From a virus: a DNA stretch of 64,000 bases. The notes under the pieces were generated by a model. It was not told the origin of the DNA and ran no database searches. It saw only the letters and a program-made list of their open reading frames with translations. The position numbers and the translations under genes are program-made. The stretch is from positions 1 through 64,000 of the IMG/VR virus record IMGVR_UViG_3300035698_005082. One strand, written 5' to 3'. Below, in pieces: positions 1-64,000 of this stretch. The number at the start of each line of letters is the position of its first letter. The first letter of the stretch is position 1.

Positions 1-1
1 C

Positions 2-235
2 AATGGTTCTGATCCCTTCGAGGGGTCAGTAACTTACGTTTCGGTGCATGGCAGAGCTTTGTCAAACGAGGAAGTTAAGTCATTCGTACTAAATCCATTT
101 CAGATATTACAACAAGTAGCTAACCAGTCGCCATATTTTATACCAATCAATTCGGAAGTGTTACAGATATCTGGATACTACACTGGATCACCGATATTAC
201 TAGAATATTATGGTGCATCATTAATTTCAGGATAG
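2..235 (+). CDS. 3' end of a gene truncated by the window edge; probable LamG/concanavalin A-like domain structural protein
   Basis: Frame is open from base 2 (NGSDPFEGSVTYVSVHGRALSNEEV...). FxGxI/V..V.....AL...E resembles the last strands of LamG-like domains. The GTG start at 44 is probably not the real start. Confidence 0.5.
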   Translation, partial: NGSDPFEGSVTYVSVHGRALSNEEVKSFVLNPFQILQQVANQSPYFIPINSEVLQISGYYTGSPILLEYYGASLISG

Positions 236-244
236 AGTTTTAAT

Positions 245-721
245 ATGATTAAAATAGCATTCTACAAAGGTAGTGGATCATCACTACTTCTTAAGGCAAC
301 CAATCTTTTAATAAAAGTATGGACTATGGGAAAATATTCTCACTGCGAGTTGATAATATCTGATAGTAAATCAGATAGGTGGTATTCGATATCAGGAATG
401 GGTCTTGGTATAATAAGGCGCAATTCTAATTATCAATATGTTGATTCTGAATGGGATATATATTCTGTAAATACGGAAGCGTCTGATGGCGAATTAGAGA
501 AACTTCTGATTCTAGAGATGGGTAAAAAGTATGACTGGGTAGGAATATTCTTTTGTCAGATATTCAGCATAAATATGGAAGATCCAAAAAGGTGGTTCTG
601 TTCTGAGTATTGTATGGCTTCATTAAAGAAGGCGTTGATATTGAAAAGCAACAATTCTGCACAATCGACTAGCCCAAATGATCTAGTTCGGATCATGTCT
701 GATAATGGAATATTATCATAA
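245..721 (+). CDS. Permuted papain-like (YiiX/YebB-type NlpC/P60) cysteine peptidase/amidase
   Basis: His motif YSHCEL precedes GKKYDW and Cys motif WFCSE, the circularly permuted catalytic order. Confidence 0.75.
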   Translation: MIKIAFYKGSGSSLLLKATNLLIKVWTMGKYSHCELIISDSKSDRWYSISGMGLGIIRRNSNYQYVDSEWDIYSVNTEASDGELEKLLILEMGKKYDWVGIFFCQIFSINMEDPKRWFCSEYCMASLKKALILKSNNSAQSTSPNDLVRIMSDNGILS

Positions 722-735
722 CATCGCGTAAATAC

Positions 736-764
736 TTGAAATTTATAACAGAAAGTTGTAAAAT
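736..764 (+). promoter_or_regulatory. Sigma70-like promoter upstream of the packaging/structural operon
   Basis: TTGAAA (736-741), 17-bp spacer, TAAAAT (759-764), in one of the few intergenic gaps. Confidence 0.6.
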
Positions 765-765
765 G

Positions 766-799
766 AAAATCCCCCTTTCTTATGACAGTGGGATTTTTT
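766..799 (+). terminator. Probable intrinsic terminator for the upstream genes
   Basis: AAAATCCC (766-773) / GGGATTTT (790-797) inverted repeat ending in a T6 run. The loop is long, so strength is uncertain. Confidence 0.45.
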
Positions 800-826
800 G
801 CATATATGCACAACTAAAAGGTAAAC

Positions 827-1705
827 ATGAAAAATCAATTTTCCAATCAAACTGAAATACTACAGATGCTTAATAAGTCTGTAAAGATAAGAGAAGAGCA
901 GGAAGCTTCCCCTATAGTTGCGGAGCCAGAAGAGACTGAGGTCTTAACATCACCAAGTGTGGAAACCGAGCAAGCATTGGTTGGTCTTAACGGTATAAAG
1001 GTTGAAAGTAATGGTCAAATGTCTAAAACAAGATATTTTGAAATGCTTGATTTTGACAAAGAGAAATATTCAGATGTAGTATTTACAGAAGAAGAAGCCA
1101 AGAAGGTCTCTATGTCCATAAGGCATCTGTCAACGGGTATAAATGCAGCTGTGCCATTAACATGTGCAGGAAGCGCATGCCCATTCGCAAATAGCTGTCC
1201 ATATATAGAGATAGGTAAACCACCAATAGGTAGACCATGCCTTGTAGAAAACCAGTTGATAAAATACTGGACCAGACAATTCATAGAGGAATTCGATGTA
1301 GATGGTACAAGCATAACAGAGATACAGCTCGTATCAGAGCTTGCTGAATTTAACATATATGAACTTAGAGTTACCAAGTATCTAGCAGAGCATCATCAAA
1401 CGCTAATGCAGAATGTGGTAACAAGCATAGATCAAACTGGTGAGGTAATAGAAAATCAGGAGATCTCTAGAGCATTCGATCTAAAAGAAAGGATAAAGAG
1501 AAATAGAATGAAGGTCTTGGAGGCACTTATGGCTACCAGGAAAGAGAGGGTTAAGATTGATGCACAAAAGAATACTGGACAATCTACAGCTGCTAAGCTA
1601 ACAGAAATGAGAGAGAAGCTAGAGGAATACCTAGGTGATATCAAAAAGCAGAAGGCAGTAGATGCTGAGGTAGTAGAAAATGAGAAAGGTAAAATTAACT
1701 CTTAA
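827..1705 (+). CDS. Hypothetical protein with Cys cluster and C-terminal coiled coil (possible small terminase-like packaging partner)
   Basis: 292-aa ORF preceded by AAGG. Contains CAGSACPFANSCP...RPC and a helical charged C-terminus. First gene after the promoter; function inferred from position only. Confidence 0.4.
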   Translation: MKNQFSNQTEILQMLNKSVKIREEQEASPIVAEPEETEVLTSPSVETEQALVGLNGIKVESNGQMSKTRYFEMLDFDKEKYSDVVFTEEEAKKVSMSIRHLSTGINAAVPLTCAGSACPFANSCPYIEIGKPPIGRPCLVENQLIKYWTRQFIEEFDVDGTSITEIQLVSELAEFNIYELRVTKYLAEHHQTLMQNVVTSIDQTGEVIENQEISRAFDLKERIKRNRMKVLEALMATRKERVKIDAQKNTGQSTAAKLTEMREKLEEYLGDIKKQKAVDAEVVENEKGKINS

Positions 1706-2222
1706 ACATCACAAGGCATTAAGAAGAAGAATAAAAAAGAAGAAGTCTATAGAAAAAAGCAGTCAAGTTAGGGAAAAGGGCTTTGTTAGAAACAAGAATA
1801 AAGGATTATATATATCTGGTATGTTCTGGTCAGTAAAGAATAAGAAGGAATATGTATTTAGATCTACATATGAATTTGCATACTTCTACATACTGGAGAG
1901 GGATACTAGTGTTGAATCTTACATAGTGGAACCATTCCATTTGCCATACAAGCATCCCTTTGATGGAAAGATAAGAAAGTATTATCCAGATATAATTGTA
2001 TTATACACCGATGGAAGCATGAAGCTTATCGAAATAAAGCCAGCAAGCATGGTTAACGACCCAGTTGTTTCAAGAAAGGCCACAGCAGCTAAGCTATATC
2101 TAAAGAGAGAAAAAATACCAGCTACGTTCCACTTCGTAACAGAAGAGGATATATTCCACACATCAAAAGATTACAGGAATCTAAAAGACTTACTACTAAA
2201 AGATCCGAACTATGTTTTTTAA
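1680..2222 (+). CDS. TnsA-like PD-(D/E)xK endonuclease, T4 gp4 head-completion nuclease type
   Basis: FRSTYE...EPFHLPY...RKYYPDIIV...LIEIKP matches the TnsA_N/gp4 signature; lies near the terminase. Confidence 0.8.
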   Translation: MRKVKLTLKHHKALRRRIKKKKSIEKSSQVREKGFVRNKNKGLYISGMFWSVKNKKEYVFRSTYEFAYFYILERDTSVESYIVEPFHLPYKHPFDGKIRKYYPDIIVLYTDGSMKLIEIKPASMVNDPVVSRKATAAKLYLKREKIPATFHFVTEEDIFHTSKDYRNLKDLLLKDPNYVF

Positions 2223-3678
2223 CAATATAAAAGAAAGATTATCATCATTAGACATAGAGACATCTGGCCTATCTGAGAAGAAGGATTGGATCTGGTCTAT
2301 AGGCAGTTCTAAGAATGGAAAAGAAACAGAACGGTTTATACAGCAAGCAGATAAAGAAAAGCTGTCAGCCCTATTTGAAAATAAGATATTCAATATAGAG
2401 GGATACTTCGATCCATACAAAGAAGCTATGAAAGATAGAAGAGTTATGCTAAAGGATACGGCGATACAGAAGCTGTTCAACGATATAGATAAAGAGTCTG
2501 TAATTCTTATACAGAATATAAACTTTGAAAACAAGTTTATAGGAGAAGCACTAGGGGATATTCAGGCAGATGCATACTCAGAGAAGTTTGCATTCGTATC
2601 CAGTAAGCATAAAGGAAGACTATTGTATACACCACCGGAAGTAACACAAGCTAGGCATCAGGCAGCAAGAGAGAGCACATTACTTAAGTATGCAAAGACG
2701 GATAGCCAGAAGAATAAGATTATTAATAATATTAATAATATATACACAGGGATGATGAAATCTTACGATGAAGCCATATCCAGCAAGAGTGGTGCAGTAA
2801 CAGTGGAGCTGATGGATATATCAAGGGCAACATATGCAGCAGCAGCACAAAAAGGGTTTATATCACCAGAAAACATGAGGACAGGATTGTCTGTAGATTT
2901 TTTATCAAAGGTGTTTTTCGGTAAGGCAGAGAAGCATACGGCAGCAGCCGATGCTACGTTACAGTTGAAGATATTCAATAGGCTGAATCAGATAAGGGAA
3001 GAGCTAGGAAGTGGAAACTTATCAAAAGAAACAAGATCACAATTAGCAAAAATAAAGGCAGTTCAGCCATTTGAGTCAAGTAGGACATTCTTCTCATCAT
3101 TAAGGAATACTCTTGAGGAAATACAAAACAATGGATCAACCCGCGTAATAGATCCGCTTAAGGCAAGTGCTAGAAATATAACTGTAAATGGTAAAGACTA
3201 TAATATAGCAGCAAACACATCTAGATCTACATCTATACCAGGCGAAGCCACAGCACATGTAGCTGAAAGATATTTCGGCATGAATACACCTGGTGTTAAT
3301 CCAGAATCTTTTATAGAAAAGCTGGACGGCAAGACATTAGATGAACAGATAGGAATTGTCAAAAAAGCAGAAGAGGGCTTCGCAAGCAGAATACAGAAAA
3401 AATTCTTTGATACAGAAACCTCTATAGATAGAATTAAGAATGTATATGATGGCATATCTCGTAAGTCTAAGAGGAATATTGGACTTGGAGTAGCTGGTGC
3501 AGTAATATATGCAGCTACATCTTCAGAAGAAGATGATCAAACATACAAAGAAAAGAAAGACGAAATGATGTATGCGAGAAGTAGTGATCGTACATTTAAA
3601 ATGTTTTCAGAGCCAGAAGTATATCATGGAACTGGATTATATCTTTGGGAAAATGCAGTAAAACACCATGAGTATTAA
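2212..3678 (+). CDS. DEDDh (DnaQ-like) 3'-5' exonuclease domain protein with C-terminal hydrophobic helix
   Basis: ExoI LDIETSG, ExoII-like QNINFE, ExoIII HTAAADA; C-terminal KRNIGLGVAGAVIYAA. Confidence 0.7.
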   Translation: MFFNNIKERLSSLDIETSGLSEKKDWIWSIGSSKNGKETERFIQQADKEKLSALFENKIFNIEGYFDPYKEAMKDRRVMLKDTAIQKLFNDIDKESVILIQNINFENKFIGEALGDIQADAYSEKFAFVSSKHKGRLLYTPPEVTQARHQAARESTLLKYAKTDSQKNKIINNINNIYTGMMKSYDEAISSKSGAVTVELMDISRATYAAAAQKGFISPENMRTGLSVDFLSKVFFGKAEKHTAAADATLQLKIFNRLNQIREELGSGNLSKETRSQLAKIKAVQPFESSRTFFSSLRNTLEEIQNNGSTRVIDPLKASARNITVNGKDYNIAANTSRSTSIPGEATAHVAERYFGMNTPGVNPESFIEKLDGKTLDEQIGIVKKAEEGFASRIQKKFFDTETSIDRIKNVYDGISRKSKRNIGLGVAGAVIYAATSSEEDDQTYKEKKDEMMYARSSDRTFKMFSEPEVYHGTGLYLWENAVKHHEY

Positions 3679-4457
3679 TGATGAATAGTGAAAATTTTTT
3701 TGGTCTAGGCGATAAGGCTAGGGATAAGTATAATAATTTCAAGACAAGGCTAGCCCGACAGATTAGGGATAATGTAGTTAATCCATCACATTCCAATTAT
3801 AGTGAGTCTAACTATGGATACAGAGACAAGGCTGCTAGAGAAGGACAAACTGCTCCTGGGCATTTTAAGAAATCTGCTGTTATGGCATTTGGTGGATCCG
3901 GTCTAAAAAGGGAAACATTATTGAACTCAGTTGGATTCCTTACTAAAAATCAAAAAGCATCAGCAAAGAATGGTCCCTTTATGTCTAGGATACAGAGATC
4001 GATAATACCAGGAGGTGCAGCGCTTGGTGGTGCATTAACCCTATCGGATGGTGGTAACGCATTAGACTTCGTAGGAGATTTTGTAATACCAGAAATAGGA
4101 ATGTTTACAGGATGGCACGTTGGTAAAAACGCAGGATTTGGAACAGCTAAAGCTTTAGGTTTTGGAGGTAGAGCTGTGCTAGTTGCTGGAGCAGCAGGCG
4201 GCATAGCAGCAGCAGCAACTGGATTAGGAATAGGAATAGGATTAGGAATGGTAGTATCAGAAATGAGCGATTCAGACTCGATAGTAAATTCTACTGTGGA
4301 AAAGATAATGCATGCTGACTTTGACTTGTCCATAAACAATACACAGAACACATTAACACACAAGCAGAGAGCACTAAATAAGCTTTCTAAAAGTGCCCTG
4401 AATGACAGGGGAGCACTTCTTGGAAATGAAGCACAAGTCATCGCAGGAATCTTATAA
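3678..4457 (+). CDS. Gly/Ala-rich hydrophobic protein (glycine-zipper-like; possible ejected or membrane-inserting virion protein)
   Basis: GGAALGGAL and AVLVAGAAGGIAAAATGLGIGIGLGMVV segments; stop/start overlaps with both neighbours. Confidence 0.5.
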   Translation: MMNSENFFGLGDKARDKYNNFKTRLARQIRDNVVNPSHSNYSESNYGYRDKAAREGQTAPGHFKKSAVMAFGGSGLKRETLLNSVGFLTKNQKASAKNGPFMSRIQRSIIPGGAALGGALTLSDGGNALDFVGDFVIPEIGMFTGWHVGKNAGFGTAKALGFGGRAVLVAGAAGGIAAAATGLGIGIGLGMVVSEMSDSDSIVNSTVEKIMHADFDLSINNTQNTLTHKQRALNKLSKSALNDRGALLGNEAQVIAGIL

Positions 4458-6355
4458 TGGCTACCGAAGAAAAAGAGTTTAGAAAAGGATTCGCGAATAT
4501 ACCTCTTTCCCAAATACATTGGAAAGATTATATGGAGGCAAAGAATTATGAAGATGACATTAACGGCATGTGTGGGAAATGCATAAGGGATCAAACTCTA
4601 AAGTTTGGTGAAGCCAAAATAGAATGTAGAGGTTTAGCTGGTGCAAATATGTTAATAGACGAAAGCATCAAGCATCTATTCTCAGAAGATGATATGGCAG
4701 TTGCGGAGCAATTGGCTAATCCATACGCTTGGGCTGAAGCAAATATAGATAAAAAGAAATTCACAAGTAGATGGTATCAAGAACAATTTGTTCGGTGTAC
4801 GTCAAAAAGATTGACACTGAGATGCGGTAGACGTGCAGGAAAAAGTTTTTCATTAGCACTAAAGATGCTGCATCGTGCAATGACAACAGAATGTAAAGTT
4901 CTTATTGTTACACCATATGAAATACAGGCAGAAGAATTAGTTAATCTAATGCTAGAGTTCTTATGGGCGCTAAATCCAGAATACGGAACATATGATTCCG
5001 TAGTTGAAAGATATGTTAAATCTCCAACTCACTTAATAAAGCTAAAGAATGGATCAAGAATAAGAGCATTCACTACTGGATCTTCAGGAGCTGGTTCTGT
5101 TCGTGGACAGGCAGCAGATGTAATAGTCCTGGACGAAGTAGATTATATGAGTGAAGCAGATTTCAATTCCATATTAGCCATATTAGCAGATAACGCAGAT
5201 GTCGAACTATGGGTTGCATCGACTCCAAACGGAAAGAGTCAGCTATATAGACTAGAAAGCCTAGAAGACTATAGATCGTTTCATTTTCCATCATATGTAT
5301 TGCCTCATTACAATGAGAAGCTGGATAAAGAATTTAAGGGCCAGTTTACAGACATCGGATATGTTCAGGAAGTAATGGCAGAATTCGGTGAAACAGAGGC
5401 AGGTGTATTCCAAGACTTTTTTATAGAAAAGAATACGATAGCAGATATAGATAGGGCGGATGTTCTAACGAATAGAGCTAGATATATAATAATGCTTGGA
5501 GGCGATTGGAATGATGATAAGAATGGCACCAGGCTATTGGCTATAGCTTTTGACAAAGAGACTAAGCAATTCTTTGTGTGTGATAAAAGAAGAGTGTCGA
5601 AAGAGGGATGGACTCAGGTAGAAGCAGTAAAAGAGATTATCCAATTTAATAGAAAGTATAGATTTGATTATATATATCTTGATGAAGGGTACGGAGTATC
5701 CAATATTCAGTTTATAAAACAGTACGCAATAGATAAAAGAGGTTCTTTACCAGTAGGGCATCCAGATTTAAATCTATCAGAAGTGGTTGGTATAAACTTT
5801 TCAAGCAAAGTAGAAGTATTGCCAACTGAAGGTGGCGATACTATAAAGAAAGATATGAAAGTATATCTCGTAGAAAACACTGTGCGCCTATTAGAAAGAG
5901 ATGCGATAAAGCTGGATATACAATTCGACAAAGATCTAATAGCGCAGATGAGAAACTATGTAGTATTAAGAAAGACGCCAACTGGTAAACCAATATTTGG
6001 TACAGATGATTCTAAAGTTGGAGACCATGATCTAGATGCATTTATGGTTGGACTGCTTGGCTGGAGTATGGAGAATTCTTCTTTTTTAAATCATGAAATA
6101 AGTGATGTACTTGTTAAGCTTGTATCTAAGGAAGACATGGGCCAGACCGATCACACTGCTACTGATGCAGGAAGTCAGCTATTTGCAAGCAATTTTGAGA
6201 GAAAACCAGTATCAAGACTATTCAACGAGAAGATAAACCGCTATAATAGGGCAACTTTTAATAAGAATCATTATAATAGCCCATCAAAATCGAATGGGCA
6301 AGGCAATGTTTTAAATATTGTAAACAATAATTCATCCAGGAGATCTGTCTTTTAA
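4457..6355 (+). CDS. terL: Terminase large subunit
   Basis: Adenine-binding WYQ, Walker A CGRRAGKS, VRG...Walker B VIVLDEVD, coupling motif ASTP, RNase H-like GGDWN and DHDLDA. Confidence 0.93.
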   Translation: MATEEKEFRKGFANIPLSQIHWKDYMEAKNYEDDINGMCGKCIRDQTLKFGEAKIECRGLAGANMLIDESIKHLFSEDDMAVAEQLANPYAWAEANIDKKKFTSRWYQEQFVRCTSKRLTLRCGRRAGKSFSLALKMLHRAMTTECKVLIVTPYEIQAEELVNLMLEFLWALNPEYGTYDSVVERYVKSPTHLIKLKNGSRIRAFTTGSSGAGSVRGQAADVIVLDEVDYMSEADFNSILAILADNADVELWVASTPNGKSQLYRLESLEDYRSFHFPSYVLPHYNEKLDKEFKGQFTDIGYVQEVMAEFGETEAGVFQDFFIEKNTIADIDRADVLTNRARYIIMLGGDWNDDKNGTRLLAIAFDKETKQFFVCDKRRVSKEGWTQVEAVKEIIQFNRKYRFDYIYLDEGYGVSNIQFIKQYAIDKRGSLPVGHPDLNLSEVVGINFSSKVEVLPTEGGDTIKKDMKVYLVENTVRLLERDAIKLDIQFDKDLIAQMRNYVVLRKTPTGKPIFGTDDSKVGDHDLDAFMVGLLGWSMENSSFLNHEISDVLVKLVSKEDMGQTDHTATDAGSQLFASNFERKPVSRLFNEKINRYNRATFNKNHYNSPSKSNGQGNVLNIVNNNSSRRSVF

Positions 6356-6792
6356 TGGCTACAATAATACTCTCACCACAGTCCGCAGTTATAGATGTAA
6401 ATACTGTTAGCGAATCAGTGGGTCTGTGCTATTTCGATCCTGAAACAGAATCGCTACTAGAGCTAGATACTCTACCAGATATGTTTCTTGCCGTAGAGCC
6501 AGGGAGCTATGCAATACGTAAGTTTTACATGGTAATGGATCCGATTGACATAGTTACATATTCAAAGATATCAATAGTATCTACGGATTATAATTCTGCT
6601 GCCTACTCAGTAAAGGTAATAATAAGCGAAAATGAGCCTCCTATCGACTCATTTCAAATACTACCTTCATACAATGGATTCGTTGTGACAAATCCTCCTC
6701 AGGGAGATTTCTTGTCTGTATGGCTACTAGTAGAAAACATATCAAAAGTTAATGAGATAATTAATATCGACATTGAGCTAGAATATGAGTGA
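6355..6792 (+). CDS. Hypothetical beta-rich virion protein
   Basis: 145-aa acidic ORF coupled to terL by TAATG overlap. Confidence 0.55.
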   Translation: MATIILSPQSAVIDVNTVSESVGLCYFDPETESLLELDTLPDMFLAVEPGSYAIRKFYMVMDPIDIVTYSKISIVSTDYNSAAYSVKVIISENEPPIDSFQILPSYNGFVVTNPPQGDFLSVWLLVENISKVNEIINIDIELEYE

Positions 6793-7069
6793 CCTAAGCG
6801 ATTACGTTTCACAATCCAAGGATGCCATAAGAGCACTCAAGGAAGTTAAGAGATCTATGGGCGATGATTTGTCTGAGATACGAGTTGTTGTAAATAGCGA
6901 AGATAGCCCGTCTGTAGCTAATGCTATAGACGAAGTATTCGGAGAAATGGAAAGTGATGATCCTAGAAAAGGATACATAACATTTGACATGTATATGCAG
7001 TGTATGAGAATAATAAATGCAGCAGGACAAGCAAAGGCCTCGTCAATACTAGATAAGGACTTCTCTTAA
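6785..7069 (+). CDS. Hypothetical protein
   Basis: 94-aa ORF overlapping both neighbours, same strand and codon style. Confidence 0.55.
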   Translation: MSDLSDYVSQSKDAIRALKEVKRSMGDDLSEIRVVVNSEDSPSVANAIDEVFGEMESDDPRKGYITFDMYMQCMRIINAAGQAKASSILDKDFS

Positions 7070-7527
7070 TGCTGCCTATAGTTTTCATAGACTATGCGTC
7101 TTCATTTTGGCAAGCAAAAGTCGAAGCAGAGATATACATGAGATTATATCAGTATGCCGCTGAAGACTTTCGGACGGTTGCAGATTGTAGAGTCGGACAT
7201 ACATTAGTCAATACATGGATGGCTAATACTAATACAAGTATTAAGGTTTATCAGCAACAGGTTCAGTCTCATACGCACATTGCTCCGCATGGTGCTACAT
7301 CAACACCAATAAGCCCTATGCAGTTTCAGCAAATACTTCCACCTATGATACCCATATCTAGAACTCTTAGACCAGAAAATCACTTTGCTAATTATGTAAT
7401 ACCGGGTGCCAATTTGTCTTATATAGATTTAAGCATAACAGGTGTGAATATACCATTCCCCACATTTAGAAGAGCCATGCAGATACCTATTGCATATGGC
7501 CCAGTATCCTTAGCGTTGAAATTGTAA
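7069..7527 (+). CDS. Hypothetical protein with HxH spike-apex-like motif
   Basis: Heptad-like segment followed by SHTHIAPHGATSTP; TAATG coupling. Confidence 0.45.
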   Translation: MLPIVFIDYASSFWQAKVEAEIYMRLYQYAAEDFRTVADCRVGHTLVNTWMANTNTSIKVYQQQVQSHTHIAPHGATSTPISPMQFQQILPPMIPISRTLRPENHFANYVIPGANLSYIDLSITGVNIPFPTFRRAMQIPIAYGPVSLALKL

Positions 7528-7529
7528 AC

Positions 7530-9323
7530 ATGATAGAAGCAACAGTGGATCAAGAAAAGATTGGCCTAAGCGAATCTTTGTATCATGCGCAAATAGTAGT
7601 AGATGCATTTGCAAAAGCATTACAAAACAAACAGTGTATGTCACGAATACCAATCGCCGTGTATACGGAAGCTGAACTATATGAATTAAGACTGCAAAGC
7701 ATATTAAGATCTGTAGGTGAAGATACATCTGGTGACCCAGAACTGGAACCAGAGTTTTCATTTGATTACGTAGTGCCCAATCCTGATGGCTCAACGGTTA
7801 TATCTAATAATACATATACCGAAATAGATCCAGAAATAGTAGACATAAAAAGAACCTATGGCGACGACTGTTTTAATTGTGGTCTAGAGTCTGTAACAAT
7901 GGATTTCGGAAGAGTTTTTGATTCTATATTAAATAGGATAAAAGATTTCTTTGATCAGATAGCTAGCTTATTTAGTTTAAATGTACCAAATCTATGTCAG
8001 CTATCATATATGCTATCGTATGTATGCATACCAGACTTAGTCGCTATGTTAGCAATGATCCTGGCTGCGATAGTAAAGCTAATATCTGCAATATTTATCG
8101 GAACATTCAGCTTGGCTTCTTTTATTATGGGCATAATAATGCAAATAATAAATGCAATATTGAAATTTGCCTTGGCACTAATATCCGCCGCACTTAAGCC
8201 AATTAGCTGCCTATTGGACACCTTAACAGATATAGCCAACAGTATCCCTACAAAGGATGTTTTAGAAAAAAGACTTCCAGATGAAGAATATGAATTTTTA
8301 TATGGAGAACCAAGAGTAGATTCAAATACTCCAGACCCAATAGGGAATGCTAAGTCTCAATTATCAGCAACTAATGAAAGCCTCAGCAAGTCTCTTAAGG
8401 AGTCAATGGGCACTATAGCTTCACAAGTAGAGACAGCAGTAGAGATAGTGGATGGTTCTATAGAGGACATGTTTGCTTTATTATCATTTATGGAATGTGA
8501 GCCAACCAGAAGTGGCTCTAGTATATTTGAAAAGATTGCGTCGATAGTAGAGCTTATGCAGATTGCCAATATAATAATGGCAATAATAGATGCAAAGTCC
8601 AGAAATTCAGACATTAATGGCAAGTGTGAAGTTCGCGATTCAGACGTTTCCATAGTGACATCTGAAGGAGACGACCTGTTTGATGATGCTCTGGATGGCG
8701 ACATACCAGAAGACACTGCAGGGTTTACCTCTGATGATATAGCAGACATAATAGAAGATGTATTCGGAGTAGAATCTGAAATAGTAAGAAGTAATAACAA
8801 TGACATAGCTCTTATTATAAAGAAAAATACTGACTTTAGAAGTCAGTTGAACTTTTACGATTGTAATCTACCAGAGCTAGTGAAGGACTACCACTTAGAT
8901 GCGGTAATAGAAAGATCTATAGTTACAGAAGATAATCTTATTGGAGAAGGGAAGGGTCCACGAACCACAAACAGAAGAAGAATAAATATAGTAGATGTTG
9001 ATAGAGATGATACATCTATACAAATATTGCCATTAGAGATACCAACTGGCGATGGTGAAACAATAAATACCATAATAGCAGATGTAATAGCTACTAAAAA
9101 AAGAGCCAGCAAGAATGTAGATGGCCCATTTTCAGATGACACTATTAATACAGATGGTACTGGATTAAAAAATGCTGATACAAGAATTAAAAACGAAGAC
9201 TATTCATTAGGAACAATCCCTAATAATGCCATGCCTTCTACAATATTTAATAAACCAGTGGAATTACAATGTGGATCTATAGATAGTATAGAAAGACAAT
9301 TTTCCATCCTACAGGAATCATAA
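7530..9323 (+). CDS. Hypothetical acidic protein with a long hydrophobic/amphipathic helical segment
   Basis: 597-aa ORF; about 60 residues (LVAMLAMILAAIVKL...FALALISAALKP) are strongly apolar; several Cys. Confidence 0.55.
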   Translation: MIEATVDQEKIGLSESLYHAQIVVDAFAKALQNKQCMSRIPIAVYTEAELYELRLQSILRSVGEDTSGDPELEPEFSFDYVVPNPDGSTVISNNTYTEIDPEIVDIKRTYGDDCFNCGLESVTMDFGRVFDSILNRIKDFFDQIASLFSLNVPNLCQLSYMLSYVCIPDLVAMLAMILAAIVKLISAIFIGTFSLASFIMGIIMQIINAILKFALALISAALKPISCLLDTLTDIANSIPTKDVLEKRLPDEEYEFLYGEPRVDSNTPDPIGNAKSQLSATNESLSKSLKESMGTIASQVETAVEIVDGSIEDMFALLSFMECEPTRSGSSIFEKIASIVELMQIANIIMAIIDAKSRNSDINGKCEVRDSDVSIVTSEGDDLFDDALDGDIPEDTAGFTSDDIADIIEDVFGVESEIVRSNNNDIALIIKKNTDFRSQLNFYDCNLPELVKDYHLDAVIERSIVTEDNLIGEGKGPRTTNRRRINIVDVDRDDTSIQILPLEIPTGDGETINTIIADVIATKKRASKNVDGPFSDDTINTDGTGLKNADTRIKNEDYSLGTIPNNAMPSTIFNKPVELQCGSIDSIERQFSILQES

Positions 9324-9328
9324 TTAAA

Positions 9329-11152
9329 ATGTCAGACTTACTTTTTTATACCAACTATAGTCCTGATCCTGGGAATTATTTCCTGGGTGATCAGATTAAA
9401 ACTGTAAAGATGTATAGGACTAAAAACCCAACACTATCCTTCTTCGCACCTCAAGGCGGTAGATTCGCTGCCACTGGTAGGCCATTTCAAGACGGCGAGT
9501 ATGATCTATATGAAGCTGGTAGAATAATAGACACAGAGTCATTAGTATCTAGATCATTCAATAAAAAGAACACCCTAGTGTTCAGAGACGGCTTCTCTAT
9601 AAAGTCGAAAAACGAGAGAAACTTAGAATATATAAAAAGAAGAATATCTGAAATAGAATACGTATCCCAAAAGTCATTCGATGAGATATTAAGAGAGTAT
9701 ACATATAATCTTATTGCATTTCATAATCCCTACATTGTAAAGGTTAGAAAGAAAAAAGCTTCATCTGGAAACATTAGAAAATATAGGGGTAAGAAAGAAG
9801 TACAGCCAGTAGCAGCCTACTATTGCTTGTCTCCAGAGACAATGCAAAAGAGGGTAGACAATGCTGGAGACCCAGTAAGATATAGGCAGTACATAGGTAG
9901 TGGTGGAAAGTTCAGAGAATTTGCTGAACATAATATAATATATACACCGTTCAATAAGCGCAGCGGCTTCACAATGGGCACACCGCCCCTGGAAGCTGTA
10001 AAAGAAGATATTCTTGCACTAAGAAGAATAGAAGAGTCGGTAGAGACCCTTATATATAAATCACTATTCCCGATAATACATGTAAGTGTTGGAACAGATA
10101 AATTCCCTGCAAAGACATTACCAAATGGAATGTCTGAAGTAGATGCAGCCACAAAGCTTCTAGAAAGTGTTGACGATAATGGTGGAATCGTAACATCTGA
10201 AAGGGTAGAGATAAAAGCAATAGGTGCAGAATCTCTTGCTCTAAGAGTAGAAACATATCTTGAATACTTCAAGAAAAGGGTTTTTGCTGGTCTAGGCATG
10301 TCTGCAATAGATTTTGGCGATGGAGATTCTACAGGTAGAGCAACTGGAGAAGTACTATCCTCAGCTCTTCGTGATTCTGTAATAACCTACCAGTTTATAG
10401 TGTCAGAAATGATAACTAAAGAGATATTCACTGAGCTTCTATTAGAGTCAGGTAGATATGAACATCCATTTGAAATAGATGATAACGACATCGTTGAGCT
10501 AATGTTCAACACAGTTGACAGAAGAGAAACTATTAAGATAGAGAGCCATACCTTAAACAAGATGGCACATGGGATACTTAAGGTAAACGAAGCTAGAGAA
10601 GAATTAAATCTACCACCATTGGAAGATGATGATCTACAGGAATTGCACATGATTAAAATGCAAGACTTGGCTAATAAACAAGAAATAGAGCTATTAAAGG
10701 AATCTATTAAGGCGCAGCCTAAACCTACCGCAACAGGCGCTACCCTTAGTAAGACTACTACCAAGACCAAACCTAAACAATCTAAACAGTCTGGGGCTAA
10801 AAATAATACTAAGTCGATTACAAAACCAACTAATCAAAATTCTGATAGCGCTATACTTGTAAACCGGTTGTCAGTTTATGTAGATAACGTAGGAGATATT
10901 GGCTTAGTCATGAACAAAATCCATAGAGAACTTGTAGACTATGCAGTAAAGAAACTATCTCATGGCCTAATAGATGCTAGAGATTATATTCCAGAAGAAA
11001 TAGACGACATAGTGAATCAGTATACATCAGAACTATTTGACTTCATATCGGAACCATCTAATGGATTTATCCAAATTAGACAACAGTTAAAGAAAACTGT
11101 TGACAAATTAAGCATATACGTAAATAATATAGACTCAGGACTACAACAATGA
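9329..11152 (+). CDS. Portal protein
   Basis: 607 aa between terminase and protease/MCP; portal-like GFTMGTPPLEAV, RVFAGLGMS, GILKVNEAREELNLPPL. Confidence 0.85.
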   Translation: MSDLLFYTNYSPDPGNYFLGDQIKTVKMYRTKNPTLSFFAPQGGRFAATGRPFQDGEYDLYEAGRIIDTESLVSRSFNKKNTLVFRDGFSIKSKNERNLEYIKRRISEIEYVSQKSFDEILREYTYNLIAFHNPYIVKVRKKKASSGNIRKYRGKKEVQPVAAYYCLSPETMQKRVDNAGDPVRYRQYIGSGGKFREFAEHNIIYTPFNKRSGFTMGTPPLEAVKEDILALRRIEESVETLIYKSLFPIIHVSVGTDKFPAKTLPNGMSEVDAATKLLESVDDNGGIVTSERVEIKAIGAESLALRVETYLEYFKKRVFAGLGMSAIDFGDGDSTGRATGEVLSSALRDSVITYQFIVSEMITKEIFTELLLESGRYEHPFEIDDNDIVELMFNTVDRRETIKIESHTLNKMAHGILKVNEAREELNLPPLEDDDLQELHMIKMQDLANKQEIELLKESIKAQPKPTATGATLSKTTTKTKPKQSKQSGAKNNTKSITKPTNQNSDSAILVNRLSVYVDNVGDIGLVMNKIHRELVDYAVKKLSHGLIDARDYIPEEIDDIVNQYTSELFDFISEPSNGFIQIRQQLKKTVDKLSIYVNNIDSGLQQ

Positions 11153-12876
11153 AACAACACTCTTTTAAATTAAAACTGAACAAGACATCTAGGGATCTAT
11201 TAGATAGTGCTAGATCCAAAGGGAAGCTGAAAAAGCTTACTGCTAAAATAGAGGCTACCCATTCAGGTATAGTTAATAAAAATAAATGGTTTTATACACC
11301 TGCTGGTATGAGAGATGGAACGTCTACGTTCACTGAGCCTAATAATAAACCAATATTATTGAACCATGATTCTTATAGCGATGCTTTAGGAAGAGTGACA
11401 GAAGCTGAATACATATCATATTATGATATTGAAGAAGTAGGCCTGAAAGATACTATAGACTCAGCATCTTATATTAGTAATATTAAAGATTTTGTAAAAG
11501 GCGACCTCTTTAATGAGGACACCTATAAAGGTCTTGGACATATACTTCTAACTGTGCAGATAACAGATGAACTAGCCATTGAGAAACTTCTCGATGGAAG
11601 ATATCTAACTGTATCTATTAGTGGAGATACAGAACAAGCTGTTTGTTCTGTATGTGGACAAGATAATAAAAACCTAAAGGATGGCGAAGAGCCATGCGAG
11701 CATCTCAGGGGCGAGATGTATGATGGTGAAGAAGCATTCCTTATAGGCGGCAAGATGTTATTCGATGAAGTATCATTCGTTAACAAACCAGCAGATGAGA
11801 ATGCAAAGGTTAGCTCACTTGGTGACAGCATTAGCCTAGAGGACAGTACCTCGCTTCAAGATTTAATAATCTTGGATTTTGAAATTGATAAAACAGGAGA
11901 TGAGAAATTGAAAATTAAATTATCCGATCTAATTACAGATGATAGTCTGTATAGTAAACTGGATGATGCTCTTAAGTCCCTCAACTTGAGCCATCTTTTG
12001 GCTGATGATGTGACTTTAAATAAACTAAGAAAAACAAGTTTTCTTTTTAGTGATGAAAGAGCACTACCTATTCATTCAGGAGCATACGTTCTAGCTGCAT
12101 ACGCAATACTGGATGAAGTAGAAGATAGTAAAGAAAAAGCAGATGCATTAGCTGTGCTTGACAATAAGTTCGCTAAGTTATTTGGCAATCTGTCTATAGA
12201 AGATGCAACTAATTCCATAAAAAAAGAAGAAGAAGTCATTAAAGATGATAAAGTAGTTGAAAACATACCCGCTTTTGATGTAGACTATGATCTTATTGTT
12301 GACAAGATCACTGAGAAGCTAAAAGATCTCTTTAATCTAGACGACTCCTTCTTAGCTAGAAGAAACGAATCTCTTGAAGATGAAATGTCTTCACTGGAAG
12401 CAGAGAATGTAAAATTGGTTGATTCATTAAGATCAACAATTATCTTGCAAATTCTTCAAGCAGAAGATAAGATTTCAGATGAAGGTTATAGAAGTAAGCT
12501 TCAGTCAAGAACACTAGATTCGCTCAAGGATAAACTTGACGACCTTTTGCCTAGCGCAAATGTCGAAGATGATGGTGCAACTGATGGTGACGATAAAGGC
12601 ATTTCTGATAGTCAAAAGTTAGATTCTTACGGAAACGTTATTACAGATACAGACGCCAGCATCCAAGATGCGGTAGAAAACGAAGGTGAAGAGACTCAGC
12701 TTGCTGATGAAGCACCCAATAAAGATTTGGATGACGACGAAAGCGACAAGCTGACGATTAACCAAATCAGAGATGAGTATAAAAAACTCATTCAAAAGAA
12801 AGGAATGAGAGCAGCTTCTGGTTACTTATCAGATCTAAGGGAAGCTAAAAAGCTACCTACTAATTTTACCTTTTAA
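11149..12876 (+). CDS. Prohead protease with C-terminal scaffold region
   Basis: EATHSG..NKN, PILLNHD...LGRV, YLTVSIS, CSVCG..CEH, FDEVSFVNKPAD; C-terminal half is acidic and coiled-coil. Confidence 0.8.
   Translation: MKQHSFKLKLNKTSRDLLDSARSKGKLKKLTAKIEATHSGIVNKNKWFYTPAGMRDGTSTFTEPNNKPILLNHDSYSDALGRVTEAEYISYYDIEEVGLKDTIDSASYISNIKDFVKGDLFNEDTYKGLGHILLTVQITDELAIEKLLDGRYLTVSISGDTEQAVCSVCGQDNKNLKDGEEPCEHLRGEMYDGEEAFLIGGKMLFDEVSFVNKPADENAKVSSLGDSISLEDSTSLQDLIILDFEIDKTGDEKLKIKLSDLITDDSLYSKLDDALKSLNLSHLLADDVTLNKLRKTSFLFSDERALPIHSGAYVLAAYAILDEVEDSKEKADALAVLDNKFAKLFGNLSIEDATNSIKKEEEVIKDDKVVENIPAFDVDYDLIVDKITEKLKDLFNLDDSFLARRNESLEDEMSSLEAENVKLVDSLRSTIILQILQAEDKISDEGYRSKLQSRTLDSLKDKLDDLLPSANVEDDGATDGDDKGISDSQKLDSYGNVITDTDASIQDAVENEGEETQLADEAPNKDLDDDESDKLTINQIRDEYKKLIQKKGMRAASGYLSDLREAKKLPTNFTF
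11908..12876 (+). CDS. Putative nested in-frame scaffolding protein (internal TTG start, 322 aa)
   Basis: AGGAG at 11895-11899, 8 nt before an in-frame TTG right after the protease domain; would begin MKIKLSDLI. Confidence 0.5.
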   Translation: MKIKLSDLITDDSLYSKLDDALKSLNLSHLLADDVTLNKLRKTSFLFSDERALPIHSGAYVLAAYAILDEVEDSKEKADALAVLDNKFAKLFGNLSIEDATNSIKKEEEVIKDDKVVENIPAFDVDYDLIVDKITEKLKDLFNLDDSFLARRNESLEDEMSSLEAENVKLVDSLRSTIILQILQAEDKISDEGYRSKLQSRTLDSLKDKLDDLLPSANVEDDGATDGDDKGISDSQKLDSYGNVITDTDASIQDAVENEGEETQLADEAPNKDLDDDESDKLTINQIRDEYKKLIQKKGMRAASGYLSDLREAKKLPTNFTF

Positions 12877-12904
12877 AAATAAATATTAAGGAGAACAAAT
12901 AAAA

Positions 12905-13843
12905 ATGGCTAACAATCCTTACAGTCTAATTCACAACCAAGCTGGTGGTGTCAAGTATAAGCAATTTGACGAACAGGGCCACATTACACCAAACTTCGAA
13001 TTCTCAGAAGGTATTCGTCCAGCTGGTTCTTTTATGCCAGCACCTTATCTTCCTGCCGTTCGCTTCAATGTTTACTTTGAAGAGTTCATTGTGCTTTCAG
13101 GTGGTAAAGTAGTATCTTTCGATTCATCTGGCTATGTAGTACCTGCAGGTTTAAGAAAAGAAGCTGCAGCTTATAAAGCTGACTTTGATGTAAATGGTGA
13201 AGTATCTGCCGATGCACTAGTGACAGTTCGATATTCACAAAATGACGTAACTCGCGGAGTTTTCAACTCTGCCGGTGTTGCCGTAGTTGATGGTGAACCA
13301 GTAGTTAAATCAATGTTCGATATCGCAACTGGTGCGCCACTTGCTGAGTTTGTAACTATTTCAAACCCTGTTGGGCTTGCATCATATAACTACTGGACAC
13401 ATCCAGGTGGTAACGGTGAAAACCCAGCACAATATAATGTTCAAAACTATAACTTGCAAAACAAGGTTGCATTCTTGACCGACTATGTCGTTCAGATGCC
13501 AGCAGTAACAGATAAGGCTACATATGATGCAGCTCCATACGCAGGTATGGGAGCATTGGTAGCAACAGTTGTTAAGCCTGGCATGTTTGTATCTTATGAT
13601 GCGGACTCTAATTTCTCAGTCATTGGCTATGAGATTGGTGCAGTTGATGCTGGTGAAGTAATCGGACAAGTACTAGAAGTTGATACCAACTTTCCAAAAG
13701 ACCTATTAGATCAGGTTAGAACTAGATACACAGAATTTGGTGAACTAGAAAAAATGCCAGGTAGTGCCACAGAAGGCAAGCCTGACACAATTACATACTC
13801 TGGTGGGTATGGACTAGTTACAATCAATCTAATTAATAGATAA
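12905..13843 (+). CDS. Capsid decoration/cement or minor capsid protein
   Basis: Directly upstream of the MCP; strong SD AAGGAG (12888-12893); high-expression codon style; beta-rich with IGQVL motif. Confidence 0.65.
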   Translation: MANNPYSLIHNQAGGVKYKQFDEQGHITPNFEFSEGIRPAGSFMPAPYLPAVRFNVYFEEFIVLSGGKVVSFDSSGYVVPAGLRKEAAAYKADFDVNGEVSADALVTVRYSQNDVTRGVFNSAGVAVVDGEPVVKSMFDIATGAPLAEFVTISNPVGLASYNYWTHPGGNGENPAQYNVQNYNLQNKVAFLTDYVVQMPAVTDKATYDAAPYAGMGALVATVVKPGMFVSYDADSNFSVIGYEIGAVDAGEVIGQVLEVDTNFPKDLLDQVRTRYTEFGELEKMPGSATEGKPDTITYSGGYGLVTINLINR

Positions 13844-13860
13844 TAGGAGCATAATAAAAA

Positions 13861-15075
13861 ATGACAGTTTTAAGAGACTACTGGACTCCAGAAGAGCTAG
13901 CAATAAAAGACGACATCCAAGATTTCCGTTTTGTTTTCCGTAATGGTGGTAAAACACCAGATGGCGACAAGATGAGCATCGAAGATGCTATCTCAACCCC
14001 TAGTTCTCCTATGATGTTCAAACGAGTAATCACAGAAGTGATTCAAGAGGCAATCGAGCCTAACCTAATCGGAACTTCACTGCTTAATCGTATTGACTAC
14101 GACGGCTATGGAAATACGATCACCTTTGGCACCATGGGTGCCATCTCTGGTGAGTTGGATATGGCAGAAGGTCAAGAATATCCAGAATTCGGCGTTCAAG
14201 TCGGAAATGGTACAGTCACTGCAAACATCGGTAAGTCCGGTCTTGCAATGAAGATAACCGAAGAAATGATCAAGTACTCTCAATGGGATGTTATCGGTCT
14301 TCACCTTCGTGCAGCTGGACGTGCTCTAGCTAGACACAAAGAAAGAAAGATTTTCGATATGCTAAATTCTATGGGTGTAGTTGTCTTTGACAATGCTGCT
14401 CCTACTACTTCTGAAATCGGACGTACTACAGGTCGTGACTTGACTGGCGCTGGTAACGGTTCCATGACAATGGATGACTTGTTCGACATGTATGCTAAAA
14501 CACTTGAAAGAGGATTCACACCGGATACAATCCTGGTGCATCCACTTACTTGGGCAACATGGCTTAAGGATCCAGTTTTAAGAGAATTCGCTCTTAATTC
14601 AGGCGGCGGACAATGGTATGGTGGTTTCAATGGAAGCCTATCACCACAGACTCCTGCTGTTTGGAATAACCTAGGTAAAATGCAAGCTCCTTCGGCAGCT
14701 GATGCACCACTAGGAGAGAGAGTCGGAACTCAGAACTCTACTCCAGTAATTCCTTCATACTTCCCATTCGGTGGTTTGAAGATTATTGCTACTCCTCAGG
14801 TTCCTTTTGATACAGCGACCAAGACCACTTCTATCGTAATGATGGACTCGAAAGAGCTAGGTGCTTTGGTTGTTGCAGAAGATCCAATGATGAAAGAGTG
14901 GAACGATCCAGCTAGAGATATCCTAAAGATCAAGCTTAGAGAAAGATATGGAATGATTTTATTCAACGAAGGTCTTGCAGTTTCGATTGCTAGAAATATC
15001 AGCGTTGAATCAAATGAAATCGTACTACCTCCTCAGGCTACAATCGCAGGGATAGCTCCTATAGTACGCAAGTAA
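13861..15075 (+). CDS. Major capsid protein (HK97 fold)
   Basis: 404 aa, SD AGGAG; MAEGQEYP, KSGLAMKITEEMI..SQWDVI, PDTILVHP, KLRERYG; followed by a strong terminator. Confidence 0.9.
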   Translation: MTVLRDYWTPEELAIKDDIQDFRFVFRNGGKTPDGDKMSIEDAISTPSSPMMFKRVITEVIQEAIEPNLIGTSLLNRIDYDGYGNTITFGTMGAISGELDMAEGQEYPEFGVQVGNGTVTANIGKSGLAMKITEEMIKYSQWDVIGLHLRAAGRALARHKERKIFDMLNSMGVVVFDNAAPTTSEIGRTTGRDLTGAGNGSMTMDDLFDMYAKTLERGFTPDTILVHPLTWATWLKDPVLREFALNSGGGQWYGGFNGSLSPQTPAVWNNLGKMQAPSAADAPLGERVGTQNSTPVIPSYFPFGGLKIIATPQVPFDTATKTTSIVMMDSKELGALVVAEDPMMKEWNDPARDILKIKLRERYGMILFNEGLAVSIARNISVESNEIVLPPQATIAGIAPIVRK

Positions 15076-15105
15076 ATAGAAGCAATATCTTAGGGATGAC
15101 CTAAT

Positions 15106-15138
15106 AAAGGGGTGAGCATGAAGCTCACCCCTTTTTTT
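15106..15138 (+). terminator. Rho-independent terminator after the major capsid gene
   Basis: GGGGTGAGC-ATGAA-GCTCACCCC perfect 9-bp stem followed by T7 and preceded by AAA. Confidence 0.92.
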
Positions 15139-15159
15139 GTTAGGTGTAAAACATTTTTA

Positions 15160-15168
15160 TGGTATACT
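15160..15168 (+). promoter_or_regulatory. Possible extended -10 promoter restarting transcription after the terminator
   Basis: TGgTATACT about 30 nt upstream of ATG 15198; no good -35 element. Confidence 0.4.
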
Positions 15169-15197
15169 AGAAACAATTAAAACATTAGAGGAAAATC

Positions 15198-15698
15198 ATG
15201 TTAATTAAAATATCTTTACTAAAGAAGTCGTTCTTCTTCCTAGATGGTCTAAATTTAAAAAAGGCTGATGGTGAAGTTGAGATAGAACTATCTACAAAAA
15301 CAGATGCGTTCAAAGCAACAATAGCTAGATCCATATCATCTGGCATACTTAGGTCTGATACAGATCCATCAGAAGTATTATCATTGATTGAAGATAATCT
15401 ATTCAAAGATAATCTTAAGGCAGTAATACTGCCAATAGGAAATGACTTTATTGATGTAGTGGAATCAGAAGTGGAAATAATGGACGTAGAAGTAGAGGAA
15501 GTTATAGCGCCCCCAGAAGCGGAGCAAATAGATGCTGCAGTAGATGGCAAAGTGTTTGATATCTTGAAGGGTACAAACAAGAGTGTTTCTGCAAAAATAA
15601 GAACAGCTAATCTATCTGACTCTGATAAAGAGACGCTTCTTAATAGAGAAATTAGTACTAAGAATAGAACGGTTATTAAAAAGCTACTAGGGGCTTAA
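15198..15698 (+). CDS. Hypothetical protein
   Basis: 166 aa with SD GAGG; acidic linker and C-terminal helical module ending E..KNRTVIKKL. Confidence 0.6.
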   Translation: MLIKISLLKKSFFFLDGLNLKKADGEVEIELSTKTDAFKATIARSISSGILRSDTDPSEVLSLIEDNLFKDNLKAVILPIGNDFIDVVESEVEIMDVEVEEVIAPPEAEQIDAAVDGKVFDILKGTNKSVSAKIRTANLSDSDKETLLNREISTKNRTVIKKLLGA

Positions 15699-15699
15699 T

Positions 15700-16812
15700 G
15701 TGTATAATTCACTAAGAGTAGAAGATGTACTCAATAGTGATGAGGAGTTACTAGCTTTTCCAATTGAAGGCACTATTAGAATTGCCTTTGACGGAAAGCC
15801 TGACTCTTATCTTCTTGATAGATACACTTATATAATAAGGCATGATTCGGATATAGATACCGCATTGCCTAATATTGGTGATAGATTTATTAGGGCTATT
15901 GGAGACGTAAATGTAGATAGATATGACGTTGTGCCAACTAGATCAGAGTCTAGTTTGGTTGATGGGTTATGGGTATTGTCATTGACGCCGGAAGAAGCAC
16001 TTATTCCAAATGCGGAATACTATGCTGTAATAAGCAAAAACTTACTACCGGAATACTACTCTAGTGAAAAAATAATATCACTTGGAAGTTCTTCTATACA
16101 GATACAGACTGACACGTCTGGAAATGGGGAAGATGCAACATACGTTGTAAACATAAGTACACAATCAGAGTTATCAACAGGATCGCACATAATAGAGTTT
16201 TCTGTCTTAAAAGATGGATTGTCTTATGCCGCATCTGTAACTATGGATATCAGGAAAGATCGTTATGAACTTTCTGATGGTGTATGGGTTTACTTCGATC
16301 CTAACGTGCCTTTCCTTGTAGGGGAAAGTTTTAGAGTAATCTGCACAACGTTCACAAGAATTGGTGAGACGCTACTACAACCAATTTCAACAAATATTCA
16401 GTCTAACCTCATCCAGCCTAGTCCTGAGATCCAATCTCAGCGTGTTGGAGAGTCTGATATAATAAAGTTTTATGAGGATAACGGTTGGGCATCAAGAGTC
16501 CCTGACAATGGCCCTGTGGCCGTTGGAAGCATAGTTGACTTAAGCTATGAATTCGTATACCCGAATACTATAATTATAGAGACTGGATCAGTCATAGATC
16601 CAGCTACATTGACTACAGATAAGATAAGTGTAGAAATTAGCTATGCCTTCGGCAACTACATGCTTACAAACATGGGGCTATATAATGAGGATGCAAAATA
16701 TAGCATAACATACTCAATACATAGTGGAACTAAAATAGTTATTATAGTAGATATAAGTGATGTGGTACCTAGTGGTCAAGACTTTATAGTGATTAATGGT
16801 GATGCTCCATAA
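15700..16812 (+). CDS. Ig-like domain virion protein
   Basis: IRIAFD...LSLTPEEALIPNAEYYAVIS resembles Big_5/SbsA-type Ig repeats; GTG start. Confidence 0.5.
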   Translation: MYNSLRVEDVLNSDEELLAFPIEGTIRIAFDGKPDSYLLDRYTYIIRHDSDIDTALPNIGDRFIRAIGDVNVDRYDVVPTRSESSLVDGLWVLSLTPEEALIPNAEYYAVISKNLLPEYYSSEKIISLGSSSIQIQTDTSGNGEDATYVVNISTQSELSTGSHIIEFSVLKDGLSYAASVTMDIRKDRYELSDGVWVYFDPNVPFLVGESFRVICTTFTRIGETLLQPISTNIQSNLIQPSPEIQSQRVGESDIIKFYEDNGWASRVPDNGPVAVGSIVDLSYEFVYPNTIIIETGSVIDPATLTTDKISVEISYAFGNYMLTNMGLYNEDAKYSITYSIHSGTKIVIIVDISDVVPSGQDFIVINGDAP

Positions 16813-18326
16813 TGAGTGAAACATATGAAAGCTTATTTGATGCTTATATTTCTCATAAGACACATCAACATTTGGACTTCTCCGTTATTCATTATGAGAA
16901 TGCAGGTGAGCTAGTTGCAAAGTACAGATATGATCCCACATCATTGTGGGATACAGACATAAGCCAATGGGTGGGGATACCAGAGGATACAACCAGAACC
17001 TCAATTGAGGCAGAGCCATTAACAAATATGCCATCATTCTTTGATCAGGATGGGATAAAAATTAGACCATTCAGGGCAAACACCGGAGCCACAAAAAATT
17101 TCTTGTCTTCAAGATTTGCATGGATGGATGGATTCGATGCAACACCATACCTTTCTTTTGTACACAGAAACAATCTTAATGGAACAACATCCCTAGCCCT
17201 ACTAGACGGCTCTCAGATTAATGAGAACATAGAGATCAAGTTTGGGGAATTCTTTCTTCTTACAAATAACATAAAAAGTATTAAACGATTTAATATAAAG
17301 ACAGAGTTATTACAGGATGATAATAACTCAACTGCATTTGTTAATCTAATATCTGCTCTAGACTATCCAGACTCAACAGAGAAGGGTAAGCCAGACTCAT
17401 TTATTAAATGGGAACTAGGATATGGACCCATAAGTAAAGATCAAAGACCGACATTCCTCAAAGAATACCCAGATATAAAACCAAGTGTAAACAGACTGGT
17501 TCACTCAGAAAATAGAAGAAGATGGGATAGCTTAAGATCTGATTGTATGACATGGATAGATATATATGATAAGTCTAATATAAATTATGACTTGGCGTCT
17601 AAGGCAGCTGATCCAAAAAGTACAATATGCAATATACGAGCAACAGTAGATGTTGCTAAACTAAAGATATATTTAGAAGAAAAGTTTGATCATGATTCAT
17701 ATGCTTCTGGATCTATGCAATATGACATTATATTATATCCGCCATCTATGTATTTATATCCTGCAGATTCTGTAATATCCGTAATAGAGCCATTAGTTAA
17801 TAACTCAAACGTATTCGCTGATAAAATAATATTCGAAGTTCAGAATTCCTTTAAGTCAGATGGTAATTTTCATTACAAGATAGATTTTACACAGTTTGAT
17901 ACTAAAGCAAAACCAGTATATACTACATCTTCATTTGGTGCTCACTCTAATCATGAACCAGATAACTGGTTCTTTTCTATAGATGGTATGGAAACATGGA
18001 ATCCAATATTAGGGTCAAAGCCAACCTTTGACAACTTCTTTAGGGAAGGACACGGTGCAGACGCAAACTTCACAACACACATAAAATATGTTTTCACATC
18101 TGATGTATTTGATATAGTAAGAGATTCATCAGTAATAACATTTAAAATAAGTCAGCTGGATGGAACACTTGTTCACTTCGCTGGAAGAAAGTTCTCCATG
18201 CCATATGAAAACGATATGGCAGACGGAGTACTAAGAGAGGATAAATTTTCATTACCTTATTCAAGCTTCATGCTTCTTGATAGTGAAAATAACTTTTTAG
18301 TTAAATATCTAAACGAAATCTCGTAA
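16812..18326 (+). CDS. Hypothetical structural protein
   Basis: 504-aa ORF, TAATG-coupled, within the post-capsid cluster. Confidence 0.55.
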   Translation: MSETYESLFDAYISHKTHQHLDFSVIHYENAGELVAKYRYDPTSLWDTDISQWVGIPEDTTRTSIEAEPLTNMPSFFDQDGIKIRPFRANTGATKNFLSSRFAWMDGFDATPYLSFVHRNNLNGTTSLALLDGSQINENIEIKFGEFFLLTNNIKSIKRFNIKTELLQDDNNSTAFVNLISALDYPDSTEKGKPDSFIKWELGYGPISKDQRPTFLKEYPDIKPSVNRLVHSENRRRWDSLRSDCMTWIDIYDKSNINYDLASKAADPKSTICNIRATVDVAKLKIYLEEKFDHDSYASGSMQYDIILYPPSMYLYPADSVISVIEPLVNNSNVFADKIIFEVQNSFKSDGNFHYKIDFTQFDTKAKPVYTTSSFGAHSNHEPDNWFFSIDGMETWNPILGSKPTFDNFFREGHGADANFTTHIKYVFTSDVFDIVRDSSVITFKISQLDGTLVHFAGRKFSMPYENDMADGVLREDKFSLPYSSFMLLDSENNFLVKYLNEIS

Positions 18327-18350
18327 AGACAAATACAATAGGATAAAAAT

Positions 18351-18869
18351 ATGGCTAACATAGTCTTAAGATTAAGCTCTGGCGATCTAGTAACAACTAC
18401 CTCCAATGGAGCAAACAGTTCACTCGGAGGCCAAATGGGTACTGATAGTAATGCAATACTCACCACGGCAAATACAACATTAAATAACCTTTTTGATAAT
18501 ATATCTAAGCTGGAAAATGGCAATGGTGTAACTGATTATAGGTGTGTATATATACATAACGATACAGCAGTACCAGGAGAAGTCTTTGCTAATGGCGTAA
18601 TATTTCTACAAGCAAGCACAAAGGCGACTATTGAAATAGGTGTTGGCACTAAGGGTGTTCTAGATGAGCTGATTGCCTCTGAGACCACAGCCCCTGCGGC
18701 AATAGTGTTCTCTTCTCCTACAGAAGGGGCTCCTCTACAGATAAGCGTAGATGACATTATAGACGTTGGAGAATCTGTACCAGTATGGATAAAAAGAACT
18801 GCCAATAACGTAGCTGGCGCAGGAACTATAACTGATATTATATCAATGGTTGTTAGAGGAATTGAATGA
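18351..18869 (+). CDS. Hypothetical virion structural protein
   Basis: 172 aa, SD AGGA; SLGG...NNLFDNIS...G.TDYRCVYIHN...VWIKR pattern, beta-rich. Confidence 0.6.
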   Translation: MANIVLRLSSGDLVTTTSNGANSSLGGQMGTDSNAILTTANTTLNNLFDNISKLENGNGVTDYRCVYIHNDTAVPGEVFANGVIFLQASTKATIEIGVGTKGVLDELIASETTAPAAIVFSSPTEGAPLQISVDDIIDVGESVPVWIKRTANNVAGAGTITDIISMVVRGIE

Positions 18870-19927
18870 ACCTATGGGCGCATGAAGGCGCAGGCTTTCT
18901 GTTTCCGGACTACATAGTAGGGCAGCTTGAGAAGCTTCCGATAGATGGATATGTAGTTGATTATCAAGAGCCAAGATCCTCAGACAGTGATCTATATGCA
19001 AATGATATAAACTATTCATGGTATGGTGACATAGACGATCTAGAATTCGATATAGGTAGTCCAGATATTGAGATGAATAGTATTGCATTCAGTATATCAA
19101 AGTTATCTTCGAGTCATCCTGTCACTAATGGTGGTGATGATACTTGGGGTAATCGCGTATTTGGATATCCTCTAGCTATAGCTAATATAACTGGTGAAAT
19201 TCAGTTTGGGCAAACAGACACTTCTGCTGCTATAACAGTATATTATCAGTTTCAACATTCATCTTCGTTAACTGTAGAAATCATAAGCTTTGACGCTGCC
19301 ACCAATACTGCTGTATACAATGTAGTCAATGGAGAAATGCGTACACCATTAGATGTATCTCTTTCTGATCTAATAGGTAAGCCAGCAGTGGTAGCATATA
19401 GGGCAAGAGAAGAAGACAGAACTCAAACTATACTAAGACAGATAGATCAACCTGCTCCAGGCTTAGCTGGTGTCCTGCAGGCTGGAGATATATCTATATT
19501 TTCAGAATACGGAGAAGCAGATTGTATTATATCAGGAGTTGTAGATCTGGGTGGTGGAAGCTTTAGGGTTACAGTAACTGCATCTGGGGAATACGAACAA
19601 TGGCAGTTTGAAACTGCTACAATATTCGCACCAGATAATCAAGAAATAGCTATAGCATGCCTTGGTTCTGGAACTTTGGCAGCAGATAATAATAAGTGGA
19701 CTTTGGTTAATGATACATTTACAGACTCCCCTGGAACTATTGGATTAGAAGGTTTCTCGTACATACAAGATTCAACAATACTTACTACTTCTAGGAAAGC
19801 TGTATCTCCAATAATAAGATTGGATCTACAGCCATTAGAAGTGCAAAAATTAATGGTCATAACAATAAAAGATCCCGCAAGAAATACATTTTCTGGCGGA
19901 GTACATTTTAGACTGTTCCAAGGATAA
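18866..19927 (+). CDS. Hypothetical beta-rich structural protein
   Basis: 353-aa acidic ORF with ATGA overlap. Confidence 0.55.
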   Translation: MNLWAHEGAGFLFPDYIVGQLEKLPIDGYVVDYQEPRSSDSDLYANDINYSWYGDIDDLEFDIGSPDIEMNSIAFSISKLSSSHPVTNGGDDTWGNRVFGYPLAIANITGEIQFGQTDTSAAITVYYQFQHSSSLTVEIISFDAATNTAVYNVVNGEMRTPLDVSLSDLIGKPAVVAYRAREEDRTQTILRQIDQPAPGLAGVLQAGDISIFSEYGEADCIISGVVDLGGGSFRVTVTASGEYEQWQFETATIFAPDNQEIAIACLGSGTLAADNNKWTLVNDTFTDSPGTIGLEGFSYIQDSTILTTSRKAVSPIIRLDLQPLEVQKLMVITIKDPARNTFSGGVHFRLFQG

Positions 19928-19929
19928 AG

Positions 19930-22900
19930 ATGAGTTCATTATATTACAGTAAATCAGATGTATGGAATCCATATAGTTACTATAAACTAAATGAGGTTTC
20001 CCTATCTTCAACAATAGTTGATTCAAAAGGTGTAGCAAACGGAACAGTGGTAGGTACAGGCCTAACACAGGCCCCGGGATTAATACAAGAATCAGTTCCG
20101 TCCCACCTATTAGATGCACAAATATTTGATGGAACAAGTGTAATAAGATTCGACAATTTAATAGCAGATAAGCTTATAGGTTCAGACAGTATAACTATAG
20201 AATTCTCTATGAATATAGCGACTCTTGTAGATTCATTCATATTTCACATTCCCTTAAGTGCTACTGATGAATTAGATTTTAACACTGTAACAGAAGTGAT
20301 GTCTTTACATCTAGACCTTGCTGGTACACTTACCCTAAAGTCTTCAACATCTGCAAGTGATACAAAGACCCAAGTAAGTATCGCGACAGTTTTGCCAGCG
20401 ACAACTTATTGGATAACTGCATCTGTAGATTTCTTAAATGGAAAACAATCAATATCAATTGACAATACGACTGAAGAAGTATCTGGACTACTGTTTGATA
20501 ATGAGTACTCAAGCGTAGTTAATAAGGTCTCTCTTGATAATAATTTTGAAGATACTATCGGCGGTCATCCAGAAGTAGGATCAGAATCTACTCTGGGATT
20601 TGATGGAACACTTGATGAATTCAGGATATATCCAAGGTACTTAGATTCAGCAGAAGTAGCTGGTCACGCATATATAGTAATCAATACTGGAGTTGCGGAT
20701 TATAAGTTTTCACATAGATTCACATCTCAACCTTTCATAGTTGAATGGCTACCATTATCATCAATATATCTAGATCTAGATCTTTCTGTCATAGAATTCC
20801 CATCTTCATTCAGTTTTGAAATAGAGACATACACAGAAGACTATAACCTATTTAGCTTTAAGTGGGTTGATGATAGCTCAGATTCAGACAGTATATTTAG
20901 TATAAGATATAAGGACGGGATAGTACAAACAGAGGAAGATCATGATTTTAAATTGTTATTTAATCTAGATTTTTTTATTGAATATGATCATGTCTTCAGA
21001 ATGCAATATCAAAATAAGCAAGATATTGAACCTAGTGTAAAGACACATAGATTTAATTTCTTAAATAAAACCTCATTCGTTAAGGATGAGGATCATATAT
21101 TCACGTCTGGATATAATAGTATAGGATATATTGATAGTGATTATCCATTTGATATAGGATATTTCCTTAGAGGAAATTCTGAAGGTACACCAGAAACATA
21201 TACCCTCACTCCAAATGGTTCACAAGTTGATTTTGAATTAACAATATCAGATACTGATATAATAGATGGTCTATATACTGCAATAGTTGATAGTGGATCG
21301 GCATACTCTACTTATTTTGCAGAGTTCACGGTATTAGAACCAGCATCAATACCTGCATCAGAGATACTATTCAATAAGGATGGTATAACTATAGAAATAG
21401 AATGGATAACGTCTATACAGCAGAATATAATATTTACAGTATCAAATGTTGATACTGATTCATCTCTATCTCTTTCCTCTTATATGGACGGAGCAAGTAG
21501 CTATGTAATAATGTTTAATGAATGGCCTAACTGGGCATCTATAATGGGATCTGGAAATGTAGAACACATATCCCTAGTAGAGCTAGGATCTGAGGTGTTT
21601 AAAATACTACCCTTACAAGGTGACAAGTGTTGCATATTACAGAATACGGTTACAGGGATAGACTTATGTAGACTGCCAGAATATTCCATTGATGCCATAA
21701 CCGCCCCATTAGCATTACCAGTGCCTGTGAATATTGCACCTACTGCTACCAACGACACAGTAGTTATGGATCAAGATACTATTGTAGACATAGACGTAAT
21801 ATCAAATGATAACGATCTTAATGGAGATACTATATCTATAGTAAGTGTATCTTTGGCAACAGAAGGCTCAGTTATTGTAAATGGGGATGATACTATAAAG
21901 TACACTCCAGATCCGGGGTACATAGGCTCAGATAGTTTTACATATATAATAACTGATGGCAATGGAGAACAGGACTCTGGAACTGTAAATATAACAGTCC
22001 TAGAAGTGTCTAATATCGTAAACTATATAATGTCTGGAATAGAATTAAATAGCGAAGTTGACAGAACCTTGAAGTCGGCAAATGGTGTAGATTGGGATGT
22101 AATACCAGATCCAGTAGTGGACATTGATAAATTAAATATGTTTTCAATAAGCAACGGCCTGGATGGAATATCAGGAAAAGGCCTGGTGGCATATATGGAA
22201 CGAGGAACTGCTGCAGTTCAGGGTGGAATATACCCAATGACTGAGAAGATACATGTAGTATCTGAGGGAAGTACAGATTCATGGTCTGTGATATATGATC
22301 CAATACTAACTAGGACTGTACAGTATTTTCAAACAGCAACAACATGGAGAGTCTCATCTATAACTCCGCCACCAGGAACATTTAATGCTGGAGACGTCAA
22401 TGGAGAGATACCAGAGGGGACAGTTATAATACTTCCCAACTATGTACCACCAATAGAAATGGGTCAAGTCGGTTTAACATTGGAGCCAGGAAAACTTATA
22501 GTATATAGTAAGACTAATGATGCATGGGAGGATCAAACAGCATCAATGCTTTCCATGTCTATTGCAGCTGGAGCATATCCATTAGGAGTAGGTGGTGAAG
22601 ATGCTAGATATCACGGTGGTGGATATGGCGGTGGAATTAGTTCATATATAATGATGTTTAGAAGCAGAGCTGGTGATCTTAAGATAGTAAGCGGAGCTGG
22701 TGCTATAGCATCTAACTCATGGACAATTGGATCAGAGAGCTTGGCAGAGTTTGACACATATTCAGATACTGAATCATCTATAGCAGTAAGCCCAACATCT
22801 ATAATAATATCAGTATATTCAAAGGCTGCTGAAGACCTTATAGATAATTATAATGTTCAAACATACGGTGCTGGTTCATACGGAAGTCCATATGGTGGCG

Positions 22901-25140
22901 ATCCTGCAAGTACAAATACTGCTGGATACCAGAGTGTAGCAATATTAAAGAGATCAACTGATGGTGGTAATACATTTACAGACGTATTCAATAATAGCAA
23001 TCTATTCAATGAATTAGGTAATGATGAAGCACGCCCTAAGTATATTAGGGGAACAGTTATGTATGGACATGATGGAACTACTGGTAGATATGTAGGATTA
23101 GCAATAGATAATGGGACAGGTAGCGGAATACAGTACGCACTAGTTTCAATTGATGATGGCATAACATGGTCTATAAATGAAATAGGATATTCAAAAGGTG
23201 CTGATAATCCACATGAATTCGGATTTGATGGAGAAAAATTCTTTGTAGTATTTAACGAAAGATCAGATCAATACGGACAAGTATTTAAACGCATATTGTA
23301 TGAATCGCAAGATGGAACAGTATGGACAAGAGGCTCTGCATCTACCGGAGTATTAGAAGCAGAGGCATCAACACGTTCATCGTTTAATGCCGATGCAGCA
23401 TCTTCAAACATGATAATAAAATCAGCAGTATATTCTACTACAGAGTTAGACAATGGGTATAGAAATATTATGCCAGGCGCTGAGCAGTCTGGCAATGAAT
23501 ATGCAGATGTAATACTATCGGGTCTTTCTTTAAATAAAGTGGTATATATTGATACAGTCACTTCCTTAGAGAAGGGATTCTATGGTCTATTCAAGCAGGC
23601 GAACGGTGATACAGAAGTATACAGTGTGTGGAGTAAGGACACTCAGGACATATATGCTATACATAGCATAGCCTATACAGATCCTGAACCATCTATATAC
23701 TATTACGATGGTATAGATATAGTAGCTGGATGGATAAATGGATCTAATATGGAATTGTATAGATCTACAGATATGTCTACATGGACACTAAGTAGTAATA
23801 TCGTAGTGCCTAACTTCAAGGCTTTTGCGGAAAGTTCTGTTACTGGAACAAGCCTACATGTGATAAATGATAGCATATATAGATCTACGGATAGTGGAGC
23901 TACATGGAACGAAGTGTATGACGCTGGAGCTAGAATACTTGGAACCAGCACTATAGCAAGATTGTTCTTCTTTAGCACTATTAGTAATGGAGACATATTC
24001 ATATCAGCCGAAGAAGATGTAGCTACGAATTCTATATATGTATTATCATCTAACGACGATGGGTTAACATGGTCTTCTAATTACATAATGGATACATCAG
24101 ATACTACGACTAAATTGAATCCACTATCTATAACATTGGATTCATCTGGCTTAAACATGTCTGTTGATAGATCTATTGGTCAGAGTAGCTATAGATCACA
24201 AGATGGAATATCATGGTTTCACAGCTCTTCTTCTGGAAGTAGCAATGGTAGATCATTTGCATCTTCTCCAAAAGAAGTGTATATTACTGGGGCTAGATCA
24301 GGACACCAATACATAGACATTGGAAGATTCATAACCTCTACTGGAGAGGCTACATGGTCAGAAGATTTTGATGGATCACTAGTGGCTCCGTCAATAGATT
24401 CAATACATGGACTAGGCAATGCACTATTAGATTTTGGCCTGACAGTAGCCGTTGCAAAACAGTCAGGTGCATATGTAGCCATAACAAAGAATAAGATTAG
24501 CCATGATTGGGGAATATACCCTATTGCTGGTACAAATCCATTATGGTCTTTAGTTAAGCTGTCATCAGACAGATTAGCTATAAATGCAATTTTTACAGAT
24601 GACACAACAGTGTATATGATGTCTTCATCAGATGGACAATCATGGAGTCAGACAGTATCAAAGCCTAAAAAACCTGGACTAGAGTATTCGTATGATTCAG
24701 GGAATGGGCAAATGTGGTCAGCAGACGCTGCTAATCTATACAGGGATGAATCTATAACAGATTTGTCTTCTGACAATGTATTATTCACCGGCCATGTTCA
24801 GTCTATAGTCATGAACAATACTTCTACATCTTCAGTAGCAATAGCCAGAGATACTATAGATACTCATAAATGGTATGCTTACCAATCATACAATAACGGT
24901 GATCCACATAAGCTAGCGTTAATATCTGATCCATCTATATCAAGCATATATTCTTTCACTGTGGAAAGATCTGTATTTACCATAGTAATGAAAAAGGATG
25001 ATAATTCATTTATGACAATATACTCAAGGAATGGAGAAGAATGGTCTTCTACACTGGAAGGAGTAATATCAAATGATGAAACTGCTAAGATATATTCGTT
25101 CGTAAAGACAGCACTTGAGGTTACAGAAGTTATACCGTAG
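19930..25140 (+). CDS. Large multidomain adhesin-like appendage protein: LamG + Ig/cadherin-like + Asp-box (BNR) beta-propellers
   Basis: FDGTLDEFRIYPRYL (LamG); NIAPTATND...YTPDPGYIGSDSFTYIITDGNG (Big_9/cadherin-like); about ten S-x-D/N-(x)-G-x-x-W boxes such as RSTDGGNTF, SIDDGITW, RSTDSGATW, SNDDGLTW. Confidence 0.8.
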   Translation: MSSLYYSKSDVWNPYSYYKLNEVSLSSTIVDSKGVANGTVVGTGLTQAPGLIQESVPSHLLDAQIFDGTSVIRFDNLIADKLIGSDSITIEFSMNIATLVDSFIFHIPLSATDELDFNTVTEVMSLHLDLAGTLTLKSSTSASDTKTQVSIATVLPATTYWITASVDFLNGKQSISIDNTTEEVSGLLFDNEYSSVVNKVSLDNNFEDTIGGHPEVGSESTLGFDGTLDEFRIYPRYLDSAEVAGHAYIVINTGVADYKFSHRFTSQPFIVEWLPLSSIYLDLDLSVIEFPSSFSFEIETYTEDYNLFSFKWVDDSSDSDSIFSIRYKDGIVQTEEDHDFKLLFNLDFFIEYDHVFRMQYQNKQDIEPSVKTHRFNFLNKTSFVKDEDHIFTSGYNSIGYIDSDYPFDIGYFLRGNSEGTPETYTLTPNGSQVDFELTISDTDIIDGLYTAIVDSGSAYSTYFAEFTVLEPASIPASEILFNKDGITIEIEWITSIQQNIIFTVSNVDTDSSLSLSSYMDGASSYVIMFNEWPNWASIMGSGNVEHISLVELGSEVFKILPLQGDKCCILQNTVTGIDLCRLPEYSIDAITAPLALPVPVNIAPTATNDTVVMDQDTIVDIDVISNDNDLNGDTISIVSVSLATEGSVIVNGDDTIKYTPDPGYIGSDSFTYIITDGNGEQDSGTVNITVLEVSNIVNYIMSGIELNSEVDRTLKSANGVDWDVIPDPVVDIDKLNMFSISNGLDGISGKGLVAYMERGTAAVQGGIYPMTEKIHVVSEGSTDSWSVIYDPILTRTVQYFQTATTWRVSSITPPPGTFNAGDVNGEIPEGTVIILPNYVPPIEMGQVGLTLEPGKLIVYSKTNDAWEDQTASMLSMSIAAGAYPLGVGGEDARYHGGGYGGGISSYIMMFRSRAGDLKIVSGAGAIASNSWTIGSESLAEFDTYSDTESSIAVSPTSIIISVYSKAAEDLIDNYNVQTYGAGSYGSPYGGDPASTNTAGYQSVAILKRSTDGGNTFTDVFNNSNLFNELGNDEARPKYIRGTVMYGHDGTTGRYVGLAIDNGTGSGIQYALVSIDDGITWSINEIGYSKGADNPHEFGFDGEKFFVVFNERSDQYGQVFKRILYESQDGTVWTRGSASTGVLEAEASTRSSFNADAASSNMIIKSAVYSTTELDNGYRNIMPGAEQSGNEYADVILSGLSLNKVVYIDTVTSLEKGFYGLFKQANGDTEVYSVWSKDTQDIYAIHSIAYTDPEPSIYYYDGIDIVAGWINGSNMELYRSTDMSTWTLSSNIVVPNFKAFAESSVTGTSLHVINDSIYRSTDSGATWNEVYDAGARILGTSTIARLFFFSTISNGDIFISAEEDVATNSIYVLSSNDDGLTWSSNYIMDTSDTTTKLNPLSITLDSSGLNMSVDRSIGQSSYRSQDGISWFHSSSSGSSNGRSFASSPKEVYITGARSGHQYIDIGRFITSTGEATWSEDFDGSLVAPSIDSIHGLGNALLDFGLTVAVAKQSGAYVAITKNKISHDWGIYPIAGTNPLWSLVKLSSDRLAINAIFTDDTTVYMMSSSDGQSWSQTVSKPKKPGLEYSYDSGNGQMWSADAANLYRDESITDLSSDNVLFTGHVQSIVMNNTSTSSVAIARDTIDTHKWYAYQSYNNGDPHKLALISDPSISSIYSFTVERSVFTIVMKKDDNSFMTIYSRNGEEWSSTLEGVISNDETAKIYSFVKTALEVTEVIP

Positions 25141-25535
25141 TGCCAGATGTTGTAAGTCCAGACCTATCTCTAAGTAAGCAGATAAGTATAGATTCGGGAG
25201 TTACATTGTTTGATGCTGATCATCAGATAACAGCACCAATAGCAGTGGCACCTAGCGGTGCTGAATATAGATACATAATAGCAACAGGAGATGTTTTCGT
25301 TAATAATGTACTCTTCTTTGACCCAATACTTCTTGGGCCTACTGCAATAACTATTGGCGATTTACCACCCAATTTCTCCGTTATCGCAGATAAGTCTATA
25401 GGATTCCCAGCAACCGAGATACCATTGGTATGTCCAACTTCTGGAGTTTATGAGAACGTGGCAGAGGTGCAAGGGACCGGCCCTGATTCAGGTATAATAA
25501 GGGCAACTAGTACAGCACACATTGTGTGTGTATAA
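25140..25535 (+). CDS. Small Ig-like (DUF11-like) protein
   Basis: LSLSK...EYRYII..GDV...YENVAEVQG pattern; GTG overlaps the TAG of the previous gene. Confidence 0.4.
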   Translation: MPDVVSPDLSLSKQISIDSGVTLFDADHQITAPIAVAPSGAEYRYIIATGDVFVNNVLFFDPILLGPTAITIGDLPPNFSVIADKSIGFPATEIPLVCPTSGVYENVAEVQGTGPDSGIIRATSTAHIVCV

Positions 25536-25564
25536 TATAATAATATTTATAATCGAGACTTAAA

Positions 25565-26203
25565 ATGAATATAAACACAACAATATCTATAAGCACTGGA
25601 GTATTGGATACAGATGGTAATGAAATATCCTTAGCTGGTTCTGCCAGTGTGGATATGCTTCTAAATCCATTTTACGCTACAGAGAACGACATATTATCAA
25701 TAATAATGGATGAACCGTCTCAAGAATATAGCACTAGAATTAGAGAAATAATATTCAATAGTTCAGTTATGGCAGACGATAAGATAACAGCGTCAATGAT
25801 AATTGAATCTGGTATGACTACAGTTCAGGCATTTAGAATAAAAAGACAATATGTAATATGCCTCTCAGCATATGAATTTTCAAAGGCTTTCTATAGAGAC
25901 TATCTAAGATCTATAAAGAAATCAAAATTCTTGGGAGATGTAAAAGTATCCCTAGATATAGAAAAGGATCCCTCATTCATAATGCAGATATCTGCAGATG
26001 CAAAAGAATGCTTTGAGTCAATAGAGACAGCAATGGGAGTAGGTGTTGGGATGGCTTCTTTTGTTAAAGGCAGAAATAACAGCTGTGGTAAGACTAGCTC
26101 TAGAGAATGGTATCCAAATATAGGCAATGGTTCCCCAAGGGTACCGATTGCAGCTAATAAAGCAGTGGGATTTTGCAACAAGTATAAAATTGGTGTGGCA
26201 TGA
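25565..26203 (+). CDS. Putative head-tail adaptor/neck protein
   Basis: Position before the neck/sheath genes; PFYAT, YVICL.A, KSKFLGDVKVS pattern. Confidence 0.55.
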   Translation: MNINTTISISTGVLDTDGNEISLAGSASVDMLLNPFYATENDILSIIMDEPSQEYSTRIREIIFNSSVMADDKITASMIIESGMTTVQAFRIKRQYVICLSAYEFSKAFYRDYLRSIKKSKFLGDVKVSLDIEKDPSFIMQISADAKECFESIETAMGVGVGMASFVKGRNNSCGKTSSREWYPNIGNGSPRVPIAANKAVGFCNKYKIGVA

Positions 26204-26736
26204 AGTACTCAGACCTAAAATTGAATCCCTATACTGACCTAGAAGAAATTTCTATAAGAGGAGAGGTAATAGATTTCATTTCTGGATCTGACTTTGGACA
26301 ACAGAAATACACTCCATATATACATAGAGCATTACGTAGAAATAAATATGGTAAAGCTGAAAAATGCATCTGTTGGGATAAGATAGCTAATGAAGGACAA
26401 TGTGGATGCCCATACTGTGATGGGGTAGGATATTACTGGGACGAAACAATAGTGCCTGGTGTAATATTCCTTCTTAATAAGCGTAAGCTTGTTAGTGCTC
26501 TAGATACGGAAATAGCAGCAGGTCGTAAAGGTGATTATGAATTAGCATTCATATCACCATACTCAATAAATATTGGACAACAAGACTACCTATTAGAGCC
26601 AAATCTTAACGATGATGGATTTTTACAGTATCCAATAAAAACTAAATCTAGATTCCTAGTAATAGAAGGAGTCGAAAGACGCATGGATTCAGCAAATAAA
26701 GAATACACACTATCAGTAATATCTAAGGTTTTATAA
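26200..26736 (+). CDS. Putative head-closure/neck protein with Zn-binding Cys cluster
   Basis: CICW...CGCPYCDGVGY; position between adaptor and tail completion genes. Confidence 0.55.
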   Translation: MKYSDLKLNPYTDLEEISIRGEVIDFISGSDFGQQKYTPYIHRALRRNKYGKAEKCICWDKIANEGQCGCPYCDGVGYYWDETIVPGVIFLLNKRKLVSALDTEIAAGRKGDYELAFISPYSINIGQQDYLLEPNLNDDGFLQYPIKTKSRFLVIEGVERRMDSANKEYTLSVISKVL

Positions 26737-26737
26737 C

Positions 26738-27436
26738 ATGGCTGCTCTTACAGATAACGAAATATCACAGATAATAAGAAACTTAATAACTAGCTCTCAA
26801 CAACAATCTCGCAATGTTCGTAATATTGATGAAGAATTTATGTCAGATTATATTGACATTGACAAGTTTATTGAGGTATTATATTCACTGTTGGAATCTA
26901 ATGGATATTTAATTGAAGGAGACAAGCAAGAAGAGGAGAATAATACCTGTAGTAAGTTTACTTTTACTCAGGAGTTTCCGAACTTTCTTGTCAACTCTAA
27001 TACAGTCGTTTCTGTCGAGGTAGAAAAAAGAGTACCAGCGAGTCTATCTGCTAACTCTGAGCCATTTTCAGGAGTCAAAAGTTATAGACCAATGTATCTG
27101 GGACAGGAAAAAGACGAGGTAGATGGTGGGATAAACATAGACCTACAATCCATTTATGATAACGAAATAAAACTAGTCTGCTGGTCAGACAGTCTAATAA
27201 TGGCGAGGAATTTATCTTCATTATTCGAGTCTATTATGCAAAAGTATTACTGGGTTCTGCGGAAGTATGTACCGGTACTAGTTTACACAGGAAGACAAAA
27301 CACGATTGTTACTGACAAATACGGTGATTCGAGATACTTCGGTATACCTCTTCATTACTTTGTTAGGACAAACGAAAGATTCATTCTCAAAGAGAGTGAA
27401 CTTAAGAACATAAATATAAGCCACACTGTTGGCTAA
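26738..27436 (+). CDS. Putative tail completion/terminator protein
   Basis: Directly upstream of the sheath; YDNEIKLVCWS...LHYFVRT. Confidence 0.5.
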   Translation: MAALTDNEISQIIRNLITSSQQQSRNVRNIDEEFMSDYIDIDKFIEVLYSLLESNGYLIEGDKQEEENNTCSKFTFTQEFPNFLVNSNTVVSVEVEKRVPASLSANSEPFSGVKSYRPMYLGQEKDEVDGGINIDLQSIYDNEIKLVCWSDSLIMARNLSSLFESIMQKYYWVLRKYVPVLVYTGRQNTIVTDKYGDSRYFGIPLHYFVRTNERFILKESELKNINISHTVG

Positions 27437-27452
27437 GTATAGGGGCACAAAA

Positions 27453-29435
27453 ATGCGCAAATACCAAAATTTACCAAGCATTAACGTTGAGTTACTTGAT
27501 GGTAACCTGCAAATCGATCAGCCAATCTCAGGACCAGTGGTTCTGGTTGTTGGCACAGCTTTTTCTGGACCATCTAACACTCAATATCTAGTATCTGATA
27601 GTAATCTTGCATCTGCAATTTATGGATCTGAATCTCAGTTGATTCAAAAGATGTCAGAAGCTAAAATGGGCGGTGCAAAAAACATCCTTTTATATAGAGT
27701 CGGTGGCCTAGCTGCTGAGATCTCAGGACTGTTTGGCGACAACACTTTAATATCAACCAGAGAAGAGACTTCTTCTGCAGGCTCTAAGTATGGAATGTAT
27801 GTTGGTCCAAGACCAAATGATGCTGGAAATGCTGGAATGATCATATTCGAAGGAGACACTATTGTTTATTCAAATATGCCAGGCGCTGAAGTAGACCTAG
27901 GAAAATTCAACGTTGTTGGATTTGATACGGCTTTCCCTCATGTAATCGGAACTCCAACTGCTCCAGTCTTGATGAAAGACGTACTAGCAAGTGTTGTTGA
28001 TGAAGCAATACAAAACGAAACAGGCGATGGAATTCTTACAACTTTCGATCTTGCCACAGCCGGAATAACAGCAGTTACATCTGCCACAGAAGATGCGGTA
28101 CCAGTTGCATACACAGTAGTTGGAACAGACATCGTATTCGATGTTGCTCCCGCCAATCTATCTGCGATAATCATAAATGGTACAATACCTCTTGACGTAA
28201 ACACTTTAACGCCAGTTCCAGTATATGTTCCTGGAGAAGACAATGTTAATGCTTCACTACAGAAGTACTACGAACTTCTTGATGCTGCATATGAAGACCT
28301 TGAAACGACTATTGCCACACAAATTGTTACTGGTATTGCTTATCTTGATGCTCCTAACATAGCAGACGGAAGTGTAGCAGTAGACAGACTAGATTACTTT
28401 AGAAAAGAAGAAGTGTCTGGCGAGACTGTGTATACATGGAATACCAACAAGCTAGTATATGTACTTGGTGGATCTAATGAGACCAATGATATACTACTTG
28501 CTGATCTTGACGAGAATGGTCAGCCGATAGTTAAATATGTATATTCTGAAGTGAACTTTGCACATCAAATGGGGATGTGGTTACACGCCATAACCGAGAA
28601 TGATAGATTTGTTCTTGGTTCAATTGGCACAAGTAAGCCATTGTCTAGTACAACTTCTTCAGTATCTAATTGGGTTGGCTCTCTTCCACAGACCGATATT
28701 AATGGTGTAATAATTGCTAACGGTACCGGCTTGCTGGGTAATAGATACATGACAGGAGCAATTGGCCAATTAGCAGGTTTTTATGCAACAGACTCTGGAT
28801 TTCCAGATGGGAATGTTGAATCTGACACTAATGGAGCACCAATAGATTTAGGTAAATACTTGTCAGTGGCAATGGGTGTAGCGGTAACGCCTAATAACCC
28901 TACAATAGGCACTGTTCTAAATCAAACGAATATGGATGCTTTATATATCGGACTCTTATCCGGAATTGTTCCAGGCGATTCAACAACAAACGCGGTTATT
29001 CCATATGTAACATTACCTTTCACAATAAAGAAGACTAAGCTTGATGAACTAACATTTGCTGGTTACGTCTCTTTATCAGATAGAACTCGTGGAACAACTG
29101 TCGTATCTGGAGAGCTAGCTACCGCTGAAGGCTCTGATTATGATTATGTATCTACAGCAATTATAATTGCAAGCGTAGTTAAGAACATAAGAGAAAGATC
29201 GGAACCATTCCTAGGAAAGGGATTAAATCAAATAACCTTAGCAGCAGCAGATACTGCTGTTGAGTCTGTATTCAGAGAAGCAGTGGCTGATGGATCAATT
29301 GTAAAATATGGTTACCAAGTTATTTCAGATACAGCAGAAAGAGGTAGAGGTCAGTTAAGAGTTCCAATAACTATCGTACCAGCATTCGAACTTAGAGAAG
29401 TTTCTGTACCAATCAAGCTTGCTTACGATATCTAA
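27453..29435 (+). CDS. Contractile tail sheath protein
   Basis: N-terminal LPSINVELLD...VLVVGTAFSGP, C-terminal EPFLGK...ITIVPAFELREVSV. ATG 27453 with AGGGG upstream is preferred over TTG 27429. Confidence 0.9.
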   Translation: MRKYQNLPSINVELLDGNLQIDQPISGPVVLVVGTAFSGPSNTQYLVSDSNLASAIYGSESQLIQKMSEAKMGGAKNILLYRVGGLAAEISGLFGDNTLISTREETSSAGSKYGMYVGPRPNDAGNAGMIIFEGDTIVYSNMPGAEVDLGKFNVVGFDTAFPHVIGTPTAPVLMKDVLASVVDEAIQNETGDGILTTFDLATAGITAVTSATEDAVPVAYTVVGTDIVFDVAPANLSAIIINGTIPLDVNTLTPVPVYVPGEDNVNASLQKYYELLDAAYEDLETTIATQIVTGIAYLDAPNIADGSVAVDRLDYFRKEEVSGETVYTWNTNKLVYVLGGSNETNDILLADLDENGQPIVKYVYSEVNFAHQMGMWLHAITENDRFVLGSIGTSKPLSSTTSSVSNWVGSLPQTDINGVIIANGTGLLGNRYMTGAIGQLAGFYATDSGFPDGNVESDTNGAPIDLGKYLSVAMGVAVTPNNPTIGTVLNQTNMDALYIGLLSGIVPGDSTTNAVIPYVTLPFTIKKTKLDELTFAGYVSLSDRTRGTTVVSGELATAEGSDYDYVSTAIIIASVVKNIRERSEPFLGKGLNQITLAAADTAVESVFREAVADGSIVKYGYQVISDTAERGRGQLRVPITIVPAFELREVSVPIKLAYDI

Positions 29436-29440
29436 GTAGC

Positions 29441-29470
29441 ATTATGGAAAAGGAATGATCCTTTTCTAAT
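29441..29470 (+). other. Intergenic stem-loop between sheath and tube genes
   Basis: GAAAAGGA-ATGA-TCCTTTTC perfect 8-bp stem; possible weak terminator or mRNA stabiliser. Confidence 0.55.
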
Positions 29471-29494
29471 TAAAATTTTAGGAGAATAAAAACT

Positions 29495-30085
29495 ATGGCA
29501 ACTTTTCAAAGTTTCTCTGGTGTAGACATTCATGCAGTTTTTGGTAATACACAATTTGGAGAAGTCCAAATGGTGTCTTACAAATCAGATCGTGAAAAAG
29601 CACCAGTATTTACAATGGGATCTGCTGATCCAAGAACTATCGCTCGTGGAAAACGACTTATTACAGGGGCTGTAGTCTTTGTGGTATTCGAAAAAGATAG
29701 CCTTTTATCTATTATGAATACAGAAAAAGGAGTAAATAATCCACATCTGTCAAATGAAGAAACAGCCAACTATGACACTACAGGTGGCTTCATTGGTCCA
29801 GATGGTGGAAGCAGAACTCTTAGCGGTGAAGCAGCAGTAGGCTCATTGACAACACCGTCGGCAGCACGTCTTGCTGATCAGTTGCTTCCATTCGATATAA
29901 CATTAGTTGGCGCAAATGAGTATGGTAATACTACAAGTATGACTATACAGGGCGTAGAGCTTATGTCTGAATCTGGTGGAATATCAATAGATGACCTTGT
30001 TATTGAAAAACAAATGTCATTCATTGCTAGATCTATCAAGAATTGGGATAAGGGTACCTTAGTGGTAAGAACACCAGGGGCTTAA
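29495..30085 (+). CDS. Major tail tube protein
   Basis: Follows the sheath; strong SD AGGAG; SFSGVDI...VSYKSDREKAPVFTMG...RGKRLITG...PFDITL..ANEYG. Confidence 0.8.
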   Translation: MATFQSFSGVDIHAVFGNTQFGEVQMVSYKSDREKAPVFTMGSADPRTIARGKRLITGAVVFVVFEKDSLLSIMNTEKGVNNPHLSNEETANYDTTGGFIGPDGGSRTLSGEAAVGSLTTPSAARLADQLLPFDITLVGANEYGNTTSMTIQGVELMSESGGISIDDLVIEKQMSFIARSIKNWDKGTLVVRTPGA

Positions 30086-30091
30086 ATAACA

Positions 30092-30682
30092 ATGCCAACA
30101 CCAAGTAAAGGGAGTCCTGTAAGGGCTATTGGTGGAACGCATACACATATACTTCTAGAACTTTCTGGAGAACAATCAGGTGAGGCGCTTTTCTATTTGG
30201 GAAGCGCCTTAACTGTTTCTTACTCTGTGCATAGAGATAAGGTACCTGTGTTTAACTGCGGTTCACATTTGATAGATGGCTTTTCAATAGCTAATAAGTA
30301 TGTAGCTGGATCAATTATTACTATAATGTATGACATAGATGAATTTGCAGAAATCATATCTGGCATAGTAAAGGGTAATAATGATAATCCATATAAATCA
30401 GCATCCGGAATAAAAGAGTCACACACTTTTATGAGAGACGATCTAGTACCATTTAATATACATGCTATATTTACAAATGAGTATGACGATAAAGCTAGAA
30501 AGATAGTTATATATGATGCTACATTTATAAACAATGGTCAGGTAATGTCTATAAATGATATAATAACAGAAAACACTCTGTCATTTGTTGCAAGAGACAT
30601 GTCAGAACAAAGCGAAATAGGTGATGTGAATTCATCGCTTACAACACGAGAAACCATACTGAAGGCTTCAAGCCTAGTCTAA
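30092..30682 (+). CDS. Tail tube paralogue (tube initiator-like)
   Basis: VSYSVHRDKVPVFNCG...VAGSII...PFNIHAIFTNEY aligns by eye with the tube protein. Confidence 0.7.
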   Translation: MPTPSKGSPVRAIGGTHTHILLELSGEQSGEALFYLGSALTVSYSVHRDKVPVFNCGSHLIDGFSIANKYVAGSIITIMYDIDEFAEIISGIVKGNNDNPYKSASGIKESHTFMRDDLVPFNIHAIFTNEYDDKARKIVIYDATFINNGQVMSINDIITENTLSFVARDMSEQSEIGDVNSSLTTRETILKASSLV

Positions 30683-30686
30683 TTAT

Positions 30687-31256
30687 ATGAGCGCATATTC
30701 CAACTATTATACATCAGCTGACACATTGCTGTTTATCGAATCTTCAGATTCCAATAGCACCGGCCAGCAGGTTATGATTGACAAGTTAGATACTATAGTT
30801 TTTTCCGAAGGAGTATCGGCAAGACCTGTATATGGGGTCGGAAATCCCATATTTGGCTTTACGAATGTAGGGAATGTAATAGTGTCGGGAGAGATAGTCG
30901 TAAGATTTATACATCAGGATTATATGCTAAATGCAATAAAGCAAGCAATAACTGGCGATAAGACTCCTCAGACAAATAAGTTGAATAACTTTATGAGCTC
31001 ATCTGCTAGTGATGTTAGAGCAGCGCAACTGGAAGATAATAGATCTGCAAAAGTATTCGGGTCACGCCTATTAGATATGCCATACTATTTTGATTTTAGA
31101 CTTGTATTCAATAATGGAAACCTTTATCATAATGATATCAACAAAGAACTTGTAGTTAAGGACGTTCGTATTCTAGGATCAGAATTGATATCTAGCGTCT
31201 CAATGACCGGACCAGTTAATATAAAATACAAGTTTATAGCAAGAACAGTGAGATAA
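30687..31256 (+). CDS. Second tail tube paralogue
   Basis: RPVYGVG..FGFTNVGNVIVSGEI...FDFRLVF...FIAR shares the tube pattern. Confidence 0.65.
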   Translation: MSAYSNYYTSADTLLFIESSDSNSTGQQVMIDKLDTIVFSEGVSARPVYGVGNPIFGFTNVGNVIVSGEIVVRFIHQDYMLNAIKQAITGDKTPQTNKLNNFMSSSASDVRAAQLEDNRSAKVFGSRLLDMPYYFDFRLVFNNGNLYHNDINKELVVKDVRILGSELISSVSMTGPVNIKYKFIARTVR

Positions 31257-31258
31257 GA

Positions 31259-31741
31259 ATGTCTGAAAATGAAATCAATAGTGTACAAGGAATGCCTGTT
31301 AATAGTGGGGATGTAATCATGGATGATAATGATGAATTTCTGGAAGGTATTGAAGAAGAAGAAGTTGTAGCGCAGACTCCGCTAGAAGAACTAGAAGAAT
31401 TAGTATCAGGATTAGAAAATGCACCTAATAAACTTGACTTAGAACAGTGGAAAGATATACATGGACAGTTCTATGCATCTTCCGTAAACGGAGACGATGT
31501 ATTTATATGGAAAACATTAAGAAGGTTAGAATATCGTAGCATAGCAGCTAGTGGAGCATTAGAAAAGCAGGAGTCATTTGAAAATGCAGTTGCAAGAAAA
31601 TGTTTACTTTGGCCTAGTCCATCTCCACAATTTTTTGCTGGAGGAGATGCTGGAACTATACCAACATTATTTAAACAAGTAATGCATCAGTCTGGATTCA
31701 TATCAGATGAAGTAGCCATATCTATGATAAGAAGAGTTTAA
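31259..31741 (+). CDS. Putative tail assembly chaperone
   Basis: Acidic; WK..HG, FIWKTLRRLEY, CLLWP, AGTIPTL..QVM..SGF; lies between tube and tape-measure-like genes. Confidence 0.65.
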   Translation: MSENEINSVQGMPVNSGDVIMDDNDEFLEGIEEEEVVAQTPLEELEELVSGLENAPNKLDLEQWKDIHGQFYASSVNGDDVFIWKTLRRLEYRSIAASGALEKQESFENAVARKCLLWPSPSPQFFAGGDAGTIPTLFKQVMHQSGFISDEVAISMIRRV

Positions 31742-31744
31742 TAG

Positions 31745-32257
31745 ATGAACTTAGTCTCGTTAGGTAGCGAGAAGATGGCAATATCATTCAATGATCTAGA
31801 GATTACTATAAACGATATGTTATATCGTAATCTAACATTTATAGTAAGATTGCTTACCTATGATGAGTTATCTAGGGTTAATATGATTAACACAGATAAT
31901 AGTCTCATAAATATAGTTATAGAAGAAGATATTTACAATCTTGCTGTGGAGCAGGTTGTTGGCATAGACGAAGAGATAGATGTTGAGAGTATGGAGGCTG
32001 GTATAGTATCAACTATATCAGGCATAATACTTAATAGTAGCAACTTCTATTTCAATGACCCATTAGCATCAGTAGATAAAGAATCAACTGGTTCTACAAT
32101 ATTCAACCAGATGCAATTAGTAGTTGCAAAGAATTATAATATCCAGTTCAAAGACATATTATCTATGCCAATAGATGAGCTTGTCCGCAAGTTTTCTTTA
32201 TATCAGACAACATATCCCAATGAAGCGTTGAGCTTCAGCAATAATCAAGATGCATGA
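31745..32257 (+). CDS. Second putative tail assembly chaperone (distant paralogue of the previous gene)
   Basis: FIVRLLTYDE and AGIVSTISGIILNSS echo the motifs of 31259..31741. Confidence 0.5.
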   Translation: MNLVSLGSEKMAISFNDLEITINDMLYRNLTFIVRLLTYDELSRVNMINTDNSLINIVIEEDIYNLAVEQVVGIDEEIDVESMEAGIVSTISGIILNSSNFYFNDPLASVDKESTGSTIFNQMQLVVAKNYNIQFKDILSMPIDELVRKFSLYQTTYPNEALSFSNNQDA

Positions 32258-34226
32258 TACAGAATATTCCACACCTATCATACAAATCGCCTCAGCCAGT
32301 ACAATCTCTAAGCAAAGAGAGGAAGAAAGGCGTAAGGACGCTTTAGACAAGTTTCTTATTACGGGTGGCACAGTAATGGGTGCTGCATATGCATCTAAAA
32401 AACTACTTAATAATCCAACAATTAGTAAGTTCTTCAAGCTATCAGTTCTTGAAGCTTCACTAAATGAGACAGCCCAGGGAACATCCTGGAATGACTTATT
32501 TTCAGATAAATCAAATACAAGAAAGCCATCACATTTAATACTGGAAGCAGTAAGAAAAGTTGAGGAGCTTTCTCCTTTCAGAATCTTTAGAACTCTACAG
32601 CTATCCCATGTCATGACCCCATTTGTAACGGGCAAAGATGTAGCAGTAGACATAACTGGAGACATGATAGTATCACAAGAAAAATACTTTAAAAGCCTAC
32701 TGTCTTCAAGAGGGGAAGTAGAGCTGTCTGATAAACACAAGGTTTATGGCCTAAGATTAGAAAATGGTAAACTGTATGAGAAAACAGCAGATGGAAAAAC
32801 TGGAAGCCTAGTAGCAAAAGAAGCTAGATTAATACTACCTCACTTTGCATTACCAAAAGATGATAATTCTAAAGAGCTAGTCTATGCAAATAAAGTGCTT
32901 AGACATTATCAAGAGATAGTGGGTGGAGGAGTAAAGGATCAATTTCATAATCTGGTTGGATCAGACATATCTCCTTTTACAGTCATTGCAGGCAAGTCTC
33001 AATCTCAAATATCATATGATATGTTCAGATCATATTCAAGAGTAGTGATGGAGCGTGGAGCCAAGGTGTGGGATAACCCACTAGAATCTATAGTAGACTT
33101 CCTACCACATGCTGAAAATGCCAAGTGGCATAAAAACTTAAAGAAATTTTCTCAGATAAATATAGGAACTGGTGGTCAATATAGGCAATCAGTTCCCAAG
33201 TCATTACTAATGATGGCGAAAAATCAGAAGAAGGTTCTTGCAGCAGTGGCTGGATACAATATCTTAGATGCAGTAGTTTCTTCATCTGCTACGGAAGATG
33301 GTTCATTTAGTGGTGGCCTATTAGAAGGTACTGCTACGGCTGCAGTAAATACACAAATAGCGTTTGCAGAAGTGTGGTCTGATAAGTTTCAAGATTATAG
33401 GGATGCGCAAGAATATTTAGCACCCGGATCTACATCTTTAATGACGATGGCAGGACTACCATTAGCATTAGGCACAGCAGCAGGTACAGCTTCTTATGCG
33501 ACAAGGCTGTACCAAAGTGCAAAGAGTGGAATAGATGCATCGGAAGTATCAGCAGAAAAGCTAATAAAAGTATTCCCAGAGAAGATGGATAAATATCTTC
33601 CAAAAGTCATATCATCTCTTAAAGCATCAAGATCAAAGAGATGGGGAATAAGAGCTGGCCTGATTGGCCTAGCTCTTGAGGCACCGTTCATACCAGGAGC
33701 ACTAATAGGTGAGGGTTCAGAAAGCTTAAAGGATAAGTATTCTGGAAAAGAAGATGTTGCAGTAAGAGCAAATAGATGGTGGTTTACAGGTTCTGGAGAT
33801 TATGGTGGAGATCATATAAAGTACTTTGATAAACATTGGTATGCAAAACTGATGGCCAAAACAAAGACGAAATCCCTATATGGAGATGACGAAACAAAGG
33901 CTGGTCTTAATCCAATACTACACCCATTAGACTTTTTAAAAGATCCATACAAATTTGAGAAGATGCATTCAGAAGATAGACCATACCCAGTTTGGGGAAT
34001 GGACATATCTACTGGATCATTTCTAGGAAAGGCATTTGAAAAAACAGTTGGTGCATTGTTAAAGCCAGATGTAATAAATCCTAGATTAGCAGAAGAACTT
34101 AGAGATGTAGAACCAGGAACCGTAGTCCGTAATGATCACACAATAACTAATAAAGGTATTAGTAGAGCATTGGCAACAGATACATTCTCTGTTGCTTACC
34201 AATATCGGAAGGTGATGTTTCATTAA
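32250..34226 (+). CDS. Tape-measure-like/ejected protein, N-terminal part (reading frame broken near 34195)
   Basis: Position after the chaperones; several Gly/Ala hydrophobic segments; continues in the -1 frame. Confidence 0.65.
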   Translation: MHDTEYSTPIIQIASASTISKQREEERRKDALDKFLITGGTVMGAAYASKKLLNNPTISKFFKLSVLEASLNETAQGTSWNDLFSDKSNTRKPSHLILEAVRKVEELSPFRIFRTLQLSHVMTPFVTGKDVAVDITGDMIVSQEKYFKSLLSSRGEVELSDKHKVYGLRLENGKLYEKTADGKTGSLVAKEARLILPHFALPKDDNSKELVYANKVLRHYQEIVGGGVKDQFHNLVGSDISPFTVIAGKSQSQISYDMFRSYSRVVMERGAKVWDNPLESIVDFLPHAENAKWHKNLKKFSQINIGTGGQYRQSVPKSLLMMAKNQKKVLAAVAGYNILDAVVSSSATEDGSFSGGLLEGTATAAVNTQIAFAEVWSDKFQDYRDAQEYLAPGSTSLMTMAGLPLALGTAAGTASYATRLYQSAKSGIDASEVSAEKLIKVFPEKMDKYLPKVISSLKASRSKRWGIRAGLIGLALEAPFIPGALIGEGSESLKDKYSGKEDVAVRANRWWFTGSGDYGGDHIKYFDKHWYAKLMAKTKTKSLYGDDETKAGLNPILHPLDFLKDPYKFEKMHSEDRPYPVWGMDISTGSFLGKAFEKTVGALLKPDVINPRLAEELRDVEPGTVVRNDHTITNKGISRALATDTFSVAYQYRKVMFH

Positions 34227-36028
34227 TAGAAGAAGGAAAGCTCATAGCCCCAGCAGCAGCTACATATGATCCAGCAAGTGAAGCATTATCATGGTCGTGG
34301 GAAGCTTTTAAAGACTTCATAGGTATAAAGGGTTGGTTGTTAGGTGTAAGTGAAGAAGCGTTAAGTGTACCATCCTCTCAGGTGCCACCACAGCTAGCTA
34401 GGTCGGGCGAAATGACCAACATTGGTAGACGCATTAAGGATTCTAATGTAGGCGGCTTATTTGGCCTTACAGAGCCTCAGAGAAGATTCATACCAACATC
34501 AGCAGATGTAACAAGAGATAGGATAAATCCATTAAGAAATGATATGCCATCATGGCTTCCTGGCGATGATGATAACTTCTGGCTAAATTTGCAGAAAGGA
34601 GATCCTTTCACTAAAATAGAGCATTCAGAATCTAGGCTACCAGGTGCTGGATATGAATCATTACATAAAGAGATTACAGGTATTAATCCAGAAGACTATC
34701 CAGATATATTTAAACTAAAAATATTATCTGACGTAGCAATGGGTTCTGATGCATATTATGATGTTAGGAATAGAGTAGAAAAAAGAGAATCAGAAAATGG
34801 ATTAACTAAATACGAGTCAGGTATGCTGTCTACTATAAGAGAGCAGGAATCCAAAAGGTCTGTAAAAAGACAATTCTCTGAATATAAAACAGACAGAGAA
34901 CTTACTGGAACTAGTTTTGTACAAAAAGTTGCTAACTCTTATTGGGAATCAGTATCACATGGCGCAGAAAGAGTTTTGCCATCAGAATTCCTAACATTCT
35001 TTAGACCCGCAGGCAAGCTAATTCATCAAAGAACCGCAATAGAAGACTATGAAAGAACCCAGCTGGAAGGATCAGACATGGCTATTTGGACAAAGCCATT
35101 CGATCACTTTATTAAACCGGCAGCAGTATCCGCAAGAAGAATGGTTGACGGAGACTTTATATCAGAAGAGGTAGACAACAGAAGAGATATAGATAGATAC
35201 TTCGATACTCTTGAATATGTTAAGCAAAGAAGATTGTATAAAGAAGCTGTAAGGTCAGGCAGTTCTGGAGATGCCAGAACAGCTCAGGCAGCATATCAGA
35301 AAACTGTAGAAGGCGCATTAACTTCTAGTATAGACACTGATACTGAAATCCTAAGATCATATATATCTCTACCAGATCAAGAGAAGCCATATTTCTCATC
35401 ATTTGTAAATGCCAAGTCCGGAGATAGACAAAAGATATTAGACATATCTCCAGACAGAATCTCTGATCTATACAAAGTCATATGGTCAAGAAAAGATATT
35501 CTAGATAAAGCAATAGAGTCTGGAGCAACTGCTGAGAATGCAAATTATGAAGTTAAAAAAAGGGTGGCTGAAGAAGAGTCATTATTACAATCTGAATATA
35601 GTGACGAATATAAAGCTTGGCTAGATATGAAAGACAAAAGAGCTAGTACGTTTAGAGAACATTTGGCTGATACAAATGCTGAAGCATATTTAACTAATAC
35701 TGCTGGCATACCTGGGAAAGATTTTTCTGGATGGGATCCAAGAATAGATATGGACAGGATAAAGCTGCGAGCATTAACAATAGGGAATGAAGATTTCTTT
35801 AAGTTTGGGTTTTGGAAAAGTGATATAAGCGAACTAGAAAGATATACTTCTGTAAATAGCGACAAGGAAGTAGAGGACATAGCAGAAAGAATAAGGGATG
35901 AGCAAAGAGCGAAAATACATATACAATCCCAGATGGAAGACGCACTATTTAGCGAAGGCTATGAAATTAAAAGAATCTCTATAGAAGAAGGACGTGGAGA
36001 TATTGACATGAGTATAGAGAGAACGTGA
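34166..36028 (+). CDS. Tape-measure-like/ejected protein, C-terminal part (-1 frame continuation)
   Basis: Frame is open from 34166, well before the listed TTG 34337, and reads LPISEGDVSLIEEGKLIAPAAATYDPASEALSWSWEAFKDFIG. Fused product would be about 1259 aa. Confidence 0.65.
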   Translation, partial: SIGNRYILCCLPISEGDVSLIEEGKLIAPAAATYDPASEALSWSWEAFKDFIGIKGWLLGVSEEALSVPSSQVPPQLARSGEMTNIGRRIKDSNVGGLFGLTEPQRRFIPTSADVTRDRINPLRNDMPSWLPGDDDNFWLNLQKGDPFTKIEHSESRLPGAGYESLHKEITGINPEDYPDIFKLKILSDVAMGSDAYYDVRNRVEKRESENGLTKYESGMLSTIREQESKRSVKRQFSEYKTDRELTGTSFVQKVANSYWESVSHGAERVLPSEFLTFFRPAGKLIHQRTAIEDYERTQLEGSDMAIWTKPFDHFIKPAAVSARRMVDGDFISEEVDNRRDIDRYFDTLEYVKQRRLYKEAVRSGSSGDARTAQAAYQKTVEGALTSSIDTDTEILRSYISLPDQEKPYFSSFVNAKSGDRQKILDISPDRISDLYKVIWSRKDILDKAIESGATAENANYEVKKRVAEEESLLQSEYSDEYKAWLDMKDKRASTFREHLADTNAEAYLTNTAGIPGKDFSGWDPRIDMDRIKLRALTIGNEDFFKFGFWKSDISELERYTSVNSDKEVEDIAERIRDEQRAKIHIQSQMEDALFSEGYEIKRISIEEGRGDIDMSIERT

Positions 36029-39000
36029 TGGCATATGACCCATATAAAGAACTTAATAAAATAAATAAATTCTTGGGACCAAAAGCTCCGATATTGGCCG
36101 GTGTTGCTTTTGGTGCTTGGTCGCAAGATGGACAAGATAATCCGTATGCTTCCGTAGCAGCGGCAGCGATAGGTGCATATACTGCACATGCAATAGCTCC
36201 AGATATTCAGAATCTATACAAGGCACTAACTCCAGAAAGGGTAAGTCTTGATGCCTTGAGGTCTAGAGAAATAGATATGAGTAATGCTCGTAGTACAGCA
36301 TTGGGAAATGCTTTAGACTCTATGAATAGGGCATTTGAAACTAATATAGTTAACGAGCCAATGCCATTAGATATATTAAGACACAATATGTCTGTAATGT
36401 TTAATGCTGCATTCTCGTCTATGACTGACGATGAATTAATACCTGGAGTACAGGCATTAATGTCTTCTGTATCTACAGATAGAAAGAAGGCTCTAGAGAT
36501 AAGGGATGTTCTCATTAATAGATCCAAAATAAATTCTATTAGTGGTGCAACGATACCCGATACGGAAAGAAAGACAATACCAATAAAGCCTAGTGATAGC
36601 ATCGAGAATATAAACGAAAAGCTATTTAAGCACTTTAGCCAAGAATTAAACAATCCAGAATCTATTGCTAAATCAAAAGCAGACAGTATGTCTAAGGCAC
36701 TACTAGGTAAGAATGCAAAAATAGAAGGGCACTCTCTGACTATAAAGACACCAGATGGTGCAAGGTCTAGCGAGAGGATATCATTGACTGGCTATAAAGC
36801 AGATGGTACCAAGTTCAGTAGAAGAAACGGAGTAGATTTCATATCGAGATCATTTAATCCACTAGGGGAAATGTTCGCAGATGGTAAACAAATAACAGAC
36901 TACGAGACAGGATCATCTAATAATACTAGAATAAGTGTTGGGATGGCAACAGCCAAACATGACCCAGAAGAGTTAATAGGCCTTTTCCATAAATATAATA
37001 ATGGAATATCTGATGCCGAGTGGGCAAAGATATCTAATAAGACAGATTCATTAAATATATATTCAGCAACAGACTCAAGAGTTCCAGAAGGAATGTCATT
37101 TTATGAAATGGATAGTTCTGGATATGGCAGACGCATATCTGGAACAATAGACATGAATGTAACATTTTCTCAATCAGAAGATACTGGCAAGGTGACTATT
37201 GGTTCAATGGATACCTCAATAGAGATAGGCGAAGAGAGTTCTAAATACAGTAAGTTTCTGGATAGGGTATCTAAGCAACTAGGCTATGACCCGCAAGTTG
37301 GGCAGAGCCCCAACTCTTTAGGCTTAATAACAGCATATTCAGATAAGGATAATCTATATAATCCTGGTCTGTATCACGCAGAAGCACGAGGAGCAACATC
37401 TGTGAGCTATAGAGACCATTTACCGTTTTCAGTATCATCTTCTGAATACCTTAAGCAAATAGCCGGAAAAGATTCAAGAGTAAATGCATTGAGAACATCG
37501 GCATCACATGGATACAGAATACATATGTCTGAAACTATGGGAGAAGCTGTGTCACAATTATTTGGCAATAAGCTAACAATAGCTGATGGGCATGGTATAG
37601 CGAACCCAGGAGAAAGAAAAAGCTTTAGTGGTAGACAGCTAACATCGGTAAGTATTGGTAACACTGGCGATTCAATAAATCCAAAATATCTCTTATCTAT
37701 GGGCCTACCAGAAGAAGTTCTAAATATGACACCAGTACAGCTAAAGACTTATTTGCAAAATAATTCAATAACTGTACAAGCAGGACAGGTGCTAGGATAT
37801 GACGAAAGCAGAAGAGCTTCTAGATTGAAATCCCATTTTACTTCCGGTAGATTAATAAACATAGTAAAAAATGATAAAGGAATAAAACTTGTTTTTTCTG
37901 GTAAATATAGACCAGAAGATTGGATCAAGATATTTGGAGCATCGTCTAAGTCTGGTTTGACTTTTGCTGACACTCGTATGCAGTTTCAGGAAATGGGAGC
38001 ACTAGCCCTAGCAGAATCAAGGGGAGATATAACTATAAGAAAAGATGGACCAGGGAATATCAGAGTTCTTGCCTCAACAAGAGTATTGGGTGTTAAATCT
38101 AAAAAAGATAAGGTAGAGAATTTGGATCTAAACACATTCATGCAGCGATGGAAGAATAGTCCAACACGTAATAGATATATCAAGGAAGCAGCCGGGGCAC
38201 ATATGATACAAGGCTGGGATGAGGTTGGACAAAAGAATATATCTACATTATTAAACGGAAGTGCTGAAGAAGGGCTAGAAATAGTAAGAGGATTAGGACA
38301 ATCACTTAAGGGAAAAGGTCTAGATGATGAGATCCTAGAGATGGCATTGCTGGGGGATTCTAGAGGAGACAGAATAGAAAAAGCTAATATAATGAGAACC
38401 ATACTTATGACATCTAGTGAGAAGTCTTCTCAAGATATGTTTCTGACTGCAGCAGAGTACTCTGCAAGATCTGGTAATACAGAAGATGTAAACTTCTTAA
38501 GCGGTCTAGAGAATAGAAATGGACTAGTGTCAACAGATGAAAGGGATAGACTGAGGGGGATAATAACTCAGGCGTATAAGGGGACAGAGGGTAAATCATA
38601 TACACAGTTTACACCGGATATGGGAGAAGCCATACATGGTGCTGGAAAGTCTGGATCTATGTCTAGACTTGAGTATTCAATGCTTAAAGCAATAGGTCAT
38701 AATATGAGTATCTTTGATGCTGTCACACAGCAGAATTCAGAAGCATTATATGAGTTGTCGATGATACACAAGTCCGATAGAAGCGGAAACTTCTCTGCTA
38801 AATCATTTTCTGAAGGCACCGATATATCAGAGGTAATGAGACAGGCATTTAGAACTAAAGCAGAAGATAGGCTTGGGTATCTATCTAGGGCAGGCATGAG
38901 TGAAAACATAGCTGATGAAGCCGCTAGGTACACACTGGCTAATCCCATAAAAGGGATAGCATCTATACCACTGGCCCTAGTAGAAACTGGGCATAGTGGG

Positions 39001-40671
39001 CTTAAGGAGTACGGTGGAAAAGAAATACTAATGAGCATAGAGAAGGCAAGAGAAGCAGTGATTAATGCAGACATTGACGTATCAAATGCTAGAAGTAGTA
39101 AGTATAAAGATGGAGCAATGGTTAGACTATCAGCAGCAGCTGATGAGTTAATAGGATACCAGAAACAAGCCATGTCTGGAGATAACAATATAAAGAAGAC
39201 TGCAGCAAAAAGAGCTGCCGATGGTTCTTTACTATTAACAGCACGCCCAGTAGGTGGTAGTGCCGACGCGGCAGTTGGTAGTGTAAAGAATATAGCTTAT
39301 ATATCAGAAGGAATGGCTAAGAGATTATATTCAAATCATGGTTTTAAATATGAAAATCTATCTGAAGATATGGGTAATGGCATTAGTAGACTAAGGACTG
39401 AGAATGGCAATAACTTCATGGCACAGATATCAAGAGAGCCTGTACAGGGCCCATACTCTTCGATGGGATATGAGATCAGAGTAGACAGTAGTCTTAGAGA
39501 TAATAGTCAACACATATATATACCGCAAAGCGGAAAGCTAATAAATGCCTTTACATTTTTAGACTATGACGCTGACCATCTTAGAATGTTACCACTATTA
39601 GGCCTATCTGCTGCTGAAGAAAAAGCTTATATTAGCACCAATGAAGCGCTAGTAGGACACGCTCAAGATGCTATAGAAATACAGAAGAGCCTTGGTATAA
39701 AAGGTGTATCTAAGCATATCGATGTATTATCTCAGTTCGGATCAGTAGGAGAGAAGATTAGGCAAATGATGAAAGCTGGAGAGACGGCTAGGATTAGAAA
39801 GATAGATTCTCCAGAGGTAACAAGGATAGTTGAAGAGTTTGGGGCCGCATTAGACATGAAAGATATTGAAGGAGCAAGAGGACTTATGCCAAGAGTCCTT
39901 GCTCACAATCTTACAGAAAATCTTATAAAATCTTCCCATAAAGAGGTTGGTGGAAATATGTCTGGAGCAGTGCAGGCGATAGAAGCGGCACAATCCAGGT
40001 TCGCTTCAGATAAGAATAAAGATATATATAGAGCATCCATGATAAGGATAGTAGACGACACCATTGGCGGAGAAGTTGAGAACCTATCTCCAGAACTACA
40101 GGCTAGATATACACAGGGATTGGATGATTTAATTGATGCACACATACAGCATGGTCCAGATGTTAAAACATTTATGGGTGATAAGAATTCTAAGAGAATA
40201 GTGGATCAAATTGGAATATCGGAAATGATAGAAGACACAGTATTGCAAGATGGCAATGGTCCAGTACCAAGTTCAAGAGGTGAAATAACACCGAGAAGCG
40301 CAGGTACGGCATCAAAAAAGATGCTAAATGATTCTATTCGGGATACAATGGGGATGCTATCCAAGAACAAAAGATTGCTTACAGCATCAGCAGTCGGACT
40401 TGGCGCTCTAAGTATACTGACCAGGGATACGCCAGATCAACTAGCATCAAGCTCTCCAGGATCTTCAAATGGGGCACAGCCACTACAGCCACTTTCTAAC
40501 GAAACAGCTTATACTAGAAAGTATAATCCAAAAAAACAATACTCAGCATCAGCAGATGTAAGATCTCCAAGTTCAAATATAAATACAGCCTCTATAGATA
40601 GAGCATTATTTGGTGACAGGATAGGACAAGTATCTGTGAATATAAACGATAAGAATAGAGACTATTTATGA
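36025..40671 (+). CDS. Candidate single-chain two-barrel (beta+beta'-like) virion RNA polymerase
   Basis: Ordered motifs: IADG, VQAGQVLG, SGRLINI..IKLVF..KIFGASSK (beta-like); AAKRAADGS, AYISEGMAKRL, SREP, IYIP, LDYDADHL (beta'-like). Hydrophobic N- and C-terminal segments. Confidence 0.75.
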   Translation: MMAYDPYKELNKINKFLGPKAPILAGVAFGAWSQDGQDNPYASVAAAAIGAYTAHAIAPDIQNLYKALTPERVSLDALRSREIDMSNARSTALGNALDSMNRAFETNIVNEPMPLDILRHNMSVMFNAAFSSMTDDELIPGVQALMSSVSTDRKKALEIRDVLINRSKINSISGATIPDTERKTIPIKPSDSIENINEKLFKHFSQELNNPESIAKSKADSMSKALLGKNAKIEGHSLTIKTPDGARSSERISLTGYKADGTKFSRRNGVDFISRSFNPLGEMFADGKQITDYETGSSNNTRISVGMATAKHDPEELIGLFHKYNNGISDAEWAKISNKTDSLNIYSATDSRVPEGMSFYEMDSSGYGRRISGTIDMNVTFSQSEDTGKVTIGSMDTSIEIGEESSKYSKFLDRVSKQLGYDPQVGQSPNSLGLITAYSDKDNLYNPGLYHAEARGATSVSYRDHLPFSVSSSEYLKQIAGKDSRVNALRTSASHGYRIHMSETMGEAVSQLFGNKLTIADGHGIANPGERKSFSGRQLTSVSIGNTGDSINPKYLLSMGLPEEVLNMTPVQLKTYLQNNSITVQAGQVLGYDESRRASRLKSHFTSGRLINIVKNDKGIKLVFSGKYRPEDWIKIFGASSKSGLTFADTRMQFQEMGALALAESRGDITIRKDGPGNIRVLASTRVLGVKSKKDKVENLDLNTFMQRWKNSPTRNRYIKEAAGAHMIQGWDEVGQKNISTLLNGSAEEGLEIVRGLGQSLKGKGLDDEILEMALLGDSRGDRIEKANIMRTILMTSSEKSSQDMFLTAAEYSARSGNTEDVNFLSGLENRNGLVSTDERDRLRGIITQAYKGTEGKSYTQFTPDMGEAIHGAGKSGSMSRLEYSMLKAIGHNMSIFDAVTQQNSEALYELSMIHKSDRSGNFSAKSFSEGTDISEVMRQAFRTKAEDRLGYLSRAGMSENIADEAARYTLANPIKGIASIPLALVETGHSGLKEYGGKEILMSIEKAREAVINADIDVSNARSSKYKDGAMVRLSAAADELIGYQKQAMSGDNNIKKTAAKRAADGSLLLTARPVGGSADAAVGSVKNIAYISEGMAKRLYSNHGFKYENLSEDMGNGISRLRTENGNNFMAQISREPVQGPYSSMGYEIRVDSSLRDNSQHIYIPQSGKLINAFTFLDYDADHLRMLPLLGLSAAEEKAYISTNEALVGHAQDAIEIQKSLGIKGVSKHIDVLSQFGSVGEKIRQMMKAGETARIRKIDSPEVTRIVEEFGAALDMKDIEGARGLMPRVLAHNLTENLIKSSHKEVGGNMSGAVQAIEAAQSRFASDKNKDIYRASMIRIVDDTIGGEVENLSPELQARYTQGLDDLIDAHIQHGPDVKTFMGDKNSKRIVDQIGISEMIEDTVLQDGNGPVPSSRGEITPRSAGTASKKMLNDSIRDTMGMLSKNKRLLTASAVGLGALSILTRDTPDQLASSSPGSSNGAQPLQPLSNETAYTRKYNPKKQYSASADVRSPSSNINTASIDRALFGDRIGQVSVNINDKNRDYL

Positions 40672-43600
40672 TACTAAAGAATAACGGATCAGAAAAAATA
40701 AGAATAAACAATGTCAATCTGGAAATCAATCCAGTTGACATACTTTCTATACAGAAAAGAAGACTGATCTCAGAAGAATTCATAAGAGAAAACTCTAACT
40801 ATACATACATGGGTAATTATGGAGAGGCAAACTTTAAGATAATATTGCAATTTGATATAAACGAAGTATTATCTGAGCCAAGCTCAGCAGAGAGTCCATC
40901 TGACTTCATCCAGCTACTTGCACAGATTAATAACTATCCATTCTTATTTATAACCTCTAATAGAATAGAATCTTATTTAACGACACACGTAAAGACTGGT
41001 ACTAGTGGGGAGATAATGTTTGGCATAATGTCATTCGAGCTAAGAACAGATTCTTCTGCACAAAACATAGTTACGTTAACATTGCACCTTTCATACTTTA
41101 ACCATGCACCATATGCAAAAGAGATATCGTTCTATGATGCTATAGAGGACAAGTCTCAGCCAGAAAGAACAAAAGTATTAAAAGGGAAAAAGAATATAGA
41201 GTATATAGCAGAAGATACGTCTAGCCTTGTTGGCAATCAGCTGTTTAATAGATATTTCACTTCAGACTATTCCGCAATAATGGGTAGGCTAGATAAGTAT
41301 ATTAGTGGCGCATCGTCAATAGCAGATGTAAAGTTGAGATATCCAGTATTCTTAAACGACGAACCTGAGTCTGGCGACTATGAAGAGATGGTATATTCTG
41401 AGATAACTGCAGAAAAACTCATTGTAAAAGCCAAGGCGTATACATTATGGCCAGACCTTGGTATTGCTAATAACATTAACACCAATGAATCCCCAGTTAC
41501 CTCAATAGCCCTAGTGAGAAGAAATAATTTTGCATCACACAGCATGACAGCATGGTCATATCCAACTTTGCAATACATGGGTAGAGGAGGAACGACAGTC
41601 GTAACAACAATATCTCAAGAATCTAATACTGGAACAAGTATAGATTATGTAAAGCTGTGCTTAGGAAAGCTTGATTCAAATCATAGAAAGTTTGCAAAAT
41701 ATTCTCAATATAATGTATTAAAGCTTGATCATATAATCTTTGATTTAGTACCGGTTTTCGGGATTGTATTAGATAGAGAAGAGATAGGTACAAGTTCTAG
41801 TTTTCAGGATGTAGACAATGGTGTATTTATATTTTCAGAAAAAAATCTTAAGGAATTAATACAAAGGAAAAAACCTAGGGCATCTGGATTCAGGGCGGAT
41901 AATCATGATATAGATAGAGTAATTGATATACTAACAAATCTTAGTAATGGAATACCAAAGACTAAAGAATTCGATTGTAGTTATAGTTACAGCAAAGAGG
42001 ATGAAACTACCAGGTATAGACAGATGCAAATACCTAGCCCTTTAACATCTGCACTGCTAAAGGAGCTAGAAAGACAGTATGATCTACCTGCACACACTTT
42101 ATATAATGTAATGTGGCAAGAGAGTAGAGGTGATCCTAATGCGGTATCTCCATCTGGGGCTGAGGGTGCATTCCAATTTATACCAAGCACAGCTTCAAGA
42201 TTTAACCTAGAAGACAGAACAGATCCTGTAGCATCAGCAGCAGCAGCGGCTGAGTATTTATCTTGGCTAAAGAATAAGTTTAACGGCAATATGAACCTAG
42301 CACTTGCTGGATACAACTGTGGTGAAGGATGTGTAGGGAAAGCTATAACAGAATCTATAAATAGTGGTGGGTCTGGCAGCTGGGAAGACATAATACGCTT
42401 AGTACCTAATGAAACGCAAAACTATGTTGAGCCAATAATGAATGGGATAGTAGCAGATGGTGCTAACCCTTCTCTGTCTAGACAAAATTGCCATTCCCTA
42501 TTGCATATAGATAAAGCAGAAGTAATCTTGGAAAAACTATCAGATGATCTTAATGGAACAGAATCTATACTGAGATTTTTCCCTGGAGGTTTAAATTCTT
42601 ATAATTATGGATCTTTAGGCAAAAGAACTTCTGGTGCAGTAACCGATGAAATGAGAACGATATCTAGCTCTTTAGAATTTTATAAAACACTCAGAGACAA
42701 TCAAGAGGGCAACGAAGTAAAGCTTGCTAAGGCTACAAGAGATATACAAGATGCATTCATAGACATTCTCTCCGAAGGCACTAGATCAAATAGGCTTGTT
42801 AAAGCATACATAACAGACTACCTAAGCTTTCTTGATGAAAATTATGATCAGATAATAAACTCATTCGATGATGAGGCATATTCTGACCTATCGCTTGGTT
42901 CTAGGATATTTAATTCTGGCCCAGCGATAGGTGAAGATGGTAAAGGTGCTAGGGATGCTAGAGATATAAATCCGTTCTTCTTCATGAAGGCAGGTGCATA
43001 TTATACTCCAGGAATACTAGAAAGATCTTATAGGTTGTCAGCTAAGAATTTAAGAAAGAACGCTCATGATATATCAGATGAGATAAATAGAGTAATAGAG
43101 CTTGATACTAAAATAGGAACAATTGGTAAAGCGAAAGGTGAGTTTAGCAATGATGATTCACAGCCTGAAAGATTAATTAACACAAAAATAAGTAAAGCAA
43201 TAAATGACTTAGCTGATCAGATAGATAAAAAGACTTTGTCTAGCGCAAGGGGAGACTTCCCATTAGACATGGCTACACAAGGACCCGAAGCTGAAGAATT
43301 GCAGGCATCAATACATTTTGAAAGATCAGCAGAAAGCCTTAAACGTGGCATTAATCAAGCATTCCCAGTATTAAAAGTCTATTTAGTAGAGGGGGATGAA
43401 GACTCAATTACATCAAATCTTAGAAATCTAAAGCATGAATATTATGAGCTTCCAGGTGTGATATCATCAAGGATAGTTCATCAAGATGATGATTCACCAG
43501 TTGATCTAATGTATCTAAAGATAGCTAACCCAGGATCAATGTACAGCGATAGTACAGTTACTATGGATCAGTTTTATCCAAAGAAAGACTGGAAAGCAAT

Positions 43601-45398
43601 AAATACAAATCATGAAAATTCTATACCGCTAGATAAGGTCTTCTTAAGACCTGGTAATAGACTACATGTTAAAGCAGGATATTCTAATGATATCAATAAC
43701 TTAGAAACAGTATTTAATGGGATTGTTACAGATGTTTCTGGCGAAATGACACTTGAAGTAATATCAGAAAGTTTTGGCAGAGAGCTTATAGCAGTAGAGC
43801 ATGGAGACGATCCAGAAGTTAGCAACTTTACATTTGGTGCTGATACATTCGAAGTTGTAGCCAACTTTGTATACTCTGGAGAATTGGAGCATTTCGGTAA
43901 TATAAAATTCTTTAGCAATCTAACAGACATAGAAGGTAGAGATAGGCAGCAGCTTACAGTAAATGATATACTTAAATACCATGGTTCTGCAGAATTATTT
44001 GTCAACATATATACTGATAGCATAATACAGGAAGGATTCGAATATGGATTCAATGTAAATCTAAATAGCTTATTTGGAAGTAGCCAAATAATGCCACACT
44101 TTCCGATATACAAGACGACACCATGGGCTGCTCTAAAAGAAATGGAGTTTAGACATCCAGGATCATTAGTAAGATCTCATAACTATGGAGATAGGCAGAC
44201 TGTATTCTACGGAATAAAAGAACAATTATATGTATACAGGAATACACATTATGCCATACAGTCTAGAGCTAGTAAGAATCTATACAATAGGTTTAGAAAG
44301 AACAGACTGAAACCAGCATCTGATTTCCATATATTAACATCTGATAATAACATTATTTCCAATGGTCTTAGGGTTACTAGTGATTTCAAAACTGCAGTAA
44401 GTGTAAGATATTATAACGATGTCGATGATATAAAAAGTCAGGATTTTGAATGGTTTGATGTTAAAATAGATGATAACTTAAAACCGATGTCCCATAGATT
44501 GGGAAGGTGTGAGATGTCTGGAACACATGGTAGATACTCGGCATTATCATATGCATCTACATATCTAAAGAAGGAAGTAGAGAAAATGTATGATGGCACA
44601 ATATTAGTTATTGGAAATCCATCTATAAAGTCTGGTGACTATGCATTAATAGATGACTCCGTAAGAGGCATGAACGGAATAGTGAAGATAAGGGGATGTA
44701 TACAACATTTCGATGTACATAATGGATTTGTTACTGAGATAATACCTGGCCTATATGCAGAATCCTCTCACATAGATTATTCGATGTTATTTACAAAATT
44801 ATATCTTGGGTATATGCCAGCCATAACAATTGCAAGATCAATAGCATCAGAAGATAATAACTCTGTTATAAATAGAGATATCACACTAGACATTCTTGGA
44901 CTATCAAATGATCCATTGGGATCTGTATTTGGGTCAGGAGATTTTAGTGGAGGATTAGCTTCTGTATCATCCCTACTAGCCGGTACTGGTTATGCTGGAA
45001 CTAAGGCCATAAGTGGCCTGCGTTCTTCTAAAACCATTGCAGATAGTAAAGTCTTTAATTCAGCCAAGTCTACATATGATGCACTAATAGCAAGAGGTAG
45101 ATTAGCAACATCATCCATATCTCCTGAAGTTTTTGCATCTATAAGAGTCGCGAGATGGGCAGTGGGTGGAAGCATAGTAGGGGTTTTACTATATGCATTC
45201 GTGTCTGAATACATAGATGAAATAAAGAAGACAAGGCAACCCATAAGAATGTTCCCGGTTTCACTTAATAGTAAACAATATATAGGTGGGATATGGGGAT
45301 ATAATGAGGGATCATACTGGGATGACTTTGGCAGTAATATATCTGAGAGCTTTAATAATGCAGGCATATTATTTAATCACATTTGGGATTCATTCTGA
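40668..45398 (+). CDS. Baseplate hub-like protein with internal lytic transglycosylase (SLT) domain
   Basis: WQESRGDPNAVSPSGAEGAFQFIPSTA...ALAGYNCGEG...ETQNYV (catalytic Glu at 42120). Hub-like LRPGNRLHVKAGYS...VFNGIVT and YDGTILVIGNPSIKSGD. Hydrophobic segment near the C-terminus. Confidence 0.85.
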   Translation: MILKNNGSEKIRINNVNLEINPVDILSIQKRRLISEEFIRENSNYTYMGNYGEANFKIILQFDINEVLSEPSSAESPSDFIQLLAQINNYPFLFITSNRIESYLTTHVKTGTSGEIMFGIMSFELRTDSSAQNIVTLTLHLSYFNHAPYAKEISFYDAIEDKSQPERTKVLKGKKNIEYIAEDTSSLVGNQLFNRYFTSDYSAIMGRLDKYISGASSIADVKLRYPVFLNDEPESGDYEEMVYSEITAEKLIVKAKAYTLWPDLGIANNINTNESPVTSIALVRRNNFASHSMTAWSYPTLQYMGRGGTTVVTTISQESNTGTSIDYVKLCLGKLDSNHRKFAKYSQYNVLKLDHIIFDLVPVFGIVLDREEIGTSSSFQDVDNGVFIFSEKNLKELIQRKKPRASGFRADNHDIDRVIDILTNLSNGIPKTKEFDCSYSYSKEDETTRYRQMQIPSPLTSALLKELERQYDLPAHTLYNVMWQESRGDPNAVSPSGAEGAFQFIPSTASRFNLEDRTDPVASAAAAAEYLSWLKNKFNGNMNLALAGYNCGEGCVGKAITESINSGGSGSWEDIIRLVPNETQNYVEPIMNGIVADGANPSLSRQNCHSLLHIDKAEVILEKLSDDLNGTESILRFFPGGLNSYNYGSLGKRTSGAVTDEMRTISSSLEFYKTLRDNQEGNEVKLAKATRDIQDAFIDILSEGTRSNRLVKAYITDYLSFLDENYDQIINSFDDEAYSDLSLGSRIFNSGPAIGEDGKGARDARDINPFFFMKAGAYYTPGILERSYRLSAKNLRKNAHDISDEINRVIELDTKIGTIGKAKGEFSNDDSQPERLINTKISKAINDLADQIDKKTLSSARGDFPLDMATQGPEAEELQASIHFERSAESLKRGINQAFPVLKVYLVEGDEDSITSNLRNLKHEYYELPGVISSRIVHQDDDSPVDLMYLKIANPGSMYSDSTVTMDQFYPKKDWKAINTNHENSIPLDKVFLRPGNRLHVKAGYSNDINNLETVFNGIVTDVSGEMTLEVISESFGRELIAVEHGDDPEVSNFTFGADTFEVVANFVYSGELEHFGNIKFFSNLTDIEGRDRQQLTVNDILKYHGSAELFVNIYTDSIIQEGFEYGFNVNLNSLFGSSQIMPHFPIYKTTPWAALKEMEFRHPGSLVRSHNYGDRQTVFYGIKEQLYVYRNTHYAIQSRASKNLYNRFRKNRLKPASDFHILTSDNNIISNGLRVTSDFKTAVSVRYYNDVDDIKSQDFEWFDVKIDDNLKPMSHRLGRCEMSGTHGRYSALSYASTYLKKEVEKMYDGTILVIGNPSIKSGDYALIDDSVRGMNGIVKIRGCIQHFDVHNGFVTEIIPGLYAESSHIDYSMLFTKLYLGYMPAITIARSIASEDNNSVINRDITLDILGLSNDPLGSVFGSGDFSGGLASVSSLLAGTGYAGTKAISGLRSSKTIADSKVFNSAKSTYDALIARGRLATSSISPEVFASIRVARWAVGGSIVGVLLYAFVSEYIDEIKKTRQPIRMFPVSLNSKQYIGGIWGYNEGSYWDDFGSNISESFNNAGILFNHIWDSF

Positions 45399-46129
45399 TG
45401 AACGACAAGAATATACAAAAAATACAAAATCAAATAAATAGCCTAAGGGATACTGAATTACAGAATCTTAGATCTAGGGATAGATATGAGAAAGGTATAA
45501 TAAGAGCAGTCTCTCCTCAAGGAGATAACTTGTTTCTCTTAATACAAAGGTTGCCTCATGAGGAGTTTAATAAAGATAAGGACATAATAGAAGTAGTAGA
45601 CGGAGAATATTTCGGAAATGAACAGGGCCTATCGGAAGAGGAGATAACACTTACGGAGCTTCTAATAGAAGCGGATGTAAATTTATCAATAATTAAATAC
45701 GATCCATCTCATTGGATAGGTAAAGACGCTTTAGTATGGATGGTAAATAAGAGGCCGATAAGAGCCATGATACAATCACCCCTATTAGACCCAAGAGCTA
45801 TATCAGCAGAAAATATAAAGCTGGCCAGAGTTCATTCACCTGAAAGAAAGCTGAATAGTCCAGGACCAATAGAGTTCCTTAGAACTCTTGGATACTCAAG
45901 AGAACAAGTATCAGCTACAATTGAAGAGACGTTTTCAGATACAGAGCCAAAAGGATATGTCTTAAGATATGGGGACTCTGCTACATGGCATGATGTAGTC
46001 GCTGCGAGCAATAATGAATCAAAGAATCTAGAGTCATCACTAGAGGATGGAATAGTAACAAACTTATATGGAGGCTCACTAGATGACAGTGAATGCTTCC
46101 TACCAGTAAAGGCAATAACAGCAAGATGA
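45398..46129 (+). CDS. Hypothetical baseplate-region protein
   Basis: ATG 45398 overlaps the TGA of the hub gene (TGATG), preferred over TTG 45383. Confidence 0.55.
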   Translation: MNDKNIQKIQNQINSLRDTELQNLRSRDRYEKGIIRAVSPQGDNLFLLIQRLPHEEFNKDKDIIEVVDGEYFGNEQGLSEEEITLTELLIEADVNLSIIKYDPSHWIGKDALVWMVNKRPIRAMIQSPLLDPRAISAENIKLARVHSPERKLNSPGPIEFLRTLGYSREQVSATIEETFSDTEPKGYVLRYGDSATWHDVVAASNNESKNLESSLEDGIVTNLYGGSLDDSECFLPVKAITAR

Positions 46130-46440
46130 TTTTAAAAAATTCAATTAGTGGTAAATCAAGCTTAATATTATCGGCAGATAATGCTATAATCTCAGCTGGG
46201 CCAAATTCTTTCTCTTCCACTACTCAAAGTGGCAACTTCATAAATGGACCAGTTTCTATTTCTTCTCCATTTACAAAGATAAGAATGGGAGGGATATATA
46301 AATTCAATTCCCTTTTGGCAAACACTATTCCCTCTACAGTAATTACGCCAATACCAACACTCGAAATAGATCTACCTGCGCCAGAGGCAGCAGGATTAAT
46401 AGCGATAACGTCTATGGTATTAAGCATAGCGGCAGGATAA
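46126..46440 (+). CDS. Small beta-strand-rich protein, possible central spike component
   Basis: ATGA overlap at 46126; short alternating beta strands; lies between hub and gp25-like gene. Confidence 0.4.
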   Translation: MILKNSISGKSSLILSADNAIISAGPNSFSSTTQSGNFINGPVSISSPFTKIRMGGIYKFNSLLANTIPSTVITPIPTLEIDLPAPEAAGLIAITSMVLSIAAG

Positions 46441-46444
46441 TAAT

Positions 46445-46858
46445 GTGTCAGACATTTTAGATATAGAATTCGATAGGTATGGGGATATATCATTTATAGG
46501 CAATGATATATCAGTAATACAGGATAAGATTGATCATGTATACCAGTCAGTCATAGATAGGCTTATAACAAATTTTGATGATTACTATTTGTATAGAAAC
46601 TTCGGTGCAAATATATCATCATATATTGGACAAAATAATACTGCCTCACTTGAAGGCAGAGTGGTTACATCAATAAGGCATGCATTAACTTATGATGGAT
46701 TTATACCATCAGCAACATTAGACGTAGTATCACTACGCGATAATGAAAGCCTATTACTAAAGATAGAAATAGGTAATACTGGCCTAGGGCTAGAAGAGAA
46801 AATAGTAATCAACTCAATATTTAATACATCTTCAGGACTCTTGTATGTCACTAATTGA
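46445..46858 (+). CDS. Baseplate wedge protein, gp25/gpW-like sheath initiator
   Basis: GDIS...QSVIDRLIT..DDY.LY.NFGANISSYIG; typical size and position before the J-like gene. Confidence 0.75.
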   Translation: MSDILDIEFDRYGDISFIGNDISVIQDKIDHVYQSVIDRLITNFDDYYLYRNFGANISSYIGQNNTASLEGRVVTSIRHALTYDGFIPSATLDVVSLRDNESLLLKIEIGNTGLGLEEKIVINSIFNTSSGLLYVTN

Positions 46859-48029
46859 ATTTAACAAAGAGGCTGCCTCAATAGCAGTAACAGATAGAAT
46901 CTCTAAGGCAACAGGAATTAGCAATTTTTCCCCATCATCTAAGACTAGGTTAATATCTGATATAATCGTAGATGAGATTAGTAATATATCTACAACTATT
47001 AATGAATCCATAAACTCATTATATCTTGAAACTGCTAAAGGCAATGATCTAGATTCTAAATCATCTCAATATGGTGTATATAGAAATATACGTAATTCAA
47101 TATATATAGATAAAATTGATTACATAATAAAGCTTGAACCCAAGATAGATGGTCAAACATTTGGAGATACCATAGGGGAATCATCCACAATAAGAAGAGG
47201 TGAGACATTACAGCTTGGGTCTTCGTTTGAAATAGTCATAACTGAAGACGTAGTAATATCACCTGGTTTATCAGAGTTGTTTATATCCGGTACTATTCAA
47301 TCAACTAGTGTTGGAGGGTTTACGGTTAATGAGAATGATGTATTTAAACTTGATACATTGTCTACATCAATAGGCATAAGTACAAATACTATACAGGTAA
47401 GATTCCTAAAACCAGTAAGTATAGATGGTAACAGTGAGACGGATGGGAACTTAAGAAGTAGAGCAATGCTGGCTAGAGACGGAATGGGTACTGGTACTGC
47501 ATCTTCAATAGAAAATGCATTGGTACAGTTACCGGACATATCCGGGTACATAGTGCTACAGAACTTGAGGGGTTCCGGATCTATAGATATAGGCTTTATA
47601 ACACACACTCTTCAAGATTCATTAATAGACTATAATATATCTCAAATTCATACATTACTATTGGCTGAATTAACAGATGTTATGCCAATAGGTAAAGATG
47701 TCAGAATATTTACTCCATTACCATTATATTTAAATATAGCATTCTCTTCAGATCTGTCTTCGGATATGGATAGAAACATAAAGGATATGATTAGGCAAGC
47801 TTTTAGTGACAGATATAGATATGGTGCTAACAATACTATTTATTCTGCAAATATTGAATCCATAGTGAATCAAACAATAGCAGACGCTAATTTGCATATA
47901 ACGAATATGTCTTTGTATGATCCTTCTATCGGTGCAGTAGTGTTCACATCATCATCAGTAGCTATATCACCATCGTCATATTATATATATACAGAAAATG
48001 ATATCATAAATAGGATAGCAAATGTCTGA
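46845..48029 (+). CDS. Baseplate J-like wedge protein
   Basis: LETAKGNDLD....YGVYR, G...ETDGNLRSR, GTASSIENAL, RGSGSIDI, PIG. Confidence 0.85.
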   Translation: MSLIEFNKEAASIAVTDRISKATGISNFSPSSKTRLISDIIVDEISNISTTINESINSLYLETAKGNDLDSKSSQYGVYRNIRNSIYIDKIDYIIKLEPKIDGQTFGDTIGESSTIRRGETLQLGSSFEIVITEDVVISPGLSELFISGTIQSTSVGGFTVNENDVFKLDTLSTSIGISTNTIQVRFLKPVSIDGNSETDGNLRSRAMLARDGMGTGTASSIENALVQLPDISGYIVLQNLRGSGSIDIGFITHTLQDSLIDYNISQIHTLLLAELTDVMPIGKDVRIFTPLPLYLNIAFSSDLSSDMDRNIKDMIRQAFSDRYRYGANNTIYSANIESIVNQTIADANLHITNMSLYDPSIGAVVFTSSSVAISPSSYYIYTENDIINRIANV

Positions 48030-49815
48030 TATTGAATTTTCAATCGTATACCTTAATGAACTAGAATTGTTCAATAACGGATATGGAATATCAGTAAACA
48101 TGTCTAATAATGGACCTATTAAGGCAGGGGATATTACAGATCTTGAAGTAATATTTATACTAGATGATCTACTGATACCATCTAGCGCATCCCCAACGAC
48201 ATCTATAGAGTGGACGAATGGGTCTGGGGATATAATAGGTAGCTCAGCAAGCATATCTCATCTACCATTATCATCTGGGCTATATTCAGTTACAGCAACT
48301 GTAACCATAGAAGATGTACCTAATAATTTCGAACTAGTTATATCTGATACATATTCATTTTACATAGAGCCACCAAATGCAGCAGAGTATAAGTTCAGCA
48401 TATCAAGCCTTTCTACTAATAGTAAGCTAATATATTCTAATATGGATATATACAGATTCCTTACATACTTTCCGAAATGGTCTTCTGCTAATTCACAATT
48501 CTATAGTAATACATCTAAATTCCTTTCTCCGCATTTAGAAAGATTAGGCTTCATGCTTAATGATATGGATGAAATATTGGTAAACGAAAGTTCCGGAGAT
48601 AAGATTACTCAATTCGGATACAAGGACCATACAAGAAGCATTCTTACTATAACAAAGCCAGAATATATAAAGACAGAATATGGAATATGTTCAAATTATG
48701 GCGAAGCAACATCTATGTCGCTAGATTCTATACCAATAGGGGCATTTAATAAGCACGAATCAAATAGTATAAATAAGGTTACTCATCACATATTTGCTAG
48801 CGAGGTAACTATTAGATTCATAAAGGCGTCTATAGCATACATCTATTCAGATAGGGCATCTGTGCAAGCACCAGAGAGCGTATTTATAACCGGTATAGAT
48901 GCTAATGGTTCATCAGTATCGGAAACTATAAGACTAGATGCATCGGTTCCTGTGGAAACTATGAATGAGTATTTGATAATATTCGGAGTTACAGGGAATA
49001 CCGGTGAGATAGTAATATCAAACTTTTTAGACAATTTGATCTCATCCACAAATAGGTCCTCCGTTGGAAAGAGGATAGTGTCAAAGGCTGGAGTATACTT
49101 TACTCCAAGATTTGAATTGTCTGGGACTAATCTATATATATTAAATGGGGATAAATTTTCCAAGAACGAAGAATTTAAATTCTCTCTACCATTTATTCCT
49201 GATAAGTTATTAGTTTCAAACCTGCTAGATGTTATTGCACTAAAGGATAATCAAGTTTATTCTTCAAAGTTAATGCTTGATTATTACGACATAGAAAGTC
49301 CAGGATCTTCTGTAAACAATAATTCATTCATATGGGTTGATGAAGAAAATCCCGAAGTTGGTTCATCTGTCAATATAACAATGAATACAGCACTATTGAT
49401 GAAAGACACAACCGCAACTGCAATACGTATATCAATAGAAAATAACGGAACTATTGAATACATGACAGAGCTAGGAACCTTAGTGTCGTCATCAGATACA
49501 TGGGTTAACCTTAGTAGCGTTGGTCGTATATCGTTTAATGTATTAATACAGAATGATGGCCCATATATATTTAAGATTGATAACAATGCAAGGCCAACGT
49601 CTATGTATGCAATGTCATACCAGAATATGATACATATGACAAAAATACATGAAGATGTATCAGATATGTTTATACATAATAGGGAATTATATATGGTAGA
49701 CATGGTTGATCAAACTAGTAAGATGGAATCCGTCAGGCTAGGATTTGTAACCGGTAAAGATAGGACATATATACAATTTCCATTTGAAACATTGGAGTTG
49801 ATTTATGAGCTTTAA
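48022..49815 (+). CDS. Putative baseplate wedge protein with N-terminal Ig/PKD-like segment
   Basis: Follows the J-like gene; IEWT...GLYSVTATVT; YFPKWS. Confidence 0.5.
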   Translation: MSDIEFSIVYLNELELFNNGYGISVNMSNNGPIKAGDITDLEVIFILDDLLIPSSASPTTSIEWTNGSGDIIGSSASISHLPLSSGLYSVTATVTIEDVPNNFELVISDTYSFYIEPPNAAEYKFSISSLSTNSKLIYSNMDIYRFLTYFPKWSSANSQFYSNTSKFLSPHLERLGFMLNDMDEILVNESSGDKITQFGYKDHTRSILTITKPEYIKTEYGICSNYGEATSMSLDSIPIGAFNKHESNSINKVTHHIFASEVTIRFIKASIAYIYSDRASVQAPESVFITGIDANGSSVSETIRLDASVPVETMNEYLIIFGVTGNTGEIVISNFLDNLISSTNRSSVGKRIVSKAGVYFTPRFELSGTNLYILNGDKFSKNEEFKFSLPFIPDKLLVSNLLDVIALKDNQVYSSKLMLDYYDIESPGSSVNNNSFIWVDEENPEVGSSVNITMNTALLMKDTTATAIRISIENNGTIEYMTELGTLVSSSDTWVNLSSVGRISFNVLIQNDGPYIFKIDNNARPTSMYAMSYQNMIHMTKIHEDVSDMFIHNRELYMVDMVDQTSKMESVRLGFVTGKDRTYIQFPFETLELIYEL

Positions 49816-50485
49816 TATACTTAGTACTAGAGTATCTACATTAGAAAAGAATGACTCCATAATAACAAAGACTCATGCTAATACAGAATCTATGAAGGAT
49901 GCATTTCCCTCTATATACATAGAATCTTCAGAAACAATATCTATATCTAATACAGTAATGACCATATCTGATAATGTCTTTAGCATTATAGGTATGACCA
50001 TAATAGAACTTGTTATAAAGATTAGGTCATATGGAATATTGGCATATATAACCAAACAAGAGGTTGGTCTTTTACCAGCAGAGCTGTTATTGGATTTTGC
50101 TAATGAATCAGTCATATCTAGAGACATAGATCTTTCACCCAAGAAGCTATCTACTATACATGATAAAATATTACTCAATGTTCCCGCCCTAGATGAATCA
50201 AGTATATACAGAGAAGTAATATCTGTATATTCAAAATCAGAAGATGTGATGTATGGAGATAGCGATCAAAGATTCTCGTTCTTCACAGAATCTGATATGC
50301 TATATATAAATGGTCTGAGAGAGGATACTAAGGCAATAATACTATATAGAATCGATAAGTTCTTTCTATTCGCATCAAGGAAAAACTCTATAGAATTAAG
50401 CATGGCCCTTTCTGTTGAAAGTGAAAAAATAAATGGATCTTTACTGATGGAAACATCGACAGCGCTAAATTGGAATAAGGTATAA
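49805..50485 (+). CDS. Hypothetical baseplate-region protein
   Basis: 226-aa ORF overlapping both neighbours. Confidence 0.55.
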   Translation: MSFNILSTRVSTLEKNDSIITKTHANTESMKDAFPSIYIESSETISISNTVMTISDNVFSIIGMTIIELVIKIRSYGILAYITKQEVGLLPAELLLDFANESVISRDIDLSPKKLSTIHDKILLNVPALDESSIYREVISVYSKSEDVMYGDSDQRFSFFTESDMLYINGLREDTKAIILYRIDKFFLFASRKNSIELSMALSVESEKINGSLLMETSTALNWNKV

Positions 50486-52476
50486 TGATAAAAAAAATAT
50501 ATAGTGCAAAAATAAAACCATCAGAGATAGTATCTCCGATAAAGCTACACACAGCCCATGTTAACATTGGTGAATCATTTAGTGATTCAATCCCAGTAAT
50601 GCAAAGCGATATAATTAATGATCCATACGTATTAAGTAATGGATGGAATTCAGATCAAAACTTTGTACAGTCTACCTCCAAAATAGGGTTTTCCAATATA
50701 TCAAGAATATCAAATGGAAGAAAGACAATACCTAATCTAGACGGTCCAGTCATAGTTGCATCCGATGAAATACTAATAGATTCAGATGAATTCATAAATA
50801 ACATATCTAATAATCCTGTAATGGGTGTTAGATCGCTAGGTTCTGGTGCGTTATCAAGGGCATTCATTTTCAAAAGAGAGAATGGAAAGATATCTATAAA
50901 TAAAGAATATCAATTTACACACATAGGCTCAATAAGAAACAAACTGCAGGATGGGCAGTTTACAGAACTGACTAAGGATTCAGAATCATTTATAGTATTT
51001 CAGGAATTATCTCCAACTCCCATAAGTTCATTCAAGAATTCCTCTTTATCGCTAAGTATGACTGATTACCTAAGTAGCTCTATAGACTATAACTATATAA
51101 TAAATAAGTATTCAATCCTTGAACATGACTTCTTGTCTATGTGTGACTATATTCCACTATCTGATTCATCAATTGACTATACTTCATTTCAGGAATTCGG
51201 AGTATCTATCTCATCAGAATATTTTCCTATACATAATCAAGCAACTGTAATTGGTAAATGGGCAGATGACATATCGGGCGATATTACGATAGTCCAAGCT
51301 AGCATTGGGTCAATTGTTGACATAGACAGTATAAGTGGAACCATAGAGATATCTAAAAACTATGCAAATCAGTTTGATTCTACAGGACTAACACTTCAGG
51401 GATTCTATATATTCTATGGTGTATCACCATCTATATATGTTGCACCAAAAGACCCTATAATTAAGATAGGCGAAATGCTTGATGAATATTCTTCTTTGTC
51501 ATATATGTCAATAGACAATAATGATTTTGGTGGGAATGTTTCGATAACACAGCAGCTTATAGATGTTACAAATTCATCAGTGTCAGGGTCTGGAATAACT
51601 GACTTAACCGTACCTCTTAAGCATAGCAAATTCTTTCTTGAGCCAAGTTCTAATATAATCATAAATCATAAAATGGTCAAAGCCGGATCAAGGCATTGGA
51701 TGAATAATGAAGAAGTAAACAGGCTAGAGGTAGAAGCACCAAGTCATGTGCTAGACATTCTTGAGCCTTCTGTGCTTCTCGGAGATTCAATATTAACACA
51801 AAGTGACCTGATATCAGCAGATGTTGCTGCAGTATATGGTATCTTCAAGTATGGTGATGTTACAAGAGCGTCTCTTGCTTCCGCCATAGAATTCAATAGT
51901 ACGATAGCCAATCCATTCAATGCAGGCGCACTAGGGCATGGAGAGCTTCTATCTAATGCTGGAGTATTATATTACTCCGTAATATCTGATCCAATAGCTC
52001 CATTGCAAAATAGTATATCAGTACAAGTTAAGCCAGTTGATACTGGATATGAAGTAATCCTTCCAGCTTGGGCTGTTGAAGGAAGTATACAGGTGGTAGA
52101 ACTCACTCCCACAGATTCTAGGGCGTTTAGTCATTGGAGCTATATAGAACCAGATATACTAATACTAGATAAAGAATATGCAGATATGAACACTGCTTAT
52201 GTTATTACGTTCGACATGTCTGTTCATCCAATTATAACGAGCATCAATGTTCCAGAAGGAACTATTGATATATCTAAAACACATGATCCAGAAATTATAT
52301 ATACATCATTCCAGGGGTTCTATGTATTGCATAGTAAGCTCATAAAAATAAGGATTGGTTATATAGATGACTCAGGAATCAGGCACTACTATCCAAAAAC
52401 AATATCTGTTAATGCACTACTAGAAAAAGAATATCTAGAACGTATAGTAACGGGAATGAAAACAATCCTAATATAA
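50485..52476 (+). CDS. Hypothetical baseplate-region structural protein
   Basis: 663-aa Ser/Ile-rich, beta-rich ORF with TAATG coupling. Confidence 0.55.
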   Translation: MIKKIYSAKIKPSEIVSPIKLHTAHVNIGESFSDSIPVMQSDIINDPYVLSNGWNSDQNFVQSTSKIGFSNISRISNGRKTIPNLDGPVIVASDEILIDSDEFINNISNNPVMGVRSLGSGALSRAFIFKRENGKISINKEYQFTHIGSIRNKLQDGQFTELTKDSESFIVFQELSPTPISSFKNSSLSLSMTDYLSSSIDYNYIINKYSILEHDFLSMCDYIPLSDSSIDYTSFQEFGVSISSEYFPIHNQATVIGKWADDISGDITIVQASIGSIVDIDSISGTIEISKNYANQFDSTGLTLQGFYIFYGVSPSIYVAPKDPIIKIGEMLDEYSSLSYMSIDNNDFGGNVSITQQLIDVTNSSVSGSGITDLTVPLKHSKFFLEPSSNIIINHKMVKAGSRHWMNNEEVNRLEVEAPSHVLDILEPSVLLGDSILTQSDLISADVAAVYGIFKYGDVTRASLASAIEFNSTIANPFNAGALGHGELLSNAGVLYYSVISDPIAPLQNSISVQVKPVDTGYEVILPAWAVEGSIQVVELTPTDSRAFSHWSYIEPDILILDKEYADMNTAYVITFDMSVHPIITSINVPEGTIDISKTHDPEIIYTSFQGFYVLHSKLIKIRIGYIDDSGIRHYYPKTISVNALLEKEYLERIVTGMKTILI

Positions 52477-52494
52477 TCACTAGGCTAACAAAAG

Positions 52495-55400
52495 ATGAAT
52501 TATTTAAATAACTTATACGTAAAACCCCCAATACACTTAGTCGATGGGGTTGTTAAAGACGGAACTCTGATTAATTTCGGATTCCAAATTGAAACTGGAT
52601 TTGATAATGTAGGAAATGCATTAGGCAACCTATATGGTAATGCCTCTGGAACTACAGAATATGCGAGGTATTTCAATAGCATATCCTCAGCAATAGGTAA
52701 TATTGGCATTATGTCTCCAGACGAACCTTTCGAGGAAGTGTTCGTATCATATCAGCAAGTATTCTCCCCTAGTGGAAATAGAAAGGAGTTTATTTTAGAC
52801 CTGATAGCTGACCCTATAGAAGCCACAACTACTGTTACTGATTTAGTATCAACAGTATATTCATGGGTTGCTAGTCCTGAAGCCCTAGATACCGAAGGTC
52901 AATATACTCTGGTTGGTAAATCATTAATCTTCTTTAAGGTTCCGGATACTGATTTTACCATTGTCTACAATGGAACTTATCCATCGTTTATGTCATACCC
53001 AGGATATGCCCCAAATGTATATCCACCTCCCCACCTAATAGAGACGGGAGACGTAACTAAGCCAAGCATAGCGCTTACTATTGCTGGCAGATATAGAGTA
53101 ACTATAAATAAATCAAATAAGAATAATGACGAAGATATATTCGGATCTGATCTAACATTAGCATTTAATCCTATTATCGATACATATGTATCTCCTGCTG
53201 GAGATGTGGAAGTTCCATCTGAATATGTGAACGCATGGATAAAAGAGGGGACAACATATAGGCAAATACTTTCTAGATCTATATACATACTAAGCGATAC
53301 TGAATTTGAGATAGATACAGATGAAGAAATAGATGTAAATCTAGATATAATAATATTCTCTATAGCAAATGTTACCGTCTCTGAAATGTTAAAAGAGCTG
53401 TACTCTGTAGTTAAAAATCACAACCATGACAAGAATGATATTGTTGCGACAATAGACCATTCTAGTCTAGTTAATCTCATACCTAGCTCTATTAATCCAG
53501 ATATAAACTATTCTAAGTCTGTCATTACCAATAATGATCATCCTGAATACATGCATAGAGAAGGATTGAGAACTGATGATAGTGGCTCATATAACAATGC
53601 AATGCTTGGTGACCTACTTATTGCATCGACTGATTCTGCTGCTTTATTTAATAATGTAGATGCTGACTCTAATAGTTTAATTTTTGGCTCATCTACGAGT
53701 GGCTCATCAATTAGGTTTAGAAATGTGGAAGATGATCTATTTTTATATCATGCTGGTAATGGACTTACAATACATTCACTATTGGGTGCTGGTAAAGCCA
53801 GCGTAGCCTTAGACGTAAACGGTCATCAGGTATTTAATTATAGAGATGCCCTATTGGTAGATAATTTAGGCATATCTTCAGACTCTGGAAGAGTATTAAT
53901 ATTAGACAAGACTGACCCTTCTGTGTTTGCAGACATGGAAATGAAGCAACTATTTGCAAATAGCATTACACTAGATGGTGTTATGTCAATAGTGAATGAT
54001 GGCGTAATAAAGATAGGAAATATAGAGTTTGCAGAAAGCAATGATCATGTAATAGTTACATCTGTAGGATCTGAATATATAGATTTTCAAACAACTATAA
54101 AGTTATCACAGGTTCATGTTGCAGAGCTAGAAGTAGTAAATACAATAGTAACAGATATAGTAGAGATCAGAGATAGGGATACAACTATCGCCTTTACTGA
54201 TAATGGAAAGACTTCTGAAATAAAGAATACTCCAGATGCACAGCTAGAGATATCATCAGATATGCCTGTAATAATAAAGGCATCAATAGATCTTGAGGGA
54301 GTTTCTGGAAGAGATGACTCGTCTACTCACCCCGCTAGTAGACTAATAAATGGAATATCATTTACAGATAGCAGCTATGGATCACTATCAGAATTTGCAG
54401 CACTATATGTATCTTCACAAGGTGGTACAGCAGCAAGCCCATCACAACCAACTACATACTTAGAGATGCATTATCCAGAATCTTCTGAATTAGAAGATGC
54501 TGTAAATGGACTTTATCTATTAAGGACGACAAGAGTTGATCAGATAGAGAAGGGAATAAAGTATTCATGGAAACAAGACACCGGTGATCAGCGTGTAGAC
54601 GATCTTACAAAATGGCCTCGCGCTAAAATAGCAGCTGGATTTGGAGATTTTTATTCAATAAAAGTTGGATTATCTAGTATAGGTGAAAAAGAAGGGGTTA
54701 AATTTGGACAGTTTAATAACATATATGTAACAGGTGAAGGTGGTAATTGCCCAACTGGTCTAATGGTTCTTGAATCTTTAGCTGGTGTAGCACTAGTAGC
54801 ATCCGGGGCAGACCCTGATGACTGCTCTAATGTATCCTACTCGTCTTTAATTCTTGGAGATATGCAATCAAGAGGATCGGTATCGGTATCAGAAGACATA
54901 AGTGCTGGTAGATTAATAAATGCTGGTGGTCAGCTAGGTGGTGAGACTCTTAGCATAAGAGGACTTGCATCAATATTTGGTACCACAAGGATATATGAAG
55001 ATCTTTCAGTAGATGGAAACCTCGACATATTAGGATCTGTTAAGCTCAATTCTGATGTAATTATAAACGGAAAGATAAAATCAACTGGTAGCTTAGAAAT
55101 AAGCACACTCGCTGTACACGGAACATCTGAATTTGACGAGATAGCAAGGTTTAGCGGCGGAATTCAGGTAAGTAACAATTCAGACTTTAACGCTCCAACA
55201 ATATTCCATCAAAGAGTATCTGTAGACGCTAAGATGACTGCCAACGAGATAGATGCAGGACCAGTAAAGAGTACTACATTTGAAGCTTCTGAAACTATCT
55301 ATGCTAAATCTGGAATAGATGTGGTATCCAATGCGCTGTTCCACGGAAATCTTACAGTCGAAGGATCAACCGACATATCTGGTGCAATAGTTGCAACAGG

Positions 55401-56409
55401 CGCTTCATATTCTGATGGTGTAAATTCTACTGGAGATTTAAATGTATCAGGTGTTTCTAATTTTGAGGGCGATTTATATACTAAGGCGGATGTAGTATTC
55501 ACAGGATCTGATGGATCACTATTAGCTAATGTTCCATCAGTGTTTGGTAGAACAGTATCGTTTAATGGAGAGGTAACCGTCGGTGCCCCAGTAACCATAA
55601 ATGCCCCACTAGAAGTTAGATCGTCAGTAAGCGTTGTGTCAATAACTTCTGATTCAGAAATAACCGTAACAAGTGGTGGTATATCAGCATCTGGTAATAT
55701 TAAAGGTGGAGGCATTGTATCTACAGGAACCATAGAAGCTAGTGGCATAGCTAGTCTAGGAAGCAATCTTAACGTAGGAGGTAATCTTGTTGTATCAGGA
55801 TTCACCAATATGGATGGAGACGTGGTTGTAAATGGAGATATAGGCGCTAGTGGTAACATTAGTTCTAGTGGTAGAATTACGGCAGTAGATGGGTTCGAAG
55901 CCTTAAATGACTCTGTGTCAGCATTTGGTGACGTATCGATAAGTGGAATATTTACACTAGATGGTACATCGGTGGTATCCGGCAAGGCGGAATTTACAAG
56001 CGATGTAGATATCGGTGCAAGCTTAGACATATCAAGCTCAATAACGGTAGGAACGACAACTCCAATAACAATTGGTGATGGAAGCATAACCATAGGAAAC
56101 AGTGGAGCACATGGCGAAATAACTTCTAACTCTGGAACATTCGATCAGATAAAGGGAACATTGCCAGGACATGAGATAATGCTTCCTTCTGGATCCAATC
56201 CAGAATATCAGTCATTATATAATTCAGTAAGACAGCAGAACTTTACTCAGCATGAAAACTCAGCATTCGATGGATCAGCAGTATTCGGTGGACAGGTCAT
56301 AATGAACCAAGACATCTGGGTTGCTGGAATTAAAAGGATTGATTTAGGCTCTTCTGGGAATCTAGAATGGGTGGATATAATTGCAAGAGAGGCATACTAT
56401 GCCCCATAA
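52495..56409 (+). CDS. Tail fibre/spike-like protein with long beta-helix repeat region
   Basis: HNHD..HSSL..DHPEY fibre-type motif; about 400 C-terminal residues of 6-residue V/I-x-G-x-L-x repeats (LNVGGNLVVSG, VVVNGDIGASG). Confidence 0.7.
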   Translation: MNYLNNLYVKPPIHLVDGVVKDGTLINFGFQIETGFDNVGNALGNLYGNASGTTEYARYFNSISSAIGNIGIMSPDEPFEEVFVSYQQVFSPSGNRKEFILDLIADPIEATTTVTDLVSTVYSWVASPEALDTEGQYTLVGKSLIFFKVPDTDFTIVYNGTYPSFMSYPGYAPNVYPPPHLIETGDVTKPSIALTIAGRYRVTINKSNKNNDEDIFGSDLTLAFNPIIDTYVSPAGDVEVPSEYVNAWIKEGTTYRQILSRSIYILSDTEFEIDTDEEIDVNLDIIIFSIANVTVSEMLKELYSVVKNHNHDKNDIVATIDHSSLVNLIPSSINPDINYSKSVITNNDHPEYMHREGLRTDDSGSYNNAMLGDLLIASTDSAALFNNVDADSNSLIFGSSTSGSSIRFRNVEDDLFLYHAGNGLTIHSLLGAGKASVALDVNGHQVFNYRDALLVDNLGISSDSGRVLILDKTDPSVFADMEMKQLFANSITLDGVMSIVNDGVIKIGNIEFAESNDHVIVTSVGSEYIDFQTTIKLSQVHVAELEVVNTIVTDIVEIRDRDTTIAFTDNGKTSEIKNTPDAQLEISSDMPVIIKASIDLEGVSGRDDSSTHPASRLINGISFTDSSYGSLSEFAALYVSSQGGTAASPSQPTTYLEMHYPESSELEDAVNGLYLLRTTRVDQIEKGIKYSWKQDTGDQRVDDLTKWPRAKIAAGFGDFYSIKVGLSSIGEKEGVKFGQFNNIYVTGEGGNCPTGLMVLESLAGVALVASGADPDDCSNVSYSSLILGDMQSRGSVSVSEDISAGRLINAGGQLGGETLSIRGLASIFGTTRIYEDLSVDGNLDILGSVKLNSDVIINGKIKSTGSLEISTLAVHGTSEFDEIARFSGGIQVSNNSDFNAPTIFHQRVSVDAKMTANEIDAGPVKSTTFEASETIYAKSGIDVVSNALFHGNLTVEGSTDISGAIVATGASYSDGVNSTGDLNVSGVSNFEGDLYTKADVVFTGSDGSLLANVPSVFGRTVSFNGEVTVGAPVTINAPLEVRSSVSVVSITSDSEITVTSGGISASGNIKGGGIVSTGTIEASGIASLGSNLNVGGNLVVSGFTNMDGDVVVNGDIGASGNISSSGRITAVDGFEALNDSVSAFGDVSISGIFTLDGTSVVSGKAEFTSDVDIGASLDISSSITVGTTTPITIGDGSITIGNSGAHGEITSNSGTFDQIKGTLPGHEIMLPSGSNPEYQSLYNSVRQQNFTQHENSAFDGSAVFGGQVIMNQDIWVAGIKRIDLGSSGNLEWVDIIAREAYYAP

Positions 56410-58306
56410 GAAAAGTTACTCATTAAAGGTTGGACCTAAGTATGACTTGTTTGGATTGGAGAAATCTAATCCCACAGATCCAATACTAGTATCTGACAAT
56501 AGTATGTCTAAGTTTTCGCTATCTAGAATACAGCGCCCTGAAGAGAGCACTTATGTTAAGGTAATAAAAAGCATACAAAGTACGGCTAGGAAGACTAGAA
56601 TACTTGCCAATACCACAGACGTTAAGATGACTAATGTGTTCAACACATATGGTGATCCATTATTCTATAAGGCGGTAATAAGGAATATTCCTGGGTCTAT
56701 CATATATGTAAATGGAGAAGTGGCAGAAGCCACAGACTCTGACTTTATATACTTAAACAAGACAGCGGCAATAATAGACTATAGAACTAGTGACTCCACA
56801 GTATTATCAGAAGTTCCTGAGATATATCCGGTATTCATATGGGTAGAACAGGAAAATCTATCCAACATAATATCTATTGATAATAGGAAGTATGATTATA
56901 GACTATCGAAAGAAGACATAATGATATCTGTTTCCAAGACTGCTGTTCACGCAGAAGTTGATTCTGGTTCCGTTGTCGATATACATAGGATAAAACATGA
57001 CAAAATAAAGGTAGAGCCATTCTACATAAGAACGTCTAGGCCAGGAGAAAACGGTAGAGTATATTTTGAATACGACTATACTAATATTATAGTCGATTAT
57101 GTGAGTAGGAATTTCGAGAATATATCCAATATAGATGGTGGATATATAAACTTAGAGAATACAAATATATTTAAAGATTCGGTAATTATATATACACTTG
57201 TTGATAATATTGCTACACCAATTGTAGACAACTCTAATGGTGGATATGACGATATTATATTCTCTATAGATGGAAAGATTAATATTGCTACCCTAATAGG
57301 ATCGGCTGTAATAGGGTATTCAGATTTATTATGTGTATCATATAGATATATAAAAACTAATAATATAGTTAATCTAGACAGTGAGGATATGGATATGTCT
57401 AATTCTGAAATCAAGTTTAAGGTGGATCCTACCAAGGTAATTAGTGGTGGCGTTGACGCTATATTTGAACCACAGATATCGTATAGCATACTTGATATAA
57501 ATGGAGATACTGTAATGTCTAGCAAGGAAGACACTCCGACATACGAGTATAGATTACCAGTATATCTTGAGTATGGTAATGTAGGAGATTTCTCTTGGGG
57601 ATGGAGCGATGAATCATTTGGAAGTGGTCCATATGATGGACCTTCAATCGGAGATGTATTAGAAGTTAAGAATTTTATAGATATAAAATCTAGTAGTGAG
57701 AGTGGTGTTATAGATATAGGATCGCTAATCTTTAGGTCTGAGATAGAATCTGCAGACATATACACTTATGATAATGTAGCGTCCATAAAGGGGTCTGATC
57801 TTCCAAGAAGACTAGGCAATTACTCTAATGTAGTATGGAATAATTCACTAGATGGGATATCGTTCAACAAGATAGATGTAGCTTCGGTAGACACATTCGA
57901 TACCTATGCAACTGTATATTTTGAAGGCTTTGTATTATTTAAAGATGAAGCAAAGGTCATAGTTGAATTCGACTTATCGCCATTATATCCTGCACTTGAC
58001 ATAGCTGGATCAATAGATACAGACTACATTTTAGATAACTCAGTAAGCACACTGGCGGTAACCGATGTCTCAAGGTATAATAAAGAGACTCCAGATGCAC
58101 CCAATTCGCTAACAGATCTAGCACTATTTACATACATCAATCAAGAATACATTATAGTGGATTCTGATATATTAATATCAAGTGACCTTAGTAGAGCAAC
58201 TGTTACATTCTCTGGTATTGGCATATCAACAATGCCAGATAATATAGGTATTGGATTTAAAAATAGTGAAGAGTCAATATACCCATCGGTGGCGGTAGAG
58301 ATATGA
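56399..58306 (+). CDS. Hypothetical baseplate/fibre-region structural protein
   Basis: ATG 56399 with GAGG upstream is preferred over TTG 56381; beta-rich and acidic. Confidence 0.55.
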   Translation: MPHKKSYSLKVGPKYDLFGLEKSNPTDPILVSDNSMSKFSLSRIQRPEESTYVKVIKSIQSTARKTRILANTTDVKMTNVFNTYGDPLFYKAVIRNIPGSIIYVNGEVAEATDSDFIYLNKTAAIIDYRTSDSTVLSEVPEIYPVFIWVEQENLSNIISIDNRKYDYRLSKEDIMISVSKTAVHAEVDSGSVVDIHRIKHDKIKVEPFYIRTSRPGENGRVYFEYDYTNIIVDYVSRNFENISNIDGGYINLENTNIFKDSVIIYTLVDNIATPIVDNSNGGYDDIIFSIDGKINIATLIGSAVIGYSDLLCVSYRYIKTNNIVNLDSEDMDMSNSEIKFKVDPTKVISGGVDAIFEPQISYSILDINGDTVMSSKEDTPTYEYRLPVYLEYGNVGDFSWGWSDESFGSGPYDGPSIGDVLEVKNFIDIKSSSESGVIDIGSLIFRSEIESADIYTYDNVASIKGSDLPRRLGNYSNVVWNNSLDGISFNKIDVASVDTFDTYATVYFEGFVLFKDEAKVIVEFDLSPLYPALDIAGSIDTDYILDNSVSTLAVTDVSRYNKETPDAPNSLTDLALFTYINQEYIIVDSDILISSDLSRATVTFSGIGISTMPDNIGIGFKNSEESIYPSVAVEI

Positions 58307-58704
58307 GAGAATTTTTAGAAAATAGATTAGACAATAGGATAGATCAGGACATATCGTTACAATCAGATATATTCAATGATGCAATCAGGACTAGCGCCAT
58401 GCTGGATGTCATAAGCGATAAATCTATAGAAGTAAAAGGGGCGGTAGAATTTCTTACTGATAACATTTCAATACTAGAAAATTCTATAGATGGAGCATTC
58501 TTCTCTATAGAAGAAAAAATAGCCTATCTAACATCATCTATAATACATATAAATAAAATAAAAGTATCTATAGCAGCTACTGCTAGAAAGATAGATGTAA
58601 AATTAGTCAATCTTACAAATGGATTGTATGACAACATGTCATACTCTGCAACAGACAGAGGCTTAATAATGAGTACAGTATATACAACAAGGTTTAGAGA
58701 GTAA
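58303..58704 (+). CDS. Hypothetical coiled-coil protein
   Basis: 133 aa with heptad pattern; ATGA overlap. Confidence 0.5.
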   Translation: MREFLENRLDNRIDQDISLQSDIFNDAIRTSAMLDVISDKSIEVKGAVEFLTDNISILENSIDGAFFSIEEKIAYLTSSIIHINKIKVSIAATARKIDVKLVNLTNGLYDNMSYSATDRGLIMSTVYTTRFRE

Positions 58705-58707
58705 GAT

Positions 58708-59550
58708 ATGCCTAGAAAACAGTATTGGGTAAGCGGAAATAAGAATACACCACATAATTATATGGTTCTCAAGTCACTAGAGAATAGTCTCAATATAAAC
58801 TCAATATCTGTGACTGGTATAAATGGAGAGAATATAGAGATAGTTAAGAATCCTATAAATGTAAGTGGTCATATTACCTTTAGGTACCCACTTGTGTCAT
58901 CTGATAAAGTAAGGGTCGTTATAGATCATCCTCTATCAGAAGTTCTCACTGCAAGTGACTTGTTCACCTTAAGGGTGGGATTGGATAACTATGAGACGAT
59001 AGGTAAATACATCTCAGAAGAAGAGACTATTACATTTAATAATAATATGTCATTGGTGTATGACGTTTCTGGAACCCTAGATTCTCTTATGCAATGTACT
59101 ATACATATGAATACACTGGATGATTATGATAATATTGTGTATTCTGCCTCTATTCCAGTATCCATGAATGATGATGGATGGATGGTCGGGCATACTAATA
59201 CGGGCGATGGACTAGAACTTCCATATGAACCAGTCGAAGATACCTTATATATTCTTGCTGGCGAAGGTAGAGTTGATAATTTCACAATAGATGGAAAGGT
59301 TATTAAATTCTCTGTACCAGAAGGATTTGACTGCTATGTAGTCTATAAGCCTAGGTTTACGGAAGAAGGTAATATACATCAATTCTCTAACAACATACAT
59401 ATTTCCCCATCATACGATATGATACTTAAAGATAATTATTGTAAAAAGATAATATTCTACTTAACTGTCGAAGTGTTCAATCCAGACGCTACATCGATTA
59501 ATCATACACCAACTATAAAATCCCTTGGACTACTGACATCTGACAAATGA
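58708..59550 (+). CDS. Hypothetical structural protein
   Basis: 280-aa beta-rich ORF ending TPTIKSLGL. Confidence 0.55.
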   Translation: MPRKQYWVSGNKNTPHNYMVLKSLENSLNINSISVTGINGENIEIVKNPINVSGHITFRYPLVSSDKVRVVIDHPLSEVLTASDLFTLRVGLDNYETIGKYISEEETITFNNNMSLVYDVSGTLDSLMQCTIHMNTLDDYDNIVYSASIPVSMNDDGWMVGHTNTGDGLELPYEPVEDTLYILAGEGRVDNFTIDGKVIKFSVPEGFDCYVVYKPRFTEEGNIHQFSNNIHISPSYDMILKDNYCKKIIFYLTVEVFNPDATSINHTPTIKSLGLLTSDK

Positions 59551-62339
59551 GTATAATTAACAATAAAGCAGACTTCCTTAATAAGGATATACCTACATTA
59601 AAAATAAGCCAGAGCCATATTGATGGATTATTTACTAACGCTTCTAACTATGTGAATGCAAACATAGAAGACATCAATACCATAAGCGATAATATGCTAA
59701 TCGCATTAGACTCTACAGCATCAGCGAGCAAGGAGGCTCTTAGGTCTTTAAGGCCACTAACTAATTCAATAGCAGATATATTTGCAACAAGTGGTGCATC
59801 TCGTGATTCTCTGAATATATTCAATGAGGGTATAAACTATTCTTCAGAAGGAGTAGTTATAGATTATGACATAAGGCAGATTAAGCTAGAGTCTTCGCCT
59901 ATAGCTATATACTCAATAAGGAATATAGACATCAATGTAGAGAATGGAAGCCTAGGTAATAGCATAGGTGCAAAGAATCAATATTTTGATATTAACAATA
60001 TAGTTGGTACATCATCAAGATTAGAGATAGAATCATTCGTATCAGAACTGGATGCCACCATATCATTGGATATGGGTGAAAAAGTTGCACTTAATAATAT
60101 CAAGTTTAGCTTAGTTAATTTTGGAACAAGGATGCCTTCGATAGAATCCATAATGGTTTCTGAAGATGGATGTATATATACCCCTGTTAGAATAACTACT
60201 TCCAATTCTCTATCAATGAATATAGAAGACTTTAATTTTAAGGATGGCATTATAAACATACACACTGAAGAGTTGTATGTCCGATATATTAAGCTTAACA
60301 TATTGCAAAAGCTACCATATGATACTAATAGTACACTAGGTAAGAGATATGCTATAGGCATTAATGCTCTTGAGGTGGGATTTTACTCTGCTACTAATAG
60401 CGGAACTATGGTGGTTGGACCCTTCAAATCTAAAGATGAAATATTTAAGGTTGCCATATTTGGCGACATGATTAGATACAACCTAGATGAGCCTAATATA
60501 AGATTATCTATTTCCACTAACGGTGAGTCATGGATACCTGTACAGAATTCTGAATTGTTTGATCCAGGTTCTGAGATCTCTAAAATAATCAACTTCAATA
60601 ATATAAGCAGTGATTCTTTATCTACAGACGGTCCTGTATTAGAGTTATATATAAAGGTAGAGATGGACGCTATAGATGTGTCATATGTATCAGAAGATTC
60701 GAGGTTTGTAAATAGAGAAACTGTATTAGTTTCTCGTAATTCAAGAAATTTTAGTTTAAATACTAGAGATGATTATGATTATTTGAAGGTGTTTAAGGTT
60801 TCGGGTGTTAGGTATGGAAGTAGAATATCGTTCCCACCAGTAGGAGGAAACTTATTCTCTATACCAACTAGAGATGCGGTGTTCATTAGAACAGATAGTG
60901 AATTAGTGTATAAAGGATTAGACGATGAATCGTCAACTTCTATAGATGTTCAGAAAGACACACTTAAAGGGAAGGAGTTAGAGGGTGTAACTATACAATA
61001 CAAGTATGATAAGGTACATGTTAAGAGGAATGATATTATAGAGAACATACCAAGTATGGAATACGATCCATTTGGAATATCTTTAATATCCATGTCTAGA
61101 CCTATTGATTCTCCTATTAATATAGAGACAAGCAATTTGTCGTTTAGTTATCAGAACTTAATACCAGTGATTCCATTCAGTAAGAATGCTGGTACATTTA
61201 CTATTAGGTATAATAATAAGGTTTCGCATATTGACTTGAAGTCTGGATTTGTACTCGATAATAGAGAGTTGTTGTATATAGTGGGCGAGACTGTAACTAG
61301 CGTTACGGTTGAAGACCATATTGGTATTAAGATTGCGGATGTTTTGGTTGAGGAAGTTAATGGTCAGAATGTAATTTCATTACATGATGCCCTTGGTGTT
61401 AATATTCCTGACACTTCTGGGTTGAGATTTAATAAGTACTATCCTCTATCACCCCTATTAGATAATGAGTTTGCTATAGTCTTTGGAGAAGTAGTATTTG
61501 GTAAATACTTTAATGGACAACTATCAATACCAAGAGTTATAACTACACCATTAGAAGTAAAGATAGATAAGACAGTAGATGACTTGAGAATAGTAACTGC
61601 TAGTTCTAGACAAATAAAGCATTCACAAACTCTTCTAGAGTTTGATTTTGGCAATATAATAAATCTAAATAAGACTGACATATTAGAACAGAGTTTAACA
61701 TTCGATACTTCTTCTGCTTCTATTAATACGTTCTTGAGGGAGGTTGAGTTTATAAATGGCGGGGATGAGTTCTTGCTTACTGAGCGCTATGTTGACATAG
61801 GGCATAGGGGAGTTAATGAGCTAAGTATTAATGCTGCATATGTTGATAATGGATCTATAAACTTTAAAGCATGTGCTGGTGTATTTTCAAACAGGGTTTA
61901 CTCTGAGTATGAACTCATAGACCTTGGTGATTACTTCATTGATGGCACCACTATTAGACTCCCAGAAGACGTATATACAGATACTACTAATGATATAGAG
62001 ATAAGATATGATATAGAACCTAGTAACGTATCAGCCTCCGGCCTATACTCAGTAGACTATGTGAATGGAATAATATATTCATCTGCAAAGATAGATGGAA
62101 ATACTATTGCCAACTATAAATATTCAAGTGTGTATGCTTCCTACAATGGACTAATTAAGATAGATAATAATGACTATCAAGTAAGTGGTCAAAGTATAGC
62201 CATAAATACAGAAGAAGAAACACAGGAAGAATATATGGTAATTTCATCCGGTAAGGAATCTAATAATACTGAGTACCTAGAAAGCCCAGTTCTATATAAT
62301 TTAAAAATAAACATAATTGATGCGGAAAGTTCAGTATGA
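59547..62339 (+). CDS. Large baseplate/structural protein (N-terminal coiled coil, discoidin-like beta-sandwich)
   Basis: SEDG..Y...VRYIKL...YAIGINALEV pattern; YSVDYVNGIIY near the C-terminus. Confidence 0.55.
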   Translation: MSIINNKADFLNKDIPTLKISQSHIDGLFTNASNYVNANIEDINTISDNMLIALDSTASASKEALRSLRPLTNSIADIFATSGASRDSLNIFNEGINYSSEGVVIDYDIRQIKLESSPIAIYSIRNIDINVENGSLGNSIGAKNQYFDINNIVGTSSRLEIESFVSELDATISLDMGEKVALNNIKFSLVNFGTRMPSIESIMVSEDGCIYTPVRITTSNSLSMNIEDFNFKDGIINIHTEELYVRYIKLNILQKLPYDTNSTLGKRYAIGINALEVGFYSATNSGTMVVGPFKSKDEIFKVAIFGDMIRYNLDEPNIRLSISTNGESWIPVQNSELFDPGSEISKIINFNNISSDSLSTDGPVLELYIKVEMDAIDVSYVSEDSRFVNRETVLVSRNSRNFSLNTRDDYDYLKVFKVSGVRYGSRISFPPVGGNLFSIPTRDAVFIRTDSELVYKGLDDESSTSIDVQKDTLKGKELEGVTIQYKYDKVHVKRNDIIENIPSMEYDPFGISLISMSRPIDSPINIETSNLSFSYQNLIPVIPFSKNAGTFTIRYNNKVSHIDLKSGFVLDNRELLYIVGETVTSVTVEDHIGIKIADVLVEEVNGQNVISLHDALGVNIPDTSGLRFNKYYPLSPLLDNEFAIVFGEVVFGKYFNGQLSIPRVITTPLEVKIDKTVDDLRIVTASSRQIKHSQTLLEFDFGNIINLNKTDILEQSLTFDTSSASINTFLREVEFINGGDEFLLTERYVDIGHRGVNELSINAAYVDNGSINFKACAGVFSNRVYSEYELIDLGDYFIDGTTIRLPEDVYTDTTNDIEIRYDIEPSNVSASGLYSVDYVNGIIYSSAKIDGNTIANYKYSSVYASYNGLIKIDNNDYQVSGQSIAINTEEETQEEYMVISSGKESNNTEYLESPVLYNLKINIIDAESSV

Positions 62340-64000
62340 GACAAGAACAGATAGATCATTTAATAAGAAATAATATACCAGTTACTGAGGCTTCCATAAA
62401 GCATCTATCCAATACTGGTAACAATGACTTATTTATATCTGACATGAGGAATGGTTATATTTCATTGGGAATAGACGGCATTAATAATGCCTATAGTTTT
62501 ATAGCTAATCTATTCTCAGACTCTATGGTGGATAAGATTAGTCTACGGAATAGAGTTAAATACCTTGGTGATTCGATAGCAGAGCGCACAAGCGATATAG
62601 TTCTAGCTATAGATAACTTAAGAGAAGAGGTCGCCGCCGCAACAGTTCTTGAATCTACTATGAGCGGACAAACAGAAACGGTTCTAATGGACTTCTCTGA
62701 TCAATCATTAATATCTCATGAATCAGAAGGAGTAACCACACAAGGTGGAATACTTACAGTAGAGAATATAGATAACAAGGCTATTAAAAGTTCTGTAAGA
62801 ATAGAAGAGTATCCATTTTCCTCTATGAGTGCAGTTATGAGGTCTAGGACCTCTATTGACGACGCTAAGATAGAAGGCGTGTCTATTAGTGGAATTGGTT
62901 ACTTACCTAGTGTTAATGATATGGTTATAAATGCCGATAAGGCATTTAGAATTGAAGCTATTGCTGACCTCGACATCGAGAGAAGGATAGACTTAGTTAT
63001 TGATAGGGCCGACTCTAGTATGTTTAATCAAATTGAACTTGAAACTGAGCGTGCTCAGATGATATCTATATACTCTTCTAGTAATGGTATTGAGTATGTC
63101 TCGCGCACAGATAGTCCTAGATATATTAAAGACTCTGCAATACAAGTTGGCGCAATAACAGATAGGTTTATTAAGATAGTATTCCATAAGAGATCTAGAG
63201 ATGGCATTAAGAATGGAAACAATATCTATAATGTGTCTATTAAAGAACTATCATTCTTGAGAACTACATTTAGTGGTATGTCTACATTGGTAACTAATCC
63301 TATATCTGTCGAAGGTGCCTTTAGTAAACTAGCAATTAGTTCTTGTGACTCTACTAGCGAAGGTCTAGAGACAAAGATAGAATATAGTGTATCTATTAAC
63401 GAGCAGGAGTGGATACCAATACGCCCTGCCGGACGCACATATGGAGAAGATATAAATAAACCTTCTTACTTAAGTATAAATTCAAATGCTGAAAATAAAT
63501 TCATGGTTCTTAAGGATCAAACTGTTGTTAATAACACGGGCTCCTTTACCTCGCCCCTACCAGCAGACTTTATTAGATCTAATTATATAAGAATATTCGC
63601 AGACAACTTAACAGACTCATCTTCTGATTGGATATATAGTAGAGGAGTGTATAAGTCAGTAGGAATGTTATACAACACTACAACAATAGACTTTGGCACT
63701 AAAGAAATATCTTTAAATGGTAAATGGGTATCTGGAGAAGTAACATTATATCCAGACATATACCTAATAGAGGTAAAAGCAGAGAGCTATGCCAATATAA
63801 TACTTAATAAAGCAGGGAATATAGAAGACCTCGGCGGCGGAGAGTATGCCGTTGAATCAGCTACAGGAGTAATACACACAGTGTATGATCCAATCTTTCC
63901 ATACAATCATAGATACATAGTAGATACAATGTTTGATCTAGTATTTGGTAAAGAATTAATTGATAAAGATAACTATAACATTTATAATAAGGACTCGGAT
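62336..64000 (+). CDS. Large structural protein truncated by the window end; paralogue of 59547..62339
   Basis: Missing from the supplied ORF track. ATG 62336 overlaps the previous TGA. The stretches I translated (start MRQEQIDHLI, 63182-63426, final codons) are in one open frame. Confidence 0.75.
   Translation, partial: MRQEQIDHLIRNNIPVTEASIKHLSNTGNNDLFISDMRNGYISLGIDGINNAYSFIANLFSDSMVDKISLRNRVKYLGDSIAERTSDIVLAIDNLREEVAAATVLESTMSGQTETVLMDFSDQSLISHESEGVTTQGGILTVENIDNKAIKSSVRIEEYPFSSMSAVMRSRTSIDDAKIEGVSISGIGYLPSVNDMVINADKAFRIEAIADLDIERRIDLVIDRADSSMFNQIELETERAQMISIYSSSNGIEYVSRTDSPRYIKDSAIQVGAITDRFIKIVFHKRSRDGIKNGNNIYNVSIKELSFLRTTFSGMSTLVTNPISVEGAFSKLAISSCDSTSEGLETKIEYSVSINEQEWIPIRPAGRTYGEDINKPSYLSINSNAENKFMVLKDQTVVNNTGSFTSPLPADFIRSNYIRIFADNLTDSSSDWIYSRGVYKSVGMLYNTTTIDFGTKEISLNGKWVSGEVTLYPDIYLIEVKAESYANIILNKAGNIEDLGGGEYAVESATGVIHTVYDPIFPYNHRYIVDTMFDLVFGKELIDKDNYNIYNKDSD

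Follow-up and report, generated by a model that had tools for sequence, protein, structure and literature searches.

A contractile-tail module with a large gene in the tape-measure slot

The DNA analysed here is a 64,000-nucleotide stretch of an IMG/VR virus record (IMGVR_UViG_3300035698_005082; hereafter the window), and the phage that carries it is a large contractile-tailed phage. Its tail module (Table 1) includes a gene related to that of gp145, a virion structural protein of phage 0305phi8-36, followed by the gene of interest, P0001, and then by a hub-type protein that is the counterpart of ME3_37 and of 0305phi8-36 gp147. The order sheath, tubes, chaperones, gp145-like gene, P0001 and SLT hub recurs in 10 of 10 related loci, to the limits of the flanks. 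This synteny bears out what an initial annotation had proposed from the sequence, that P0001 belongs to a contractile-tail module and fills its tape-measure slot, which is that of 0305phi8-36 gp146. In the window a change of frame, located between about 34124 and 34193, splits the gp145-like gene into ORFs of 658 and 563 aa.

An ORF check of the window found P0001 uninterrupted over 1548 codons, at the position first assigned to it. The likely start is an ATG one codon past the listed GTG. The gene is translationally coupled on both sides, through a TGATG overlap with the upstream stop and an ATGA overlap downstream. All nine motif strings from which a polymerase had initially been read are present, among them IADG (residues 519-522), ITVQAGQVLG (582-591), the segments with K635 and K642, MSGDNNIKK... 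(1050-1068), AYISEGMAKRL (1091-1101), SREP (1136-1139), HIYIP (1163-1167) and LDYDADHL (1179-1186), and a motif scan found DYDAD to be the sole DxDxD in the protein. The initial observation is thereby confirmed as real.

Table 1. Genes of the tail module and features of P0001 in the window (residue numbers are those of P0001)
Feature	Position	Strand	Basis or remark
Upstream tail genes	27429..32257	+	gene-order comparison
Sheath gene	27429-29435	+	
Two tube-like genes	29495-30682	+	
189-aa gene, listed between tube-like genes and chaperone-like pair		+	
Chaperone-like pair	31259-32257	+	
Gene related to ME3_35 and 0305phi8-36 gp145	32250..36028	+	
P0001 ORF	36025..40671	+	probable true start ATG 36028
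N-terminal Gly/Ala-rich hydrophobic helical hairpin, ~13-61	36061..36207	+	G26, G30 near-invariant
N-terminal helical bundle (85-165) and alpha/beta domain (180-450)	36277..37374	+	predicted model, pLDDT 80.9
Beta-like barrel region, candidate DPBB-B, ~494-650	37504..37974	+	alignment to beta-type subunits, conservation
D521/G522 in candidate DPBB-B	37585-37590	+	
K635 in candidate DPBB-B	37927-37929	+	
K642 in candidate DPBB-B	37948-37950	+	
Connector, about 410 residues, mostly helical	37975..39210	+	AlphaFold2 model; beta' alignments begin at model 475
Conserved block GEAIHGAG..GSMS in connector	38623-38673	+	
Beta'-like double-psi beta-barrel, DPBB-A, ~1063-1191	39211..39597	+	stand-alone DPBB domains align, conservation
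RxP, R1137-P1139, in DPBB-A	39433-39441	+	
DYDAD, D1180/D1182/D1184, in DPBB-A	39562-39576	+	
Long helix after barrel (1196-1223) and further helices	39610..40014	+	model H756-783
C-terminal Gly/Ala-rich hydrophobic helix, 1451-1469	40375..40431	+	15-residue window KD 2.0
Conserved C-terminal tail, 1470-1548 (P1478, F1529, G1530, N1539, D1542)	40432..40668	+	
1576-aa hub-type protein, lytic transglycosylase domain	40668..45398	+	SLT E 3.9e-25

Sequence searches and predicted fold

Searches of P0001 against Pfam and PHROGs gave 0 matches each, and phmmer/hmmsearch against PDB sequences gave nothing relevant. PF05183 matched neither P0001 nor the genome, and PF00623 had no match in the genome. 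The relationship to RpoB and RpoC that had been read from short motifs did not emerge from profile comparison: in hhalign the family profile reached E 0.35 against E. coli RpoB and E 0.67 against E. coli RpoC, neither significant and each against a single sequence. Against residues 1-1200 of phage P23-45 gp96 it reached a non-significant E of 0.063 over 22 columns around DFDGD.

The predicted structure gave a clearer signal. AlphaFold2, run with no templates, modelled residues 441-1330 with a pLDDT of 88.3 and a pTM of 0.85. A Foldseek search of the PDB returned 101 matches at E<=1e-3, and the best 50 of the 101 are all RNAP beta' or largest subunits, including those of the phage AR9 and phiKZ non-virion RNAPs. 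Since TM-scores are low (about 0.17) and rmsd is large, the match is one of core elements, not of the whole chain. With VIA-align, two-barrel RNAPs fill ranks 1-20 of 48,161 chains, and a BFVD search placed ME3_36 of Acinetobacter phage vB_AbaM_ME3 as the best match, followed by many viral RNAP subunits. The fold searches thus uphold the two-barrel assignment first made from motifs alone.

Beta-type subunits align to model positions 1-474 (Pol I subunit B on 3-434, Z 9.2; bacterial beta, Z 7.2) and beta'/Rpb1-type subunits to 475-890, in agreement with the beta-like-then-beta'-like order first proposed. DPBB domains taken alone match the model at 627-751 (for example 7dww_A: Z 7.4, rmsd 2.5, 85 aligned). 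The connector's C-terminal portion aligns with the N-terminal clamp region of beta' (3qqc_A clamp, Z 5.9), and the beta' and QDE-1 alignments extend to model 879-890, covering the helices after the barrel; the region of helix 1196-1223 may correspond to the bridge helix/trigger loop. Upstream of the core, the bundle and alpha/beta domain are globular in the predicted model, with no coiled-coil ruler, and residues 210-451 bear a weak likeness to the N-terminal part of RNAP beta (6j9e_C, Z 4.7, 178 aligned; 6rfl_B, Z 4.5).

The two best structural matches are QDE-1 (7y7p_A, Z 11.5, 377 aligned) and the plant enzyme ZmRDR2 (7w84_A, Z 10.9), and QDE-1 is described as both DNA- and RNA-dependent (PMC9508822). 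P0001 might accordingly be a two-barrel polymerase of another activity: a QDE-1/RDR2-like RNA-dependent RNA polymerase, a primase-like enzyme or a PolD-like DNA polymerase. However, the phage DNA-dependent enzyme P74 gp62 scores 10.8 (296 aligned, rmsd 3.9) and cellular RNAPs score 10-10.7 (Mtb beta', 10.2), and we treat the ranking of RdRPs and RNAPs as a tie because the scores lie within about 1. Nor has a dsDNA phage a known use for an RdRP, a point argued for 0305phi8-36 gp99 in Hardies 2007 (PMC2147016). No PolD chain is among the 50 VIA-align matches listed, which is no exclusion of PolD. We consider another activity extremely improbable.

Conservation of the predicted catalytic residues

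We compared P0001 with 65 homologues, proteins drawn from 50%-identity clusters that are otherwise 20-40% identical in sequence. R1137, P1139, D1182 and D1184 are present in all 65, as are K1058, K1259, E1298, K1302 and S880. D1180 is found in 64; the remaining protein reads GDFDGD and has a gap here in the alignment. K635 and K642 occur in 63 of 65, with a Lys-Lys spacing of 7 in every protein, D521 in 62, G522 in 63 and R949 in 64; K1226, R1258 and H1305 are near-invariant. The three aspartates, the RxP arginine and both lysines singled out at the outset are therefore retained in 63-65 of the 65.

The DxDxD motif alone is weak evidence. A protein of the composition of P0001 is expected to contain 0.39 by chance; among 5000 shuffles of P0001, 30% contain one and 1.2% also have an RxP 35-55 residues upstream; and among the window's 15 other large ORFs, 3 carry the motif. 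It is the conservation across 65 proteins, together with the independently predicted fold, that takes the case beyond chance. Predicted fold, fold searches and residue conservation together support the initial proposal of a highly divergent two-barrel RNAP, made as a single chain and encoded at the tape-measure position.

Could the protein instead be a structural tail-lumen or tape-measure-type protein of RNAP-derived fold that polymerises no RNA, an exapted scaffold or a channel-forming ejection protein? It does sit in the tape-measure slot, its C-terminal hydrophobic helix and tail faintly resemble the C-terminus of gp146, glycine is rare at the fourth position of the DxDxD motif (4 of 65 homologues only), and the searches revealed no likeness in sequence to active RNAPs. 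Yet an inactive scaffold would not keep the three aspartates, RxP, both lysines, K1058, K1259, E1298 and K1302 in 63-65 of 65 proteins. Both models of P0001 show a globular alpha/beta protein, whereas a tape measure would be expected to form an extended helical ruler, and for that part there is the gp145-like gene upstream. A purely structural role thus appears quite improbable to us.

Proposed delivery with the virion

A Gly/Ala-rich hydrophobic stretch lies near each terminus in all 65 homologues, the hairpin at the extreme N-terminus in every one. With that, the early description of P0001 as membrane-tailed holds in part; the hydrophobicity is weak, and no 19-residue window of P0001 reaches a Kyte-Doolittle value of 1.3 (the C-terminal stretch has a median 19-window value of 1.31 in the homologues). 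The N-terminal hairpin matches membrane helical hairpins weakly (Z about 5), and the terminal helices may serve as a membrane anchor. For the 15 homologues that exceed 1750 aa, the only ones tabulated, D1182 lies 370-414 residues from the C-terminus. Cysteine is nearly absent, with a median of 0 and a maximum of 1 among the 65 proteins; against the window background of 0.39%, P is about 0.0025 for P0001 alone. The terminal stretches and the near-absence of cysteine are compatible with an expelled protein.

P0001 might also be an active two-barrel RNAP that stays outside the virion, a product of the late tail operon with an intracellular role such as that of a late or non-virion RNAP. We found no virion proteomics for P0001 or the ME3 lineage in the literature, and the hydrophobic termini are weak. 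Searched with PF05183 and PF00623, the complete ME3 genome yielded no further phage RNAP family, so one enzyme might serve all phage-specific transcription. Against this, a late-only enzyme would have to be carried in before it could start transcription. P0001 takes the slot that in 0305phi8-36 belongs to a proven virion protein, and in 10 of 10 loci its gene invariably follows the gp145-like virion gene and precedes the hub, with overlapping stops and starts. Neither the near-absence of cysteine nor the conserved hydrophobic segments at the termini have an obvious function in an enzyme of the cytoplasm. We regard a non-virion enzyme as unlikely.

Given the predicted fold and the conserved catalytic residues, we infer that a transcription enzyme of the phage's own is probably injected through the tail. 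The joint reading that we hold to be probable is of a two-barrel RNAP that is built into the virion, expelled through the tail, held at the membrane and engaged in transcribing the first-entering genes. In silico, the beta-like half contributes the two lysines (K635, K642) and the acidic DG motif (D521), and the beta'-like half the RxP motif (R1137, P1139) and a metal-binding triad (D1180/D1182/D1184), with a clamp-like connector between the halves and a bridge-helix-like segment after the second. Made together with the tail proteins, P0001 would be built into the virion where the related phage 0305phi8-36 has its tape measure. Sheath contraction would expel it via the tail tube, and its Gly/Ala-rich terminal helices would hold it at the inner membrane. 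There it may transcribe the pre-early genes independently of the host RNAP, by analogy with P23-45 gp96, for which experiments have demonstrated this.

For passage through the tube, the folded core, about 100 kDa in size, must unfold or elongate, which counts against expulsion.

Comparison with known systems

Gene 36 of Acinetobacter phage vB_AbaM_ME3 (AND75197.1) is a true family member with a whole-length profile match (E 9e-277), the same synteny and about 24% identity to P0001. It keeps REP and a DxDxD (DHDQD) 43 residues apart. As the initial annotation had anticipated for P0001, no function is assigned: ME3_36 is labelled 'hypothetical protein', and we found no paper calling it an RNAP.

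The 0305phi8-36 protein gp146 shares with P0001 the slot between a gp145-type gene and a gp147-type muralytic hub, and a hydrophobic helix that leads into a short conserved C-terminal tail, although the likeness of the tails is weak (hhalign E 0.096 over 95 columns, not significant). It is annotated as a hypothetical tape measure and was identified in virions by mass spectrometry (its record; Hardies 2007, PMC2147016). Unlike P0001, gp146 (2537 aa) has neither DxDxD nor RxP, and comparison with the polymerase core revealed no similarity. Because it is not a detectable homologue, the mass-spectrometry evidence is not directly transferable.

Enzymes of the QDE-1/RDR2/YonO type (PF05183, including 0305phi8-36 gp99) have the same barrel order in one chain and, for QDE-1 and RDR2, the best structural scores, whereas PF05183 finds no match here. 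As described in Hardies 2007 (PMC2147016), gp99 is encoded on the non-structural arm, outside the tail module.

The crAss-like phage protein phi14:2 gp66 (PDB 6VR4; VIA-align Z 8.5, 342 aligned, model 8-883) is a virion-packaged single-chain two-barrel RNAP whose motif, like that of P0001, has a residue other than glycine in fourth place (DFDID); in gp66 this is reported to accompany a crystal conformation that is inactive (preprint 10.1101/2020.03.07.982082). Both proteins are large, with extra domains of unknown fold. They differ in that gp66 (2180 aa) belongs to a podovirus-like crAss lineage, has no detectable sequence similarity to P0001 and is encoded beside other virion-protein genes, whereas P0001 lies in a sheath/tube/hub module.

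The tape-measure-fused virion RNAP gp96 of Thermus phage P23-45 is proposed to transcribe the first genes during DNA entry (Chaban 2024, PMC10770324). Like P0001 (VIA-align Z 9.3, 277 aligned, model 7-883), it combines two barrels in a single-chain RNAP, lies at the tape-measure position of a tail module, goes unrecognised by sequence methods beyond the DxDxD region and carries hydrophobic membrane segments in the same chain. In gp96 (5002 aa; crystallised as residues 1-1200, PDB 8H2M/8H2N) an N-terminal RNAP precedes a very long tape measure and a metallopeptidase, whereas in P0001 the enzyme fills most of the 1548 aa, without a long ruler. The P0001 phage has a sheath and that of gp96 is a siphovirus; gp96 is flat, lacks a clamp and has a short disordered connector, whereas the modelled connector of P0001 has ~410 residues and aligns to the beta' clamp region; and the motif is DFDGD in one and DYDAD in the other, with no significant sequence relationship. 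We read P0001 as a new sequence family and as a tail-associated type of virion RNAP, with P23-45 gp96 as the precedent.

Results

P0001, the 1548-aa product of an ORF between tail genes and a hub gene, very probably has a two-barrel RNA polymerase (RNAP) fold with an intact active-site signature. We modelled residues 441-1330 using AlphaFold2 with a 34-row alignment and without templates (model residue 1 is protein residue 441), and the resulting core model has a pLDDT of 88.3 and a pTM of 0.85. A Foldseek search of the PDB with this model returned 101 matches at E<=1e-3; the 50 of these 101 that were listed are all RNAP largest subunits, among them bacterial beta', yeast Pol I A190 and the non-virion RNAPs of phages AR9 and phiKZ. 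The best E-value was 2.4e-5 with a probability of 1.00, and TM-scores were low (~0.17), as expected because the shared core sits within much larger chains. When the core model was aligned to 48,161 representative chains with VIA-align, ranks 1-20 were two-barrel RNAPs.

Alignments of the P0001 core model to polymerase chains (VIA-align)
Chain	Z	Aligned	rmsd	Model residues
QDE-1	11.5	377	6.1	5-888
Maize RDR2	10.9			
P74 gp62 (non-virion RNAP type, P23-45 group)	10.8	296	3.9	
Pol IV, Pol I, vaccinia, Pol II, M. tuberculosis beta'	10.2-10.7			~475-890
P23-45 gp96	9.3			
Pol I second subunit	9.2			3-434
phi14:2 gp66	8.5			
Bacterial beta	7.2			1-474

The single-chain RNAPs QDE-1, gp62, gp96 and gp66 span model residues 1-888 in these alignments, and the alignments to beta', QDE-1 and gp66 reach model residues 879-890. 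Isolated double-psi beta-barrel (DPBB) domains, namely the N-domains of Cdc48/NSF/Pex1 and designed DPBBs, ranked lower and align to model residues 627-751 with an rmsd of 2.1-2.5, so that the beta'-like barrel maps to residues ~1067-1191 of the protein. Both VIA-align and Foldseek thus recover the arrangement that characterizes the DPBB superfamily, with two barrels ordered beta-like and then beta'-like in one catalytic core, and the beta'-like barrel carries a conserved DxDxD triad. The initial annotation had proposed this order of blocks, and the structural alignments agree with it; all of the motifs that it quoted are present at the residues it claimed. In the core model, the Asp triad (D1180/D1182/D1184) is in a loop preceding strand 745-750, the RxP motif (R1137/P1139) is at the end of strand 692-697, and K635 and K642 are on or beside strands 193-197 and 203-207. 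Six residues past the barrel begins a helix of 28 residues (model 756-783), where a bridge helix would be expected. The global alignment to single-chain enzymes, together with the pTM, is the evidence for a putative common active site in the predicted structure.

In BFVD, the best matches to the core model were the two halves of ME3_36, the product of gene 36 of Acinetobacter phage vB_AbaM_ME3 (E 1.6e-22 and 2.1e-11). Next came a 'minor tail protein' of uncultured Siphoviridae sp. ctnpt50 (E 2.4e-11, TMq 0.46). Microcystis phage MaMV-DC encodes an uncharacterised protein with the same fold (E 2.7e-6). Judging from these structural matches, both proteins may be further tail-linked two-barrel RNAPs. 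Many giant-virus RNAP subunits were also found.

A word-based search identified eight full-length relatives of P0001 at 28-59% identity, and an exhaustive phmmer search (query residues 801-1400; 1.84 billion cluster representatives) identified 62 proteins at E<=1e-3, 55 of them at E<=1e-10, with lengths mostly of 1450-2400 aa. The homologues in metagenomes represent 62 clusters at 50% identity. Conservation was counted in an alignment of 65 proteins, namely P0001 and 64 homologues, from which a 704-aa and a 127-aa fragment were excluded. Eight residues (R1137, P1139, D1182, D1184, K1058, K1259, E1298 and K1302) are present in 65/65, and D1180 in 64/65, where the one exception is caused by a gap in the alignment, the protein itself reading GDFDGD. 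Within the beta-like block, K635, K642 and G522 are each found in 63 of the 65 proteins and D521 in 62, and the K635-K642 spacing of 7 is invariant across homologues. The distance from R1137 to D1182 is 43-56 residues within the family, most commonly 45, and in ME3_36 the motif REP is followed 43 residues on by DHDQD. Position 4 of DxDxD varies among the 65 homologues (Ala in 20, Gln in 19, Tyr in 8) and is Gly in only four. Elsewhere in sequence the homologues are only 20-40% identical, and we interpret invariant charged residues amid this level of identity as the pattern of an enzyme and not of a ruler protein.

DYDAD is the sole DxDxD in P0001. By itself such a motif carries little weight: its chance expectation from the composition of P0001 is 0.39, it is present in 30% of 5000 shuffles, and it also occurs in 3/15 other large window ORFs. 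The combination of DxDxD with an RxP 35-55 residues upstream is found in 1.2% of the 5000 shuffles.

Cysteine is almost absent from the 65 homologues (median 0, maximum 1, in proteins of 1437-2424 aa). The other 44 window ORFs average 0.39% Cys, and the probability of zero Cys in 1548 residues is ~0.0025. Both halves of the gp145-like gene upstream of P0001 also lack cysteine. The longer homologues (at most 2424 aa) carry insertions, either in the connector or between the N-terminal hairpin and the core. The triad-to-C-terminus distance, tabulated for the 15 homologues of >1750 aa, is 370-414 residues. We rejected the idea that the longer homologues are fusions with the gp145-like or hub protein, as there was no blastp match at E<=1e-2.

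Sequence methods give the RNAP assignment no support. The Pfam scan of P0001 identified no families at E<=0.1, the PHROGs scan gave no matches, and searches of the genome with the profiles PF05183 (RdRP) and PF00623 (Rpb1 domain 2) gave none. Thus, P0001 is outside those sequence families and is a member of the structural superfamily only. Searches of PDB sequences using phmmer with P0001 and hmmsearch with the family profile returned chance-level rows only (E 0.16 and 0.47). Alignment of the family profile to single sequences with hhalign was not significant for E. coli RpoC (E 0.67), for RpoB (E 0.35) or for residues 1-1200 of P23-45 gp96 (E 0.063, 22 columns at DFDGD). The ESM Atlas yielded nothing usable for P0001 or for the intact gp145-like protein of L005, a locus related to the window tail module.

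The window covers the initial 64 kb of a viral contig that is 73 kb long and has an estimated completeness of 40%, and all large ORFs of the window are on the plus strand. The P0001 ORF consists of 1548 codons without interruption. Its listed start is GTG, and the next in-frame codon is an ATG at 36028, which overlaps the upstream stop as TGATG and is where the ESM Atlas record of P0001 begins. The P0001 stop overlaps the start of the downstream gene as ATGA, and P0001 shows translational coupling with both neighbour genes.

Features of the contig discussed in the text
Feature	Position	Strand	Basis or remark
597-aa ORF	7530-9323		just upstream of portal
Portal	9329-11152	+	PHROGs
Major head protein	13861-15075	+	PHROGs
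1736-aa protein	19930-25140		between head genes and sheath gene
Tail sheath	27429-29435	+	PHROGs; plus two tube-like genes
gp145/ME3_35-like gene (~1250 aa)	32250-36028		two ORFs, 658 aa and 563 aa, in different frames
Frame change in gp145-like gene	~34124-34193		junction
C-terminal half of gp145-like gene	34337-36028		
P0001	36025-40671	+	
DYDAD motif of P0001 (residues 1180-1184)	39562-39576		
1576-aa hub-type protein	40668-45398	+	SLT transglycosylase domain, residues 465-563; directly downstream of P0001
Baseplate wedge genes	46445-48029	+	PHROGs
Sigma70 region-2-like match	66446-66553	-	past window end

Searching 50,697 phage records with tblastn revealed a sole relative, gene 36 of the Acinetobacter jumbo myovirus vB_AbaM_ME3, which makes ME3 the only cultured phage with a P0001-type protein among those records. 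ME3_36 is labelled 'hypothetical protein', the fate that the initial annotation had predicted for such a protein. We compared ten loci, comprising ME3, one IMG/VR contig and eight metagenome contigs. Within the reach of the flanks, all ten share the upstream order sheath, tube, tube, 189-aa gene, chaperone pair, gp145-like gene and P0001-type gene, and in all ten the P0001-type gene is followed by the hub, a 248-aa gene, a baseplate W-like gene and a baseplate J-like gene. No prophage copies were found in 185,579 prokaryote species (one genome each) using two peptide patterns from close relatives, a search that distant copies could escape.

The gp145-like gene is split in the window. Searches by tblastn with the intact 1256-aa ORF of L005 and with ME3_35 are collinear over the break; in L005 the gene is one open ORF, and in the related loci L021 and L023 both halves are in the same frame. 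The split may be real, through mutation or programmed frameshifting, or may be an error of assembly. The C-terminal half of this gene has a sub-threshold match to Pfam L544_NTransf (nucleotidyltransferase; E 0.0011, 19.3 bits versus a cut-off of 27).

The 597-aa ORF has 10 cysteines, which is unusual for the window, and residues 130-347 match the PHROG category 'tail length tape measure protein' weakly (E 3.9e-6 and 3.7e-5). The 1736-aa protein contains Ig domains of the Big_9/cadherin-like type and also has a weak LamG-type match. Apart from its SLT domain, the hub-type protein contains two stretches (residues 349-369 and 1488-1517) that are strongly hydrophobic. The weak Sigma70 region-2-like match (E 0.0019, 14.5 bits) is below the cut-off and lies in a 269-aa frame.

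The ME3 tail module has been annotated through homology with Bacillus phage 0305phi8-36, in which ME3_35 is the counterpart of gp145 (a virion structural protein) and ME3_37 is the counterpart of gp147 (the hub). Given this correspondence, ME3_36 and P0001 sit in the slot of gp146. The 0305phi8-36 record describes gp146 as a hypothetical tape measure found in virions by mass spectrometry; Hardies et al. (PMC2147016) based the tape-measure role mainly on tail length. The slot is common to P0001 and gp146, whereas the polymerase core is not. Gp146 (2537 aa) lacks both DxDxD and an RxP-type motif, and P0001 has both. Further, the family profile has no match in the whole 0305phi8-36 genome, versus E 9e-277 for ME3_36. 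Based on the lack of a profile match and the absence of the motifs, we rejected gp146 as a family member with a polymerase core. The hhalign alignment of the P0001 family to gp146 was non-significant (E 0.096) and covered only the last 95 columns, a hydrophobic helix and the terminal tail; this faint likeness is at most a hint of a retained tail-docking end.

Its slot could suggest that P0001 is itself the tape measure, which would be an extended, mostly alpha-helical ruler. The models of residues 1-470 and 441-1330 instead show compact alpha/beta domains of high confidence, and neither resembles such a ruler. The upstream gp145-like gene is a candidate for the ruler of the ME3-like lineage.

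The region preceding the polymerase core (residues 1-470; pLDDT 80.9) is predicted to fold into three parts. Two long helices at the N terminus, modelled with lower confidence, precede a helical bundle (85-165), and residues 180-450 form an alpha/beta domain. Foldseek found nothing at E<=1e-3 for this region, and the best VIA-align Z of 5.9 is within noise. Also within noise (Z 4.5-5.6, with the RNAP beta rows at 4.5-4.7), the hairpin resembles membrane helical hairpins and residues 210-451 resemble RNAP beta in its N-terminal part. No 19-residue window of P0001 is as high as 1.3 on the Kyte-Doolittle scale. A Gly/Ala-rich hydrophobic stretch occurs in the first 80 residues and another in the last 160 residues of 65/65 homologues, with median 19-window values of 1.18 and 1.31, respectively.

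Discussion

In silico, P0001 has a two-barrel RNAP core, and the residues that bind metal or substrate in known enzymes are conserved family-wide. The predicted fold and this conservation support the assignment as an enzyme that was originally made from motifs. Virion delivery is plausible by analogy, and we consider the full explanation, an RNAP that is delivered by the virion, to be likely. The steps of delivery, anchoring and early transcription are drawn from the analogy to P23-45 gp96 (Chaban 2024, PMC10770324) and from the location of P0001 in the slot of a proven virion protein. P0001 would be assembled into the tail and expelled at contraction, once the hub transglycosylase has opened the wall. 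The terminal hydrophobic helices would then hold it at the inner membrane, and it would transcribe the entering genome end. Counting against delivery, the ~100 kDa core has to unfold or elongate for passage down the tube.

Taking all of this jointly, it is possible, though we put the chance at somewhat under even, that ME3-like contractile-tailed jumbo phages place a complete, clamp-bearing, cysteine-free two-barrel RNAP in the tail-lumen slot that holds the tape measure in 0305phi8-36. The enzyme would be threaded through the tube, anchored in the inner membrane via glycine-zipper-like helices at both ends and would transcribe the entering DNA, and perhaps would also help to pull DNA in. If this is true, P0001 would be the first tail-delivered RNAP of a myovirus, and transcription would have been united with the tail channel independently for a second time, P23-45 being the first case. 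Another such case, from a phage with a sheath and without a sequence relationship, would suggest that coupling of genome entry and transcription in the tail channel is a recurrent solution.

ME3 has so far been regarded as a phage without a recognised RNAP. If ME3_36 and P0001 are active, ME3 and its relatives own one. A search of the ME3 genome for a second RNAP gave no match to PF05183 or PF00623. A 798-aa ME3 protein (KU935715, 224453-226849, minus strand; Foldseek E 8.9e-4, 695 columns) was considered as a polymerase and rejected, as it has no DxDxD. We found no paper naming the P0001 family or ME3_36 as an RNAP, and the supplementary lists of Chaban 2024 and Iyer 2021 might include it. 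Given that ME3 can be cultivated on a laboratory strain, the prediction is directly testable.

Known two-barrel virion RNAPs of phages include phi14:2 gp66, P23-45 gp96 and, among phiKZ-like phages, multisubunit enzymes. To our knowledge, the sole studied case of a polymerase joined to a tail tape is that of one thermophilic siphovirus, P23-45. As for gp96, the gene for P0001 is at the tape-measure position of a tail module (10/10 loci are syntenic). Unlike gp96, P0001 is not fused to a long tape-measure region: the core is surrounded by ~440 globular N-terminal and ~220 C-terminal residues, in contrast to the long tape of gp96, and the longer homologues have insertions instead of a ruler. The mostly non-glycine catalytic loop of the family recalls the DFDID of phi14:2 gp66. 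In the crystal, the gp66 loop has an inactive conformation, which the authors, in the preprint (Drobysheva 2021), read as a pre-packaging state; that the P0001 family undergoes a similar conformational switch is speculation by analogy. As a well-populated family with this type of loop, P0001 and its relatives enlarge the small set of single-chain two-barrel RNAPs for reconstruction of RNAP evolution. Relative to the known enzymes, what is new in P0001 is the sequence family, the contractile-tailed jumbo lineage, the clamp-like connector and a polymerase with no fused ruler.
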